IMG/VR virus record: IMGVR_UViG_3300033053_000010
Span: 1-57,313 of that record
Reading direction: 5' to 3' (one strand)
Origin: a virus
Taxonomy: Duplodnaviria; Caudoviricetes
DNA: 57,313 bases
The notes under the pieces were generated by a model. The model was not told the origin of the DNA. It saw nothing but the letters and a program-made list of their open reading frames with translations, and did no database searches. Positions 1-57,313 of this stretch are shown here, piece by piece. Each line of letters opens with the position of its first letter. Within the stretch, counting starts at the first letter, position 1. Both the position numbers and the translations under genes were made by a program.

Positions 1-223
1 CCTTTTTGTAAATATTTTGGAAATCGTATTTTATTATTTCATCAATTGCTCTTTCGTTCTCCACCTCGTTCTCTTCATCACTTAATTGTTCAGAGATCTT
101 AGACACCCTACTCAACAATGCACAAGTGTTATAACCATTAGTAACATCGAAGAGAAACCATTGACTGAACTCTTCTTGTGGATTGTATGGGTTATCGAAC
201 GTTGTTATTCTAGCTCTCTTCAT
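1..223 (-). CDS. Conserved phage hypothetical protein, 3' end truncated by the window edge (MKRARITTFDNPYNPQEEFSQWFLFD...)
   Basis: ATG at 223 directly after the stop of the RNAP-like gene, with an AGGAG RBS; frame is open to position 1. Confidence 0.7.
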   Translation of the reverse strand, partial: MKRARITTFDNPYNPQEEFSQWFLFDVTNGYNTCALLSRVSKISEQLSDEENEVENERAIDEIIKYDFQNIYKK

Positions 224-224
224 G

Positions 225-2996
225 TTAACTCGCTTCTCCTTTCATGTAGTTCATAACGGTTGATGTTGATGCACCTACAGCTTGTGCTATCTGTGCTGTT
301 GTATAATTTCCTGATTGTATCATTTGATTTATTTTAGAAACTTTAATATTAGATAAAGTATTGGTTGTCCTTGGTGTTGCCAACTGCCTTAGTACATCCA
401 TGTCTGCATTGTTAATGATCTGTTGTAGTCTGTTTGGACTTATGGCACCAGCCTGTATAGCTTCCCATTCTCTATCATCTATCTTTATAGTCTCTCTCTT
501 AGCACCAACTTGAATTCTAGCAGCAGTTAATGCCTGTTGACTAACCTTCTTTAACTCACCTTTAGTCATGTCAGGATACTCTTGTTTCTTAGCTTTAATA
601 GTAGTATTAGCTATAACTTGAGCCCTTCTTTCTTTTGGTGCGTTCTTTAATGCTATGTTTAGTTTAGATTTTAAAGAGTTGAATTCATTTAAGTATTTAG
701 CTTTTGCTTCAGGATTATACTTAACATCTCCAGTACTCATCATCTCTTTACGAGCCTGATTAGCTAGAGACTTCATCTTGTTTGCATAATCGGCATAAGC
801 TTCCTCTTGTAGTGTTCCACTAGATAGGGTTCTAGCATCATTAGTTTCAGCCATGTTAGTAGACTTCTGCATTCTTGTTTGTATTTTACCATTCTTATCA
901 GTGTATTGTTGATAGTTCTCCTTCCATGTCTGCTCTCCAGTAACGGGGTCTATTATAGGGGAACCCTTTCTTTTGATGACTTGGTGTTCACCTTTAGCTC
1001 TAGATAATAGAGTTGATGCTCCACCTGAATGCCACTTACCTTGATCATCATAGTGACCTTGATATCTATTCTTTAATGATGCTATATCATTATCTATTTC
1101 AGACTTCTTATAATTTAAGATGTGCTTCTCAGCATCTATGACAACCATTGAATGTCTTACCGCTTTAGCTAATTCATCTTCTGTTGCACCCTTTAATGTC
1201 ATATCAGTTATTAAGTTTGAGATCTTACCCATTTCAGTTTGAGTATTCTTCATTCTTCTAAACTCATTACCATTAGCATCATAGTAATGATCGTTACCTT
1301 CTGCATCCTTCGTTGTCTTACTATACTTATATGATTTACTATCAAAGTCTTCCAAACCTTTTAACGGATTTGTAGATGTTATCTTTACGTTTTTGTTAGT
1401 TGGTATTGCTAACACCGTATCACCATCGAAATCCGCACCAGATAATCTCTCAGCAACCTTACTTGTTATGCCAACAGCATCTTTAGCATTCAAACCCATT
1501 GTTGCTCTGGCTTCTTTGTTCTTATTATTTACAGTTAAGATTGGTATCTCAAACGTTCCGCCATGTGGAAATCTAACAAGAGCTAACTTCTCACCATTCT
1601 CATAGTTTGGTGCATATACCTCATCATCTTTTAAAGAATTGATTGGTAGTATTACATGATACTTCTGTCTCGGTAATGCTGCTGATTTTAAATGGACAGC
1701 TGCAGAATCACAGTCATCTGAGAAAGATTTAAGTAAATTCTTTTTAATAGTTGGATTAGTTAATGATAATATTTCATTATACTCAGCTTCTCTTTCCTGT
1801 TTAGTAAGATCCAATTGTTTTTTAATTAGGGACAGATTTTGTTTACCTAGAAACTGTGATGGTAATTTATCTTTCCAATCATTCCAGTCTCCTTCATCAG
1901 CTCTCTTGTTTATAAGAGATAATGATTGTTTCTTTCCCGTAAGTGGATCTGTGAATTTTCCATTAGGATCGTCATATTTACTCTGTCCACCAGCTTTTAT
2001 TAGAGAACCAAACGGGTTGTCTGGATCCTCTTTTATTTTTTTAAGAACATCACCTTGTGGTGTACCAGTCTTTTTATTAGTGTTAAACCTAACGTCAACA
2101 CCCTTTGGTAAATCATCAGCATACACAGCCATACCTTTTAGATAATGTGTTCCATCCACCATTATTCTAACTTGGGCATAGTTAGAATTACCTAACGATA
2201 AATCTTTAACGCCTCTTCTTAATTCTATGACTCCATCCTTATGGATACCGCCAGTCTCAGCATAATTTATTTGTAACCTTTTACTATCTAAACTCGACGG
2301 ATAATGGAAAGTCTCGAATGTTTCCCCACCATCTCTAGATGTATAATTACCAATAGTGTTTACTTTCGAGAAGTCGTAAATATCTTTATGTTCTGTTCCA
2401 GGTGGACATAACACCTTTAAGTTTGTTTGTTGACCTTTATTGGTTGCTTGAGCAATTCCTCCTCCATATGTAGGATATCCTTGCATCTCTAAAATATATA
2501 GAGCAGTCTTTAGTTTTTCTTTAGATACGTTTAGTTCTCTCTCAACACCAGTACCAACATCGATCATTCCTTTTTCATCTACTTGTTTCTTTAGAAAGTC
2601 AGCAGTCTTGGTGGCTTCTTTCGATCGCTCTAAACTCTTCTCGTCCAGAATGGATCTAATGGATGAATCGTTACTGTAACCCATAATTTCAGCAGTCTTA
2701 GATAGAGAATATCCTTTATCTCTTAAAGCTTTAGCCTGTTCATACAATAACATCTTACGTTCGGAGTTAGCTAACGATATTTGAGTTCTTAATTTACTTG
2801 TTTGTGTTACTCCAGTTTTTGGATCTACAAAACCAAGGGTTTTAGCTACTTCTACTTCACTCATACCACTCTTTTTTAATTCATTAACCCTACTTAGGAA
2901 GTCACCACTATGTTGGTATGGGTCACCACCAGAACCCCATTTATATCTACCTGAATGTCTGGGGGTTCCATAATGTCTTAGGTTATCGCCATTCAT
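225..2996 (-). CDS. Single-chain two-barrel (double-psi) RNA polymerase-like protein of the YonO/cellular-RdRP-like type, with HTH-like segments
   Basis: Catalytic motif LSGADFDGD preceded by VRFPHGG; first-barrel-like QVRI...LKGM; downstream GKISN...LAKAVRHSMVVIDAEK; HTH-like segments near both ends; N-terminal LRHYG leader. Confidence 0.8.
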   Translation of the reverse strand: MNGDNLRHYGTPRHSGRYKWGSGGDPYQHSGDFLSRVNELKKSGMSEVEVAKTLGFVDPKTGVTQTSKLRTQISLANSERKMLLYEQAKALRDKGYSLSKTAEIMGYSNDSSIRSILDEKSLERSKEATKTADFLKKQVDEKGMIDVGTGVERELNVSKEKLKTALYILEMQGYPTYGGGIAQATNKGQQTNLKVLCPPGTEHKDIYDFSKVNTIGNYTSRDGGETFETFHYPSSLDSKRLQINYAETGGIHKDGVIELRRGVKDLSLGNSNYAQVRIMVDGTHYLKGMAVYADDLPKGVDVRFNTNKKTGTPQGDVLKKIKEDPDNPFGSLIKAGGQSKYDDPNGKFTDPLTGKKQSLSLINKRADEGDWNDWKDKLPSQFLGKQNLSLIKKQLDLTKQEREAEYNEILSLTNPTIKKNLLKSFSDDCDSAAVHLKSAALPRQKYHVILPINSLKDDEVYAPNYENGEKLALVRFPHGGTFEIPILTVNNKNKEARATMGLNAKDAVGITSKVAERLSGADFDGDTVLAIPTNKNVKITSTNPLKGLEDFDSKSYKYSKTTKDAEGNDHYYDANGNEFRRMKNTQTEMGKISNLITDMTLKGATEDELAKAVRHSMVVIDAEKHILNYKKSEIDNDIASLKNRYQGHYDDQGKWHSGGASTLLSRAKGEHQVIKRKGSPIIDPVTGEQTWKENYQQYTDKNGKIQTRMQKSTNMAETNDARTLSSGTLQEEAYADYANKMKSLANQARKEMMSTGDVKYNPEAKAKYLNEFNSLKSKLNIALKNAPKERRAQVIANTTIKAKKQEYPDMTKGELKKVSQQALTAARIQVGAKRETIKIDDREWEAIQAGAISPNRLQQIINNADMDVLRQLATPRTTNTLSNIKVSKINQMIQSGNYTTAQIAQAVGASTSTVMNYMKGEAS

Positions 2997-3556
2997 TAAA
3001 TATCACCTTCTTTTTTAATATCGTTTATTATTTTATCAAATGTTTTTATCTTATCCATTATTGGCAAGATCTCATCTGCTTCGGGAATATGATAAACTAT
3101 TTCGTCATTCTGATATATTCTTAATTCTATATCAATATCAGAAGGTTTTAATTTATATTCTAAACAAAACAATGCTGCATATATTAATAGTTGTTCTATA
3201 TGAGCTGGAGTAACCCCAGTTTTTAAATCATGTATTCGCAACAAACCACTTCTAAAAGATATAGCATCTGCTGTACCAAAACAATTATCTGAATAATATA
3301 ATATTTTTTCAGAACTCATTTTGTAACCGATAGCATCATTAACATATTTGTTTAAGGTTTTTTCACTCTTTGGTAGCTTCTGTCTCAACTTGATACAAGT
3401 AGATGCAAATTCGTGAAGCTCCGTTCCTTTTTGTGCTGCTACGGATCTAATATATGAATCTTTTAATTTGTCTTCAGAATAATTTAACCAACTATATTTA
3501 GAAGCGCTTAAATATGCATGTTTACCCTCAAGCTTTAAATGTTCGTTGAAGTTCAT
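2996..3556 (-). CDS. PD-(D/E)XK Cas4-like phage exonuclease
   Basis: HAYLSAS...GTELH...GTADAI...IHDLKTG...EQLLIYA motifs; stop overlaps the RNAP start (TAATG). Confidence 0.75.
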   Translation of the reverse strand: MNFNEHLKLEGKHAYLSASKYSWLNYSEDKLKDSYIRSVAAQKGTELHEFASTCIKLRQKLPKSEKTLNKYVNDAIGYKMSSEKILYYSDNCFGTADAISFRSGLLRIHDLKTGVTPAHIEQLLIYAALFCLEYKLKPSDIDIELRIYQNDEIVYHIPEADEILPIMDKIKTFDKIINDIKKEGDI

Positions 3557-3818
3557 TTAATACTTCCTCCTTATTTTCAGGACATATGAATCTAGAGAAT
3601 GACATCTTATTCATCATATCTACAAAATATGATTGATTTGGTTGATGTGATGCGGTAGATGATTTTTTACATTCTAAAGAAGCCCATTTATCTTTGTATA
3701 AAATTAAAAGGTCGGGAATACCCTGAATATAATTAGGATCGTTTTTTAAAACAATACAACCCATGAACATATTTTTTATTCTCTTGATTAAATCGCTCTG
3801 AAATTTATTTTCTTTCAT
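3528..3818 (-). CDS. VRR-NUC / Holliday-junction-resolvase-like nuclease
   Basis: ENKFQ...GIPDL...LECK...QPNQ pattern; start moved to ATG 3818 after a GAGGGG RBS. Confidence 0.75.
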   Translation of the reverse strand: MKENKFQSDLIKRIKNMFMGCIVLKNDPNYIQGIPDLLILYKDKWASLECKKSSTASHQPNQSYFVDMMNKMSFSRFICPENKEEVLNELQRTFKA

Positions 3819-3859
3819 ACATTGATCCCCCTCATTATATTTATATAGCTTGTACACTC

Positions 3860-3917
3860 AAAAAATATAGAGAATGTACAATTCGCACTCAAGGCATTAA
3901 AAATGCCTATTCTCTCT
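3860..3917 (-). ncRNA. Putative ~58-nt structured small RNA
   Basis: Starts at the +1 position of a promoter motif; terminal stem AGAGAAU/AUUCUCU encloses hairpin AGGCAU-UUUUA-AUGCCU and a second weak hairpin; ends in a U-tract; no ORF. Confidence 0.5.
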
Positions 3918-3941
3918 ATAAAAGGGCATGTAATTTTCGCG
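3917..3941 (-). promoter_or_regulatory. Phage promoter-like motif, copy 1
   Basis: CGC GAAAAT TACA TGCCC TTTTAT ^AGAG. Confidence 0.7.
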
Positions 3942-3950
3942 TGGTCGAAC

Positions 3951-3975
3951 AAAAAGAAAAAGCCTTTGTGGGCTT
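3951..3975 (-). terminator. Intrinsic terminator of cassette
   Basis: AAGCC-CACAAA-GGCTT followed by a T-tract. Confidence 0.65.
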
Positions 3976-4201
3976 ATTCTTTTATGATTTGTTCCTTAAC
4001 TATCGACATAATATAAACCTCATTATCAATAACGGTTTTAATTATTTTTCCACTTCTAGCCATTTTTTCTAGACCTATACCAATTACTGTTTCCTCTAGT
4101 TTTATACCTAAGTAACAACCAATTGTTAATAGACCTATTCCATAAGCTACTTTTTTAATTTTACTCTTTTTATTTGATATTTGATTTTTTATATTTTCCA
4201 T
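3974..4201 (-). CDS. Small membrane-anchored cassette protein (paralog family A)
   Basis: ORF with RBS between promoter motif and terminator; one TM-like segment; similar to 4484..4723 and 14890..15081. Confidence 0.7.
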   Translation of the reverse strand: MENIKNQISNKKSKIKKVAYGIGLLTIGCYLGIKLEETVIGIGLEKMARSGKIIKTVIDNEVYIMSIVKEQIIKE

Positions 4202-4217
4202 TATTAATCACACTCCT

Positions 4218-4242
4218 CATTATATAACATGTATAATTCGCG
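4218..4242 (-). promoter_or_regulatory. Promoter-like motif, copy 2
   Basis: CGC GAATTA TACA TGTTA TATAAT ^GAGG. Confidence 0.75.
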
Positions 4243-4269
4243 AGGAAAAAGGAAAAACCCTTGTTTGGG

Positions 4270-4419
4270 CTAATCCCACGATATCCATTCCATTATGCCA
4301 CATAACACACAAGCAAATATAATTATCACCATCATAGCTGCAACATATATTAGAGTTTCAATTATATTTCCAACTCTTCTACATTCCAGATATACCATTA
4401 ATAATTTTAATAACTTCAC
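4270..4419 (-). CDS. 49-aa hydrophobic cassette protein (not in ORF track)
   Basis: GTG start after AGGAG; MKLLKLLMVYLECRRVGNIIETLIYVAAMMVIIIFACVLCGIMEWISWD; fills the cassette exactly. Confidence 0.6.
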   Translation of the reverse strand: MKLLKLLMVYLECRRVGNIIETLIYVAAMMVIIIFACVLCGIMEWISWD

Positions 4420-4442
4420 ATTATCATCTCCTAATGTTTTCT

Positions 4443-4467
4443 CATAATAGGATATGTAAATATCACG
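4443..4467 (-). promoter_or_regulatory. Promoter-like motif, copy 3
   Basis: CGT GATATT TACA TATCC TATTAT ^GAGA. Confidence 0.8.
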
Positions 4468-4470
4468 GAG

Positions 4471-4496
4471 AAAAAGAAAGAGTCTATGTAAGACTC
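4471..4496 (-). terminator. Cassette terminator, type 1
   Basis: GAGTCTTACATAGACTC + TTTCTTTTT; the same 17-mer occurs at five sites. Confidence 0.8.
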
Positions 4497-4723
4497 AAAT
4501 TCTTTACTTCAGTTATTGATAATTTATATTCTTTTCCGTCTACAAAATTATTTATAGTCTTTCCGGTTCTAGCTAAATTATCTAACAACGTTTCGTATCT
4601 TGCTTTTTCATATATTCTTCCTATACGAACTCCAATCACTAACGTTGTAATACCACAAGCCGTCATCTTTAATCCTTTTTCATGATCTTTTATAAACTTT
4701 TTGATTTTATTCATATTAATCAA
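4484..4723 (-). CDS. Small membrane-anchored cassette protein (paralog family A)
   Basis: ORF between promoter 4732 and terminator 4471; TM-like segment. Confidence 0.7.
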   Translation of the reverse strand: MINMNKIKKFIKDHEKGLKMTACGITTLVIGVRIGRIYEKARYETLLDNLARTGKTINNFVDGKEYKLSITEVKNLSLT

Positions 4724-4731
4724 CCACCTTT

Positions 4732-4756
4732 CATAATAGCGCTTGTAAATATGGTG
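4732..4756 (-). promoter_or_regulatory. Promoter-like motif, copy 4
   Basis: CAC CATATT TACA AGCGC TATTAT ^GAAA. Confidence 0.8.
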
Positions 4757-4757
4757 T

Positions 4758-4783
4758 AAAAAGAAAGAGTCTATGTAAGACTC
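4758..4783 (-). terminator. Cassette terminator, type 1
   Basis: GAGTCTTACATAGACTCTTTCTTTTT. Confidence 0.8.
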
Positions 4784-4797
4784 AATCTTTTTGATTT

Positions 4798-5619
4798 TTA
4801 TTTAGTTGGTTTAAATCTGCTAAACATATTCTTAAACGTAGTTGACGTAAATGTTCCGGTTTCTTCAAACTTAAATCCTTTATCCATCCAAGCGTTGTAG
4901 AACATTACTGGTACTAATACAGTAATACCTTCTAATACTACTTTAATAATTCTATCTCTACTAAGTTCTATATTCTTATCAACTTCTATTTTCAATTCCT
5001 GATGCTTTAATTTCACATCGCTATTATTTTTCTTATCAGTTATTTTTATCTTTCTATTCTCTAAGTTTAAACTATCTTCATTTTTTTTACTCTCTATTCT
5101 TATCTTTTCTTTATTGATCTCATATTCTTTATTAAGCTTCTCTTTATTAAGTTCATAATCGTTGTTCATTTTCTTAACATCATTATCGATCTTTGAGATT
5201 TCGCTTTCAAGTTTTCTTTCGCTTAACTCTTGTTCGTAAGTTATTTTACGCAACTCATTATCAATCTTGTTGTTATCATTTTCGATTTTCTTAATATCTA
5301 CTTCATAATTGTTTTTGATCTTTTCTTTTTCTAAGTCTAGAGATTTCTTATTTTTATCGTTTTCACTTTCGAGTTTCTTTAAACCTAACTGATGATCTTT
5401 CTCAATCTTAGCGATTTCGTTTTTAATCTTCTCATCATTGAATCTAGAATTATTGTTATTAATATCCTCCTTTTGTAGTAAGTCTACTAAAGTACTAATT
5501 TCTTTTACTATGCTGCTTCTAGCTCCATAATATCCATCCTCCGTTGGATCCAAATTCTTTATTGATTTGAATTCCTCCATTACATATTTTTCAATTTCCA
5601 GTCTAATGTTATTGTTCAT
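4798..5619 (-). CDS. Coiled-coil repeat protein with a C-terminal hydrophobic segment
   Basis: 273-aa ORF; long K/E/N-rich helical repeats; C-terminal VVLEGITVLVPVMFYNAWM. Confidence 0.8.
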   Translation of the reverse strand: MNNNIRLEIEKYVMEEFKSIKNLDPTEDGYYGARSSIVKEISTLVDLLQKEDINNNNSRFNDEKIKNEIAKIEKDHQLGLKKLESENDKNKKSLDLEKEKIKNNYEVDIKKIENDNNKIDNELRKITYEQELSERKLESEISKIDNDVKKMNNDYELNKEKLNKEYEINKEKIRIESKKNEDSLNLENRKIKITDKKNNSDVKLKHQELKIEVDKNIELSRDRIIKVVLEGITVLVPVMFYNAWMDKGFKFEETGTFTSTTFKNMFSRFKPTK

Positions 5620-5647
5620 TTATTTTACCCCTTTCTTAATAAGTTCT

Positions 5648-5672
5648 CATAATAGCCCATGTTTATTTAGTG
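5648..5672 (-). promoter_or_regulatory. Promoter-like motif, copy 5
   Basis: CAC TAAATA AACA TGGGC TATTAT ^GAGA. Confidence 0.75.
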
Positions 5673-5678
5673 TGTAAT

Positions 5679-5702
5679 AAAATAAAGAGCCCTTGTAGGC
5701 TC
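5679..5702 (-). terminator. Cassette terminator, type 3
   Basis: GAGCCTACAAGGGCTC + T-rich tail; near-identical to 30064..30088. Confidence 0.75.
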
Positions 5703-5707
5703 AATAT

Positions 5708-5890
5708 TTATTTGTTTTGTTTTTTTACGATTGCGTCGACATATTCATTTAAATCTTTTATCTTATTCAAAATTTCTGAATATTCTTCTGTAAATAATTT
5801 GTCATAATCTATTACGTCCAAACTAATACTTAATATATTCTCCTCTTCTGATATAATATATGCTCTTGATTTTTCATTCATCTTAATCAC
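5708..5890 (-). CDS. Small cassette protein
   Basis: ORF with AGGAG RBS, between promoter 5898 and its terminator. Confidence 0.65.
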   Translation of the reverse strand: MIKMNEKSRAYIISEEENILSISLDVIDYDKLFTEEYSEILNKIKDLNEYVDAIVKKQNK

Positions 5891-5897
5891 TCTCCTT

Positions 5898-5922
5898 CAT
5901 AATAGTAAATGTATAAATTGCG
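5898..5922 (-). promoter_or_regulatory. Promoter-like motif, copy 6
   Basis: CGC AATTTA TACA TTTAC TATTAT ^GAAG. Confidence 0.8.
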
Positions 5923-5939
5923 GCCCCAAAATACGGGTT

Positions 5940-6201
5940 TGGTCAGATGCCCACTTTATTTGGTCAATTCTTTTATATTTATTAATTTTTTTATCATAAT
6001 AATAAAGAATAAAAGTGGGAAAGTGGGCAAAAACCCTCACAAATGGCTCAACCATGCGGGTTTGCGGGTTTTTCAAAAGTGGGCAGAAAGTGGGCAGAAA
6101 GTGGGCAAGTGGCCATAAATATAACAAAACATCCTTACAATTCTACCAAATTTCCACGAAAAACCAATCCTGGTCACTTTCACATTTTTCAAAAGTGGGC
6201 A
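5940..6201. repeat. Iteron-like AAAGTGGGCA repeat cluster with an AT-rich spacer; putative replication origin
   Basis: AAAGTGGGCA at 6020, 6076, 6087, 6098 and 6192; inverted copy at 5948-5957; variants at 6012 and 6107; AT-rich tract ~5968-6011. Confidence 0.7.
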
Positions 6202-6226
6202 AAAAGAAAGAGTCCTTGTAAGACTC
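6201..6226 (-). terminator. Cassette terminator, type 1 variant
   Basis: GAGTCTTACAAGGACTC + TTTCTTTTT. Confidence 0.75.
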
Positions 6227-6237
6227 AATACATATTC

Positions 6238-6417
6238 TTAATATAAATATCCTTTAAAACTCTGTATGGTGATCCTCAACATAACTTTGGCTTCTTCTAT
6301 TTCTCTCTTAGACATACATTTAGCTAACCCGATTCCCTTTTCTAAATCTGATAATTCCTTTCTGTATTGTTCCAAAAGTTTCATATCTGCTTCCTTTGTT
6401 TGTTGTTCAAAATCCAT
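6238..6417 (-). CDS. 59-aa cassette protein (not in ORF track)
   Basis: MDFEQQTKEADMKLLEQYRKELSDLEKGIGLAKCMSKREIEEAKVMLRITIQSFKGYLY; GGGGG RBS. Confidence 0.65.
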   Translation of the reverse strand: MDFEQQTKEADMKLLEQYRKELSDLEKGIGLAKCMSKREIEEAKVMLRITIQSFKGYLY

Positions 6418-6444
6418 AATTGATTCCCCCTATATTTATTATTC

Positions 6445-6469
6445 CATAATAGGAGTTGTATATAAAGCG
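6445..6469 (-). promoter_or_regulatory. Promoter-like motif, copy 7
   Basis: CGC TTTATA TACA ACTCC TATTAT ^GGAA. Confidence 0.8.
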
Positions 6470-6510
6470 CAAAAACAAAATAATATGTAGCAAAAAACAA
6501 AGAGAGAAGC

Positions 6511-6705
6511 CTATGCTTCATCTTCTTCGAACATCTTTTTTATCTTTCTATTAAGCCAAACGCGCAAAAATGGTAAAAACGGTAACACCAAAGCTCCAAC
6601 AATTACATAATATAGTATTGCTATCCATAATGGGATTTCCCTACCAAAATAGTAACCTAGTTGCTCTCTTACCGATTTAAAATCATTTATTATCTTGTTC
6701 ATCAT
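6511..6705 (-). CDS. Small membrane cassette protein
   Basis: TM segment WIAILYYVIVGALVLPFLPFL; GGAGG RBS. Confidence 0.7.
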   Translation of the reverse strand: MMNKIINDFKSVREQLGYYFGREIPLWIAILYYVIVGALVLPFLPFLRVWLNRKIKKMFEEDEA

Positions 6706-6731
6706 AATTAATTCCTCCTAAGATTTATTCT

Positions 6732-6756
6732 CATAATACCATATGTTTTTATCGCG
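6732..6756 (-). promoter_or_regulatory. Promoter-like motif, copy 8
   Basis: CGC GATAAA AACA TATGG TATTAT ^GAGA. Confidence 0.8.
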
Positions 6757-6778
6757 TGTAAAAAGAAAAGAGGAAGTA

Positions 6779-7048
6779 TCAAAACCCCTCTAACGTTTTT
6801 AATACCTCATCTAATTTCTTACCAGATATAATATTATTTATATAATCTACTACATTTTTGAAATCGCTATCATACAACGTGTAGCCCATATGAACATCGC
6901 TGATCCTAAATTCTTTATCGTCATTATAATCGTCTATATTTAATGTCCCAAACATTTTTTTATTAATTTTTTTATAGTCGTATTGTATACTTATAGAATT
7001 TACACCTTCAAATTCATCATGTCTTACGTTTGATATTTTTATTTCCAT
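6779..7048 (-). CDS. Small cassette protein
   Basis: 89-aa ORF, AGGAGG RBS. Confidence 0.7.
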   Translation of the reverse strand: MEIKISNVRHDEFEGVNSISIQYDYKKINKKMFGTLNIDDYNDDKEFRISDVHMGYTLYDSDFKNVVDYINNIISGKKLDEVLKTLEGF

Positions 7049-7078
7049 AATCGTAACCTCCTAATAATTTTATTATTC

Positions 7079-7103
7079 CATAATAGGAGATGTATGTCTG
7101 GCG
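7079..7103 (-). promoter_or_regulatory. Promoter-like motif, copy 9
   Basis: CGC CAGACA TACA TCTCC TATTAT ^GGAA. Confidence 0.8.
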
Positions 7104-7113
7104 CAAAAAGAAA

Positions 7114-7190
7114 AGAGAATGTACGGGATTCGAACCCGTCCCTCACCAATATTTCAGGTGCGCTCCTACCATGATAGCTAACACTCTCTC
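7114..7190 (-). ncRNA. tRNA-like RNA with a non-canonical anticodon arm
   Basis: Acceptor AGAGUGU/ACAUUCU, U8-A9, D-arm GCU...GGUA..AGC, stem CACC/GGUG around UGAAAUAUU, T-arm ACGGG-UUCGAAU-CCCGU; no encoded CCA; followed by a U-tract. Confidence 0.7.
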
Positions 7191-7214
7191 ATAACACAAC
7201 ATGTTTTTCTCGCG
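7190..7214 (-). promoter_or_regulatory. Promoter-like motif, copy 10 (heads the tRNA-like RNA)
   Basis: CGC GAGAAA AACA TGTTG TGTTAT ^GAGA. Confidence 0.75.
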
Positions 7215-7220
7215 CATATA

Positions 7221-7361
7221 CTAATTATCAATTTCAGCTTTTGTTATTATCTCACCATCAAATTTTATTATTATATCAGAATGAAATTGCCAATTATCAA
7301 CTCGTATTGTTAGGTTTTCTTTTAATATATCTTTTATCTCTTTTTTCATATCCTCAGTCAT
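7221..7361 (-). CDS. 46-aa hypothetical protein
   Basis: MTEDMKKEIKDILKENLTIRVDNWQFHSDIIIKFDGEIITKAEIDN; GGGGTG RBS. Confidence 0.55.
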   Translation of the reverse strand: MTEDMKKEIKDILKENLTIRVDNWQFHSDIIIKFDGEIITKAEIDN

Positions 7362-7376
7362 ATGATACACCCCTTT

Positions 7377-7583
7377 TTAAATCTGTATTTTAGGCACATT
7401 CGTAGTTTCTTTAAAAATATATAAATGCACCGTACACCCATCATCATTTAATACTATGTTACTATCAATATAATCCTGATTACCGACTAATTGTTTATGA
7501 ATATTCTCTAAAACCCTACCGGCTTCTTCCTGGCTGTCATTTTCAATTATTATATGTTTATCACCTTTTCCAACTAAGTTCAT
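7377..7583 (-). CDS. Hypothetical protein
   Basis: ORF with GGGAG RBS, in operon context. Confidence 0.65.
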   Translation of the reverse strand: MNLVGKGDKHIIIENDSQEEAGRVLENIHKQLVGNQDYIDSNIVLNDDGCTVHLYIFKETTNVPKIQI

Positions 7584-7600
7584 TTTTTATTTCCTCCCTT

Positions 7601-8461
7601 TTATATATCAAACACTGATTCTATCTCAGTAAACTTTTCAATCTCTTTCATACCAATTTCCTGAATCTCTTTTAATGACGTCTTTAATGCTTCAATTTTA
7701 GCTTTTACACCATCAATCTTAGTGTTGTACTCCGCAGCCAATTTAACCTTCTCTTTCATAACCATATCTTTATCGCTATATAATCTATCACCTATTTTAA
7801 CACCATCAGCATTCTTAATATAAGTGCCATATTCGCCTTCAACTTCTGTAGTAACTCTAATCACCTTTAAACTAATCTTTTTTTCTGGCCCTACTGTTTT
7901 TCCAGCTTCTTTTTCATTAATGTTCTCCATCTTTTTCTCCTCTACAACAACTTCTTTATTAATTATAGGATTAACAACGATTGGTCCAACATTTTCCGGA
8001 ACCCTATCTGTTTCTTTACGATATTCCATATTCTTACACTCCAACCATAAATCTGATAGCTCAGCAAATGGTAAATTGAATTCGTTCTTAAGAAGTTTTA
8101 GACCCTTAGCCTTAGCCACCTTAGTGTTCATAAGTTTTATTATTTTACCTTTAATTTCTTTTCTTAGTTCCTCATTATCAATCATTTTTATACCCCCGTT
8201 TTTTTCATTTTCTAAAAATTCCCCGTAATCAACCATATATTCTTTAGTCTTTGTAATAACATTTTTAATATCATGTATGGTGACTTCTAATACATCATCC
8301 AACGCACCAATCATACACATGTCAGATATCACGTTCATCATGTTGTTATTTGAATTTATTTTATCATTTATTATTCCATATATCATTTGTTTCTTATCTT
8401 CTGCTAAACTATTGAACCATTGCTCCAAACGATCCATCTTTCTTTTTTCTTCTCTACCCAT
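7601..8461 (-). CDS. Hypothetical protein (286 aa)
   Basis: Long ORF with GGGG RBS; no recognisable motif. Confidence 0.75.
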   Translation of the reverse strand: MGREEKRKMDRLEQWFNSLAEDKKQMIYGIINDKINSNNNMMNVISDMCMIGALDDVLEVTIHDIKNVITKTKEYMVDYGEFLENEKNGGIKMIDNEELRKEIKGKIIKLMNTKVAKAKGLKLLKNEFNLPFAELSDLWLECKNMEYRKETDRVPENVGPIVVNPIINKEVVVEEKKMENINEKEAGKTVGPEKKISLKVIRVTTEVEGEYGTYIKNADGVKIGDRLYSDKDMVMKEKVKLAAEYNTKIDGVKAKIEALKTSLKEIQEIGMKEIEKFTEIESVFDI

Positions 8462-8516
8462 TACTTATCCCCCATATGTCAAATAAAAGATAAGAGGCCT
8501 TGTTAGGGCCCCTACC

Positions 8517-8870
8517 TTATTTTAATACTCTCATATCCTCTAGAATATCAGATAAACGTTCTCCACATTTTTTACGTCTGTCAATTATTATCCATTCTTT
8601 ATTTGAAAGTTCTCTCTTAAGTCTCCAATAATGACCTAGACTTCTGTCATAGCAATATAATTCTTTTAGATCTTTAGTCTTACGTAACGTTATATGTTTA
8701 CCTACCGTCTTTATAATCGGTGCAGCAATACCTATAACTATTGGCGTTAAAACTATGATCGCTTCTTTATTTTCTATGACCCAATCCTTGCCATCTTGAA
8801 TCTTCTGTTCGACCCTCCATTTTAAATCCTGAAATTTTTGACTTTCATAAATATCTTTTATGTTTCTCAT
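8517..8870 (-). CDS. Cassette protein with a central hydrophobic segment
   Basis: ORF flanked by promoter 8902 and GGCC hairpin/T-tract at 8481-8513. Confidence 0.75.
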   Translation of the reverse strand: MRNIKDIYESQKFQDLKWRVEQKIQDGKDWVIENKEAIIVLTPIVIGIAAPIIKTVGKHITLRKTKDLKELYCYDRSLGHYWRLKRELSNKEWIIIDRRKKCGERLSDILEDMRVLK

Positions 8871-8901
8871 TTTTTCATTCCTCCTAAATATGATTATTTC
8901 T

Positions 8902-8926
8902 CATAATAGGCGGTGTATAGAATGCG
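8902..8926 (-). promoter_or_regulatory. Promoter-like motif, copy 11
   Basis: CGC ATTCTA TACA CCGCC TATTAT ^GAGA. Confidence 0.8.
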
Positions 8927-8930
8927 AATA

Positions 8931-9041
8931 CTATCTTCTCATGTATCTAAATAATATCCATAATAACCATATTCCACCAGTTATCCAAGTCATAAATAAA
9001 TCAAATAGAAAACTACCTAAACCATAACTTCCTTTACTCAT
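8931..9041 (-). CDS. 36-aa membrane peptide
   Basis: MSKGSYGLGSFLFDLFMTWITGGIWLLWILFRYMRR; AAGGAAG RBS. Confidence 0.6.
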   Translation of the reverse strand: MSKGSYGLGSFLFDLFMTWITGGIWLLWILFRYMRR

Positions 9042-9078
9042 TACAATACACTTCCTTTCTTTATCTACATAATAATTA

Positions 9079-9645
9079 TTATTTGTTGTCTTCATTTATT
9101 AATTTATCCAACCTTTCGAATAAGACCACCGTAGCGTCAACATCATCTCTAGCAGTGTGTCTATCTTTTGTTTCTATTCCGAAATATTTTATGGCATTCT
9201 CTAAACTTGCACTCCTAATATCAATAGAATCAGTAACCATTAAAAATTTTAGGATACTACACGTATCTAATTTTCTATGCGATACATAATCCGAAAAATT
9301 ATAATTATTGTCTCTAAATAGTTTAGCTATAAATTTGTAATCAAAATCAACTCCGTGTCCGGCTACGATTGGTTCGCAATCAATAAAATTATCCTTTATA
9401 ATTTTTATTATCTCGTCGACAACGATCGCCTCATCTGTTGCTATGTCATGATGTTCTATTAAATTTATATTATTAATCTTTAGAGCTTGAGCAGAAACGT
9501 TGTATACATCATGTCTAACTGCGAAATCTTTCTTATTTATTATTTTTCCATCTTCATAAACAGATAGAGCTATTGTTAATAATGAATGTTTTTCGGGATC
9601 TAATCCGCCAGTTTCAACATCCATAAATAATAATCTTTTACTCAT
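9079..9645 (-). CDS. DEDDh 3'-5' exonuclease (DnaQ-like)
   Basis: DVETGG, GHGVDFD, LDT and HTARDD motifs. Confidence 0.85.
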   Translation of the reverse strand: MSKRLLFMDVETGGLDPEKHSLLTIALSVYEDGKIINKKDFAVRHDVYNVSAQALKINNINLIEHHDIATDEAIVVDEIIKIIKDNFIDCEPIVAGHGVDFDYKFIAKLFRDNNYNFSDYVSHRKLDTCSILKFLMVTDSIDIRSASLENAIKYFGIETKDRHTARDDVDATVVLFERLDKLINEDNK

Positions 9646-10013
9646 TATCTTTCACCTCCATATATTGCTTTACCATAATGTTTATTTAAAACTTCTTTTA
9701 TATCATCGATTAGTGCCTGGGATATTTTATCAGGTAACACAAAGACGTTTTTTTCTCCAGGTCTCGCCATATCAATAGGTATTTCAACCACGCCATCAAA
9801 GTCTGAACCAGCTAACAAACCTTTTACTATATCAGATGATCCCTCGGCATATTTAACCCAAGTATAAGTGGGCGCATGATATTTACGCCCATCGTCTGTT
9901 AAAACCTTAGTTTGTTCTTCACATGTAGTTGGAGTATAAAAGTTTAATACTGTACCCACCACTCCACTATCAGTACAAAGAACTATATCTCCTATACCAA
10001 AATCCCTATCCAT
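9645..10013 (-). CDS. Hypothetical protein (N-terminal SH3/KOW-like beta segment)
   Basis: IGDIV...GVVGTV pattern; GGAGG RBS. Confidence 0.65.
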   Translation of the reverse strand: MDRDFGIGDIVLCTDSGVVGTVLNFYTPTTCEEQTKVLTDDGRKYHAPTYTWVKYAEGSSDIVKGLLAGSDFDGVVEIPIDMARPGEKNVFVLPDKISQALIDDIKEVLNKHYGKAIYGGER

Positions 10014-10110
10014 TATTTTTTACCTCCTTCAGTATACTATCAATCCTACCGTACACACTGTTACAATTACATATAAACCTAATTCAACCCAATCGAAAAA
10101 TTGCATGTCG

Positions 10111-10263
10111 TTATCTTTCATCAACACGTTCTCCTTCATACATTTTAGTTGGTATTCCAAATTTTTTAGCAGCAAATTCTATTTTAGGGCATTTCTTCAT
10201 CCCTTGTTTATAACAATACATTCCTAATTTGCACTCTAAACATTGTTTGAATATCACTTTCAT
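10111..10263 (-). CDS. 50-aa Cys-rich protein
   Basis: MKVIFKQCLECKLGMYCYKQGMKKCPK...; starts just after the upstream stop. Confidence 0.5.
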   Translation of the reverse strand: MKVIFKQCLECKLGMYCYKQGMKKCPKIEFAAKKFGIPTKMYEGERVDER

Positions 10264-10264
10264 T

Positions 10265-10504
10265 TTAGTATATCCTCCTTTTTCTGCCATTAGCCATGTT
10301 GATTAAAGATATGGGTCCTTCAAGTTCGTAACCATTATTTTCGAGAATTCTTTTTATAGTTCCAGCCATATGTTTATATTTGTTATTTTCTCTGCGTTCA
10401 ACATCAGCATTGTGTTCCCTCTCAATTACAGCATCCACTGTTGGATCTGCATATCCACTTCCATTATGAATTACGTGTCTTTTACCCATTTTACTAACCC
10501 CCAA
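10265..10504 (-). CDS. Hypothetical phage protein (NGSGYADPT motif)
   Basis: ORF in operon context. Confidence 0.65.
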   Translation of the reverse strand: MGVSKMGKRHVIHNGSGYADPTVDAVIEREHNADVERRENNKYKHMAGTIKRILENNGYELEGPISLINMANGRKRRIY

Positions 10505-10508
10505 TAAT

Positions 10509-11324
10509 TTATTTATAGTTTTTTAATATTTCTAACGCCCTATCCTTAGTAATTATTTTATCTTTACAATCTTTATGTTGATACTGATTTTCAGGACAAT
10601 AACCCAACACCTTACAATTAGGTCCAGCATATTTGAATAGATCTGGCGCAGCAGCTTTACATAAACTCATCATTTTAGTAGCCATATCCCTTATTTCAGT
10701 TTGGGCATTCTTACAACACCTAATAGTAAACCAATCCATTAGTGAATGTGCATTCATTCCTATAATAGCTTTAAATTCAGTTGCCTGAGGTTTGATATAT
10801 CTAAGTTCCTCTTCTTTCTTTCCATATTTAACACCTGTATCATACCAGCACTCAACCATTTTTAAAATATCCATTGCATCTATGTTAAGGGTAACCGAAT
10901 CTATATTTATAAATTCTTCTTTGAGCGATTTACCATTTGGAAGTATTACGTGTCTAGCATCAAAGCCCTCAAATTTTGAAAAGAAGTCCATCACGTCTTC
11001 TGGGACAACCACATCAAATGAACGTTTACCATCTTTCTGAGCCCTACCAGTCTTAATGATATATGACGCTAATCTCTTTCTTACTAATTGAACCTCAGTA
11101 GATCTAGCATAACCCTCAACGCCAAATATAAAGTAGTCAAACTCAACGGCAGCTTTGTGTCCACTGTTAATAATATTATCTACTATGTTTTTATCGTAAG
11201 GAGACGATATTATATCATCCAAACTTTTTTCTGATCTAACAAATCTTGCAGCTAAATCCGTATATATTTTTCCGCCTCCTGCAATTAATACAACCTTACC
11301 CTCACCAACATTTTTTAAATTCAT
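10509..11324 (-). CDS. thyX: Flavin-dependent thymidylate synthase (ThyX family), divergent signature
   Basis: SGHKAAVEF, QLVRKRLASY, LRYIKPQA, MNAHSL..WFTIRCC..AQTEIR and C-terminal GPNC...CPE. Confidence 0.8.
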   Translation of the reverse strand: MNLKNVGEGKVVLIAGGGKIYTDLAARFVRSEKSLDDIISSPYDKNIVDNIINSGHKAAVEFDYFIFGVEGYARSTEVQLVRKRLASYIIKTGRAQKDGKRSFDVVVPEDVMDFFSKFEGFDARHVILPNGKSLKEEFINIDSVTLNIDAMDILKMVECWYDTGVKYGKKEEELRYIKPQATEFKAIIGMNAHSLMDWFTIRCCKNAQTEIRDMATKMMSLCKAAAPDLFKYAGPNCKVLGYCPENQYQHKDCKDKIITKDRALEILKNYK

Positions 11325-11325
11325 T

Positions 11326-11643
11326 TTAACACTCCTCTTTATTTTTTTCTAAAATATATTCCATTAATCCATAACCATCACATATGTTTTTGCTATTTCT
11401 AGTTATATAATAAGTAGACTCGTCATCAAAACCGAAACAACCTTTAGCTCTCAAACCTCTAGTATAATTAACATTTTTTCTTCCATAAGGAATCACTATA
11501 CATTTTATTATTAAATTCTTAGTGTATATCTTATGCTCCAACAACATAATAGAACAATGAATATTATTATTCCTAATTTTATCGGCTAACTCTATAAAGT
11601 CCTGAGTCGAAGGGACCCGTACCAGTATAAGTCTATCATCCAT
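11326..11643 (-). CDS. Hypothetical protein
   Basis: ORF with AGGAG RBS. Confidence 0.65.
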   Translation of the reverse strand: MDDRLILVRVPSTQDFIELADKIRNNNIHCSIMLLEHKIYTKNLIIKCIVIPYGRKNVNYTRGLRAKGCFGFDDESTYYITRNSKNICDGYGLMEYILEKNKEEC

Positions 11644-11655
11644 TTTGTTAACTCC

Positions 11656-12219
11656 TTAATCTTCAAACACAGAATATAATAAATCCTTTTGTATTATGTC
11701 AAATATAATATCTGCTGTTTTGTCAGAATCATTATTCTTTATAAGATAATCGAATTCACCATCTAGTCTAAATCTATTAAAATCATTTTGCTCAGCAGTT
11801 ACCCTTTTAGCAAACGACGTCTCGAAATCACTTCTGGTGCTACATCTCTTTATTCTTTCTCCTAGTGGTACATATAAACCTATAATAATAACATTAAGAT
11901 CATCTTTTTTATAATTTTCTCTAAACCATCTAACTCCGTCAGGATTAATAATATAGATGTTGACACCCCTGTTCAATTGATCAGCCTTGGCACAATATCT
12001 AACGTCACCAGTCTTAGTATATGCTATTAAATCGTCTCTCTCTTCTAATTTATCCATACCTGCTTCAGATATAAACCAATGATTTTTACCATCCATATCA
12101 GAGTCTCTCATCGCTCTAGTAGTATAACTAACCACTTTAGGGTGTGGTAATTTATTAGCGACTGTATCTTTACCTGAACCAGTTTCCCCCACTATAAAAA
12201 CTAATGTTTTCTTTTTCAT
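11656..12219 (-). CDS. Guanylate-kinase-like nucleoside monophosphate kinase
   Basis: P-loop GETGSGKDT and SYTTRAMR motif. Confidence 0.85.
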   Translation of the reverse strand: MKKKTLVFIVGETGSGKDTVANKLPHPKVVSYTTRAMRDSDMDGKNHWFISEAGMDKLEERDDLIAYTKTGDVRYCAKADQLNRGVNIYIINPDGVRWFRENYKKDDLNVIIIGLYVPLGERIKRCSTRSDFETSFAKRVTAEQNDFNRFRLDGEFDYLIKNNDSDKTADIIFDIIQKDLLYSVFED

Positions 12220-12238
12220 AATAACCCCCTAGTAAATA

Positions 12239-12266
12239 TAAAAAGAACGAGTCTATATAAGACCCG
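12239..12266 (-). terminator. Type 1 terminator variant
   Basis: CGGGTCTTATATAGACTCG + TTCTTTTT. Confidence 0.6.
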
Positions 12267-12269
12267 AAC

Positions 12270-12509
12270 TTATTTTGATTCTGTTTCTTTTATGAACTCA
12301 CGTATAACGTGTTCTATTTCTGCTTTAATAAGAGCGAAAGGTTTCATACACATATCCCGCCTATTTATCATAAAATTAAACATCTTGTTCGATTTCTTAA
12401 ACGATAATACATAGGAATCACACGGATCATTATTAGTCCATATAAAACCAATCTTATTAGTCTTACACATATCCATTATTATCTTTTCCAAAAGATCAAA
12501 GTTATTCAT
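12270..12509 (-). CDS. Hypothetical protein
   Basis: Start moved to ATG 12509 after GAGGAGG. Confidence 0.6.
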   Translation of the reverse strand: MNNFDLLEKIIMDMCKTNKIGFIWTNNDPCDSYVLSFKKSNKMFNFMINRRDMCMKPFALIKAEIEHVIREFIKETESK

Positions 12510-12530
12510 GTTGACCCTCCTCAACAATTA

Positions 12531-12695
12531 TTAGCGTTCCACTTTAACAACGTTCCAACCGTCTTTATGGTTTCTTAAATTACCACTAATACCAACTGAT
12601 TCTTTTTTAAAATCAGATATAGAATTTTTAACCTCATCAAATCTTCTATAAGCTTCATCTCTTGAACCATTTTCCAATATCATTATTTTTCTCAT
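12531..12695 (-). CDS. 54-aa hypothetical protein
   Basis: MRKIMILENGSRDEAYRRF...; fills an operon gap; AAGGGTG RBS. Confidence 0.5.
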   Translation of the reverse strand: MRKIMILENGSRDEAYRRFDEVKNSISDFKKESVGISGNLRNHKDGWNVVKVER

Positions 12696-12714
12696 TTCTC
12701 AACACCCTTTCTTT

Positions 12715-13119
12715 TTATTTTGTTATTACTTGTAATATTTTAGAATTGATAATCATTCTCTCACAAATAACACAAGGTCTTACTTTATCTGGATCTATCT
12801 CCTCACCATTTTCAAAACCAACTAAATATAAAGTCGAACCAATTAAGTCTCTTCTAGATGCAGACAACATAGCATTCTGTTCGGCATGTACTGCTCTACA
12901 GGATTCATATTCTTTACCGTGAGGTATATTATTTTCTTTTCTCCAACAATGACCAATATCACAACAGTTCTTATGACCACGTGGTGATCCATTATATCCA
13001 GTAGCTATAATCTCGTCATTCTTTACTATTACTGCTCCATATTGTCTTCTGATACATGTACTACGTTTAGATACAGCCTTAGCTATACCTAAATAATACT
13101 CGGTCTCAGATATCCTCAT
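12715..13119 (-). CDS. dCMP deaminase (ComEB/CDA superfamily)
   Basis: RSTC.RRQYGA, TGYNGSP, HAEQNA and PCVIC zinc motifs. Confidence 0.9.
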   Translation of the reverse strand: MRISETEYYLGIAKAVSKRSTCIRRQYGAVIVKNDEIIATGYNGSPRGHKNCCDIGHCWRKENNIPHGKEYESCRAVHAEQNAMLSASRRDLIGSTLYLVGFENGEEIDPDKVRPCVICERMIINSKILQVITK

Positions 13120-13120
13120 A

Positions 13121-13273
13121 TTACGCCTCCTCATAATTAATTGGTTTGTGTGAGTTTATATTTGCCGGTGTACTAAGACAATCGTGACAAGGATCCTCGT
13201 GTTCAGCCTTTGGTTGATATTTACATGTTTTGCAGTACACATTAAAATATACTTCCTTAGTTTCTGTTTGCAT
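13121..13273 (-). CDS. 50-aa CxxC...CxxC zinc-binding protein
   Basis: MQTETKEVYFNVYCKTCKYQPKAEHEDPCHDCLSTPANINSHKPINYEEA; GGAGG RBS. Confidence 0.65.
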   Translation of the reverse strand: MQTETKEVYFNVYCKTCKYQPKAEHEDPCHDCLSTPANINSHKPINYEEA

Positions 13274-13275
13274 TT

Positions 13276-13446
13276 TTATCCCTCCATAAATTTAATTATT
13301 TTATTAACTTCTGTTCCATCAGGGTAACTACAATATTTATGTTGATCACCCATCCACGATATTCGTTGTTTATCTATATCGTCAAGAATTAACATTATTG
13401 GTTCTACATTACTATCGTAGATCTTATCTCCAATTTTAACTTTCAT
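13276..13446 (-). CDS. 56-aa hypothetical protein
   Basis: MKVKIGDKIYDSNVEPIMLIL...; AAGGAG RBS. Confidence 0.6.
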   Translation of the reverse strand: MKVKIGDKIYDSNVEPIMLILDDIDKQRISWMGDQHKYCSYPDGTEVNKIIKFMEG

Positions 13447-13451
13447 TCAAA

Positions 13452-13646
13452 TTACTCCTTATTACATATCGAAAATATTATTAAAGCCGCAATTATTAAT
13501 ATTGGCCAAATAAAGATAATCAATATACTAGTTATTATATTACTTATGATATTTATATAACCAACATGATTAGCTTTTTTATATGATCCAACTCCGGTTA
13601 ATAAACCAATACCAAAATAAATTATTAAAATTATCACGTTTGTCAT
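13452..13646 (-). CDS. Two-TM membrane protein (paralog of 29815..30012)
   Basis: Hydrophobic; shares IIY..G...G and IWPI motifs. Confidence 0.65.
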   Translation of the reverse strand: MTNVIILIIYFGIGLLTGVGSYKKANHVGYINIISNIITSILIIFIWPILIIAALIIFSICNKE

Positions 13647-13657
13647 TTTATCATCTC

Positions 13658-14893
13658 CTATTTAAAACTCGATGCGTATTTACCTTCGTTAAAATTCTTT
13701 TTACTTTGTAAAGCCCTAGCAATAGCTAGATCTATTTTTGATTTACTCTTCAGATGATAATAATATAAATCGGTGAATGGCGTATTAAGTCTATCTATCC
13801 TACCACGAGCCTGCTCTTCAATTTTGTATGAATAATTCTGAGAATAGAATATGATAGCATCGGTCTTAATACAATTCCAACCTTCTGCCCCAGCGTTATA
13901 TTGAACCAAATATATCCATTGCGGACAATCAGGTATTGGTTGATGTTTATGACCATTCCATTCCGCTATCTCTACTGTATGATATTTATTTAATTCATAC
14001 GATTCTTCTAAACTTCTTAACATCTCTAGTTCATAATCAAAGTTATAAAATATAATAACCCTTTTATGTTTTTCAAATATATCTAACACTTTATCTAATC
14101 TACTTAAATCGCTATTAACAACTTTTCTCAAAGTATAACATAATTCTGCAGCGTTAACTATGGGTTCATTTTTATAAGGATTCCATCTATTTTTCATAAC
14201 ATCTGCATATTTCATTTTTGGATAATCTGTAAATATATCTACGTGATGTGATATAGTCTTTCTGTTGAAATCCATATCTACTAATATTCTATTCCTTAAT
14301 CTAATAAGTCTACCAGTATTAATATATCTATCTATTTGTGGAAACTTACTAAATCTTTTGTATACAACGTGATCATCATTAAATTGTGTTCTATTTTTAT
14401 AAAAACCATTAGCGATGAATGCTGGAATATAGTCAGACCAACAATCACCCGGAGTAGCCGATAGTAATATCCATTTGTTATGTTTAGCTATTTTTAAAAA
14501 AGCTTTAACCCATGTTCCACTACCAATTACTCTTTGTTCGTCAAATATAAAGAAAGCATCCTTCACATCTGAATATTTCTTAATGTTATTCCAACTATCT
14601 ATAACAATCTTTTGTTTTTTATATAAACTTAATTCGGGATGACTGGACATTCTCCAAATAGGAAGTTCACCATGCCATTCGAGAGTATCCCTTTTTCTCG
14701 CTGTAGTTATAATATATAAGTCTTGTGGTTTTGTCATTTTTATTGGTTTATCTGAATATAGGTCTGCTCCGTTTTCTTTACAGAAATATGCTAGAGAGGT
14801 TCTAGATTTACCAGAACCAACTCCACCACATAATATACAACCGTTAGACATTTGTTCAACGGCTTTTAATTGGTAGTCATATAAAAGTTTCAT
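13658..14893 (-). CDS. Superfamily 2 (SNF2-like) helicase
   Basis: GGVGSGKS, FDEQ, SATP and QARGRIDR motifs. Confidence 0.9.
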   Translation of the reverse strand: MKLLYDYQLKAVEQMSNGCILCGGVGSGKSRTSLAYFCKENGADLYSDKPIKMTKPQDLYIITTARKRDTLEWHGELPIWRMSSHPELSLYKKQKIVIDSWNNIKKYSDVKDAFFIFDEQRVIGSGTWVKAFLKIAKHNKWILLSATPGDCWSDYIPAFIANGFYKNRTQFNDDHVVYKRFSKFPQIDRYINTGRLIRLRNRILVDMDFNRKTISHHVDIFTDYPKMKYADVMKNRWNPYKNEPIVNAAELCYTLRKVVNSDLSRLDKVLDIFEKHKRVIIFYNFDYELEMLRSLEESYELNKYHTVEIAEWNGHKHQPIPDCPQWIYLVQYNAGAEGWNCIKTDAIIFYSQNYSYKIEEQARGRIDRLNTPFTDLYYYHLKSKSKIDLAIARALQSKKNFNEGKYASSFK

Positions 14894-15081
14894 TTGTCTA
14901 CCCTTTTAGCAACGTTTATTAAATATTCAACTCCATCTATTTCTCTAATTCCACCATGTTCAGTATTGTATATTTTTACAAGTGTTTTGTCAGCCTTTGC
15001 GAATCCTATTTTTTGACCGATACACATGCCAACACCTAATGTTAACAATCCAGCTATTCCAGCCTTAATATATTTTTCCAT
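14890..15081 (-). CDS. Small membrane-anchored protein (paralog family A)
   Basis: TM segment plus IDGVEYLINV tail, like 3974 and 4484. Confidence 0.65.
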   Translation of the reverse strand: MEKYIKAGIAGLLTLGVGMCIGQKIGFAKADKTLVKIYNTEHGGIREIDGVEYLINVAKRVDK

Positions 15082-15094
15082 GTGTAATTCCTCC

Positions 15095-15580
15095 CTAGAA
15101 CATATCGTCCGTATAACCTTTATATTCTTTTAAATAATCCTCAAAAGATATATCTTCATCATCGTTATCTTCTCTTCGTTTACACTCTGCTTCCCATTCG
15201 TCAACCAGAGGATCAGAACCATTGAGCATATCTTCGAAATCCATTTCGTCTCTCAATCTTAAATCCTTCAAAATACCTTTAACTTTTGTTTTAAATCGTC
15301 TAGCTATTGGTTTACGAGACTGCATTAAAACTTCATATAAACCATATTCTGTTAGAAACCATTTATCCACAGCATTTCCACGAGCACTCGTATTATTGTT
15401 ACGAATGCTCACTAATCTTTTTTCATCCGGATCAACAGTTTTTAACATATGGGAAGTGTTACCGACACTATAATCCAAAAGTCTAGCAACATCTACTGCT
15501 AAGAATAATGGTTCGTCCTTAGTTCCATAAATATTTAAATCATGTCCCTGTACAATTATTTTTTCTAAAATATCAATCAT
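15095..15580 (-). CDS. Bro-N domain DNA-binding protein (antirepressor-like)
   Basis: IYGTKDEPLFLAVDVA...FLTEYGLYEVLMQSRKPIARRFK. Confidence 0.85.
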   Translation of the reverse strand: MIDILEKIIVQGHDLNIYGTKDEPLFLAVDVARLLDYSVGNTSHMLKTVDPDEKRLVSIRNNNTSARGNAVDKWFLTEYGLYEVLMQSRKPIARRFKTKVKGILKDLRLRDEMDFEDMLNGSDPLVDEWEAECKRREDNDDEDISFEDYLKEYKGYTDDMF

Positions 15581-15638
15581 TTTATAATCCCTCCATTATA
15601 AGATATACCTGACCCTTACGTTATAGTGGTCAGCTAAT

Positions 15639-15664
15639 AAAAGGAAAGAGTCTATGTAAGACTC
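15639..15664 (-). terminator. Cassette terminator, type 1
   Basis: GAGTCTTACATAGACTC + TTTCCTTTT. Confidence 0.8.
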
Positions 15665-15670
15665 TAATCC

Positions 15671-15931
15671 TTATTTTTGAGTTTTCTTTCTATGTTTTAT
15701 AACTTTACTAATTCCAATAACAGCACAAACACCTAACGCGCCGATAATAGCTCCTTTACCTATTGCTTGTTTCATACCCTCCATATATCCAGCGTTATAT
15801 TCTTCACAACACCTTTGTATAAGGTCAGAAACACCTTTAGCTCCAGTTACCATATCACCGTTCTTAAAATGTATTACACTCTCATCAGTTATTAAATCTT
15901 CTATAAAATTCACATTAATCACTCTCCTCAT
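15671..15931 (-). CDS. Cassette protein with a C-terminal TM segment (true start is probably a downstream GTG)
   Basis: ORF between promoter 15929 and its terminator; the annotated ATG lies inside the promoter motif. Confidence 0.65.
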   Translation of the reverse strand: MRRVINVNFIEDLITDESVIHFKNGDMVTGAKGVSDLIQRCCEEYNAGYMEGMKQAIGKGAIIGALGVCAVIGISKVIKHRKKTQK

Positions 15932-15953
15932 AAGAGTAAGTGTTTTTATCGCG
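15929..15953 (-). promoter_or_regulatory. Promoter-like motif, copy 12
   Basis: CGC GATAAA AACA CTTAC TCTTAT ^GAGG. Confidence 0.7.
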
Positions 15954-15955
15954 CA

Positions 15956-16360
15956 TTAATCTATGTTTTTTAAACCTGCCGGTATCCACATCTTAGGGTT
16001 ATAATTAAGAGTGTATTTATACTTATCAACATTCTTAATATTCTTCTGCTCAACAACATATGTCACATTGTCACTTAACCCAATAAAATGTTTTTGATAT
16101 GATCCATCTGAATTTTCAACAATTACTTCTAATTGTTTATCTGCTGTATCGGCTTTGATGGATAATTTACCTGTCATCTGAAATATAACATCTCCCTGAA
16201 TACAGTTAATTACTGTTAGTTGTCTAACGACGTTAAAATTATCAGCCTCCTGTGATAGATTTTGTGAAACCTTATCAGATTGTTGTCCAACGCATCCAGA
16301 AACAAACACGGTCAAAGTTAACATTACACCAACAATAATACTCTTTAATTTTTTATTCAT
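15956..16360 (-). CDS. Phage lipoprotein
   Basis: Signal peptide with lipobox VSGC. Confidence 0.75.
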   Translation of the reverse strand: MNKKLKSIIVGVMLTLTVFVSGCVGQQSDKVSQNLSQEADNFNVVRQLTVINCIQGDVIFQMTGKLSIKADTADKQLEVIVENSDGSYQKHFIGLSDNVTYVVEQKNIKNVDKYKYTLNYNPKMWIPAGLKNID

Positions 16361-16366
16361 ATTAAC

Positions 16367-16861
16367 CTACCTCCTATAATCGAATGGTTCCAACGGCTCC
16401 CCATCATCATATCCATTAGCGTATTTTCTAGCAAAGTCATCCTCGACTATAGATACATATATGTTTTTTAAATATGCTTTTCTACCAGTCTTACCGTTAA
16501 CTTCCCAATCATACGGTCTTATAGTCATATCAACATTACCTATTTCAGCATAATCCAAAGTTTCTATACTGTCAGCGTCCAGAGAAACTATATTTCTTTT
16601 TGTAACCATATTTACTTTAGGTGGGTTTGCACCATCCATATTTACAGTTACTTGTAGATAATGTGTAGGTTCATCATCAGGATCCCTAGGTTTTAACACC
16701 TTTATATTCCAACCATCATTAACTAAATCTTCAGCCATATTTGGATCATCTATTACAACTGAGAAGTTTCTATTTCCTTCTCTATTGAATTTATCCCCAG
16801 CTCCTGAAAAGTTCCTAAATATTATTCTCGCATTCTCAATTACTAAATTTTGTTTTGCCAT
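16367..16861 (-). CDS. Single-stranded DNA-binding protein (phage type)
   Basis: [10 protein letters not shown]...NFSV...KAYLKNIYV with an acidic/aromatic C-terminal tail; next to the replicase. Confidence 0.7.
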
Positions 16862-16897
16862 TTTTCATCCATCCTTTTTATTTATTTTTTTTAAATC

Positions 16898-17022
16898 AAA
16901 AAGAGAAGTATATGTCTGGGCATCGAAACTCCATCATCACAGCCAATCTTTACGATCTCGTTACGTGAACATATACCTATTTATAATAACACTCGTCATT
17001 ATCTTATATTTTATCTCTTTTC
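16898..17022 (-). ncRNA. Putative ~125-nt structured RNA
   Basis: Starts at promoter +1; closing stem AAAAGAGA/UCUCUUUU, hairpin AUAAUGAC-GAGU-GUUAUUAU, stem GUAUAUGU/ACAUAUAC; no meaningful ORF. Confidence 0.55.
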
Positions 17023-17046
17023 ATAATAGCGCTTGTAAACATTGCG
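17022..17046 (-). promoter_or_regulatory. Promoter-like motif, copy 13
   Basis: CGC AATGTT TACA AGCGC TATTAT ^GAAA. Confidence 0.8.
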
Positions 17047-17049
17047 TAT

Positions 17050-20000
17050 CTAATCGACAAATTGTGCAAAGTCGCCATATTTTTCAATAGCTTTTACTGC
17101 GTCATTAACCAGTTCGTTATATACGGTTCTGTCTATATTTTCTTCCTCATTAAGTTCCTTAACCATGTCAGACTCAAGCCAGTAATAACCTTTTGTTCCA
17201 TTTACTGCTCCATATTTTTTCTCACCAGTTTTCTTATCTATAGATTCCCTTAGTAATATACCACCATGTCCCTCTTTCATAGGACAGAACGAGCCAACCT
17301 TACCAATGAAATGTAAGTCACTAGAATCAATAGGCGGCTCTCCGGGATTCATATCCATATACATACATGAACTAACTGATTTAGTCTCACATAAATCTTT
17401 GAACTCTATTGGTTCTTTACTGAATAACTTCTTGAACACATATGGAACTTGGAATTGAGTTCCAGTAGCAGTCCATTCACCACCGTGGTCCTTACAATCA
17501 CCCGGAGTATACCCATATAATTTCTTACAGAGTTTCTCTGTCGCATATTTAGCAACATATACCGCATCATTTACTAGACACATTTTCTCATAAGTTGCCT
17601 CGTGCTCAAATTTATAACCGTATCGTTCTCCAAATTTCATAACATGCTCTATTATCTCAGGAGTAGCATTTGGTATTTTTATAGAGTCAGTCTTGACATG
17701 TGCAACAGTAAATCCAAGAGATTGAACCTCTTTCATTAGATCTATCATAAATAAAGCACCACGTTTGGCAACTATATTATCCTTATTCCTTATGTCCCTA
17801 AATGCATTATTAAAGGACGCACTAGTTAAACCATATGCTGAGTTTATAGGAGTCTTTAGCGCTGTACCTAGAGCCTTAGTTGAATATTCCCCGTCTTTTA
17901 ACACTTCATATAACATACCATCCAGTAATGATTTTATGGCTTCTTCATCATTATGTTTTATTGCTATTCTGGATTGAACTATATCCATGAATCTCTTTGT
18001 ATACTTTGGTCCAAATAAACACTCGGTTATCATTGAATGTGGATGCATTGATGCTACGTCCAATAACGCTACATTGTGATGTATTCCAGGCTCCGCATAC
18101 ACATATCCACCCTCACCCACTTCTTCACCTCTGTAAGTAGACTTTCCATTTTCAAATTTGTAACCCGGGAAGAAAGGTAATAAACTCTTTTCTCCATTCC
18201 AAGCTTCAAATCTTAGAGGTAATATGTTGTTATGTTTTATGAACTCATACATATCCATATTTATAGTGTCAAAAGGAACATATTTTTCTTTGTTAAAGAA
18301 ATCATCTGGGTCGTCATCCTGAGGTCCAAACATCATCTCATCTGGATAATATACTGGTAACGACATATCTCTATAATTGAATTCATCATGCGGGTTCTTG
18401 TTCTTCCCAAATACTATTCTAGTAGATAAAGTATTCGTTGTATCATTAACGGACATGTCAGCCATTTTTGCTAGAATTTTTCTAGCTGTCCAGTCATTCT
18501 TCAAATAATTAAACGTTGCCTCTGTAGCAAGAACATCATCATCACAATATTCAGCAACCTTCAACCATTTTTCCTTAGGTACTGGTTGATCCCAAGGTAA
18601 TCCTAATTCATGATGTTTAAGTCCTAATTGTATTTCGTATTTTTTCAAAGATTGTTTATTTGGTGCTGACGCGAAATCATATACGTCTGTATAAGATAAA
18701 TTATATGCTTCACCAAAGAATGCATTCTTATCACCAGATATAATCCTTTGAGATAATCTATATAGTTGCTCATTAGTATATCCCATTAGACACCCATATA
18801 ATATATGATTATCATATCGTCTACAATTGAAACCAACTAGATTGAAATTCAACAATTCCTCTATCTCTGCTGGTTTAGGATTTATCATTCTTACAACGGG
18901 TTTGCCTTCACCTTCTATTTTCCAATTTACTAGAAATAGATTTGGGAATACCTCAACGTCATAAAATATAATATCGTCTTTTTTACTTCTAACTGCTACG
19001 CTAGGGTCTTCTGATTTAAAACTCATCTTGTTAACAAGTTTTATACAATAATCAGATTGATTTGTACTATTTGCAGCGAATGCTAAAACCGCATTTCTCA
19101 TATCTGTTAGATCATATGGAAATCCTTCTTTCTTAGCATCCTCTAATATTTTATATATGAAATCAACACTAGGTTTAGTTCCTTGATGTATCTCTTTTTT
19201 CAAATTTTTCTTAACCATTACACGTAATATTTTTTCGTTCTTAATGATGCTGTTATCGATCATATTCTTTTTACCCTCCCTTAGTGGTAATCCAGAACTT
19301 ATCTCATTGATTGGTAGATTATTACATTTAGTCAATTTCCTTCTCAATGATGAATTACCATTGTACACCTTGACCTCTATATGTTCACCATATATTCTAC
19401 TTAGTTTACTGACATCACCTTTATAAATATAATGTAAGTGTATACCGGCTCCACTTTTACTTAATTCAGAATATGTTTCAGGCCATTTATTAGCTTCTTT
19501 CAAATTTAACTCTAGTGATTTATTGCCATTTTCATCAGGTATATCAAAATCTATTACTATGTGATTTTCTGGTACTTTAACATAATGTACTTTTTTAGTG
19601 TCGATATCTTTTAATTTGGTCCTAACATTATCCCATTTATATGTTGGTATTCCTTCATCGTTTGCTAATTGAGCCATACTATCTTTCATCTGTTTATCAA
19701 ATATGGATTCTATATTTTCCTTGAAATCAATCGAGTATCCATTAACAACGACTTCATCCTCATTTTCTTCGTCCTTATTATTGGTAAATATGCTTTTCTT
19801 GAAACCAACATATGCGTTTCTAACCCTTACCCCGTCAATAGCATCTCTTTCTTTAAAGTCATCAAAATAGTTTTTGAGTTCCTCTTTGAAAACTCTTTGC
19901 GTGAAAGGATATGGTATATTTGATTCTTCACAATAATTCTTATACATTTCCCAAGCAGCCTTCAAGGTGGTTGAATCATCTTTTGAAAATACATAATATG

Positions 20001-21078
20001 AATCTAATATAAAGTTATAAAAATCATTTGATGCGCCTAACATATTTACAGGTATGTAACTGTCATAATAATTAGGGTCAGCCTCAAAGACTTCTTTACA
20101 ATGATACGCTATACCACTTAATTCAAACTTTATATTTGACATTATATGAGTATATTCCTCATAACTCAATTTGTTCCCTGAAGGGGATACGTCTATAAGT
20201 CTTCTTATCAAACCAGATTTAGCATCGGTTATTTTTACAGGTTTGTTAGTACCCATAAATAAGAAAGCTTTAAACTTAGAAGCGTAAGTTGATTTGAATT
20301 TTTCATTAACAGTCATCAACTCGTGTGATACCAAACTATTAAGTCTAGTATTATCTTCTATCCTTGATAAGTCACCATCATGTTGTATTGATACTAATGG
20401 GTTATTCTTAAAAGCTTCTAATGCAAATGAATTACTTGAAGAGCCAAGAGCTTTGGCGTCGAATACTGAATAATAACCTTTGAATAATTCCTGTATTATG
20501 TTTAATATAGTACTCTTACCAGCTCCAGCAGAACCATATAACACCATAAATTTCTGAATGTGTTTAGACTCACCGGTTATGATAGAACCTATAGCCCATT
20601 CAATTTTATGACGTTCTTCAGGTGAATATAGAATCCCTATTAGTTTATCGAAACCAGAATATGAACCCTTTATCAATGGATAATCCAAAACTCTACTTGC
20701 ATATTCCTTCTTATCCAGTTTACTATTTGAGAACATTATTTTCTCATCAAGAGATACATAATTATCTCGCATTTGTTTCTGACAATATTTGTGCCAGTTG
20801 TCTATCATTCCGGTTTCAGCATCCCACATGTGTAATATTTTCACATCTGAATTAAAAGTGTCTTTATTCTTTTCAGCATACTCATCTAATATTTTATCTA
20901 TTATCATTAATGCATCATTTTCATCAGTACACCAAAGACCTTTATCCTCATCCCAAATTGAGTAGAAATCACCTCCCCTAATCATTAAATCTGAACTTTT
21001 TTTAATTATGAATTTTGGATATATTTCAATACATCCACGCTTTGTACTTCTAGAAGACACCATTAAAAAGTCGAGCAT
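17050..21078 (-). CDS. Fused SF3 helicase - AEP primase - family B DNA polymerase
   Basis: Walker A GSAGAGKST and GTNKP; AEP DFD...SKSGAGIHLHY; exonuclease YDVEVF, GFNCRRYD, YC.DD; PolB DVASMHP, K..INSAYG, KTDS. Confidence 0.85.
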   Translation of the reverse strand: MLDFLMVSSRSTKRGCIEIYPKFIIKKSSDLMIRGGDFYSIWDEDKGLWCTDENDALMIIDKILDEYAEKNKDTFNSDVKILHMWDAETGMIDNWHKYCQKQMRDNYVSLDEKIMFSNSKLDKKEYASRVLDYPLIKGSYSGFDKLIGILYSPEERHKIEWAIGSIITGESKHIQKFMVLYGSAGAGKSTILNIIQELFKGYYSVFDAKALGSSSNSFALEAFKNNPLVSIQHDGDLSRIEDNTRLNSLVSHELMTVNEKFKSTYASKFKAFLFMGTNKPVKITDAKSGLIRRLIDVSPSGNKLSYEEYTHIMSNIKFELSGIAYHCKEVFEADPNYYDSYIPVNMLGASNDFYNFILDSYYVFSKDDSTTLKAAWEMYKNYCEESNIPYPFTQRVFKEELKNYFDDFKERDAIDGVRVRNAYVGFKKSIFTNNKDEENEDEVVVNGYSIDFKENIESIFDKQMKDSMAQLANDEGIPTYKWDNVRTKLKDIDTKKVHYVKVPENHIVIDFDIPDENGNKSLELNLKEANKWPETYSELSKSGAGIHLHYIYKGDVSKLSRIYGEHIEVKVYNGNSSLRRKLTKCNNLPINEISSGLPLREGKKNMIDNSIIKNEKILRVMVKKNLKKEIHQGTKPSVDFIYKILEDAKKEGFPYDLTDMRNAVLAFAANSTNQSDYCIKLVNKMSFKSEDPSVAVRSKKDDIIFYDVEVFPNLFLVNWKIEGEGKPVVRMINPKPAEIEELLNFNLVGFNCRRYDNHILYGCLMGYTNEQLYRLSQRIISGDKNAFFGEAYNLSYTDVYDFASAPNKQSLKKYEIQLGLKHHELGLPWDQPVPKEKWLKVAEYCDDDVLATEATFNYLKNDWTARKILAKMADMSVNDTTNTLSTRIVFGKNKNPHDEFNYRDMSLPVYYPDEMMFGPQDDDPDDFFNKEKYVPFDTINMDMYEFIKHNNILPLRFEAWNGEKSLLPFFPGYKFENGKSTYRGEEVGEGGYVYAEPGIHHNVALLDVASMHPHSMITECLFGPKYTKRFMDIVQSRIAIKHNDEEAIKSLLDGMLYEVLKDGEYSTKALGTALKTPINSAYGLTSASFNNAFRDIRNKDNIVAKRGALFMIDLMKEVQSLGFTVAHVKTDSIKIPNATPEIIEHVMKFGERYGYKFEHEATYEKMCLVNDAVYVAKYATEKLCKKLYGYTPGDCKDHGGEWTATGTQFQVPYVFKKLFSKEPIEFKDLCETKSVSSCMYMDMNPGEPPIDSSDLHFIGKVGSFCPMKEGHGGILLRESIDKKTGEKKYGAVNGTKGYYWLESDMVKELNEEENIDRTVYNELVNDAVKAIEKYGDFAQFVD

Positions 21079-21150
21079 ATCATACTATGCCCCCTTTTTC
21101 TTGGGTGTTATATTTTTCATGTAACCCCACCCCTTGCAATGTAAAGATAA

Positions 21151-21696
21151 TTATAGAGAATCGAGGTACCAACACATCTGATACCATATTTCAAATTTTC
21201 TCATATCTTTCTTTATTCCATCTACGGTGAATAATCCCCCCTCACCGTTTCGTTTATACTGTCTGTTGATAAATCTATCAATTACTATTTTTGTATATTT
21301 CTCATCAAACCTTGAATCGTTCATTGTACCAAGCCCCAAAGATACAATCATATTCCAGAACCATTCTCCAGTTCTGTCACCGAACTCTTCATCAGTCATA
21401 ATGGTTTCTTCACATCGTATAGATAACGCTATCATCATTTCCAATATACTACAATTAGATATCGGTTGAGTTTGTTCGTTATCTAATTCTCTTGCTATGA
21501 TACTACGTGGTATCTCAGCCTCCCTACCAAATCTATATCTAAGATTTTTACCATCATCGGCTCTATTTTCATCCATGGATATAGCAGGAATAAACATTAA
21601 GTCAAATAAACAACTCATCAATTTAGAATATTTAACATCTGAATCATTGTTTATAACCTTGCTACATAACCATTCAAAATATTCTTCTCTGAGCAT
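21151..21696 (-). CDS. Conserved phage hypothetical protein
   Basis: 181-aa ORF translationally coupled to the upstream gene. Confidence 0.75.
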   Translation of the reverse strand: MLREEYFEWLCSKVINNDSDVKYSKLMSCLFDLMFIPAISMDENRADDGKNLRYRFGREAEIPRSIIARELDNEQTQPISNCSILEMMIALSIRCEETIMTDEEFGDRTGEWFWNMIVSLGLGTMNDSRFDEKYTKIVIDRFINRQYKRNGEGGLFTVDGIKKDMRKFEIWYQMCWYLDSL

Positions 21697-22265
21697 TATT
21701 CACCATTCCTTTTTTCATAAGTATCTATTTCTCTTAGTATCTCATAGTCCATCTGTATTCTTTCATTTCTAACATACACGGAGGCATCTTCATAGATACC
21801 AAATTGACTTCGTATTTCTTTAACAGTCATACCAAAAGTCTCTTCGACGTTAGTTATTATTTGATTATTATCATCGGTTATAATATCATCTTCAAATATA
21901 TAGAACGTATCTGTATCATATCCTACTTGTGAAGCAAAGTCTTCAGGTGTTATTACATATAATGGATTTTTATTTGCAGCCCTTTCACAAGGTCCCATTT
22001 CGTCTTTATTTGAATATTTATTGTAGTCTATTATACTTTTAGCTCTATCCATTTCTTCTTCATACACCTCTTCAGCGCTATTGTCTATATTTTCTACTTC
22101 TTCGATAGTCTCTTCCTTTACGTCTTTTTCCATTTTTTTGTTCTTAAATTCTCTTAATGATTCAACCTCTTCTTGAACCATTTCTTCATATTTGTTTTTG
22201 TTTAATTTCCATGATATTGCGATGCCGATACTGACACCCGCAACAAAACTTAAAAAGCTTTTCAT
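21696..22265 (-). CDS. Acidic protein with an N-terminal membrane anchor
   Basis: Start moved to ATG 22265 after AAGGAG; FLSFVAGVSIGIAISW TM segment. Confidence 0.7.
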   Translation of the reverse strand: MKSFLSFVAGVSIGIAISWKLNKNKYEEMVQEEVESLREFKNKKMEKDVKEETIEEVENIDNSAEEVYEEEMDRAKSIIDYNKYSNKDEMGPCERAANKNPLYVITPEDFASQVGYDTDTFYIFEDDIITDDNNQIITNVEETFGMTVKEIRSQFGIYEDASVYVRNERIQMDYEILREIDTYEKRNGE

Positions 22266-22353
22266 ATTAATACACTCCTTTATTTTTATATAATAGATAG
22301 GAAAAGTCAAGCATGTTTTTATGTGGATTGCCCGACCCATAACCGTTTATGTC

Positions 22354-23298
22354 TCACATTAAATCCCATATATTTCCGTCAACATTGAAGTCTAACAATA
22401 TAGAAGATCTATGACCATTTACGAAGTCTCTTCTCTCTTCGCTTATAGTTTCGTTAGTATAATCGTTTCTATAACCTTCAACCATCACATCGTATATACC
22501 GAAATCGACATAATTATCCCCAGAAGGATTATCCGGATTATATACCCAACCAACTATCTGTCCTTCTTTTGAGTCTTTAATACCTAACATTTTATAAACA
22601 TCATTTAAGAATAAATATCCCTGAGCCACTAATCTATCATTAGCATGTTGTTGTTGCGCTTTTAGGAACATCAAACTATATTCAGGATCTTTATCCCATC
22701 CGTCACAATTCTCATCAAAGAATCTAGCATAATCACTACATGTGTTTGGATTAGTAACAACGTCTACAGTCTCTTTTTTAGTCTTACCATTTTCGTCAGT
22801 AACTGATATTTTCTCTGCCTTTATACCGTGTCTTAATTCGTAGTCAATTCTTTCACCATATTTATCAACAACGTTCTTTCTGTATCTAGCAAAAGATTCT
22901 GAAACAGTTGTGAAAGCAGCAGCCAATGCAGCATTTCTTCTATTTAATATTCTATTTGATTGTATTAATGCGGCAATTGATATTCCACCAACCACAACGG
23001 CAGGGGCATATAATTTAGCAATATTTAATCCTCTTGAAACATATACTATAGCTAGATCTTTTCTAGCGTTCTCGGATGTATAATCAACCACACTTTCATC
23101 AGCTTCTATTTCACGTATTTTTCCAATTGTCTCCTGGGATTGATCTATAATATCACTTAATTTTAATGTTGCCTTACAAGCCATCACGCTTGCGGTAACC
23201 ACACCGATTATTCCACCAATCATAAATATCTGTGGTGATTTTTTAATAGCTCCGAATTTGAATTTATTTAAACTTTGTATCATTTTTTGTTTATTCAT
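22354..23298 (-). CDS. Membrane-associated phage protein, paralog family B (DUF6353-like)
   Basis: Two hydrophobic segments; C-terminal LNDVY..LG...G..VGW motif shared with 24810 and 26766. Confidence 0.7.
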   Translation of the reverse strand: MNKQKMIQSLNKFKFGAIKKSPQIFMIGGIIGVVTASVMACKATLKLSDIIDQSQETIGKIREIEADESVVDYTSENARKDLAIVYVSRGLNIAKLYAPAVVVGGISIAALIQSNRILNRRNAALAAAFTTVSESFARYRKNVVDKYGERIDYELRHGIKAEKISVTDENGKTKKETVDVVTNPNTCSDYARFFDENCDGWDKDPEYSLMFLKAQQQHANDRLVAQGYLFLNDVYKMLGIKDSKEGQIVGWVYNPDNPSGDNYVDFGIYDVMVEGYRNDYTNETISEERRDFVNGHRSSILLDFNVDGNIWDLM

Positions 23299-23325
23299 TT
23301 TTCATCTTTCCTTCCTTATTTTAAT

Positions 23326-23538
23326 TTATTTTTTATTTATTGAAAAGGATATTTTCTTATCAAGATTGATATTTAATTCAGCATCGATTGTTAATTCAAA
23401 ACCATCTCCGTTTTCCTCACATTTAACTATAGACCCTACGACTTTACGTTCCTCGTTAAAAAATGGTTTTCCAACATAGTCTTCTGATTTTCCTATTTTT
23501 GCTACTATCGCTTTAAATATCATCATTACACCCTCCAT
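23326..23538 (-). CDS. Hypothetical protein
   Basis: ORF in operon context. Confidence 0.55.
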   Translation of the reverse strand: MEGVMMIFKAIVAKIGKSEDYVGKPFFNEERKVVGSIVKCEENGDGFELTIDAELNINLDKKISFSINKK

Positions 23539-23547
23539 TATTTTTAT

Positions 23548-23727
23548 TTATTGTGGTACTTTAATATAACAAGATAGTATTAGGGCCCCACCAAGACCCA
23601 CTAACACCATACCAGTAATAATTCTATTTTCTTTATTTTTTAAGGCTGTTCCTATGTTGATTAAAGAACTTACGGCTTTATCTTTACCCATTTTCAACCC
23701 ATCCTTAACACAACTCAATATATTCAT
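23548..23727 (-). CDS. 59-aa protein with a C-terminal TM segment
   Basis: MNILSCVKDGLK...IITGMVLVGLGGALILSCYIKVPQ; AAGGAG RBS. Confidence 0.55.
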   Translation of the reverse strand: MNILSCVKDGLKMGKDKAVSSLINIGTALKNKENRIITGMVLVGLGGALILSCYIKVPQ

Positions 23728-23781
23728 ATCATATGCTCCTTAATATATTTTTCCTAATTAATCACTTTATAACATTAGTTG

Positions 23782-24387
23782 TTATAGGGGTTTTGCTCTA
23801 GGCATCTTTAATAGATATCCGTCTCTCACCCTAACATGAGAAGCTGAACGAACATCAGTCCAACCATATTTATTATCAGTATATTGTCCACTTATACCCA
23901 CAAGATCGTATAAGTCTGCTACAGACGCCATACCATAAACATCGATTAATTCATCTAATCTTGCTATAACTTCTTCGGCCTCAGCTCTTGATTCTAATAT
24001 AACATCGTCGTATGAATAACCAGTTTCCCTTCTCCTACCTCTATCTCTTTCACTTTCTTCACGTTCGTAATATGATCTATATGATATTCTTGATGACGTA
24101 GATGATCTTCTATTACTACCACGTCTAGTTTCACCATTATTCAATAACATGGATATACCATTTGTTATAATATCCTCAATTGTATTTTTAACAGCTGGTA
24201 TTAATACATCTTGTATAACGTAATCTTTTATATCCAACATGTCACCTGTTAAGAAGGAACTAAGGAATCCATTTTTCTTTTTAGATTTAACCGTACCAGT
24301 AACTATCTTTTCTAACTTCTCTTTCTTAACCTCTCCGCCTTTATCTTTATTTTTTGAGAAACGGGAGTTTGATTTATATTCGTCCAT
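23782..24387 (-). CDS. Conserved phage hypothetical protein
   Basis: 201-aa ORF; C-terminal VADLYDLVG...YGW resembles the family B C-terminal motif. Confidence 0.75.
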   Translation of the reverse strand: MDEYKSNSRFSKNKDKGGEVKKEKLEKIVTGTVKSKKKNGFLSSFLTGDMLDIKDYVIQDVLIPAVKNTIEDIITNGISMLLNNGETRRGSNRRSSTSSRISYRSYYEREESERDRGRRRETGYSYDDVILESRAEAEEVIARLDELIDVYGMASVADLYDLVGISGQYTDNKYGWTDVRSASHVRVRDGYLLKMPRAKPL

Positions 24388-24461
24388 ATTCTTCCACCAT
24401 CCTTATTTAATAAAAACAAAAAGAGAGAGAACTTGTAATTTGTTCTCAATCTTTATAAATA

Positions 24462-24749
24462 CTATTTTTCTGAATCATTTTCATTATTTTCGAAATCATC
24501 ATAATCTGTGTCTTCATCTGTCTTGTCTACGACTTCAGCTTCTACCTTTGATTCTCTTTTATCTTTAATTTTATAATATAGTCCTTTAGTTCCTTTGTAA
24601 CCCAAGTAACCAATTGTTACTAATCCTGTTGCAAAGATTCCCGCCATACCATATGCTAATAAATTTTCTTTAAAAGTTAATTTTTCAGTAACCACCTCTA
24701 CCGCTTCAGTAACAGTGTCCTCAACATTTAAATTTTGCATTTCTTCCAT
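24462..24749 (-). CDS. Acidic single-TM cassette protein
   Basis: Flanked by promoter 24782 and GAGAAC/GTTCTC hairpin at 24412-24447. Confidence 0.7.
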   Translation of the reverse strand: MEEMQNLNVEDTVTEAVEVVTEKLTFKENLLAYGMAGIFATGLVTIGYLGYKGTKGLYYKIKDKRESKVEAEVVDKTDEDTDYDDFENNENDSEK

Positions 24750-24781
24750 TTTAAAATTCCTCCTTAAATATAAGTATTTCT

Positions 24782-24806
24782 CATAATAGCGTGTGTATAT
24801 TCTGCG
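24782..24806 (-). promoter_or_regulatory. Promoter-like motif, copy 14
   Basis: CGC AGAATA TACA CACGC TATTAT ^GAGA. Confidence 0.8.
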
Positions 24807-24809
24807 TGT

Positions 24810-25538
24810 TTAATAATGTATAGGTACTACTTCATAATCTATTACTAAACATGGTTCACCATTATCAGCGATGGATGAACTATAACTAACCTCTAGATAT
24901 TCCTTATCAATATCCCATCCGAGTTCGCATCCAATTTTTACAACGTTTATACCAAGTTCTATATAGAAATCATTTAGTTGTATTGTCATGTCATTTCTTA
25001 ATCTCTTATTTATCACATTTACCGCACGATCAATTTCCTCAGTACTACCTCTAAAATATCGTCCAGACATACTATCATATATCAGGATATTTCCTTTGGA
25101 GGTAACCATAACTTCCTTATTTCCAATAGGATCTCTTCTTAGTTTCTCAGCAGCCACTTCTCTTCTTATATCATCATATTTTTCTGGATCTACAGAATCC
25201 TTAACCTTTTCCTTAAATATTCGGAACGCTGATTCTGATGCTGTATACGCAGTAGCCACTGCGGCCAACTTATTATTTGTTATGTTTCTTGAAAATACTA
25301 TTTGTGTTATACCAACCCCGGCAAGTAATACGGGCGGTATATATAACGGAGCTATTGCTTTCACCTTTTCCATAGTAGTCTCGTTCTTCTTTTTTTCAGC
25401 TATCTTTAAAGCCTTTGGTGTTTGTTTTATTCCTAATATTCCACCAGCTAATATACAACCGACACCTCCGACTAAAAGTAAATCAGAAGCATTCCTCGAT
25501 ATAAGTTTTTGTGCGTCTTTAAAATATGGTATCATCAT
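24810..25538 (-). CDS. Paralog family B protein
   Basis: LNDFYIELG...GCELGW motif; N-terminal TM segments. Confidence 0.7.
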   Translation of the reverse strand: MMIPYFKDAQKLISRNASDLLLVGGVGCILAGGILGIKQTPKALKIAEKKKNETTMEKVKAIAPLYIPPVLLAGVGITQIVFSRNITNNKLAAVATAYTASESAFRIFKEKVKDSVDPEKYDDIRREVAAEKLRRDPIGNKEVMVTSKGNILIYDSMSGRYFRGSTEEIDRAVNVINKRLRNDMTIQLNDFYIELGINVVKIGCELGWDIDKEYLEVSYSSSIADNGEPCLVIDYEVVPIHY

Positions 25539-25590
25539 TTTTCCTCCTTAATAATCAAAACAAATAGTAAGAGTCTTTGTTAAGACCCCA

Positions 25591-25737
25591 CTATTTTTTA
25601 TTGAGATGTTTACTAACTTCCTTTGCAATTTTAATGTCCAGTTTCTTATCGTCTAATATTCCTGTTGCTATTTGTAATCCTATTCCGATCACGCTTAACG
25701 CTATTCCTGTCATTTTGATAACTTTTTCTGTACCCAT
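25591..25737 (-). CDS. 48-aa cassette protein
   Basis: MGTEKVIKMTGIALSVIGIGLQIATGILDDKKLDIKIAKEVSKHLNKK. Confidence 0.65.
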   Translation of the reverse strand: MGTEKVIKMTGIALSVIGIGLQIATGILDDKKLDIKIAKEVSKHLNKK

Positions 25738-25769
25738 ATTATCCACTCCTAAAATTAATATTTATTTCT

Positions 25770-25794
25770 CATAATACACTATGTTTTTGTTGCG
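25770..25794 (-). promoter_or_regulatory. Promoter-like motif, copy 15
   Basis: CGC AACAAA AACA TAGTG TATTAT ^GAGA. Confidence 0.8.
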
Positions 25795-25805
25795 TGAGGT
25801 ACAAC

Positions 25806-25826
25806 AAAAAGAAAGAGCCTAAGCTC
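25806..25826 (-). terminator. Cassette terminator, type 2
   Basis: GAGCTTAGGCTC + TTTCTTTTT; same hairpin at 26361 and 27517. Confidence 0.75.
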
Positions 25827-25990
25827 TACTTTTTTAAGATTTCCAATAATTTAATTTTTCTATCTATCATTTTTTCATATATTGGTATTTGATCCATCAA
25901 TTTGTAAGTCATAGCAGACTCGAGTTCTTTCTCGTTCTTTTTTATTTCTCTTACTAATCTTGATATTTCAGTTTCCATATTATTACACAT
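25826..25990 (-). CDS. 54-aa helical cassette protein
   Basis: MCNNMETEISRLVREIKKNEKELESAMTYKLMDQIPIYEKMIDRKIKLLEILKK; GAGGT RBS. Confidence 0.6.
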   Translation of the reverse strand: MCNNMETEISRLVREIKKNEKELESAMTYKLMDQIPIYEKMIDRKIKLLEILKK

Positions 25991-26022
25991 AATAAATACC
26001 TCACTTTAATTATTATTTTTCT

Positions 26023-26047
26023 CATAATAGCCCTTGTAATCCTTGCG
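26023..26047 (-). promoter_or_regulatory. Promoter-like motif, copy 16
   Basis: CGC AAGGAT TACA AGGGC TATTAT ^GAGA. Confidence 0.8.
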
Positions 26048-26060
26048 CAAAGATTAAAAG

Positions 26061-26081
26061 AAAAAGAAAGAGCCGAAGCTC
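26061..26081 (-). terminator. Cassette terminator, type 2 variant
   Basis: GAGC-TTCG-GCTC + TTTCTTTTT. Confidence 0.75.
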
Positions 26082-26097
26082 GATCTTTTCTGAATAA

Positions 26098-26307
26098 CTA
26101 TTTAGTTGGTATAAATGCTTGAATAACTTTGGCTGCTTCTTTTAGTATTGCGTTAGCTACCGTATTGTGTGAAACCTTAACATATTTACCTCCTTCAGCT
26201 ACTGCTGCAAAGACGTACTCAATTTTGTTTTCATTACAATAAGTATCTACCTTTCCTACTAATTCGTTTAAACCATTCATTTTTTCTTCCATTTTCATTA
26301 CCTCCAA
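26098..26307 (-). CDS. Small cassette protein
   Basis: ORF between promoter 26324 and its terminator; true start is probably a downstream ATG after GGAGG. Confidence 0.65.
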   Translation of the reverse strand: MEVMKMEEKMNGLNELVGKVDTYCNENKIEYVFAAVAEGGKYVKVSHNTVANAILKEAAKVIQAFIPTK

Positions 26308-26323
26308 AAATTTAATTATTTCT

Positions 26324-26348
26324 CATAATAGCACGTGTAAATTGTGCG
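26324..26348 (-). promoter_or_regulatory. Promoter-like motif, copy 17
   Basis: CGC ACAATT TACA CGTGC TATTAT ^GAGA. Confidence 0.8.
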
Positions 26349-26350
26349 TG

Positions 26351-26372
26351 AAAAAAGAAAGAGCCTAAGCTC
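26351..26372 (-). terminator. Cassette terminator, type 2
   Basis: GAGCTTAGGCTC + TTTCTTTTTT. Confidence 0.75.
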
Positions 26373-26378
26373 TACTTT

Positions 26379-26471
26379 TTAAAGACATTTCTTTACGACG
26401 TTTAAATATGATACTGTTATAACTCCAATAGTTACAATAAACACTATTTTAACTACATTATTATTACCCAT
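26379..26471 (-). CDS. 30-aa hydrophobic cassette peptide
   Basis: MGNNNVVKIVFIVTIGVITVSYLNVVKKCL; GGGGTG RBS. Confidence 0.55.
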   Translation of the reverse strand: MGNNNVVKIVFIVTIGVITVSYLNVVKKCL

Positions 26472-26502
26472 TATAAATCACCCCATAAATTAATATATTT
26501 CT

Positions 26503-26527
26503 CATAATAGTACATGTAAATTACGCG
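26503..26527 (-). promoter_or_regulatory. Promoter-like motif, copy 18
   Basis: CGC GTAATT TACA TGTAC TATTAT ^GAGA. Confidence 0.8.
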
Positions 26528-26554
26528 AACAAAGGGGAAGAGTCTTTGTTGGAC

Positions 26555-26707
26555 TTATCGTCCAGCATTAACCCTTTCCACAAATTGCTTAAATCTATCA
26601 CTTGCCTTGTTCATATCAACAGTTATTACCTTAATCTCTATTGGTTTATTTTCTTTCTTTTCCTCTTTCTTGAATAATCCACCTATAGTCTTTAAAATAT
26701 TTTCCAT
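26555..26707 (-). CDS. 50-aa cassette protein
   Basis: MENILKTIGGLFKKEEKKENKPIEIKVITVDMNKASDRFKQFVERVNAGR; AGGAG RBS. Confidence 0.6.
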   Translation of the reverse strand: MENILKTIGGLFKKEEKKENKPIEIKVITVDMNKASDRFKQFVERVNAGR

Positions 26708-26737
26708 TTCAAATCACTCCTATTATAATATATTTCT

Positions 26738-26762
26738 CATAATAGTAGTTGTATAATATGCG
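26738..26762 (-). promoter_or_regulatory. Promoter-like motif, copy 19
   Basis: CGC ATATTA TACA ACTAC TATTAT ^GAGA. Confidence 0.8.
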
Positions 26763-26765
26763 TAC

Positions 26766-27485
26766 TTAGAACATATCGTAATTCACTCTCGGTTGGTTTG
26801 AATAATTCAAATAATAATACTCACAACCAGCATCGTCTTCCATTTTTCTATGTTCGAAATCAACCCACGGGTTAGTCGTTGTAGACGCATATCCTTCACA
26901 TACAGACCAACCCAGAATTTCCCCAGCCTCTGTTTGTGGTATACCTAATAATCTATAGAATTCATTAAGAGACGCATGACCAACTATTGATAATTGTTTA
27001 TTGAATAGATATTCAGCTTTAAGTACGTTTTCTATTGTGCTTGAGAAAAACTTAGAAGTATATTCTTCGTAGAATATCTTCTCACCCGTCCTTTCAAGGT
27101 AAAGATCTTTAGGTACCTTATTTTTAACAGTTTCCTTCATTATTTCTTCTTTGGTTTGTTGATTACAAGTATGATCTATATTCTCCCTCAAAGATTTATA
27201 GTTGTCTTGTACGGACGTTAGGGTGTTTAACAACGCTATTTTTTCATTCATGGTTACTTTATCAGAATATATAATACATAACATTGTACTTGTCATTATC
27301 ATACCCGATGGAATATAACACTTCCAAGTTCTTTTTATTTTCTCTCTTAGTGTCATATCGTCATCTATTAATTTACAAGCTTTATGCGTATCCTTTATTG
27401 CTGAATACATAGTCAACCCAACACCAACTACGGAAGCAAAGTTTAATATAAATTGTTTATCCTTTCTTATTATGTTTTTTATCAT
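26766..27485 (-). CDS. Paralog family B protein
   Basis: LNEFYRLLG...GEILGW motif; N-terminal TM segments. Confidence 0.7.
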   Translation of the reverse strand: MIKNIIRKDKQFILNFASVVGVGLTMYSAIKDTHKACKLIDDDMTLREKIKRTWKCYIPSGMIMTSTMLCIIYSDKVTMNEKIALLNTLTSVQDNYKSLRENIDHTCNQQTKEEIMKETVKNKVPKDLYLERTGEKIFYEEYTSKFFSSTIENVLKAEYLFNKQLSIVGHASLNEFYRLLGIPQTEAGEILGWSVCEGYASTTTNPWVDFEHRKMEDDAGCEYYYLNYSNQPRVNYDMF

Positions 27486-27508
27486 GTTTATCCCTCCTGA
27501 TTATTTAT

Positions 27509-27528
27509 AAAAAGAAGAGCCTAAGCTC
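27509..27528 (-). terminator. Cassette terminator, type 2
   Basis: GAGCTTAGGCTC + TTCTTTTT. Confidence 0.7.
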
Positions 27529-27728
27529 TAATTTTCTTTGTTGAGAAGTTCTCCTAATTCGTTTCTTAATGCTTTTATAATAGGACTCAACTCTTCTGTT
27601 TTGCTGATACGTCCTTCTACGAATTTTAATTTACCGTAAGCATATACCCCGTAAATAGCCGTTCCTATAAGTCCTACACCACCAACAACAATCGCTAATT
27701 TTTCCTTATCATTAAACATATTAATCAC
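27528..27728 (-). CDS. Single-TM cassette protein
   Basis: LAIVVGGVGLIGTAIYGVYAY TM segment. Confidence 0.65.
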   Translation of the reverse strand: MINMFNDKEKLAIVVGGVGLIGTAIYGVYAYGKLKFVEGRISKTEELSPIIKALRNELGELLNKEN

Positions 27729-27734
27729 TCCTAA

Positions 27735-27962
27735 TTATTTATTTCTCATAATAGTAGTTGTATAAGATGCGCGTTGATCTTTTATAGGTTTACCAGTTAA
27801 TGTTATTTTAGACGATTGCAAAAGACCATATTGTTTTTTAAATTGACTACTCAAATTACTAATAGCTTTTTTTTCAGAAATAGCATACGTCTCACCTCGC
27901 CATTTTGAAGTCATTAATCGACTAATACCCATAACAGGACCTTCGTAAATATAATGATCCAT
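27735..27962 (-). CDS. Hypothetical phage protein
   Basis: ORF with GGGGG RBS; 3' end runs through promoter copy 20. Confidence 0.65.
   Translation of the reverse strand: MDHYIYEGPVMGISRLMTSKWRGETYAISEKKAISNLSSQFKKQYGLLQSSKITLTGKPIKDQRASYTTTIMRNK
27747..27771 (-). promoter_or_regulatory. Promoter-like motif, copy 20
   Basis: CGC ATCTTA TACA ACTAC TATTAT ^GAGA. Confidence 0.8.
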
Positions 27963-27985
27963 TTATTCATCCCCCATAAAATATA

Positions 27986-28168
27986 TTATTTGCGTTTTCT
28001 TTTAGATATCAACGTTTCTGCTAATTTCATTTGTCCTTCGCGATCTCTATCAGCATATATATCACCTAACCAACTTCTTGTTATTGGTCTATTTGCCCAA
28101 GGTTTAAGAACGTTTGCCCTCTGTCTCAATTCTTGTTGTTTTTGTATGTGTCTATCTCCTCTTCCCAT
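27986..28168 (-). CDS. Basic hypothetical protein
   Basis: 60-aa ORF, AGGAGG RBS. Confidence 0.6.
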   Translation of the reverse strand: MGRGDRHIQKQQELRQRANVLKPWANRPITRSWLGDIYADRDREGQMKLAETLISKRKRK

Positions 28169-28188
28169 TATAATTACCTCCTAAATTA

Positions 28189-28737
28189 TTATTTAATTAT
28201 GTAACCTTTAACTTTTACTACACCCATTGAATTGACTCGTCTCTTATATTGATAGTCGCTCTCCCCCTTTCTTCTAGATATGAAAACGTCAAGTCGATGT
28301 CTAGTATTAAAATTATTTCCACCTCTATCGGCCACTACCAATTCACCATATTCGTTTGTAATTATCTTAGTTCCTTGTCGTAACACATTGTTGGCTACCA
28401 TTCCAGATCTTAGTTTACTACCACTACAAGTAATTGGACCATACCCATTTTCTTCATCAAGACTCGTGTAAAAAGTTAATACGAATGTTTCTTCCTGTAT
28501 ACTTCCACCCCTTGATATGTCTCTTTTTTTAACATCTCTCGATTCTTCCATTTTGACTTGTTTAACCAATAGTTGTTGGAGTGCAAAATTTCTCACTTTT
28601 AAATCTCTATCAAATTCTTGACTAATAAACGATAGATATTTTTTTCTTACCTCTTTCCTATGATTGACATTGTTCACTAAATTAATGGATATTAACAATA
28701 CAATTGTAAGTTTGATTAATGCTATTTTTTGTAACAT
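28189..28737 (-). CDS. Membrane-anchored 3D-domain (MltA-like) cell-wall protein
   Basis: N-terminal hydrophobic segment; LTFYT...VA...GTKI...VADRGG...RLDVF. Confidence 0.75.
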   Translation of the reverse strand: MLQKIALIKLTIVLLISINLVNNVNHRKEVRKKYLSFISQEFDRDLKVRNFALQQLLVKQVKMEESRDVKKRDISRGGSIQEETFVLTFYTSLDEENGYGPITCSGSKLRSGMVANNVLRQGTKIITNEYGELVVADRGGNNFNTRHRLDVFISRRKGESDYQYKRRVNSMGVVKVKGYIIK

Positions 28738-28776
28738 GTTTACACAACCTTTCTTAATCGTTTGTAGAAAATAAAA

Positions 28777-28921
28777 AGAAATAGAGTTGTAGGGAGAGAC
28801 GAACTCCTACAACGGCGAGAGGGTTTTCACCTCCAACATTCGCTTCACACCGTGTCTATTTCTGATCATAGATAGTCCCTCCTGCTTTTTCAATGGGGAT
28901 CGAACCCATCATCTATTTCTC
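28777..28921 (-). ncRNA. Putative ~145-nt structured RNA with two T-loop-like hairpins
   Basis: Starts at promoter +1; closing stem AGAAAUAGA/UCUAUUUCU; GAUGGG-UUCGAUC-CCCAUU; GUUGUAGG..UUCGUCU..CCUACAAC; GAAA-capped hairpin; U-tract. Confidence 0.6.
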
Positions 28922-28945
28922 ATAATAGCACGTGTAAATTACGCG
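28921..28945 (-). promoter_or_regulatory. Promoter-like motif, copy 21
   Basis: CGC GTAATT TACA CGTGC TATTAT ^GAGA. Confidence 0.8.
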
Positions 28946-28967
28946 TGGGAAAAGAAGAGAGAAGGAT

Positions 28968-29207
28968 CTATTTGATCTTCATCTCCGCTTTGATTCCTAC
29001 ACTTCTTAGTAAGTCTAAATCTTCTTCAAGTCTTTTAACGTTTGACTTCTTTGTTACAAATCCAATTTCAATATCATCAGTTTTTTGACTACAATTAACT
29101 AGTATTGTTCCTACTTCTTTAATTCTGTCAATAACTTTCATAACTTTAAAATTATCCTCATTCTCAGTTCTTGTCATTATTGTTACATCTACTTTTCTCC
29201 AAAACAT
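28968..29207 (-). CDS. Small cassette protein
   Basis: Start moved to ATG 29207 after GGGGTG. Confidence 0.65.
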   Translation of the reverse strand: MFWRKVDVTIMTRTENEDNFKVMKVIDRIKEVGTILVNCSQKTDDIEIGFVTKKSNVKRLEEDLDLLRSVGIKAEMKIK

Positions 29208-29231
29208 ATAACTCACCCCTATCATATTTCT

Positions 29232-29256
29232 CATAATAGCGTATGTATATTCTGCG
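29232..29256 (-). promoter_or_regulatory. Promoter-like motif, copy 22
   Basis: CGC AGAATA TACA TACGC TATTAT ^GAGA. Confidence 0.8.
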
Positions 29257-29258
29257 AT

Positions 29259-29284
29259 AAAAAGAAAGAGTCTATGTAAGACTC
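29259..29284 (-). terminator. Cassette terminator, type 1
   Basis: GAGTCTTACATAGACTCTTTCTTTTT. Confidence 0.8.
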
Positions 29285-29287
29285 GAT

Positions 29288-29458
29288 CTATTCTTTATCT
29301 TTTGATCTTTCTATTCGTAAACTCATATTATCAGCTTTGAAATTTATTTTAATATTTTCACCTTCATTTGGAACATCTATATTTATGTCACATTTATGTG
29401 CTTCATATATTATTCCCTTTTTGATAATCATTGATAAAATCATTTCAGTTATACTCAT
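29288..29458 (-). CDS. 56-aa cassette protein
   Basis: MSITEMILSMIIKKGIIYEAHKCDINIDVPNEGENIKINFKADNMSLRIERSKDKE; AGGAGG RBS. Confidence 0.6.
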   Translation of the reverse strand: MSITEMILSMIIKKGIIYEAHKCDINIDVPNEGENIKINFKADNMSLRIERSKDKE

Positions 29459-29484
29459 AATATTCATCCTCCTAATATATTTCT

Positions 29485-29509
29485 CATAATATAATATGTA
29501 ATATCCGCG
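29485..29509 (-). promoter_or_regulatory. Promoter-like motif, copy 23
   Basis: CGC GGATAT TACA TATTA TATTAT ^GAGA. Confidence 0.8.
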
Positions 29510-29512
29510 TAC

Positions 29513-29535
29513 AAAAAAAAAGAAGCCTAAGCTTC
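29513..29535 (-). terminator. Cassette terminator, type 2 variant
   Basis: GAAGC-TTAG-GCTTC + T9. Confidence 0.75.
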
Positions 29536-29537
29536 CT

Positions 29538-29738
29538 TTACCAAGGGAGTTTTGCTATTAATCCTCCTGCAAGAATGTATTTTTTAGATAACAATTCTTC
29601 TAATTTTAATAAGTTATAATCGTCTAGTTTTGTCCGAATACAATTTAATCTTTTATTCTTAAGTTTAATTATTTCATCCTCTAAATCCGATATCTCATCA
29701 ATTAATAATGTTACCTTTATTCGTTCTTCATTAATCAT
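29538..29738 (-). CDS. Small helical cassette protein
   Basis: 66-aa ORF, AAGGAG RBS. Confidence 0.65.
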   Translation of the reverse strand: MINEERIKVTLLIDEISDLEDEIIKLKNKRLNCIRTKLDDYNLLKLEELLSKKYILAGGLIAKLPW

Positions 29739-29755
29739 TTATAACATCTCCTTTT

Positions 29756-29780
29756 CATAATATACTATGTAATTTATGCG
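29756..29780 (-). promoter_or_regulatory. Promoter-like motif, copy 24
   Basis: CGC ATAAAT TACA TAGTA TATTAT ^GAAA. Confidence 0.8.
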
Positions 29781-29782
29781 AT

Positions 29783-29808
29783 AAAAAGAAAGAGTCTATG
29801 TAAGACTC
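29783..29808 (-). terminator. Cassette terminator, type 1
   Basis: GAGTCTTACATAGACTCTTTCTTTTT. Confidence 0.8.
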
Positions 29809-29814
29809 GTTTCC

Positions 29815-30012
29815 TTATTTAACATTTTTAGAATTATTATCTAAACATACAAACATAATAATTGTTATTGGCCAAATAAGTGTGAATATAGAATTTAGTA
29901 TGAAGTTACAAAGATTCTTATCTTTTCTCTTTCTACCATTCCATGCTTTAATTCCCATTGTTACACCTAACACCAAATATATTATTACTATTATTGAATT
30001 TATTATTATCAT
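29815..30012 (-). CDS. Two-TM cassette membrane protein (paralog of 13452..13646)
   Basis: Hydrophobic; IWPI motif. Confidence 0.65.
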   Translation of the reverse strand: MIIINSIIVIIYLVLGVTMGIKAWNGRKRKDKNLCNFILNSIFTLIWPITIIMFVCLDNNSKNVK

Positions 30013-30035
30013 TTTAATTCCTCCTAATGTTTTCT

Positions 30036-30060
30036 CATAATAGTAGATGTATATTTGGCG
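30036..30060 (-). promoter_or_regulatory. Promoter-like motif, copy 25 (first in transcription order)
   Basis: CGC CAAATA TACA TCTAC TATTAT ^GAGA. Confidence 0.8.
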
Positions 30061-30063
30061 GAG

Positions 30064-30088
30064 AAAAACAAAGAGCCCATGTAGGCTC
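30064..30088 (-). terminator. Terminator ending the late/lysis block (type 3)
   Basis: GAGCCTACATGGGCTC + TTTGTTTTT. Confidence 0.75.
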
Positions 30089-30093
30089 GGTGT

Positions 30094-30369
30094 TTATTTT
30101 TTTCCTTCATTTATACGATTATGCCAACGTATATCTTTTCTACGTATTTGATCTTCATTTACTACTAGACGTAACTCTCTAGCACATTGTACAACGTCTG
30201 CATATTCTTCCATTACGCTTGCATACGCTTCATTTATGGTTACTGGTGTAGGGTTCTCGCCTCTAATTATTCTGGCTTGCTTTAATGCAGCCTTAGCTAA
30301 TTCGGTAGCCTCCTCAGCAAGTTGTTCTAACAACGCTGCCTTACCTATAAGTATTTCTATATCTCCCAT
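30094..30369 (-). CDS. MazG-like all-alpha NTP pyrophosphatase
   Basis: LAEEATELAKA...EEYADV acidic motif. Confidence 0.65.
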   Translation of the reverse strand: MGDIEILIGKAALLEQLAEEATELAKAALKQARIIRGENPTPVTINEAYASVMEEYADVVQCARELRLVVNEDQIRRKDIRWHNRINEGKK

Positions 30370-30388
30370 TATTTACCCTCCATTTTGA

Positions 30389-30676
30389 CTATTGTCTCTG
30401 AACAAATTGCTTTATTAATTGATTTCCATATACGGATAGTGCTGTTGCGAATAATCCTTGTATAAAACCTTCTACAAAGACTTTGCCCGTGAACCCAGCA
30501 CCTAATACTACTGCCATATAACATATAGTTGTAACTATTGCAAATATTAATAATACATATGGTATTAACCAATCCTTCATTAAGGACGTCTTTAGAATCA
30601 TACCAAATACATAACAAGCCACCACCACTACAAGTAGATCGGGTTTAATAAATTGTAAAGCTAAACTTAAATCCAT
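30389..30676 (-). CDS. Holin
   Basis: Three TM segments; next to the endolysin; GNQLIKQ C-terminus. Confidence 0.8.
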   Translation of the reverse strand: MDLSLALQFIKPDLLVVVVACYVFGMILKTSLMKDWLIPYVLLIFAIVTTICYMAVVLGAGFTGKVFVEGFIQGLFATALSVYGNQLIKQFVQRQ

Positions 30677-30690
30677 AATATAATCTCCTT

Positions 30691-31614
30691 CTAACCTATC
30701 ATTTTATCCCAAGTTTTAGGTCCGACAATACCATCCTGTAAACATCCATTTTGACCCTGCCATATAGCAACGTGTCTATTGGTGTCCCAACCGAATATGC
30801 CGTCATAAGAACAACCAACTCTAGCCTGTACAAATCTTACAGCTACTCCTTTACTACCAACACTTAACATTGGTTTAGCAAGAATAGAGTGTATAGCAGT
30901 CCATGTTTGATTTCCAGCTATACCGTCTATTTCTAGACCACATATATTTTGGAATCTCTTAACAGCCTGTTTAGTACAAGTTCCGATTATTCCATCCTCT
31001 TCTAGAGGGTTTCCTTTTCCATCTCTCATTCTTAGTCTATTCATTACCTTTTGAAGGTTTATGGCTTCATTATCTACTGGTTCTGCTTTTGCTGGTTCAC
31101 TGACATATGGCTTACCATCTATTGCAGCTTGAACCTCCGCTCTAAACATATCAACAGTTTTACCATACTTAGCAAAATACTCAACTGGATCCATATGATC
31201 TGTTTCCCCAAATCTTTCACTAACCTCAGCGTGTGATAATAAGTTGTCTGAAGTTACTGTAGTTGTTCCTACAGCATTAACCATCCAAACAGCAAACAAC
31301 CATACTGCCCTTTTCCATATTTCTTGGAATTCACTAGCGTTCTTAGCCATACATAATTCAACACCTAAGAATCTTGCATTTGCAGTTCTTCCTGCGTGCC
31401 ACGCCTTTTCATCTACAGGTACAGTTTGAATTATACTTATAGGATCTATGAATGCGTGAGCTGATGCCTTGAATTCTGGATGGGTGTTAAAAGCGTTCCT
31501 CTCCACTTGAGCAGAATCACCATAATTATCGGTACAATGCACAACCATACCTTGTGGAATAAATGGTGTAAACGATCTATTTATAGATATAAGTTGTTCA
31601 TCAACACTATACAT
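30691..31614 (-). CDS. Endolysin: Amidase_2 N-acetylmuramoyl-L-alanine amidase with two PG-binding domains
   Basis: VVHCT, SAHAFID, AWHAG, GVELC, SH...TDHMDP; repeated DGI.G..T units. Confidence 0.9.
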   Translation of the reverse strand: MYSVDEQLISINRSFTPFIPQGMVVHCTDNYGDSAQVERNAFNTHPEFKASAHAFIDPISIIQTVPVDEKAWHAGRTANARFLGVELCMAKNASEFQEIWKRAVWLFAVWMVNAVGTTTVTSDNLLSHAEVSERFGETDHMDPVEYFAKYGKTVDMFRAEVQAAIDGKPYVSEPAKAEPVDNEAINLQKVMNRLRMRDGKGNPLEEDGIIGTCTKQAVKRFQNICGLEIDGIAGNQTWTAIHSILAKPMLSVGSKGVAVRFVQARVGCSYDGIFGWDTNRHVAIWQGQNGCLQDGIVGPKTWDKMIG

Positions 31615-31615
31615 A

Positions 31616-31987
31616 TTATATTTCCCCCTTATTTTCTTTATCACTATTTATACCAAGTTTTGTTGATATAGCAACTAAATTCATATTTGCTATTTCCTGA
31701 TTATCGAACACTTTACGGAACAAATGCAATTGATCCGCCCGACATTCTTCACAATGTTTTTGATCGGCTTCTATTAATGTTTTCAAAGCCGCATTAACCT
31801 CAGTATTCTTTTCTATTACTTGTATTAATCTACTCTCTCGGTCATAGTATTGTTTTCGTTTTGCATTGTCTATAGACGCTAATGTCTTCATAACCGGTGA
31901 TAATGCTATTAATAATATAGCCACAACAACAATTAGAAGTATTATCGTACTATCACTTTGTTTTGCTAAATTGACAGCTGTATCCAT
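31616..31987 (-). CDS. Holin-like single-TM lysis-associated protein
   Basis: N-terminal TM segment plus coiled coil; directly upstream of the endolysin. Confidence 0.55.
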   Translation of the reverse strand: MDTAVNLAKQSDSTIILLIVVVAILLIALSPVMKTLASIDNAKRKQYYDRESRLIQVIEKNTEVNAALKTLIEADQKHCEECRADQLHLFRKVFDNQEIANMNLVAISTKLGINSDKENKGEI

Positions 31988-32052
31988 CCCAGTCCCCCTA
32001 TTCGTTCCATATATTACTTTCGTGTATAAATATATTTTATCTTTTGTTGGGA

Positions 32053-32081
32053 AGAGAGAATATGATTATCACACCCTCTCT
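32053..32081 (-). terminator. Hairpin after the tail module (possible terminator)
   Basis: AGAGAGGGTGTG-ATAAT-CATATTCTCTCT with G-U pairs; weak T-tail. Confidence 0.4.
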
Positions 32082-32090
32082 ATTTTCCGG

Positions 32091-32264
32091 TTAGGCTGTT
32101 ACTATACAATTCCCAAAACCATCTTGTAATAACATAGCATCTACATTAGCCCTTCTAGACTCATATAAATTAGTCTTTATAAAGTATGCTCTATACTTAT
32201 TTTGACCATCAGCTAGAGAAATTTTTGCAGCTTCTTCAATTCTACCTGTAATAAAAGTATCCAT
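32091..32264 (-). CDS. 57-aa small protein after the tail fibre (possible fibre-assembly protein)
   Basis: MDTFITGRIEEAAKISLADGQNKYRAYF...; GGGGGTG RBS. Confidence 0.55.
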   Translation of the reverse strand: MDTFITGRIEEAAKISLADGQNKYRAYFIKTNLYESRRANVDAMLLQDGFGNCIVTA

Positions 32265-32283
32265 TTTTTCACCCCCTTTCTTC

Positions 32284-32439
32284 CTACACCGTTGTTAAAC
32301 TTGGTATTAATACGGTTAGTATATAATCTAATGTCTCGGATAAGGCTGCTTTATCAGCTTCCAGTTGTGCTATTTTAGCATCCTTATCTTTTTCTTCCTG
32401 TTTCTGTTTTATTATCTGCTTGTTTTCATACTTAGGCAT
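32284..32439 (-). CDS. 51-aa coiled-coil protein after the tail fibre
   Basis: MPKYENKQIIKQKQEEKDKDAKIAQLEADKAALSETLDYILTVLIPSLTTV; GGAGGGG RBS. Confidence 0.55.
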   Translation of the reverse strand: MPKYENKQIIKQKQEEKDKDAKIAQLEADKAALSETLDYILTVLIPSLTTV

Positions 32440-32451
32440 CTATACCCCTCC

Positions 32452-35400
32452 TTACGCAACGGCATATGATATACCATCCAATAATGTTTCCTGATCGCTG
32501 ACTATATCGAGATCTACATCTTTAGTTACTAGATATTCACCCTTAAATACGTGTTTCTCAGAATCTATACTATCAATAGTTAGATCAACATTATTTGATT
32601 TAACGGTGTAGTCCTGGATATAAGCAATATCACCATCTGATAAAGTAACAGCATTTTGCATTGTTAGATTATAACCACCCAACACGTCAAAGTTCCCAAC
32701 GAAACGTAGTTTATAACTATTTTTATACAATATCAAAGGTATTGTGTAATCATGGAAATTATCACAAGATGCTGGAGTAATGAAGTTATCAACATTTTGG
32801 GCTGTCATTTCAGTTATAGCACTCCAGTTTGATCCATCATAAGTGACTCTTCTTAAATTATAAGTGGTTGGGTAAGCTATTGTGTAGCCACTCCACACTA
32901 CATCTACGTTTCCATTTTGATCCTCTGATAATGTAGGCATCATTTGAGCATAAATATTGCCATTGGTTAATTTATAATAATTCCATGTAGTACCATTATC
33001 GTCTGAATAACCAACTTTTATATTGGTCACGGTAGCGTCGGTAGAGTCTATACCATGCCATACAGCCCAGATTCTTCCAGCGTGTGCACCATATTTCTGT
33101 AATAACATGTTTAAACCATTATAAGTAACGTCTGTTGATAAATTGGTCTGTCCAGCGATAGACATTACAGACGCATTCGTAACCCAAGATGAGCCATTCC
33201 AAATTGTGGTTGCCATGGTTGCGGCGTTTACGGTCATAACGACTAAATTTCCAAGTTGATTATAACACGCAGCAACATCATAATATCCATTTGCGGAACT
33301 TATTGATTCCCCACCAGCAACGCCAGCTTGTGACATCCAAGTCATTCCGTCATCTAAACTTTTATAATTAGAGTTGTAATAATATGGTGATGAGGCATAA
33401 TATTCTTTATCGATAACGTTTATTGTGCCTGCATCATTAATTAATATTTGGATTGTATATTTTGCAGTATGTGAACTTATAGCAGCTATTGTAGATATCG
33501 TCGATACCGTTGAACCAACCGTCGTTACGTCAAATCTAGTAAACGCAATATCTCCTCCAACTTGACTAACCGCATAAACCTTATTTCCTCTTGAAGTTAT
33601 ACCGATGGCACCATTAGTAGACCTGGTTACTGTCCACGTTGTTAGTGGAATCCAAGTAGCTCCATTATCCTTCGATACATTAAATATAACATCTGTATAT
33701 GCGGAATTATACGAAGCTGTAACTATCCAACCATTACCTAAACGTACTGGTCTTGCAGATTTGAATATTACGTCTGCCGTAGTGTTTACTTCAGTTGATC
33801 TATTATTATTTATTGTGTTTGGAGTTAAATTTAATATCTCGTTCATTATGTTATTCATAAATAACTTATCGCCAACAGACAACGTTCTAGTAGGTATGTT
33901 TGTTACAACACTAGTCGAATTATTCACAGCACCCTTAACTGTTGTTTTATTAACGACCTTAGGATAGATAGCTAAATTGAGATTATTGAATGTGTCATCA
34001 AAACTCTGAGTCTTCATCGCCAACTTCATAATTCTAGTCAACGTCAGAGTTTCCCCCGGAGTAATAGTAACATTGCTAGCTAAAGTTAGATGTGATGAAT
34101 TGGCTTCAAACGTTAAATTACCATTCATTCTCAAAGTGTTTGTAACACGATCTGTATAAATATATGGTGGAAGAGTTCCTGTGAATACAATCGGTAACGC
34201 TATTGGTAAACTGTAGACCCCGGTCGTGTTTGTTGTTATAGCTATAATATCAGAGAAACTAACGCAGTCATCTGAATATTTATATTTTATTCTATAAGGA
34301 GTAGTGGTACTATAGTTCCCAGACCACATGATATATACCCTACCATTATTGTCATGGATCAACGTTGGATTTATGTTGTGAAGTGATGTGTCGGTTGGTG
34401 TTAAATCTATACCGTTACTCCAAGTCGCTCCATTGTCATCAGAATATGATAGTTTTATATGGTAATAAGTTGTTGATATATAACCATACCATACTAATAC
34501 TAGACGTCCAGTATGAGTTCCATTTTTAACCCTCATACATACAGGTGATAATTGATCATAATTAGTTGATACGCCCGCATTGTTATGGACGATAACACTA
34601 GTGTCGTAAGCCGTTAGATCTGATTTCATATTATAACACATAAGTCGTTTATAAGTTGTTGTTTGAGCATATGAACATAATATTGAAATTAGACCATTTG
34701 CCTTCTCGACTAAACAAGGCCATGTGTATAAATAATTTATAGTAGTACTTGTCACCACGTGTATTGGTGTAGACCAAGTAGCCCCAAGGTCTGTAGAGTA
34801 CGCCATTTTGATCCCTAAGGCTGTGGATAATGAGTTGGTACAACTATAGGCAACCATCAATCTATTATCGGATGTAACTATTAATGATATACCATCACCA
34901 AACGAAGTCTGTGAATAATCAATTCTTACCGGGTTTGTTGAGCCCACTATGTTTGAATCGGTAATCGTAGAAGCGTTGAAACTATGACTCCAAATCTCAG
35001 TTCCATCCTCAACAACAAAATATATGTTTAAACCCTTACTTGTAACGGCAAATCTTGTTATAGTCGTTGTCGTAAAGAAACATAATTCAGACCAAGTACT
35101 ACCAAAGTCTTTTGACACCCTGAAATATATACCAACCCCAGATCTCAATTCTGGTAGAACTATCCAACCATTGGACAGATATTGTGGTGGCGCGCACATT
35201 GTAGTATCAAAGGCTGAATTATCAACTATTGGTAAATCAGAAGTAAGATTTTTAACTGCTGAAACGCTACCTTGTGTTACTGAATCAACATTAACTCCAT
35301 TTATCTTATCACCAACTATTATCTGTTGATCAACATCAATAACGTTAGTGTTAACATAACTACCCAAAGAGGTGACTACTGGTAAGTCTTTATCTGAGAA

Positions 35401-36576
35401 TCTTACTGCTTTATCATCACCGCTAAAGACTACCGAAGTGTTTACCTTGTCTATATATTCATCTGTCGCGAAGTCATCATAAAACCCACAACCAGATTGA
35501 TTGACGAAATCTATTAATCCCTGTTCTGCTATTTTTCTTTCCAATTGTTCTATTTGTTCCCTAGCCTCTAAATCAGCACCCGATCCACTTCCAGTACCAC
35601 CCTGCATTATTAAATCGGTACCATTATATCTGAATGTATACATTCCATTTTGAAGTAGATTAGCAACTGGTGACCCATCGACGTTCTTTAACGCCTTGGC
35701 ACCCATTCCTGACCAATTTAAAGTGGTTGCACCATTACTTGACGCGTTAGCAACAAAACAGATTATGTCCCCCTCTGTCAATGAGGTTATTACTGGTATA
35801 CCTAAAACATAATTATTTCCGGAATTAGTTGTCATTCCACCATAATGGATGTGAATTTTATTATCTGCCTCATGGGCGTCGTAGTCATCCTTAAGGTTTG
35901 TTATCTGTACCTGTAGATTTCCAGCGACATCACCACTTAATTGGTTTTGGATGTTGGCAAACCAGGCATCAAAATCTGCTGTACGTTGATTAATAACCCC
36001 TACATATTCATCATCTCTAGTATTAAGAACTTCTTGGAACTGAGTATTCCACTGTACCAATAAAGCATCTATATCTAATGTTTCTAGAATACCCGTTACG
36101 AAAGGACAATCCGAGGTACCAACCCTATTGGTTATATTGGCTTGTGTTATTTCAGTTACAGCAGCCCCTATATAAATATCACTTAATGGGTATTGGTTAA
36201 CATATTCTGTCTTAGTAAGTGTAGGCGCTACCGGCGTACTACTTGGTGTACCTTTTAATATTTTTATACTGTTAGCTCTTACATCATCACCAGAATTAAC
36301 TTCCAATACAACGGTGTCGATTCTGTTTAATATAAGTTCTGATTGTTCAACAGTTAAAGGTAAAGACGCGTCATTATTCGTCCAAGTACTATTAAACCAA
36401 GCACGTCCGTCGCCAACATTAATATACATACCTGTAACCGAGGTAACCATTAATGCTGATCCGATAGACATGAAAACACCATCATTAATTACACCATCGA
36501 ATATGGCTGATAATTGTTCGGCATTATATTTTCTATCGTGGTTTATAGAGTTATAGAAACCAAATGTTAAACTCAT
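32452..36576 (-). CDS. Tail fibre / receptor-binding protein with two Asp-box (BNR) beta-propeller domains
   Basis: Baseplate-type N-terminus (GFYNS..HDRKYNA); six S-x-D-x-G-x-T-W boxes in two clusters. Confidence 0.8.
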   Translation of the reverse strand: MSLTFGFYNSINHDRKYNAEQLSAIFDGVINDGVFMSIGSALMVTSVTGMYINVGDGRAWFNSTWTNNDASLPLTVEQSELILNRIDTVVLEVNSGDDVRANSIKILKGTPSSTPVAPTLTKTEYVNQYPLSDIYIGAAVTEITQANITNRVGTSDCPFVTGILETLDIDALLVQWNTQFQEVLNTRDDEYVGVINQRTADFDAWFANIQNQLSGDVAGNLQVQITNLKDDYDAHEADNKIHIHYGGMTTNSGNNYVLGIPVITSLTEGDIICFVANASSNGATTLNWSGMGAKALKNVDGSPVANLLQNGMYTFRYNGTDLIMQGGTGSGSGADLEAREQIEQLERKIAEQGLIDFVNQSGCGFYDDFATDEYIDKVNTSVVFSGDDKAVRFSDKDLPVVTSLGSYVNTNVIDVDQQIIVGDKINGVNVDSVTQGSVSAVKNLTSDLPIVDNSAFDTTMCAPPQYLSNGWIVLPELRSGVGIYFRVSKDFGSTWSELCFFTTTTITRFAVTSKGLNIYFVVEDGTEIWSHSFNASTITDSNIVGSTNPVRIDYSQTSFGDGISLIVTSDNRLMVAYSCTNSLSTALGIKMAYSTDLGATWSTPIHVVTSTTINYLYTWPCLVEKANGLISILCSYAQTTTYKRLMCYNMKSDLTAYDTSVIVHNNAGVSTNYDQLSPVCMRVKNGTHTGRLVLVWYGYISTTYYHIKLSYSDDNGATWSNGIDLTPTDTSLHNINPTLIHDNNGRVYIMWSGNYSTTTPYRIKYKYSDDCVSFSDIIAITTNTTGVYSLPIALPIVFTGTLPPYIYTDRVTNTLRMNGNLTFEANSSHLTLASNVTITPGETLTLTRIMKLAMKTQSFDDTFNNLNLAIYPKVVNKTTVKGAVNNSTSVVTNIPTRTLSVGDKLFMNNIMNEILNLTPNTINNNRSTEVNTTADVIFKSARPVRLGNGWIVTASYNSAYTDVIFNVSKDNGATWIPLTTWTVTRSTNGAIGITSRGNKVYAVSQVGGDIAFTRFDVTTVGSTVSTISTIAAISSHTAKYTIQILINDAGTINVIDKEYYASSPYYYNSNYKSLDDGMTWMSQAGVAGGESISSANGYYDVAACYNQLGNLVVMTVNAATMATTIWNGSSWVTNASVMSIAGQTNLSTDVTYNGLNMLLQKYGAHAGRIWAVWHGIDSTDATVTNIKVGYSDDNGTTWNYYKLTNGNIYAQMMPTLSEDQNGNVDVVWSGYTIAYPTTYNLRRVTYDGSNWSAITEMTAQNVDNFITPASCDNFHDYTIPLILYKNSYKLRFVGNFDVLGGYNLTMQNAVTLSDGDIAYIQDYTVKSNNVDLTIDSIDSEKHVFKGEYLVTKDVDLDIVSDQETLLDGISYAVA

Positions 36577-36592
36577 GTTTGACCTCCTTTAT

Positions 36593-37657
36593 CTAAATCA
36601 TCTGAAATGTCGGGTATGAAGATATACCTTGGTCACTCTGGGAATGTATCATCTCTATAACCCTAGCCTGACCTTCAATCCCATAATCACTTACTAATTG
36701 AACTATATCCCCCATTTTGAAATCTTCACCGTATTTAAACATACGAGTGGTATCTACCTGACCATCAAATGATTTATCAATCTTATTTTTGTCTAGAACT
36801 TCATTTCCTTTTTGTGTTAACTGAGCAATATATTCTTCATCAGTCATATAAACATCGTCAACAGTCTGTGACATACTACTAGCATCAGTGTATATCTCTC
36901 TCCTATTAAGTTCCGTTTCGGTTCCAACAGTAACTATTTTTCTAGGTATACCTATGTCACCACTTTCCTCACCCATTACCAATGTGACATTTTTAACATT
37001 CTTTTTGGATAATGAATAACTACTATTTATAATATTCTCAAATTTAGGAGAGAATACAACATATGAATTTTCGAATTGTTCATACGATCTATTAACACCA
37101 GCATACAACTTGAATATTAATTGATTCGTTTCGGATAACGTTATCTTGAATCCTATATTGTTAGTTGAACATAGTTTTTCAATAGTGGTGTATAAGTTAT
37201 CACCCATGTATTGAGCATCTACAGTTAACTCAGTAATTGCTGGGTCTGTAGAAGCCTCAAATACTAAGTTAGGTATTACTCTTTCTGGTAATGTTGGAGA
37301 TATGGCATTTTCATTTAATAACTGTTGTATTCCATTTTGAAGACTACCGGTTAACACCGTTTGATTCCAAATAATACGTCGTTCTAAAATTGTCTCTAAA
37401 GAACGTCCAGTAACAATCAAATGATTTCCACTCTCGGAATCGAACGTTATCTTGTGGTTCTCAATTATCATGACGTGTTCTGAATCCCTTTGTAATAGAT
37501 AGTTATCCTCTCTTAGGGTTTCAAACGCTTCTTGCGATGCTTTTATATAGATCTCGAAATCCCCAAACTTAGAATATCGATCAGACCAAATTATTGATTC
37601 ATAAGTATCCAATTCAGCCACGCTTATGAAGGACGGATCTAACACTAATAATTCCAT
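36593..37657 (-). CDS. Siphovirus minor tail / hub protein (ReqiPepy6 Gp37-like)
   Basis: Position after Dit; SIIW.DRY...GDFE and DF.MGDIV patterns. Confidence 0.7.
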   Translation of the reverse strand: MELLVLDPSFISVAELDTYESIIWSDRYSKFGDFEIYIKASQEAFETLREDNYLLQRDSEHVMIIENHKITFDSESGNHLIVTGRSLETILERRIIWNQTVLTGSLQNGIQQLLNENAISPTLPERVIPNLVFEASTDPAITELTVDAQYMGDNLYTTIEKLCSTNNIGFKITLSETNQLIFKLYAGVNRSYEQFENSYVVFSPKFENIINSSYSLSKKNVKNVTLVMGEESGDIGIPRKIVTVGTETELNRREIYTDASSMSQTVDDVYMTDEEYIAQLTQKGNEVLDKNKIDKSFDGQVDTTRMFKYGEDFKMGDIVQLVSDYGIEGQARVIEMIHSQSDQGISSYPTFQMI

Positions 37658-37660
37658 ATA

Positions 37661-38566
37661 TCATACCCCCTCATAAACTATCTGATTCTCAATCCTAAAT
37701 TGTAAATTTGACGCTCCTGTATCCGAAGTGAACGCAAATACATTATCACCTTTAGCTAACTGGAACCAATCAGCATCTCTACCCAAACAGTTAAGTATGT
37801 TCATATATATGCCATCTCTTATTAGGTATATAGATTTGTGTCCCTTAATAGTAGATATTACAATATCATCTCCAGCTTGGATGCCAGATCCAATAAGCGC
37901 TACTAGTTTTGTAGTATCTATATCCATAACTTCACGGGTCCCGGAATTATAAATAGTTATATTGGTCGCTTCACCCATGGCGTGAATATAAATAATAACA
38001 CCTATATCTGAATCACCACTATAAACAATCGTCTTTTCTTGATTAATGACGATGGAACCTATCTCTATTAAATTCTCGGATAATGATTCGTTTGAAAATG
38101 GAAACTCAAACAATGGTTCTATACCAGCGAATATTGTATTATTTATATATTCTGAATAGAAATAAGGATCCGGACACACTATTGATATTTGTGTTGTTTC
38201 GTTATTTGAGAATATTACTGGGTCGTTAGATTCAACATATCCGTATATACTGGATGTTCTATTGTCAGTTTCTATTGTAAGTTTTAATATTTTCTTTACT
38301 GGGAAATATTTATATGTTTTTTGTCTAACACTCTCGATGTTTGGAATAGGTAATAATTTTAATGTTAGTACTATATTTCTAGAACCAACCCTAGCTGAGT
38401 TAAACAACGCCCCATCAGAGGTTGATAATTCAGTAGAGTTTATAGTAGCCTTACTAGGACCAAGACCGTCTATATTTTGGATAAGAAACCCAGATTTCTC
38501 TGGGAATCCTAACTCCATTTTGATTGAATCACCTAAGTGATTTGTTACCTTTACAGATTTTATCAT
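37661..38566 (-). CDS. Distal tail protein (Dit)
   Basis: Follows the TMP; CPDPYFY and WFQLAKGDN motifs. Confidence 0.75.
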   Translation of the reverse strand: MIKSVKVTNHLGDSIKMELGFPEKSGFLIQNIDGLGPSKATINSTELSTSDGALFNSARVGSRNIVLTLKLLPIPNIESVRQKTYKYFPVKKILKLTIETDNRTSSIYGYVESNDPVIFSNNETTQISIVCPDPYFYSEYINNTIFAGIEPLFEFPFSNESLSENLIEIGSIVINQEKTIVYSGDSDIGVIIYIHAMGEATNITIYNSGTREVMDIDTTKLVALIGSGIQAGDDIVISTIKGHKSIYLIRDGIYMNILNCLGRDADWFQLAKGDNVFAFTSDTGASNLQFRIENQIVYEGV

Positions 38567-41500
38567 TAATCACTCACCAACCCTTTCATTGTCGAGATTT
38601 GGTTTCTTGTTTGTCGATAGATATCTAGTCTCGATAAAGCCGTAGGAGAGTAATTATTTTGTGTAAACGTTATTGACGTACCTTTATCGCCAACTTGACT
38701 CACACCACTAGTTGCTTGTTGTCCAGTGGATATGTTCGGAATTCTATTTGCTATAGATGAAACATTAATACCTTGAGTTTTAGCAAACATCTTATCGACC
38801 AATAATCCACCAGATTTAATATCAGATAAATCTAATACTGGACGGATAACTGGTGATGTGTCCACGCTCCCATTAACAATGTCTGATATATTGGATATGC
38901 TTGATTTTAACGCATCAATTGCTGAATTACCTATTCCAGAGGCAGACGTTGTTACAACACCAGCAAACTTTTCTAAACCATTAGCGAAACCTATATCAGA
39001 GTACATACCAAGTTTAGCGAACTCTTTAGATGGTGACGCTATTCCTAGGGCATCCTTAGCTGCTTGTAATGCGGCTAAAGCTGTCTCAGCAGCTATTTGT
39101 GCTAATTCAGCAGCCTTTTGTTTTATACCCTTTATCATACCGTCCACTATAGCCATTCCAACACTGGTCCAGTCTATGTTTTTAATATTGTTACTCAAAT
39201 CAACCATTTTCTGTTTTGTACCGTCAGCTAAATTATTAACCTGAGTGTCATAAGTGGTATTTAAAGTTGTTAATTGCTCATCAGAAGTAGCATTCAATTG
39301 AGCCATTTGATTAGCCCATTCTTGTCTTAACGCTGATAAATCTTTACTAGCTTGATCTCTTAACTCTTGTATTTTCACAGCAGTTTCAGTTTTAAGAGTT
39401 GTTAATTCGCTAACTGCTTGGTCAGCTGCTTCACTATGTTTAGTCTTCCATAATGACACGTACTCGTCCAACTCCGGTTGAGTCATTTGATTTAAAGCCT
39501 TAACTTGCATCATTGACTTCTCACCCATATTCCTCAATTCGACCATTAAATCAGAACTTATTCCTTTACCCGATAACTCGTCTAGATTTTTCTGCCAATC
39601 CTGGAACTCGGTTATCTGTCCTTTGAGGTTAGCAGTTAGTTGTTTACCACTAACTGGCTTCTGGGCTTGAATCTTATCAAACAAACCGTAAGCGTTATAT
39701 AACGAATCAGTCTTTGATTTCAGAGCCTGATCATAAGCATCATTTAAACTCTTTATGTCGGTTTTTAATTTCTCATTTACACTCTTTACCTTTGATTGAT
39801 AATCGTCCTCTATTGATTTACGTTTATCATTCATTTCTTTCTGAACTCTATAGGCTTCTCTATCAGCTTTCTCACGTTCAGCAGTTCCTTCGGCATATTT
39901 CTTCTGTAAATCTTGCCACGCTGCTAATTCCTCTGCTAGACTAAGTTTGTTATAATACTTCCTATCTTCCATCAACTTAACAGCGGCATCAAACACTTCT
40001 TGATCTGATTCTTTCTTCTTCTGATTTACTTCATTTTGAACCCTGTATACTTCCCTATCTATTTTCTCTCTTTCGGCGGTTCCTGCAGCATATTGTGATT
40101 GCATGTTTTTCCAAGTCTTCAATTCATCTTCTATAGAAAGTTTATTATAATATTTCTGGTCGTCTATCCATTTGCAAGCATTATCATAATCCCTCTTATA
40201 GATCTCATTTTTTATAGTGTATGCTTCTTTATCAGCCTTGACACGTTCTTCAGTACCTTGTGCATATTTATCTTGTATTTGTTCCCAAACGTATAATTCC
40301 TCATCCAAACTTATTTGGTTATAGAATTTACGGTCCTCAATCCAAGCTTTAGCAGTATCAACAGCATCTTTAGCCATTTCTTCGGAAGCATCAGCTGCTT
40401 CTTTCGCATGCAACCTAATACCACTTGCCATACCAGCAGCAACCATCGCTCCGACTTCATCCCTAAACACTCTCGATGGTGATTTAATATTTAATGAATC
40501 CTTAGCCGCTTGCAACGCTAATTTACCAAGTGAAGCACCGGCATCAATAAGACTTCCAGCATCACTCTTTAATCCCTTAATAAATCCTTTTACAGCATTT
40601 ACCCCAGCATCAACAAATTTACCACCGAGATCAGCAATACTATTAACTATAGCGTCAACTAATTTCACACAAGCATCATTTAAAGCAGCTGAATTACCAT
40701 TTATAGCATCGGCTAAGCCGTTTATAAACGCAATAATTAACTTAAAGGCGGAATCTATTATTCTAGGTAGATTATCAGAAATACCGTTTATAAAAGCCAC
40801 GATTATGTCTGCCGCAGCAGTAACAAATCTTGGAACATTTTGAGCCACTACGTTCAACATTAGTAATACTATATTTAACATCTTTTGAGCTATAACAGGT
40901 GCCCATTTAGTTAAAACATCGAGCATTCCAGATATGATCTTAAAAATACCATTAGCAAATGCTGGTATATTATTAGCTATAGATTGAACCATAGCAACCA
41001 TACCCTCACCCATTTTCTTAGCAAGTGCTGGTATACCATCACCTATACCCTTGACCATAGCAGCCATGGCTGATGATATATTAGCAGCGCCTTGTTGCGT
41101 TGTTCCATCTAATTTAGCAAATGACGCTGTGAGTTTATCAAAACCATATGCAGCCAATGCTACACCAGCACCAATAGCAACTACAGCTAATCCTAGAACT
41201 ACTAATGCTCCAGATAAAGCAAACATTGCTGGTACAACTGGAGCTAATACTGCAGCCGCCAATCCTAAAACTACGAATACTCCTGCTAATGTTAATAAAC
41301 TCTTTAACATGCCTTCCCAACTTATAGCGCTTAATTGTAATATCGGTGGTACTAATAAATTTAAAGCAGTTGCGGCTAATATTAATGTTAGAATTCCTGT
41401 TAAGGAACCCTCCATCAATTTTATACCACCCGCCAATACGACTAAACTTCCACCTATACCAACTATACCTTTAATTATACCTTCCCATGATAAATTAGAT

Positions 41501-44500
41501 AATGGTATTAGAGCTTGGGTCATTACTACCATCGCACTAGCAACACCAGTTAAACCTAAAGCTGTAAATATTGAGTCTGCGGGGAGTTTTTGCATCGATA
41601 ACGAAATTACACCTAACGCTAAACCAACAGCCACTATGCCTTTAGCTATACCTTCCCACGATAACGTTGCGAAACTCTGGAAAGCTTTAGTTAGTATGTT
41701 TAATGCGGTACATATCTCTAACAACGCTATGGCGTTTACGGGAGTATATTTCGAAAGTGAATTCATCATTATTAAGATTTCAAGCATGGCTAATCCCATA
41801 CCAATTAAACCTTTTTTGATATCTTCCCAATTCATACCACCGAACGCTTGTAGATCTTTAGCTAATAATGCAAGTGCACCAACGGTTATTCCTAGACCAA
41901 TAGTCGTTGTTATTGTTCCCTTCACACCTGATGATAATTTATTAAATGCAAATATCTCAAGTAATGCTAAACCCATACCAAGTAAACCCTTTTTTATGTC
42001 TTCCCAATTAAGTGCTCCAATTTGACTTAATGGTGTATACATTTTCTGTAATGCATATGCGACTATAACTAAACTTGCAGATGTTGCTATTACATTCTTA
42101 GAACTAGATGTGAATTTATCGAACGCGGCTACTTCTAATAATACTCCACCGATTCCAAGAAACCCCTTCTTTATAACCTCCCAATTAAGTTCACCTATTT
42201 TACTCAACACGGTACCCATATTATTCATGGCAACCGATATGATACCCAAACTAATAGAGGTTGCGATTACATTCTTAGAACTTGATGTGAATTTATCAAA
42301 TGTCGCTACTTCAGCTAATACGCCACCTATGCCCATTAGACCCTTCTTTATAGTCTCCCAATTAAGATCGCCTATATTCTTTACGGCATAATACATATTA
42401 TTTAATGCTACCGATAAAATAAGTATTCCAGCTGCTGTTTTTAAACCTAAAGACGCGTTTGTTTTATTAAGGAAAAGTGATAATTCAGCAAGTAAAACAC
42501 CTATTCCTATAAGTCCCTTTTTAAGTTGTTCTGGATTTAAATTGCTAAGACTTGTACATGCCTGAGCTAATATTTTTATTGCCTCAGCAAAGGCTATTAT
42601 GCTAAGAGCTCCTTTGACAAACGTTCCAGAATCTTTCGATAATACTTTTGTAACCATCGCCATCATAGCCATCAAGGCTAATACTGAACCTAATGCTGTA
42701 ATAGTCTGTGTGACATCTAACTTACCCAATATCTGCATGGCATGTGCCATTATCAATATTGATGTAGACATGGTTATCATTACCACAGATGCTTTAATCG
42801 CTGATGCTTTCATTTCGCCTATAAGTGTGAATAATTTCATCGCAATTAATAGCTGAGCAAATAAACCACCAATGGCTGCTAATGAACTTGCTAGTTTAGC
42901 AGAATCCACCAACGATACAGCAACTATAGCTGCTGCTAATATTGCTATTGCAGTTGCTATTTTGATTAACAATCCAGCTTTTAATTGATCTTGATATGAT
43001 TTTAGACAACTACGTACACTATCTAACGTGCTTGTTATTTGTCCTAACCCACCAGATATAGCCTCTTTTAAACCATCAAAAATACTATTTATGTCACCCT
43101 TTTTTCTAATCATCTCGGTGAAGGTCATTACCATTTTTGCTATAGCAAGTCCAATACCGGCCATTGATATTCTACCGATATTTTTAATAAAGTTATCAAT
43201 ACTGGTTGTAAATGATGATTGAACTTGGTCATTAGCTTTCTTTACTTGATCATTTGAACCAACTAATGCCTTTGACACACCATTATACATTTTTTGGATC
43301 GCCCCACCTATGTCAATACCATCAAAACTCTGTGCTACACCAGTAAACATGTTTGATATTTTAGTTTGTAATTCAGATAACTTTTCACTTAAATAAGTTA
43401 CCACCTTACCTATATTGGTTAACATATTACTGAAAGACACCCAAGGATCAAATTTAATTTGTTTAAGAACCGCGGTTCTAATTTCTATGAACTTGGCACC
43501 TAAGTAATTTAAAACGCCTCCAATATCAGTAAATACATTATTTATACCATAACCTATCGATAACAGTGCTTTATTTATAATACCACTAGATTTTATAGTG
43601 TTATCCAGAGCTGTTAACCATTCACCAAAAGCCCCAGTTACTGTTAATATGGTTGATGCTAGATTACCAACACCACCCAACATTACACCTACAGCATTAA
43701 ACAAACCCAAGAATATCGTTTTACCAATATCTAGTACCGCGAAGACTCCTTTGAATGTGGATCTCAAATTATTTAAATCGAATTCGCTCATTTTCAAATT
43801 TGCAGTTAATGTCTGTAAACCCTGTGTTAGAGCAACTAGTTGCTTTGCTGTCGTGGCTGGAAATATATCTCTGAATGCACCATTTAGGGAACCAGCGATA
43901 CCCATAATACTATCGAAAGCGTTTTTAAACGACTCTATTAAAGCTGTACGTCCACCTAAATCCTTCCAACCTTTTACTACTTCATTACGGGCTTTGTCTG
44001 ATTGACCAACTATTGCGCTAAACACACCACTGATACCAGTCAATAGTGTTGTTGATTCGTTTTTACCACCAATAATCAATTCCCATGTCTTTGCCCATCC
44101 TGATTGTACGGATTCTCTCATAGTGCTTAATAATTGTGTAAAGGTTTTAACTTCTGTTGCAGCCTTAACCAAAGCTGGATCATCAGCAAACTTCTGTAAT
44201 GTTTTTAAAAGAACATCACTTGTAAGCCAACCATCACCCTTCTTTGCGTCCAACGATTCCCTAAAGGATACAGCCATATCCCTACCATGACCGAGTTCTG
44301 TTGCGGTCTTTTCCAACGCTTTCTGGAATAGTTCACCACCCATACCAGCGTTAATTACTGAGTTCCAGTCCATTAAAGATACTTTTCCTGCTGCTATAGC
44401 TTGTGATAATTGATACATAGCTGTTGACGCCTGTAGAGCAGAAGATCCAGAACCAGCCGCAAGATTGGCGATACCCTTTATAGCCATCGTTGACGTGTTT

Positions 44501-45012
44501 AGATCTACTCCAGCTGCGGTGAATGTACCTATATTTTTTGTCATCTCTGCGAAGTTATATATTGTTTGGTCGGAGTATGTGTTCAATTCGTCAAGGGCTT
44601 TATTAACGTCATCTAACGTAGTTCCTTTACTTGCGGTGTTAGTTAAGATAGTTTGAATAGAACCCATCTTAGTTTCATATTCTTCAAAACCTGTAGTGAT
44701 TGGATCTATAGTTAACGAAGACAACAAATTCTTACCGGTCTCCAATGCGGAATTAGCTATATTAGTTAATGCCGTAACACCGACAATACCAAGGTTTGTA
44801 AATCTACTAGCTATAGAGTCAACATTACTCGCCATTCCTGCTAGAGAAAGCGATCTCCCAGCTCTATCTATTTCGTTTAACCCTCTGGCAGCTCCTTCTA
44901 AATTAAGACTCTTCTTTAGATTATCAAGCGATTTGACACTATCTCGTATCCCGCCTTCAAACTGACCATTATCAAATCGCATTTGGACAACTCGTTCATC
45001 AATACTACTCAT
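38566..45012 (-). CDS. Tape measure protein
   Basis: 2148 aa; Ala/Gly-rich amphipathic repeats, tape-measure domain (LNTYSDQTIYNF), I.SPS repeats. Confidence 0.92.
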   Translation of the reverse strand: MSSIDERVVQMRFDNGQFEGGIRDSVKSLDNLKKSLNLEGAARGLNEIDRAGRSLSLAGMASNVDSIASRFTNLGIVGVTALTNIANSALETGKNLLSSLTIDPITTGFEEYETKMGSIQTILTNTASKGTTLDDVNKALDELNTYSDQTIYNFAEMTKNIGTFTAAGVDLNTSTMAIKGIANLAAGSGSSALQASTAMYQLSQAIAAGKVSLMDWNSVINAGMGGELFQKALEKTATELGHGRDMAVSFRESLDAKKGDGWLTSDVLLKTLQKFADDPALVKAATEVKTFTQLLSTMRESVQSGWAKTWELIIGGKNESTTLLTGISGVFSAIVGQSDKARNEVVKGWKDLGGRTALIESFKNAFDSIMGIAGSLNGAFRDIFPATTAKQLVALTQGLQTLTANLKMSEFDLNNLRSTFKGVFAVLDIGKTIFLGLFNAVGVMLGGVGNLASTILTVTGAFGEWLTALDNTIKSSGIINKALLSIGYGINNVFTDIGGVLNYLGAKFIEIRTAVLKQIKFDPWVSFSNMLTNIGKVVTYLSEKLSELQTKISNMFTGVAQSFDGIDIGGAIQKMYNGVSKALVGSNDQVKKANDQVQSSFTTSIDNFIKNIGRISMAGIGLAIAKMVMTFTEMIRKKGDINSIFDGLKEAISGGLGQITSTLDSVRSCLKSYQDQLKAGLLIKIATAIAILAAAIVAVSLVDSAKLASSLAAIGGLFAQLLIAMKLFTLIGEMKASAIKASVVMITMSTSILIMAHAMQILGKLDVTQTITALGSVLALMAMMAMVTKVLSKDSGTFVKGALSIIAFAEAIKILAQACTSLSNLNPEQLKKGLIGIGVLLAELSLFLNKTNASLGLKTAAGILILSVALNNMYYAVKNIGDLNWETIKKGLMGIGGVLAEVATFDKFTSSSKNVIATSISLGIISVAMNNMGTVLSKIGELNWEVIKKGFLGIGGVLLEVAAFDKFTSSSKNVIATSASLVIVAYALQKMYTPLSQIGALNWEDIKKGLLGMGLALLEIFAFNKLSSGVKGTITTTIGLGITVGALALLAKDLQAFGGMNWEDIKKGLIGMGLAMLEILIMMNSLSKYTPVNAIALLEICTALNILTKAFQSFATLSWEGIAKGIVAVGLALGVISLSMQKLPADSIFTALGLTGVASAMVVMTQALIPLSNLSWEGIIKGIVGIGGSLVVLAGGIKLMEGSLTGILTLILAATALNLLVPPILQLSAISWEGMLKSLLTLAGVFVVLGLAAAVLAPVVPAMFALSGALVVLGLAVVAIGAGVALAAYGFDKLTASFAKLDGTTQQGAANISSAMAAMVKGIGDGIPALAKKMGEGMVAMVQSIANNIPAFANGIFKIISGMLDVLTKWAPVIAQKMLNIVLLMLNVVAQNVPRFVTAAADIIVAFINGISDNLPRIIDSAFKLIIAFINGLADAINGNSAALNDACVKLVDAIVNSIADLGGKFVDAGVNAVKGFIKGLKSDAGSLIDAGASLGKLALQAAKDSLNIKSPSRVFRDEVGAMVAAGMASGIRLHAKEAADASEEMAKDAVDTAKAWIEDRKFYNQISLDEELYVWEQIQDKYAQGTEERVKADKEAYTIKNEIYKRDYDNACKWIDDQKYYNKLSIEDELKTWKNMQSQYAAGTAEREKIDREVYRVQNEVNQKKKESDQEVFDAAVKLMEDRKYYNKLSLAEELAAWQDLQKKYAEGTAEREKADREAYRVQKEMNDKRKSIEDDYQSKVKSVNEKLKTDIKSLNDAYDQALKSKTDSLYNAYGLFDKIQAQKPVSGKQLTANLKGQITEFQDWQKNLDELSGKGISSDLMVELRNMGEKSMMQVKALNQMTQPELDEYVSLWKTKHSEAADQAVSELTTLKTETAVKIQELRDQASKDLSALRQEWANQMAQLNATSDEQLTTLNTTYDTQVNNLADGTKQKMVDLSNNIKNIDWTSVGMAIVDGMIKGIKQKAAELAQIAAETALAALQAAKDALGIASPSKEFAKLGMYSDIGFANGLEKFAGVVTTSASGIGNSAIDALKSSISNISDIVNGSVDTSPVIRPVLDLSDIKSGGLLVDKMFAKTQGINVSSIANRIPNISTGQQATSGVSQVGDKGTSITFTQNNYSPTALSRLDIYRQTRNQISTMKGLVSD

Positions 45013-45395
45013 AGTTTAGTTACCTCCTTCCATGCTTCTTCAGCAATCTTATCAAATATCGGTCTAATGGCTGGGTTTATATAATCTCTCCCCTCAACAT
45101 AACCTCCATTTCCAGTACCATGACCATATTGAAGTATTATAGCAATCGGGACGCCGTTAACTACGTTCGTATTAAGCCAGACTATTTTAGCCCCACTCTT
45201 ATATTTCTTAATTTCATATGTCCATGAGTTTCTAGTCTCTCCTGAATCAACGGGAGTGGCTGAAGCAAGTGCTGAAACACCATCTCTAGCATATGAATCT
45301 AAGACTTTTAAAAAATCTGAATTTACAGATCCCTTAAAGAATTTTTCTGTTTTATTAAAATTACCCTTGTTAAATATCCTTATTATATAGATCAC
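45009..45395 (-). CDS. HK97 gp10-like neck/tail completion protein
   Basis: ATPVDSGETRNSW and LQYGHGT...GRDYINPA motifs. Confidence 0.7.
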   Translation of the reverse strand: MIYIIRIFNKGNFNKTEKFFKGSVNSDFLKVLDSYARDGVSALASATPVDSGETRNSWTYEIKKYKSGAKIVWLNTNVVNGVPIAIILQYGHGTGNGGYVEGRDYINPAIRPIFDKIAEEAWKEVTKL

Positions 45396-45931
45396 CCCCT
45401 ACTTCCTAAAGCATTTCTTCGAGCAGCATTTAGAGATGCATTTCTACTAGCCAACTCTTTTTTACTCATCTTCTTAGGTGGTGTGTTTTTTATGTTACAA
45501 ACGTTAATAAGTGTCAATAGTCTATTCAGATGCCATTTCTGACATTCGAATGGTATATTTAAAGCTATCATCCAGTAATAGATGACTTCAGCTGTTATTA
45601 TCTCTCTATTAATATTCTTCTTTGAATTCGGAAAGGTTGTTGCGGTCATATCCGCCTCTATATATTTACTAACCTGGTTCATATTATTATCTGTTAGATA
45701 TTTATACACGTCCTCATCGACGTTCTGTGTTATTGTCATGCATTTTACATAATCTATCGTTTCTTCTATTGTTTTATTATCCTTGGATAGGAAAGGTTTG
45801 TTCCACTTTGATTCCCATTTTGAAAGGGAGACCAAAGAATGTTCTAGGGTCAGTGTTTGACCCTTGGTGTATATGAATTCACCTTTACTCTCATCATACA
45901 ATTCGACTGAAGGTATAGTTATCTTTAACAT
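45392..45931 (-). CDS. Tail assembly chaperone-like protein (second chaperone gene)
   Basis: Position upstream of the TMP; EHSLVSLSKWESKW and WHLNRLLTLI. Confidence 0.55.
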   Translation of the reverse strand: MLKITIPSVELYDESKGEFIYTKGQTLTLEHSLVSLSKWESKWNKPFLSKDNKTIEETIDYVKCMTITQNVDEDVYKYLTDNNMNQVSKYIEADMTATTFPNSKKNINREIITAEVIYYWMIALNIPFECQKWHLNRLLTLINVCNIKNTPPKKMSKKELASRNASLNAARRNALGSRG

Positions 45932-45958
45932 CTAATGGTCTCCCCCTTTTTATTAAAT

Positions 45959-46411
45959 TTATAGTATAATACGCCAATCCTCAGCAAGACAATCATTTAT
46001 TGATGGAACCCATGTACTAACCGTTCCGTTTACGTTTCTAATTGCAAAGTAAGGATTATAAGGAACCACTTCCCCAAATTGCTCTTTAGCAACCTCAGTT
46101 AAGGCGGTATAAGAATTGGCAGGGACGTAATAGACGTACATACCTTTACCATTCCAACCGTTACGAGCAACTCTAAAGCCTTTCTTAACAGCCTCTATGG
46201 CAAGTCCAAAAGTCATATCCGTAATTAGTCTATATGCTTCTTCAAAAACATTCTTAGGACTCCAAGATACATATTCGTCAGAGTACTTAACTTTATATCC
46301 TTCGCTATTTGGGTCTTCATCCTTTGGAATTTGCCATCCTTTAAAATTATTATACTGACCGAGAGTCATTGGTTCAGCATCTATTAATTTAACACCTATA
46401 TATTTTTCCAT
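45959..46411 (-). CDS. DUF2829 / Tad2-like protein with an N-terminal extension
   Basis: MTFGLAIEAVKKG.RVAR.GWNGKGM...WVPSINDCLAEDW signature. Confidence 0.65.
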   Translation of the reverse strand: MEKYIGVKLIDAEPMTLGQYNNFKGWQIPKDEDPNSEGYKVKYSDEYVSWSPKNVFEEAYRLITDMTFGLAIEAVKKGFRVARNGWNGKGMYVYYVPANSYTALTEVAKEQFGEVVPYNPYFAIRNVNGTVSTWVPSINDCLAEDWRIIL

Positions 46412-46430
46412 TTTAAACCTCTTCCCAAAT

Positions 46431-46799
46431 TTATTTATTAATTACAGATGGTATAATACCATTTACGAATTTTGACGCAGCCTCAGCATCGGTTGCCAAT
46501 TCCATGAATAATTCACTGTATGCTGCTGTCTGAGAGAATTCATCTCTTAGCTCTTGATTCTTTATAAATCTCTTACCATCTGGAGATTTCACACCATAAG
46601 ATCTTAAAATTATGTCTTTAAATGATTCTATAATTCTCTTAGCGTCCTTGTCCTCTACAATCCTTTTTAGAGAATTAGCAAGTCCACCTTCTGTTGACAT
46701 TTCCATTTCGGTTGCTTCAGCCTTTGTTAGGTTGAAGTAAAAATCCTCAGTTCTTTCATTACCATCAAAATCTACATACTTAATTGTTTTCTTTAACAT
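46431..46799 (-). CDS. Tail assembly chaperone
   Basis: KKTIKYVDFDG.ER.EDFYFNL...FVNGIIP; downstream of the major tail protein. Confidence 0.65.
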   Translation of the reverse strand: MLKKTIKYVDFDGNERTEDFYFNLTKAEATEMEMSTEGGLANSLKRIVEDKDAKRIIESFKDIILRSYGVKSPDGKRFIKNQELRDEFSQTAAYSELFMELATDAEAASKFVNGIIPSVINK

Positions 46800-46827
46800 T
46801 TTATTATTCCCTCCAAATTTAAATTAT

Positions 46828-47121
46828 TTATTTTGTTTCTGTTTGTGTTCCTTCTGCTGCAGTCTCAACAATTTCTTCAAGACTGATACCTTCTAATTTA
46901 GCCCTTTCAACCAGATGTGTTTTATAGATTAACATAGCTCTTAATTGTCCATCTAATAATTTAATGCTGCAATTAGGTTTGAAATTTAATTGATTCTTTC
47001 TATATTTATCTAGCATTACTGATAAACCATTTATCCTATTCTCTAACTGAAAATATTCAGCCCTGAATCTTTCCTTGAAATCTGTACTATTCATCATTTC
47101 AACAGTTGCACTTAATTGTAT
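46828..47121 (-). CDS. Small helical phage protein (crAss001_48-like), possible ATA start
   Basis: MNS.DFKERF.AEY.QL..R...L..ML...C...LL..QL.AM..Y...L.ERA..EGI.L. Confidence 0.6.
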   Translation of the reverse strand: MQLSATVEMMNSTDFKERFRAEYFQLENRINGLSVMLDKYRKNQLNFKPNCSIKLLDGQLRAMLIYKTHLVERAKLEGISLEEIVETAAEGTQTETK

Positions 47122-47141
47122 AATAATCCCCTTCTTTCTAT

Positions 47142-47399
47142 TTAATCAACTATACGCTTGTTTTCCCATTTCTTGTATGCATCTAAGTAAACCTCTTTCT
47201 TATCACCATTATAAGTTATCTCATAATACATACCATCCGATACTGTAGTACTTACTAGTGCTTTCCAATTCTGTAGTGTTTTACAGAACCATACTACAAA
47301 CACTTGTTCCTCGTTTATTTCGAAACCATCGGTTTGATTAACGTTGTTGTTAAAGTAATCAACGACCAGTTTCTTAGCTTTATTTAGCATCTTATCCAT
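47142..47399 (-). CDS. DUF6275-like protein
   Basis: VFVVWFCKTLQNWKALVST...YYEITYNGDK.E.YLDAYKKWEN; start moved to 47399 after GGAGG. Confidence 0.7.
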   Translation of the reverse strand: MDKMLNKAKKLVVDYFNNNVNQTDGFEINEEQVFVVWFCKTLQNWKALVSTTVSDGMYYEITYNGDKKEVYLDAYKKWENKRIVD

Positions 47400-47418
47400 T
47401 TTGAATTCCTCCAATTTT

Positions 47419-47450
47419 AAAAGAGTCCCTATCAATTAAGATAAGGACTC
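47419..47450 (-). terminator. Terminator after the major tail gene
   Basis: GAGTCCTTATC-TTAATT-GATAGGGACTC + TTTT. Confidence 0.7.
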
Positions 47451-47458
47451 ATAATTTA

Positions 47459-48112
47459 CTAAGGTGTCATTAAAGTCTTTATTTCATCAGGTAGAGGTAA
47501 ATGAGCAGTACCAGTAGTATCACCAAATAGAATAACTTCAAGAGCCGCTAACTTAGTAGGGTCTGCTTTAGTTGAATCTATTGTTATTGATGATGTTGGT
47601 TTATGTCCAGTAACATTTACCGGTGTAGTTGTTACTTCCCATGAGAAAGTTATAGCCTCAGGTGAATCATTAATTGATTGATAAGCTTTCTCTGAAGGGG
47701 CTGCTAATGCACCATAGATTATGTGAAGTTTATATCCATGATCATCACCCTCTGTGTCATTACCAAGAGTTGTCTTATATGCCATACCGAATGATTTTCT
47801 AGTTTGTTGTCCTATTGCAACCCCAGTTGCTAGTGACGCTGAACCATCACATTCCGCAAACGCATCTGGATAAGTGTACGCTTCAATAGTAGCACCAAAT
47901 TCCTCTGCTGACATTAGAGTTAAATATTTTATATCATCAGCATATAATGGTGAAGCCTCAGCACCTGATGGACTTTCAGTTACCGCTGTTAAACCATTCC
48001 AAGCAACACCTGTTGGATATGTCCCTGCTGCATCTTGTACATATAAAACACCATTTTTGACACCGGTTTCGTAAAGTTTCTCTCCGGCTTGATCCCAAAC
48101 TAATTTTGCCAT
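47459..48112 (-). CDS. Major tail protein
   Basis: WD..GEK.YETGV..GVLY...YADDIKY...INDSPEAITFSWE; position in the tail module. Confidence 0.85.
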   Translation of the reverse strand: MAKLVWDQAGEKLYETGVKNGVLYVQDAAGTYPTGVAWNGLTAVTESPSGAEASPLYADDIKYLTLMSAEEFGATIEAYTYPDAFAECDGSASLATGVAIGQQTRKSFGMAYKTTLGNDTEGDDHGYKLHIIYGALAAPSEKAYQSINDSPEAITFSWEVTTTPVNVTGHKPTSSITIDSTKADPTKLAALEVILFGDTTGTAHLPLPDEIKTLMTP

Positions 48113-48126
48113 ATTATAATTCCTCC

Positions 48127-48429
48127 TTAATAATACATATTAAATATTGTGTGATAAATATTGTCTGATATAAATCGTCTATCGAAACTACATTTTGGTA
48201 GTCTAGATATTTTATCTACTATATCACAATCAGCATCCGTACTCATAACTGTTACTGAGTAAGATTTTTCTTGATGATATACTAAATCGTTAGCATGGTC
48301 ATTTTCTATTCTATCTACCGAATATTTTATGGCCGGGTATTTAATTGTTAAACTACTCGGCACCTGATAATATACATTCGGTCCTCCAATGGATAATAAT
48401 AAATTGTGTAAGTCTAATCTACTACCCAT
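48127..48429 (-). CDS. Tail terminator / tail completion protein
   Basis: NVYYQ.P....YPAI.Y; directly upstream of the major tail protein. Confidence 0.65.
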   Translation of the reverse strand: MGSRLDLHNLLLSIGGPNVYYQVPSSLTIKYPAIKYSVDRIENDHANDLVYHQEKSYSVTVMSTDADCDIVDKISRLPKCSFDRRFISDNIYHTIFNMYY

Positions 48430-48736
48430 TATACAAACCTCCTAAAGTTATTACTATTCTAGGTGGTTTAATATCTACTGAACTTATCTCCCATTTTGAT
48501 TTTGCAAAGCTTATATATCGCATGAAAGCAAGGTTATCTAACATAAACTTATTAGACACGACGCTGATGTTGTTATTAATGTTTATACTACCATTGATTT
48601 CTCCTTGATCGACTATTCTTCTACTATCTCTTACAACGTCACCGTAATACACCTTTTCAGTTATACCTTCGGTCCACACTCCAGGCTGAGTTTCCCCAGC
48701 CAGAGCATAACCTATAACACCAGAACACTTAGGCAT
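48422..48736 (-). CDS. Head closure / head-tail adaptor protein
   Basis: Position after the capsid gene; PGVW...PR..I.LGG.YNG. Confidence 0.6.
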   Translation of the reverse strand: MPKCSGVIGYALAGETQPGVWTEGITEKVYYGDVVRDSRRIVDQGEINGSININNNISVVSNKFMLDNLAFMRYISFAKSKWEISSVDIKPPRIVITLGGLYNG

Positions 48737-48748
48737 GTTCTATAGATC

Positions 48749-50440
48749 CTAAACAGATGTGTAACACTCAATTGTTATAGCTGAATAAGGTTTAACTAAT
48801 GCTCCTGAGCATCTAGTTTCGATTAAGTATTTCTGAGCATTGTAGTCGATGTCGAAATCGTCGAACATGTTAATAGCTCCACCCTTGTCAGCACCAATGT
48901 TGTAGTCAACAAGGTTTACGATTATACCCTGTAGAGTTTTAGTCTTAGAATCATCAACTCTAGTTAGGTTTTCCATGCTTGGAACAGTAACTATATCTTT
49001 AACTCTTAACTGGGATTTTAATTTCTCAACACTGTCATAAATTATTCTACCAGTTGTATCTTCAAGTAATAACATATCAGTTAACATATCTTCAGTAGTA
49101 TATAGGGTTGGTTCTCCAGATCCTTTATAGTTCTTTCTAGCCTTAACAGCTGCTCTGATAAAGGCTTTAGCAACAGCATCTGGTGTAGTTAGAGTCTTAA
49201 TGTCAGTAAGTGATTTTATAGTGTATAGATCAGCATCAGTCCATATAGGTCTAATGTTTGTTTCTGGGATCTTATCATCACTGGAACCTAATCTACCATC
49301 ACCGATTAACAACGCTCTAGCTATTTCCTCATTAAGCATCATTCTCATTTCAGTCTTTAACCAAGCAACAACATCGAAATCTGTGATATCAACAGCATCA
49401 TCTCTATCTAATTTCTGTTTCTTATATATAGTTGTTGGTGAAGTAGTTCTCTTTAATAGTGTGAACACCTCTTCAACTTTCAAGTTACCTTTTATATAAC
49501 CTTTAGCTCTAGCGTCATCTGCTGTTATATCAGCATATGTTGATTTGATTCTTGAGAATGGTGTATGGTGAACTCCGTTTAATACGTTATCAACCCAAGT
49601 GTTTGGTCTCTGTATGAATGTAGGAGTAGCATCTACATTTTTATAGTCTGGGAATAAGTAATCAATGTTTGTTATCCCGTGCGCTAATACAGAATCCCTT
49701 AAACTTCCATATCTCTTACCGTCAGCAAATATTGCTTCGATCTCACTGTGTGATAATACTTCCTCTTTGTTTTCTTTGTTGAATACGTTTTGTTTCATTC
49801 CATCGTCTCCTTTATCATCATTATTTGAACCATTTTGATTTTCTTCTACTGCTGCACCAACTATGGCATATACCACATTCTTTTGCTCTTCAGTTAAAGC
49901 GTTAAACACTTCTTCTACTGTCTTTTCTTTAGATTTATCATCTGGTTTGTCTTTTTCTGCTGGTTTAACCTCCTTCTTTTTACCGTCGCTATGGTATAAT
50001 TCTATCTCTTCGCCGGTAAACATTACAGCTTCATCATCTACACGCATTCCGTGAACTATGACATCGTCTATGAAAGCGCCAGGATTAGCTCCAGCTAACA
50101 CTAATGATACTTCCCTTATCTGACCATGCATTACAAAATTACCTTGTTTCTTCAATTGGTTAGCGTATATTGACAATGCAACTACGTCACCGTGTTGTAC
50201 CATGTTCTTAGCATTTTGTGCTGTTGGAGTATCATTGAATGAACAATACGCATACACCCCGTCATCTCTGTTCTCTAATATAGCATGTCCCAAAACATTG
50301 TCTGGGCTGTTATGCTCGTGGTTCCAAACCAATGGCACCGTAGTCCCACTATTATGTTTAAATGCATCTTTAACTATTGTTAGGCCATCTGAACATTTTA
50401 AATTATTCTTGGTAGCCCATCCACTGAAATCATATTCCAT
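48749..50440 (-). CDS. Prohead protease - major capsid protein fusion (HK97-type)
   Basis: N-terminal protease (PLVWNH, LSIYA, EVSLV..GANPGA), charged linker, capsid region with E..RA.L.GDG. Confidence 0.85.
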   Translation of the reverse strand: MEYDFSGWATKNNLKCSDGLTIVKDAFKHNSGTTVPLVWNHEHNSPDNVLGHAILENRDDGVYAYCSFNDTPTAQNAKNMVQHGDVVALSIYANQLKKQGNFVMHGQIREVSLVLAGANPGAFIDDVIVHGMRVDDEAVMFTGEEIELYHSDGKKKEVKPAEKDKPDDKSKEKTVEEVFNALTEEQKNVVYAIVGAAVEENQNGSNNDDKGDDGMKQNVFNKENKEEVLSHSEIEAIFADGKRYGSLRDSVLAHGITNIDYLFPDYKNVDATPTFIQRPNTWVDNVLNGVHHTPFSRIKSTYADITADDARAKGYIKGNLKVEEVFTLLKRTTSPTTIYKKQKLDRDDAVDITDFDVVAWLKTEMRMMLNEEIARALLIGDGRLGSSDDKIPETNIRPIWTDADLYTIKSLTDIKTLTTPDAVAKAFIRAAVKARKNYKGSGEPTLYTTEDMLTDMLLLEDTTGRIIYDSVEKLKSQLRVKDIVTVPSMENLTRVDDSKTKTLQGIIVNLVDYNIGADKGGAINMFDDFDIDYNAQKYLIETRCSGALVKPYSAITIECYTSV

Positions 50441-50471
50441 TTATTTACCTCCCTGTTTTTTACATTAATAT

Positions 50472-51710
50472 TTATTCTACTCCATCATTTACCACATTAT
50501 CTTGTGGATTCGTTGGAGGGGTTGACTCTGCCGGTTGCGGCATGTTTGAATTTTGCAGTTTGTCTGCTTTAGGATCATCGGATGGTTTTATACCTATACC
50601 CTGTCTTAATTCATTAGCTGTTAGAATCTCATTTCTCGTGAACTTATCAGCTATGTCGGCAAGATCATTAATAGGTAGTAGTTTAAATGGATCTCTCATG
50701 TATATTACTGATTGACCTTGTGTTCTAGCTGTTTTAGTAAGGAATTTTCTCTTCATCTCATCACACACAGCCATTAGTATCGGTTCGACGGTTCTATTAT
50801 AGTAATTCAACATTGTTTTCTCATCAGCAGTTCCATCTAACACCCCAGTCGTTATACCTAACTGGCTATATAGCATACTCGTTAAATATTCTATCTGACC
50901 CATTAGATTATTCTCTACCGAACGATTAAGTTGAGTTACTTTCTCAGTACCATCTATATAACCAATACCATATTTTGAACTGGCCAATTGATCCTCTAAA
51001 TCCATTCTTCTCTTTTCTGCTTCTCTTCTTCGAGCTTCTGTTTTTATAACGTAAGGTAGTTGGATTATCATATCTAGTTTATTAGACGTGTTCTGATTAT
51101 CCACACTATCAAGCAGTACTAACTTTCGTACGAGTCTTTGTAAAGTACTGTTTGGTTCATTTATAACAGCATACAACGGATTCTCAACGATTCCGATGGT
51201 GTTTTTAGCGAGTTTTATTTCTTGGTTTATTCCTCTTTGGTCGTTGTATAATTCAACGATTACGTGATTAGGAAACCATTCTTTAATCCTCCCTGTTCTC
51301 ATAGTTAATATGTCTATACTGTTACTTTCACTTGGACTTATACTCGTATCAACTGGAACTATAGCAACACAGCCCTCATCCAATAATGATAATACAACAT
51401 CCTGTATGAATGATCTTCCAGTTTGATCTTTATTGGCTTCTAACGATAAACAATTATTCAAACCAGAATTAACATATGATAGAAACCTATCATTTTGATC
51501 CATCTTAGCATGTCGCACGTTAATTGCGGCAGCGTCCATCGCTATTCTATTCAACACCGACGTGGCTATGGATCGTTCATTACCTCTAGATAACCTAGGT
51601 CTATCTGGTCTATAAGAACTACTATGTTCACCAGTATAACCGTAATCATAAGTCGGATCTCGATTTGTAAATGCATTCCAAGCGTGTTGGAGTCTATCTT
51701 TAAGTTTCAT
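50472..51710 (-). CDS. Portal protein (HK97-like)
   Basis: Between TerL and the protease; ILTANELRQ..G..P C-terminal motif. Confidence 0.85.
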   Translation of the reverse strand: MKLKDRLQHAWNAFTNRDPTYDYGYTGEHSSSYRPDRPRLSRGNERSIATSVLNRIAMDAAAINVRHAKMDQNDRFLSYVNSGLNNCLSLEANKDQTGRSFIQDVVLSLLDEGCVAIVPVDTSISPSESNSIDILTMRTGRIKEWFPNHVIVELYNDQRGINQEIKLAKNTIGIVENPLYAVINEPNSTLQRLVRKLVLLDSVDNQNTSNKLDMIIQLPYVIKTEARRREAEKRRMDLEDQLASSKYGIGYIDGTEKVTQLNRSVENNLMGQIEYLTSMLYSQLGITTGVLDGTADEKTMLNYYNRTVEPILMAVCDEMKRKFLTKTARTQGQSVIYMRDPFKLLPINDLADIADKFTRNEILTANELRQGIGIKPSDDPKADKLQNSNMPQPAESTPPTNPQDNVVNDGVE

Positions 51711-51723
51711 ATCTATCCCCTTT

Positions 51724-53469
51724 CTAGAAAGCATCCTTATTAGCTTTATAGGCTACAAAAGAATCCATCATAGCCGATACGCAGTCTATCTTCTGCTCGT
51801 TTCGCTTTTTTAACAACTTCCTATTTCCATTAGTATCTTCTAATGTTATACAATTACCCATAGTAAACGACATTAGTTCTTCATCGAATAATAGCATTCT
51901 TTCCTCGCTTAGGTTTTTTAATTCACCAAGTGGTACTGATTCAGTTTTAGCCCCCTGAATAACCTTGACTATTCCAAACGAACCATTATCAGTTTCCCAT
52001 CTTTCAACGAAACTTTTTGCGTTATATGGGTCATATCCAAAACATCGAACGTCGTATCCCATATCGACTATGTGAGCATCTAAATCGTCATACACTTCAT
52101 CCATATCGAGAACGGTTCCTTCTAATACGATAAGTGATCCTTCATCTATAAATTGTTCATATTTAAATCTCATAGCTGATGGTAGTTTTGATAGTGTTAA
52201 ATTTGTTATATAAGCACGGGTTTTAACTCCAAAGCAACCATCATTAAATGGAAACATAAATGTGAACGCACAGAAGTCGTCACCCTGAGATAAATCGGCG
52301 CCCATCGAGCATGGTAATTGCCAAAAATCCCTTTTTCTATGTGGTAACGTCTCTTCATATGTGAAATAATATGTGTACCCTTCCATAGGTATACCGAAAC
52401 GCTTAGCTAATATATCATTTCTAGAAGCTGGTGCATTTTCGGCTCTTTCAACATCAAGTTGATATGTCTCATAGGAAACAGTCTTTCCTAAGTTAGGATT
52501 AGCTTTTAACCATCGATCGGGATCGTTAACCTCATCTATATTATCTAATTTATAATACCATATACTAACGTGTGGATTAATGTAATCACCTTTAAGTATA
52601 TCCATTAACTCCATTTTGATAGTATCACCAGCGCCATTACGAACGGTACCTTCGGAACTTATGGATACTATAAGATAGTCATCTATCTTAGACGCACCCT
52701 GTTCTATAGCGCCGATTACATCTTCCCTTATGTCTCCAGATAACCATTCATCAACAGTAGTTATCTTAGGTCTTAACCCCTGAAGTTTATTGATAGACAT
52801 TGGTCTTACTTCCAATAGAGATCCAGTTAGGAAATTCTCTATACCCTTCTTTGTTGCGACTAATTTTTGTCTAGTAGCTCGACTGCCCGTAGTATTTTGT
52901 ATAGATCCCTCTGTTAGGAACTTATATAAAGGACCTCTACTTTGTATTATAGCAGTTCGGAACGGAGCCATAACTTCTTCTGCCTGTTTCATCGTCGGAG
53001 CTGTGGTTATCTGATGTGTGGTTGATGTATCAACATTGAGGAAGTAGTTTTGAATACATTCAGCATACATAGATTTAGCTGCACCTCTGGCAACTATTAA
53101 ATATTGCTTATTTATTAATCTCTTCTTGATTCGACGTTTCTCATATCTCCCAGGACCATGCCCATCTTCACTAGGAACATAGACACTCTTCTCTACATAA
53201 TAATACCATCCGAATATTTGCTCTGCCCACAATTTAAATGTTTCTAATAATTGCATCGGCGATCCATCGGTAAGTGTTAATTCTTCATTACAATAAAGTA
53301 TAAAACCCTCAACGGCTTCATCGTCATAATATATTCCTGGATTATCTATAAGATCATCTATACGGTTCATCTCCATGGCAACTTCTCTACATACAGGTAT
53401 CTCTCCACGTATTACAGCTTCTCTAAATAGTCCATAGTAGATGGGAACCGCAGTATTGCTTAATGCCAT
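51724..53469 (-). CDS. Terminase large subunit
   Basis: VARGAAKS Walker A, VDE Walker B, nuclease GADLS..DD, YDPYN and KID motifs. Confidence 0.9.
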   Translation of the reverse strand: MALSNTAVPIYYGLFREAVIRGEIPVCREVAMEMNRIDDLIDNPGIYYDDEAVEGFILYCNEELTLTDGSPMQLLETFKLWAEQIFGWYYYVEKSVYVPSEDGHGPGRYEKRRIKKRLINKQYLIVARGAAKSMYAECIQNYFLNVDTSTTHQITTAPTMKQAEEVMAPFRTAIIQSRGPLYKFLTEGSIQNTTGSRATRQKLVATKKGIENFLTGSLLEVRPMSINKLQGLRPKITTVDEWLSGDIREDVIGAIEQGASKIDDYLIVSISSEGTVRNGAGDTIKMELMDILKGDYINPHVSIWYYKLDNIDEVNDPDRWLKANPNLGKTVSYETYQLDVERAENAPASRNDILAKRFGIPMEGYTYYFTYEETLPHRKRDFWQLPCSMGADLSQGDDFCAFTFMFPFNDGCFGVKTRAYITNLTLSKLPSAMRFKYEQFIDEGSLIVLEGTVLDMDEVYDDLDAHIVDMGYDVRCFGYDPYNAKSFVERWETDNGSFGIVKVIQGAKTESVPLGELKNLSEERMLLFDEELMSFTMGNCITLEDTNGNRKLLKKRNEQKIDCVSAMMDSFVAYKANKDAF

Positions 53470-53481
53470 TTTGGATCACCT

Positions 53482-54120
53482 CTAATTTACGGTATATTTA
53501 ACGTTTGGTATGATATTTGAATAGTCAGGATTACTATCGTTTAGGATTCTACCACCCCATCTGTTGAATGCGGCCTCACCAGCTCGTCTCTTTTCGTTAA
53601 CCTGGGACATGTGCATGCCAGCAAGTAATCGAATTACAGGCGCTAATTTAATAGCAGTATTCACAGTTGATATAGCCGCCCCGGCAACTTCTTCTCTAGT
53701 AAAACGTGAACTGTTTTTACCCTTAACTCTATTTCCATGGATGTCATACTTGTTAGCAACGGATCTAGCGAACGCTTCATCGCTAGCTAATTTCATAGCT
53801 ACATCTTTTCCAATGTTTGTAAATTTAGAAATCGCCTCTTGAGGAGTTATTCTTCCATAGTTCTTTAGTCTTCCGGTAAATAGGTCAGCCGCCAATGTCG
53901 ATATGACTGCTTGCGTCGTTGCTTCGGCGACTCTAGCCGTCATACTCTTATTTACTTTTTTTGCTATTTCAACATCTGTAGGATGAGCAGTCTTTGAGTT
54001 GGCTATCTTATCGATTTTTATTTTATAGTCATCGTTTGCTTTCTTTATTTTGGTTATTGTTCTTTTACCCCACTTCATTCCTTTAATCCCAAAGTGTTGT
54101 AGTTCGTTATCGTAAACCAT
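53482..54120 (-). CDS. LxHFG-leader protein (putative internal virion protein)
   Basis: N-terminus DNELQHFGIKGMKWG. Confidence 0.7.
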   Translation of the reverse strand: MVYDNELQHFGIKGMKWGKRTITKIKKANDDYKIKIDKIANSKTAHPTDVEIAKKVNKSMTARVAEATTQAVISTLAADLFTGRLKNYGRITPQEAISKFTNIGKDVAMKLASDEAFARSVANKYDIHGNRVKGKNSSRFTREEVAGAAISTVNTAIKLAPVIRLLAGMHMSQVNEKRRAGEAAFNRWGGRILNDSNPDYSNIIPNVKYTVN

Positions 54121-54125
54121 GATAT

Positions 54126-54644
54126 TTAACCCTTAAACTTTCTAATTGTTTCATATAATACTGCTGCACTAGAAGCAACCGCTAACGCTGAACCAGCTGT
54201 TGTTAATATACTCTCGACTTTACTCCTACCCGACTGTTGATTCATGGCATTTATATAGTTGTTTTCTAAATTTAATCTATTTGTTAGTTTCTTGAGATCA
54301 TCATCACTCAAATGTTTAGCATCAGCTAGAGCCTTCTTATTATATCCAGTTTTATTGATCGTTTGACCCAATGACGCTAAATCTTGTCCTGTCTTTGCCG
54401 CCTTTCCAATAACGTTAGCGTTAATAGCTTTATGGTGTCCCCATTTCATACCTCTAATTCCAAAGTGTTGTAATTCCACATCAGAATCCATTATTGCACT
54501 TCGATTTCTGGTAACTATACATTTACCAACAATACCACTTTGGCGAAGATCTTTGTCATCGTCGGTTATGTCTATATTATCTTCAAAGCTACCCATTCTT
54601 TCTACAAAATTCTTATAATCTAAATCCATTTTGATCACCTCCAT
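54126..54644 (-). CDS. LxHFG-motif protein (putative internal virion protein)
   Basis: DVELQHFGIRGMKWGHHK at about aa 55-72; LSDDDLK....RLNLE.NY. Confidence 0.7.
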   Translation of the reverse strand: MEVIKMDLDYKNFVERMGSFEDNIDITDDDKDLRQSGIVGKCIVTRNRSAIMDSDVELQHFGIRGMKWGHHKAINANVIGKAAKTGQDLASLGQTINKTGYNKKALADAKHLSDDDLKKLTNRLNLENNYINAMNQQSGRSKVESILTTAGSALAVASSAAVLYETIRKFKG

Positions 54645-54647
54645 GTT

Positions 54648-55538
54648 TTAAGTAGCGTCGACGGTTATCGCAAACATGTTTCGCTCTTTATCAAACTCTA
54701 GTTTTCTGTATGTTAATTTATTAGGAGCTAGAATTGCTTCCTGATTACTTCTAGTGTTGACTAGGGCTTTTCCATCACTTGTTTTACCATCTGCTAATAG
54801 ACCTGGACATTTCTTACAGTTAATAATCATGTAAGTATTATACGTTGAAGCTGCGGTTGGGTTTACCGATCTCCAAGTATCTATAGCAAACAAGGGTGAA
54901 GTACTCGTTGAGAATACCCGGTTTTCTTTGTTTGATTTTCCGGAGAAATTCCTAGATAATTGTGAGAATACTTGTTCTCTTTCTTTATCACTCATGGTAT
55001 CAGTCTTTTTGGCAATACCATTCATCGAGAATTTTATGTTACAACTCCTATAAACTATCTGATTATCAACGTGATTTTTTTGTAAGGTCTGTTTAAGTTT
55101 CAAAGCCTCATCGGCATAAGATTTTGGTTCACCAATAGCTAAAAAACTATTAACGTTTCTTGAATATCTAGCAGAGTCTGTATATGTTTTTAGTTTTTCA
55201 AGATCTTTATCATTTAAGTTATTATAAACCGCATCTTTGTGAGCGTTTATACCAACGCTTTCTATAGACTTTAGAGCGTTATGGTTATTTGGTAATACCC
55301 CTACTTGCTTCACGTGGTTTATGGTTAAGTCGGATAATAATTTAACGTCTTCATTAACTTTATTTGTCATTTTACGAACTTTATAAGTTAATTCTCGTGG
55401 GTTTATCTTCGCACCTATTGAAAAGACTTTTCTCTCTGCTGCTGTTGCAATTTTATTAACCGCATTCTCCACTATCGCCTTATGGTGTCCCCATTTCATA
55501 CCCTTAATACCGAAGTGTTGTAGTTCGTTATCGCTCAT
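54648..55538 (-). CDS. LxHFG-leader protein with a C-terminal R-S-E ADP-ribosyltransferase-like domain
   Basis: MSDNELQHFGIKGMKWG; YT...YS.NVN.FL, VYR, FSTSTS and NQEAIL motifs in VIP2-like order. Confidence 0.65.
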   Translation of the reverse strand: MSDNELQHFGIKGMKWGHHKAIVENAVNKIATAAERKVFSIGAKINPRELTYKVRKMTNKVNEDVKLLSDLTINHVKQVGVLPNNHNALKSIESVGINAHKDAVYNNLNDKDLEKLKTYTDSARYSRNVNSFLAIGEPKSYADEALKLKQTLQKNHVDNQIVYRSCNIKFSMNGIAKKTDTMSDKEREQVFSQLSRNFSGKSNKENRVFSTSTSPLFAIDTWRSVNPTAASTYNTYMIINCKKCPGLLADGKTSDGKALVNTRSNQEAILAPNKLTYRKLEFDKERNMFAITVDAT

Positions 55539-55539
55539 T

Positions 55540-56022
55540 CTAATACACCCCTTTGTGCATTCGATCCATGACGAAATTAAGTCCAGCACGCATGGTATCT
55601 TTTGAAACTTCTACTATCTTCTTATCCATACCTGTCATTTTGGCAACGGCATATAATCCGGCTGCAGTTGAACTAACTCTAACTGCGTTACCCATGGTTA
55701 AATTCATAAAACCTTTAGTCGTCTTAGTTACGCTTTCGGCAGCATCCTTACTAATTCTTTCTACTTTAGCTTTTTTGGCATGTTCGCCCATATCTTGTTT
55801 AGCTAAAGCTTTATCAAATTCATCTTTATATAGTTTATCTTTTGACTTTGATTCCACAGCAGCCTTGATTAATTTACGCCTTGTTCCTGCACCCTTACCA
55901 TAAAACATTTTAGCTCTTGCGAATTCATGAGCATCTTTTTGTGCATCTTTAATTGTCCTATGACGACGCCACTTCATACCAATAACTCCAAAGTGATATA
56001 TTTCACTGTTGTATATTTGCAT
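55540..56022 (-). CDS. LxHFG-leader basic protein (putative internal virion protein)
   Basis: SEIYHFGVIGMKW N-terminus. Confidence 0.7.
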   Translation of the reverse strand: MQIYNSEIYHFGVIGMKWRRHRTIKDAQKDAHEFARAKMFYGKGAGTRRKLIKAAVESKSKDKLYKDEFDKALAKQDMGEHAKKAKVERISKDAAESVTKTTKGFMNLTMGNAVRVSSTAAGLYAVAKMTGMDKKIVEVSKDTMRAGLNFVMDRMHKGVY

Positions 56023-56023
56023 T

Positions 56024-56371
56024 CTACACCTCCAAATTATTACTTTCTACAGCCAACATCATCCTCCACTCTAATTCTTGGAGACTCTTGTTAAATGCCT
56101 CAACGACTGTAGAATTTGTAGGAGGATCGAATACCATTTTGGTTTTTAAATACAGATAGCTTTTAACGCCCTCTAATTTTATACTACTACCGATATAATC
56201 AGACCATGTTTGATCTTTAGAGGTAATCATAAAAGTATTGTTTGGACCTATACCCATCTGAGATAAACCAAATATCGCCGAGTTAATACTTACTATAATG
56301 TCGGTATCGAAACTAGTATCAGAAGCGTCAATACCTAATAACTTTTTTATAGTGTCTAATATACTATCCAC
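56024..56371 (-). CDS. Head-tail connector (gp6-like) protein
   Basis: SILDTIKKLLGI....FDTDII..IN...FDPP...ELEWR; GTG start after GGGGGTG. Confidence 0.65.
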   Translation of the reverse strand: MDSILDTIKKLLGIDASDTSFDTDIIVSINSAIFGLSQMGIGPNNTFMITSKDQTWSDYIGSSIKLEGVKSYLYLKTKMVFDPPTNSTVVEAFNKSLQELEWRMMLAVESNNLEV

Positions 56372-56384
56372 ATCATCACCCCCT

Positions 56385-56798
56385 TTAGCGTTTCCAAGGA
56401 CATGTATCACCTCTTCGTCTTTCGGTTATTACATTTGGAGATCTGGTTCCATAGTGAATTGCATTGTGTGTGTTAAGACAAGTACATATTAAGTAATCCG
56501 GATTAAGTAAATAATCTGTACGATCAAGAATGTCTGATATACATATTGGATTCATGTGATGAACTATTATTCCCTTATATATCTCGTAACCTTCCAATCC
56601 CAAATCACATCCCAAATCACGAACTATGATGTCTCTTCTAGTTTCTAACCATATTGGAGATTTGTAAAACACTTGGTTAAGATATCTATCGAAACCGAAT
56701 GTTAGATCTGAAACTTTACCGTTTAGTTTTAGATATTCGTATCTTTCATCGAAGGATCTCAGTGACATTAGTTCATCATACGTCCGAATTATTCCCAC
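56385..56798 (-). CDS. HNH endonuclease (packaging-associated)
   Basis: W...R..IIVRD..C...VHHMNP...L...C..THNAIH. Confidence 0.85.
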   Translation of the reverse strand: MGIIRTYDELMSLRSFDERYEYLKLNGKVSDLTFGFDRYLNQVFYKSPIWLETRRDIIVRDLGCDLGLEGYEIYKGIIVHHMNPICISDILDRTDYLLNPDYLICTCLNTHNAIHYGTRSPNVITERRRGDTCPWKR

Positions 56799-57096
56799 TA
56801 TACTTCCTCATGGCTGCTAAAGCGTTTGTGTAAAGTTCCTCTATTACTTTTCCTGACTTAATAGCCTCTGTCTTAGCTGTAATTAAGTCTAGATTTTTAG
56901 CCAGGGTTTGTTTCTCCAACATACTTATGGTTGAACCTAATTTAAGAAAGTGTGATATCACTTGAGAAGATGCTGTACCTTCTCTTAGCTGCTTTTCGGC
57001 CAAATCTATGGCCAACGAGATCAGCTGGTTTTCTCTCGATTCTGGAGTTAATCCAGGTCTAGACTTTATTACTGGTTTAGTTGTCTTTTTGGCCAC
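56776..57096 (-). CDS. Putative terminase small subunit
   Basis: First gene after the cos-like end; helical 106-aa protein overlapping the HNH gene. Confidence 0.55.
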   Translation of the reverse strand: MAKKTTKPVIKSRPGLTPESRENQLISLAIDLAEKQLREGTASSQVISHFLKLGSTISMLEKQTLAKNLDLITAKTEAIKSGKVIEELYTNALAAMRKYSGNNSDV

Positions 57097-57130
57097 TTCA
57101 ATGCTCCTTTCTATTAGTTTACCCCGTGTT

Positions 57131-57232
57131 TAGATGTCTTTTAGACACACCCAGGTTGGCGTAGCAGATCCAACTTATTAAAAGGGGGAGGGTAAAACCC
57201 TTTAACACCTGGGTGCGTTTGAAAGACATCTA
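57131..57232. repeat. 26-bp imperfect inverted repeat enclosing two small hairpins
   Basis: TAGATGTCTTTTAGACACACCCAGGT ... ACCTGGGTGCGTTTGAAAGACATCTA (23/26 Watson-Crick). Confidence 0.75.
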
Positions 57233-57239
57233 TGAAAAA

Positions 57240-57313
57240 GTTCCCCCGGGGCTTTTTTTGGGGGCCGGGCGATCAAAGAGGGGGTGTGATTTTTGGACCC
57301 CCTCCCCCCGGTC
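57240..57313. other. GC-rich cos-like packaging region at the genome end
   Basis: G/C homopolymer runs (minus strand GACCGGGGGGAGGGGGTCC...) in an AT-rich genome, upstream of terS-HNH. Confidence 0.55.

What the first reader, a model, noticed from the sequence alone, without database searches (positions are those of the whole stretch)
7114..7190. tRNA mimic as cassette cargo: intact elbow, broken anticodon
Seen: canonical 7-bp acceptor stem, D-loop GG and T-arm with UUCGAAU. The anticodon arm is CACC-UGAAAUAUU-GGUG, with no U33 in the standard register. There is no CCA, the acceptor is extended by extra pairs, and the RNA runs from the promoter +1 into a U-tract. Inference: a non-decoding tRNA-like decoy, for example against anticodon nucleases, T-box or RelA sensing. 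A degenerate tRNA pseudogene is also possible.
Basis: partly seen in the sequence, partly recalled or inferred. Interest (0 to 1): 0.75.

Follow-up and report, generated by a model that had tools for sequence, protein, structure and literature searches.

The report
Non-decoding tRNA-shaped phage small RNA

Summary
On the minus strand at 7188..7114, ARAGORN draws a cloverleaf with 8 contiguous acceptor pairs, a D loop with GG and a T arm ACGGG/UUCGAAU/CCCGU. The central arm is CACC-UGAAAUAUU-GGUG, with no U33 and no CCA. A copy of the phage's own promoter motif lies directly upstream and a U-tract directly downstream.

It is not a lone decayed tRNA. Whole records of relatives each hold one homologous tRNA-like gene directly behind the same promoter: 23 of 50 records by RF00005, and 12 of 14 records that are at least 90% complete once my own model is added. 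Cultured FP_oengus has one copy. Lactococcus phage P092 has two, and P162 and P078 match it too. All are unannotated.

Acceptor, D and T helices covary: 95% of cells pair, and 10 of 17 pairs show double changes. The central arm varies freely: loops of 5 to 9 nt, a 33-nt insert, or complete loss. Only 1 of 13 lineages has a canonical loop.

Best reading: a trans-acting, non-decoding tRNA mimic. Its target is unknown. A decoy for tRNA-directed host proteins is the leading guess and is untested.

The parts
7114..7188 (-). tRNA-shaped RNA, 75 nt. Acceptor 7188-7181 pairs with 7122-7115. D stem 7178-7176 and 7174 pairs with 7165-7162, with A7175 bulged. The D loop holds G7170 and G7169. Central hairpin is 7160-7157 with 7147-7144, loop 7156-7148 (UGAAAUAUU). 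Variable region is 7143-7140. T stem is 7139-7135 with 7127-7123, T loop 7134-7128 (UUCGAAU).
   Evidence: ARAGORN; RF00005 30.4 bits; own model R1 67.4 bits, although this sequence is one of the six the model was built from; the cloverleaf is the minimum-energy fold.
7189..7216 (-). Copy of the phage-type promoter motif (CGCG..AAAAACA-N5-TGTTATGA), ending 2 nt before the first acceptor base. It is the only copy with G at the second position of the TATTAT hexamer.
   Evidence: 22 motif matches, all on the minus strand, 0.57 expected. Relatives have the same motif 1-5 nt before their tRNA-like in 12 of 13 lineages.
7105..7114 (-). U-tract UUUUCUUUUU directly after the acceptor 3' strand. It is the likely transcript end.
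   Evidence: Read. The other cassettes end in a hairpin plus UUUCUUUUU. Every relative has either an immediate U-tract or a separate hairpin terminator within about 45 nt.
7070..7104 (-). Next promoter motif copy. It drives the downstream 89-aa ORF (7048..6779) and makes the tRNA-like a stand-alone unit in this phage.
28880..28935 (-). Second promoter copy, followed only by a T-arm-like hairpin (AUGGG-UUCGAUC-CCCAU). It may be a remnant of a tRNA-like in the cassette region where most relatives keep theirs. This is weak evidence.
   Evidence: R1 local match at 28914..28893 scores 11.6 bits with E about 1, which is not significant on its own.

Best explanation
The locus encodes one member of a conserved, so far unannotated family of non-decoding tRNA-shaped small RNAs. 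[quoted passage not shown]

Shown:
- The RNA keeps the acceptor helix, D arm and T arm of a tRNA, that is the elbow and the 'top half'.
- The arm that should carry the anticodon is short and freely evolving, and in most lineages it cannot decode.
- The gene sits directly behind the phage's own promoter motif and is followed by a terminator signal.

Inferred:
- It is made as its own RNA of about 75-80 nt. The 5' end, probably the G just after TATTAT, is base-paired into an extended acceptor helix.
- It acts in trans by imitating a tRNA towards a protein that recognises tRNA shape without using the anticodon.
- My most likely specific mechanism is a harmless, non-decoding competitor or non-cleavable substrate. 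The target would be a host tRNA-directed defence or toxin enzyme that works on the acceptor end, or measures from the elbow, or a tRNA-processing enzyme.

My odds: about 0.85 that it is a selected non-decoding tRNA mimic, about 0.55 that it acts in trans, and about 0.3 that the target is a defence or toxin protein.
For: Homologues
- RF00005 finds exactly one tRNA-like in 23 of 50 whole records of RNAP relatives, and in 11 of the 14 that are at least 90% complete.
- My model R1 adds two more, including the closest relative. There the copy lies 2.5 kb upstream of the RNAP, against 4.1 kb here.
- FP_oengus has one copy. P092 has two. P162 and P078 match the P092 copy. None of these carries an annotation.

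Selection on the shape
- On 15 distinct sequences, 95.1% of cells pair, against 79.5% in shuffles and 35-56% when partners are slid.
- 10 of 17 pairs and 36 cells show changes on both sides, and 0 of 500 shuffles reach these values.
- A5, with 19 sequences, gives 96.4% paired and 8 of 17 pairs.

Free central arm
- Mean pairwise identity is 0.47 with lengths of 3-28 nt. The D arm scores 0.83 and the T arm 0.76.
- Loops run from 5 to 9 nt. L120 has a 33-nt insert and L125 has lost the arm entirely.
- Only L109 has a canonical loop with U33.

Own transcription unit
- The promoter motif ends 1-5 nt before the RNA in 12 of 13 lineages. A U-tract or hairpin terminator always follows.
- In this window, in FP_oengus and at P092 copy 2, a fresh promoter follows, so nothing is co-transcribed.

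Not tied to one gene
- Downstream genes differ between lineages: a 105-aa protein, a LigA-like ligase, a membrane protein, or none.
- P092 carries two copies.

Setting
- It lies in arrays of small accessory cassettes with many promoters and terminators.
Against: - No expression, processing, CCA-addition or binding data exist for any member, and no run was listed.
- Two of 14 near-complete relatives (G002, G019) have no detectable copy, so it is dispensable.
- Some lineages look degraded. L137 has lost the GG of the D loop and the T-loop motif, and L136 has a T-stem mismatch and a 38-nt leader.
- This window's promoter copy is the only one of 22 with TGTTAT, so this copy may be weakly expressed.
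- In most relatives an ORF with no promoter of its own follows within 10-45 nt. That fits a cis role as well as a trans role.
- The covariation counts were made on an alignment fitted to the model, which favours pairing. Several sequences are close kin.
- The main clade has a 7-nt loop GAUUAAA that ARAGORN calls 'tRNA-Stop(tta)'.
- No target protein is identified by any search.
Confidence: 0.5

Rival explanations
1. A cis-acting 5' module. The tRNA shape heads a transcript and serves as an end-defining, stabilising or attenuating signal for the gene behind it. It would do this through RNase P or RNase Z cutting, through a paired 5' end that resists decay, or through the acceptor helix plus U-tract acting as a leaky terminator.
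For: In the main clade, in L103, L104, L105, L109, L124, L128, L136, L137 and at P092 copy 1, the next ORF starts 10-45 nt after the RNA with no promoter motif in between. The RNA always starts at the promoter. A U-tract abuts the acceptor helix in 8 of 12 lineages. Another agent proposed a similar role for a different phage (e1-5910771; an unchecked lead).
Against: In this window, in FP_oengus and at P092 copy 2, a new promoter follows, so there is no downstream message to serve. The downstream genes are unrelated between lineages. About 20 other cassettes in the same phage use the same promoter without any such module. A plain hairpin would do for termination or stability, yet the D-loop GG and the T loop are conserved.
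Confidence: 0.2
2. A vestigial tRNA gene. An ancestral working phage tRNA lost decoding in many lineages and is drifting. The apparent conservation would reflect short divergence times and promoter constraints.
For: L109 still has a canonical loop CUUAUGU on the family body. Several members look damaged (L125, L137). Two complete relatives lack it. The first two acceptor pairs may be fixed by the promoter's initial transcribed sequence.
Against: Loss is confined to one arm while 10 of 17 pairs in the other three helices show compensatory double changes. The family spans phages whose RNAP is only 38-49% identical to this one. P092 keeps two copies that differ only in the central arm.
Confidence: 0.12
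3. A working tRNA with an unusual anticodon loop. It could be Ile(AAU) as ARAGORN labels it, a reader of non-triplet codons through its 9-nt loop, or in the main clade an ochre suppressor.
For: ARAGORN labels the window's copy tRNA-Ile(aat) and 15 of 23 relatives' copies 'tRNA-Stop(tta)'. The tRNA core is intact.
Against: Position 33 is A in both registers used by ARAGORN. Loop length differs between lineages (5, 6, 7, 8 and 9 nt) and the arm can be absent. The acceptor has 8 pairs in this copy. Large ORFs are open under table 11 in this window and in a main-clade locus, including a 918-aa RNAP, so nothing suggests recoding.
Confidence: 0.04
4. A class II (Ser/Sec-type) tRNA that lost its anticodon arm, so that the remaining hairpin is the long variable arm and the RNA addresses seryl-tRNA synthetase.
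For: The Rfam tRNA-Sec model aligned the hairpin to its variable arm and skipped the anticodon arm. The same 9-nt loop closed by C-G occurs in the variable arm of phage tRNA-Ser genes in L090, L092 and L093/L095/L096. It occurs in no tRNA among 185,579 species genomes: 6 matches, none in a tRNA.
Against: Family members align the hairpin with ordinary, short central arms that have quite different loops. Only the closest relative shares GAAAUA. The tRNA-Sec score is 25.2 against a cut-off of 47. The shared 11-13-mer was imposed by the search pattern.
Confidence: 0.03

Closest known systems
Phage-encoded tRNAs, including those with anticodon-loop changes that escape host tRNA nucleases (eLife 2023, PMC10264068; T5 tRNA against PARIS, PMC11464382; tRNAs against retron effectors, PMC11555353). 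I saw only the search listings and abstract openings.
   Same: A tRNA-derived gene carried by a phage, with the variation concentrated in the anticodon arm and a plausible link to tRNA-directed immunity.
   Different: Those tRNAs still decode and replace cleaved host tRNAs. This family has loops of 5-9 nt, or no arm at all, and no U33, so it cannot replace anything in translation.
tRNA-like RNAs of murine gammaherpesvirus 68 and cellular mascRNA. Both are recalled from my own knowledge; a 2025 review (PMC12680231) appeared only in a search listing.
   Same: A virus- or cell-encoded RNA with tRNA shape that is not used for decoding and is handled as a small stand-alone RNA.
   Different: These are eukaryotic systems made by RNA polymerase III or cut from long transcripts. 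No sequence relation exists, and no bacterial-virus counterpart turned up in my searches.
Bacillus cereus pseudo-tRNA 'tRNAOther' (PMC3399842; abstract opening seen).
   Same: A tRNA-like RNA in a Firmicute setting that does not function in translation yet has a phenotype.
   Different: It is chromosomal, single-species and flanks a genomic island. It has no phage promoter and no family with a hypervariable central arm.
tmRNA tRNA-like domain and bacterial Y-RNA-like YrlA (recalled).
   Same: Acceptor/T-arm/D-loop mimicry without an anticodon arm, used to engage tRNA-binding proteins.
   Different: Those are modules of larger RNAs with defined partners (SmpB, Rsr). Rfam searches gave no such match here.

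Membership tests
Canonical decoding tRNA (Rfam RF00005) | Cloverleaf with T loop UUCRANY, G53-C61 and D-loop GG | tested here: met
   ARAGORN drawing; model alignment.
Canonical decoding tRNA (Rfam RF00005) | 7-nt anticodon loop with U33 and a purine at 37, on a 5-bp stem | tested here: not met
   Either a 4-bp stem with a 9-nt loop, or a 5-bp stem with U.U and loop GAAAUAU that has A33.
Canonical decoding tRNA (Rfam RF00005) | 7-bp acceptor stacked on a 5-bp T stem | tested here: not met
   8 contiguous acceptor pairs; the extra U-A pair lies next to the T stem.
Canonical decoding tRNA (Rfam RF00005) | Score above the family's gathering cut-off | tested here: inconclusive
   No match at gathering in cmscan; 30.4 bits against 29 in the genome search. 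Relatives score about 39-58 bits.
Canonical decoding tRNA (Rfam RF00005) | 3' CCA (encoded or added) and aminoacylation | not testable with these tools
   CCA is not encoded here or in any of the family members read. Addition and charging need experiments.
Simple tRNA pseudogene | Relatives keep an intact tRNA at the site and decay is spread over all arms | tested here: not met
   Of the 23 copies RF00005 found in relatives, ARAGORN gives a sense anticodon to 1 (L109). It 'Stop(tta)' with A33 and 4 undetermined, and finds nothing in 3. Three helices covary while the central arm varies.
Suppressor tRNA of a recoded phage | Anticodon CUA/UCA/UUA in a canonical loop, plus in-frame stops in phage genes | tested here: not met
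   The window's copy has no such anticodon. ORFs are open under table 11. The main-clade 'tta' loop has A33.
tRNA-Sec (RF01852) | 8/5 acceptor/T fold plus UCA anticodon, long variable arm and extended D stem | tested here: not met
   Only the 8/5 feature is present. The score is 25.2 against a cut-off of 47, and the anticodon arm is skipped in the alignment.
Promoter-proximal tRNA-like RNA of FP_oengus/P092-type phages (unnamed family defined here) | Starts 1-5 nt after the family promoter motif; terminator signal within about 45 nt | tested here: met
   The window's copy starts 2 nt after TGTTAT and a U-tract follows at once. The same holds in 12 of 13 lineages.
Promoter-proximal tRNA-like RNA of FP_oengus/P092-type phages (unnamed family defined here) | Conserved acceptor, D and T arms with a non-canonical central arm; homology to other members | tested here: met
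   The T arm is identical to L104's, and the GA start and UA-GCU D arm are shared. The R1 score of 67.4 is circular because the window is a seed, but members outside the seed score 28-61 bits.
Y-RNA-like (YrlA) / tmRNA tRNA-like domains | Match to the Rfam models; a larger RNA with a partner-binding module | tested here: not met
   No such match at gathering or at E up to 10.

The most novel reading that the evidence does not exclude
A widespread lineage of Firmicute phages, including cultured FP_oengus and the dairy phages P092, P162 and P078, makes a dedicated tRNA decoy. This would be a stand-alone RNA with a base-paired 5' end that starts at the promoter, keeps the acceptor end and elbow, and has shed decoding. 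It could then soak up or block a tRNA-directed host immune enzyme or toxin without disturbing translation. That would make it a bacterial-virus counterpart of herpesvirus tRNA-like RNAs. A bolder variant is that it is a cofactor or template for the phage's own RdRP-like RNA polymerase.
Probability: 0.3. Interest if true: 0.85.

Novelty: new variant of a known kind. Interest (0 to 1): 0.68.

Why it matters
Phage tRNAs are currently explained either by codon supply or by replacement of tRNAs that host defences destroy. A conserved phage RNA that keeps the tRNA shape but has given up decoding points to a third use: tRNA mimicry as such.

The family occurs in cultured phage-host pairs, Faecalibacterium prausnitzii with FP_oengus and Lactococcus lactis with P092, P162 and P078. 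That makes the question directly testable. The copies are missing from the GenBank annotations I read and are mislabelled by standard tools, as 'tRNA-Ile', 'tRNA-Stop' or undetermined. Genome annotators and studies of stop-codon recoding could therefore be misled by them.

Tried and rejected
Searches that found nothing
- DNA searches of 6500-7900 against the phage collection found no match, near or distant.
- The flanking proteins 7601..8461 and 6779..7048 have no relatives in viral contigs.
- Exact and degenerate pattern scans for this copy returned only chance or unrelated hits. The 17-mer hit 6 loci, none in a tRNA. The T-arm-plus-acceptor pattern hit nothing. The D-arm-plus-T-loop pattern hit one unrelated tRNA-Arg. 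The metagenome D-arm pattern hit nothing.
- ARAGORN on 60 of the 80 RNAP-centred loci found no tRNA, and blastn of the region against the loci found nothing. This first suggested an orphan. It was misleading, because most relatives keep their copy more than 20 kb from the RNAP, and ARAGORN misses the closest relative's copy.

Ideas set aside
- The 'variable arm of tRNA-Ser' idea was demoted once the family alignment was available.
- An attP remnant is unlikely. The virulent phage P092 has two copies, and every copy sits behind a promoter.
- G3.U70 (alanine identity, recalled) is present only in the main clade and L105, so it is not a family feature.
- I looked by eye for codon-like triplets in the central loops that could kiss host anticodons and saw no consistent pattern. 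This was inspection output, not a test.

Other blanks
- Sequencing runs: none was listed, and no RNA holder was listed.
- Earlier-findings look-ups by place and by sequence were empty.
- PHROG and Pfam scans of 30 neighbouring or early-region ORFs showed no tRNA-processing, ligase, CCA-adding or synthetase genes.
- Literature searches for a description of this RNA found none in the held library. Supplements were not consulted.

Full report
**What is at the locus**

The window is a single virus record of 57,313 bp, estimated 96% complete, with all long ORFs on the minus strand. ARAGORN finds one tRNA-type gene in it, at 7188..7114 on the minus strand, labelled tRNA-Ile(aat).

Its drawing and the sequence show the following:
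- 8 contiguous acceptor pairs, GAGAGUGU/ACAUUCUC.
- A D arm whose loop holds GG.
- A central arm CACC-UGAAAUAUU-GGUG. Read instead as 5 bp with a U.U pair, its loop is GAAAUAU with A at position 33.
- A 4-nt variable region.
- A perfect T arm, ACGGG/UUCGAAU/CCCGU.
- No CCA, and UUUUCUUUUU directly after the acceptor 3' strand.

The cloverleaf is the minimum-energy fold. The energy is not unusual, though: z = -1.4, and 20 of 200 shuffles fold as well.

As a tRNA it is marginal. Rfam found nothing at gathering thresholds. The best hit was tRNA-Sec at 25.2 bits against a cut-off of 47, with the anticodon arm skipped. RF00005 scored 30.4 bits against 29 in another search mode.

**The setting**

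The two early regions of the genome, about 3.5-9 kb and 17-30 kb, are built of small cassettes. The motif ACA-N5-TRTTATG occurs 22 times, all on the minus strand, against 0.57 expected. Seen in full it is CGC..(T)TACA-N5-TATTATGAGAAAT.

In 3500-9500 there are 16 terminator-like sites against 1.3 expected. Most are a short hairpin plus UUUCUUUUU placed just before the next motif. The 5-nt spacing between TTACA and TATTAT does not fit a sigma-70 -35/-10 pair. I therefore take it to be the promoter of the phage's own polymerase, which is inference.

That polymerase is the 923-aa protein at 2996..225 (phrog_4291, E = 0). A preprint describes this protein family as YonO/RdRP-like with helix-turn-helix domains at both ends (10.1101/842583; passages read).

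The tRNA-like has its own motif copy ending 2 nt before its first base, and another copy follows its U-tract. So here it is a unit of promoter, RNA and U-tract with no ORF. Its motif copy is the only one of the 22 with TGTTAT. No terminator separates it from the upstream ORF 7370..7221, so read-through into it is also possible.

**First impression: an orphan**

Several searches found nothing:
- DNA searches against the phage collection.
- Searches with the flanking proteins.
- Several pattern scans.

The polymerase has 319 relatives in IMG/VR, of which the best 80 were fetched with 10-kb flanks. ARAGORN found no tRNA in the 60 loci I gave it, and blastn found no match to the tRNA-like region.

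**The turning point**

Searching whole records of relatives with RF00005 gave a very different picture:
- 23 of 50 records hold exactly one match above the cut-off. Among the 14 records that are at least 90% complete, 11 do.
- A covariance model built from six members (R1) found two more among 49 records.
- One is in the closest relative (RNAP 80% identical). Its copy lies 2.5 kb upstream of the RNAP, in the same cassette region as here, and ARAGORN had missed it.
- The other is a degraded copy in G046.
- This makes 12 of the 14 near-complete records. G002 and G019 have none.

Cultured phages carry it too:
- FP_oengus (RNAP 49% identical) has a copy at 2936-3005, next to a separate, canonical tRNA-Met with CCA at 18558-18633. 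No RNA feature is listed in positions 1-20,500 of that record.
- Lactococcus phage P092 (RNAP 38% identical) has two copies, at 23610-23682 and 23998-24070, in unannotated gaps.
- P162 and P078 match the P092 copy at 92-97% identity, also with no feature annotated.

No match was found in five other records:
- Arthrobacter phage Niktson, with RF00005.
- Gordonia phage Petito, Streptomyces phage CherryBlossom, MT835495.1 and a partial 'Siphovirus contig89', with R1.

**What the family looks like**

In 12 of 13 lineages the RNA starts 1-5 nt after the TATTATG / TATAATG element of the family promoter. The exception is the closest relative, which has a 38-nt leader.

The two bases before the acceptor (GA) can pair with the conserved UC after it. 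This fits a transcript that begins at the G after the hexamer with a fully paired 5' end, which is inference.

Every lineage has a terminator signal. In 8 lineages, including this window, a U-tract abuts the acceptor. In 4 (L104, L105, L109, L137) a separate hairpin plus U-tract lies within about 45 nt. None encodes CCA.

ARAGORN labels the 23 copies that RF00005 found in relatives as follows:
- 15 as 'tRNA-Stop(tta)', with loop GAUUAAA, A at position 33, and a 6-bp stem holding an A.C mismatch.
- 4 as undetermined, with 6- or 8-nt loops.
- 1 as tRNA-Ile(tat).
- 3 not detected at all.

The central arm differs in nearly every lineage:
- 4 bp with a 6-nt loop in L104, L105, L124 and FP_oengus.
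- 6 bp with a 6-nt loop in L103.
- 4 bp with a 9-nt loop in this window.
- CCCU-GAAAUA-AGGG in the closest relative, which shares the loop core with this window on a differently built stem.
- A 5-nt loop in L128.
- An 11-nt stretch with no stable stem in P092.
- A 33-nt insert in L120.
- Complete loss in L125, leaving a 58-nt RNA.
- A canonical C-U-UAU-G-U loop only in L109.

**Selection**

On the model-based alignment of 15 distinct sequences (A6), 95.1% of cells form standard pairs. Shuffles give 79.5% and slid partners give 35-56%. Ten of the 17 pairs and 36 cells show changes on both sides, and 0 of 500 shuffles reach these values. The 19-sequence alignment A5 gives 96.4% paired and 8 of 17 pairs.

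Two caveats apply. The alignments are fitted to the model, and the main-clade sequences are close kin.

Mean pairwise identity by segment is as follows:

| Segment | Mean pairwise identity | Length (nt) |
|---|---|---|
| D arm | 0.83 | 17-19 |
| T arm | 0.76 | 17 |
| Acceptor strands | 0.72-0.73 | 7-12 |
| Central segment | 0.47 | 3-28 |

So the tRNA body is held by selection over a range in which the polymerase falls to 38% identity, while the codon-reading arm is not held.

**Decoding is very unlikely**

The evidence against decoding:
- U33 is absent.
- Loop length is not fixed, and the arm can be missing altogether.
- This copy has a 13-bp acceptor/T stack.

Nothing points to recoding either. 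ORFs are open under table 11 in this window and in a main-clade locus, including the 918-aa polymerase.

**How it most likely works**

The shown facts are the conserved elbow and acceptor, the free central arm, the placement between promoter and terminator, the unrelated downstream genes, and the copy number.
- Downstream genes are a 105-aa protein, a LigA-like ligase, a membrane protein homologous to window ORFs 27485..26766 and 25538..24810, or nothing.
- P092 has two copies.
- Three lineages, including this window, have stand-alone units.

These facts favour a trans-acting small RNA that works by looking like a tRNA to something that does not read the anticodon. I commit to that reading at about 0.55.

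The most likely version, at about 0.3, is a harmless competitor or non-cleavable look-alike for a host tRNA-directed defence or toxin enzyme, or for a tRNA-processing enzyme. Recent papers show that such defences are common and can act away from the anticodon loop. I saw these only as listings and abstract openings and passages. They include a Cas12a3 that cuts tRNA tails (PMC12851939), OLD, which removes the anticodon arm (PMC12445682), and a Schlafen nuclease that cuts between positions 30 and 31 (PMC13056530). None of these was linked to this RNA by any search.

From memory only: Lactococcus AbiE-type nucleotidyltransferases are related to toxins that modify tRNA acceptor ends. That would be a natural first candidate in the P092 system.

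The main rival is a cis role as a 5' module of the downstream message. It fits the majority arrangement, where an ORF follows with no promoter of its own. It does not fit the stand-alone copies, and it does not explain why the D and T loops are conserved.

**A side trail**

The 9-nt loop of this copy, closed by C-G, also occurs elsewhere:
- In the long variable arm of phage tRNA-Ser genes (L090, L092, L093/L095/L096).
- In the central arm of an otherwise ordinary 74-nt tRNA inside a 19-tRNA phage array (L089/L091; RF00005 42 bits).

The same pattern found 6 places in 185,579 species genomes, none of them in a tRNA. The pattern itself imposed the shared letters, and the family alignment does not support a class II origin. 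I therefore leave this as an unexplained coincidence or a shared phage hairpin.

**Novelty**

Rfam has no family for this RNA beyond the general tRNA model. The GenBank records of FP_oengus, P092, P162 and P078 carry no feature at these places. Six searches of the held library found no description. This is a statement about that library only; supplements were closed.

After I had reached my reading, a look-up showed that other agents of this scan had noted the same FP_oengus-related family in another genome, and similar promoter-proximal tRNA look-alikes in unrelated phages. These are unchecked AI notes and not independent evidence. They suggest the phenomenon may be wider than this family.

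**Verdict**
- The element is a real, selected, non-decoding tRNA mimic of a new family, and its function is unknown.
- This particular copy is a somewhat diverged member, with a bulged D stem, a 9-nt loop and a variant promoter.

Noticed in passing
window 28770-28935 (minus strand): A standard promoter copy is followed at once by a lone T-arm-like hairpin (AUGGG-UUCGAUC-CCCAU). After it come a possible 20-aa ORF with an RBS and a strong hairpin terminator. It could be a small RNA, or the remnant of a tRNA-like at the place where most relatives keep theirs. The R1 local match scores only 11.6 bits (E about 1).
   Followed up: partly
window 3500-9000 and 17000-30100 (minus strand): About 21 copies of a phage-specific promoter motif (CGC..TTACA-N5-TATTATGAGAAAT), each after a hairpin and T-tract terminator, form arrays of one-gene cassettes. 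The 5-nt spacing does not fit a sigma-70 -35/-10 pair. The same architecture, with TATAAT, is seen in Lactococcus phage P092, so it may be the promoter of the YonO/RdRP-like polymerase.
   Followed up: partly
L091 9382-9455 (= L089 about 2150-2230, minus strand): Inside a phage array of 19 tRNAs lies a 74-nt tRNA (RF00005 42 bits) that ARAGORN does not call. Its central arm is UCC-UGAAAUAUU-GGA, the same 9-nt loop as in this window, and it sits next to a class II Ser(UGA)-like tRNA that ARAGORN also misses.
   Followed up: partly
L090 3304-3396; L093 5576-5664 (also L095, L096); L092 about 5455-5560: Phage tRNA-Ser genes with three different anticodons share a variable arm with the loop UGAAAUAUU closed by C-G. 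The same pattern hits no tRNA in 185,579 species genomes. The L092 copy also seems to carry a hairpin insert of about 33 nt at the 3' side of its anticodon loop.
   Followed up: partly
FP_oengus NC_047916.1 18558-18633 (L132 1501-1579) and 2936-3005 (L134 1500-1571): The reference genome of this cultured phage lists no RNA feature in positions 1-20,500. It nevertheless holds a canonical tRNA-Met(CAU) with encoded CCA, and the tRNA-like, which lies about 1.5 kb from the integrase gene.
   Followed up: yes
Lactococcus phage P092 NC_024203.1 23610-23682 and 23998-24070: Two copies of the tRNA-like lie 388 bp apart in unannotated gaps between small ORFs. They are identical except in the 11-nt central stretch. 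P162 and P078 match the P092 copy at 92-97% identity.
   Followed up: yes
L125 286-343 and L120 1501-1582 (both minus strand): These are natural variants of the main-clade RNA. One has the whole central arm deleted (58 nt), and the other has it replaced by a 33-nt hairpin region (82 nt). The other arms are unchanged in both.
   Followed up: yes
window 22354-23298, 24810-25538, 26766-27485 (minus strand): Three paralogous proteins of phrog_2152, of unknown function. The FP_oengus record names proteins in its equivalent cassette region 'DUF6353 family'. A 258-aa homologue follows the tRNA-like in L105.
   Followed up: no
window 6069-6101 and 6185-6206 (plus strand as listed): A short repeated word, GTGGGCA(G/A)AAAG, occurs three times. 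Two of the copies are preceded by TTTTTCAAAA. It lies near a cassette boundary and could be a protein-binding site.
   Followed up: no
window 15956-16360 and 15095-15580 (minus strand): There is a recombination directionality factor-like protein (phrog_478) and an anti-repressor-like protein. No integrase turned up among the 30 ORFs scanned, whereas FP_oengus has one.
   Followed up: no
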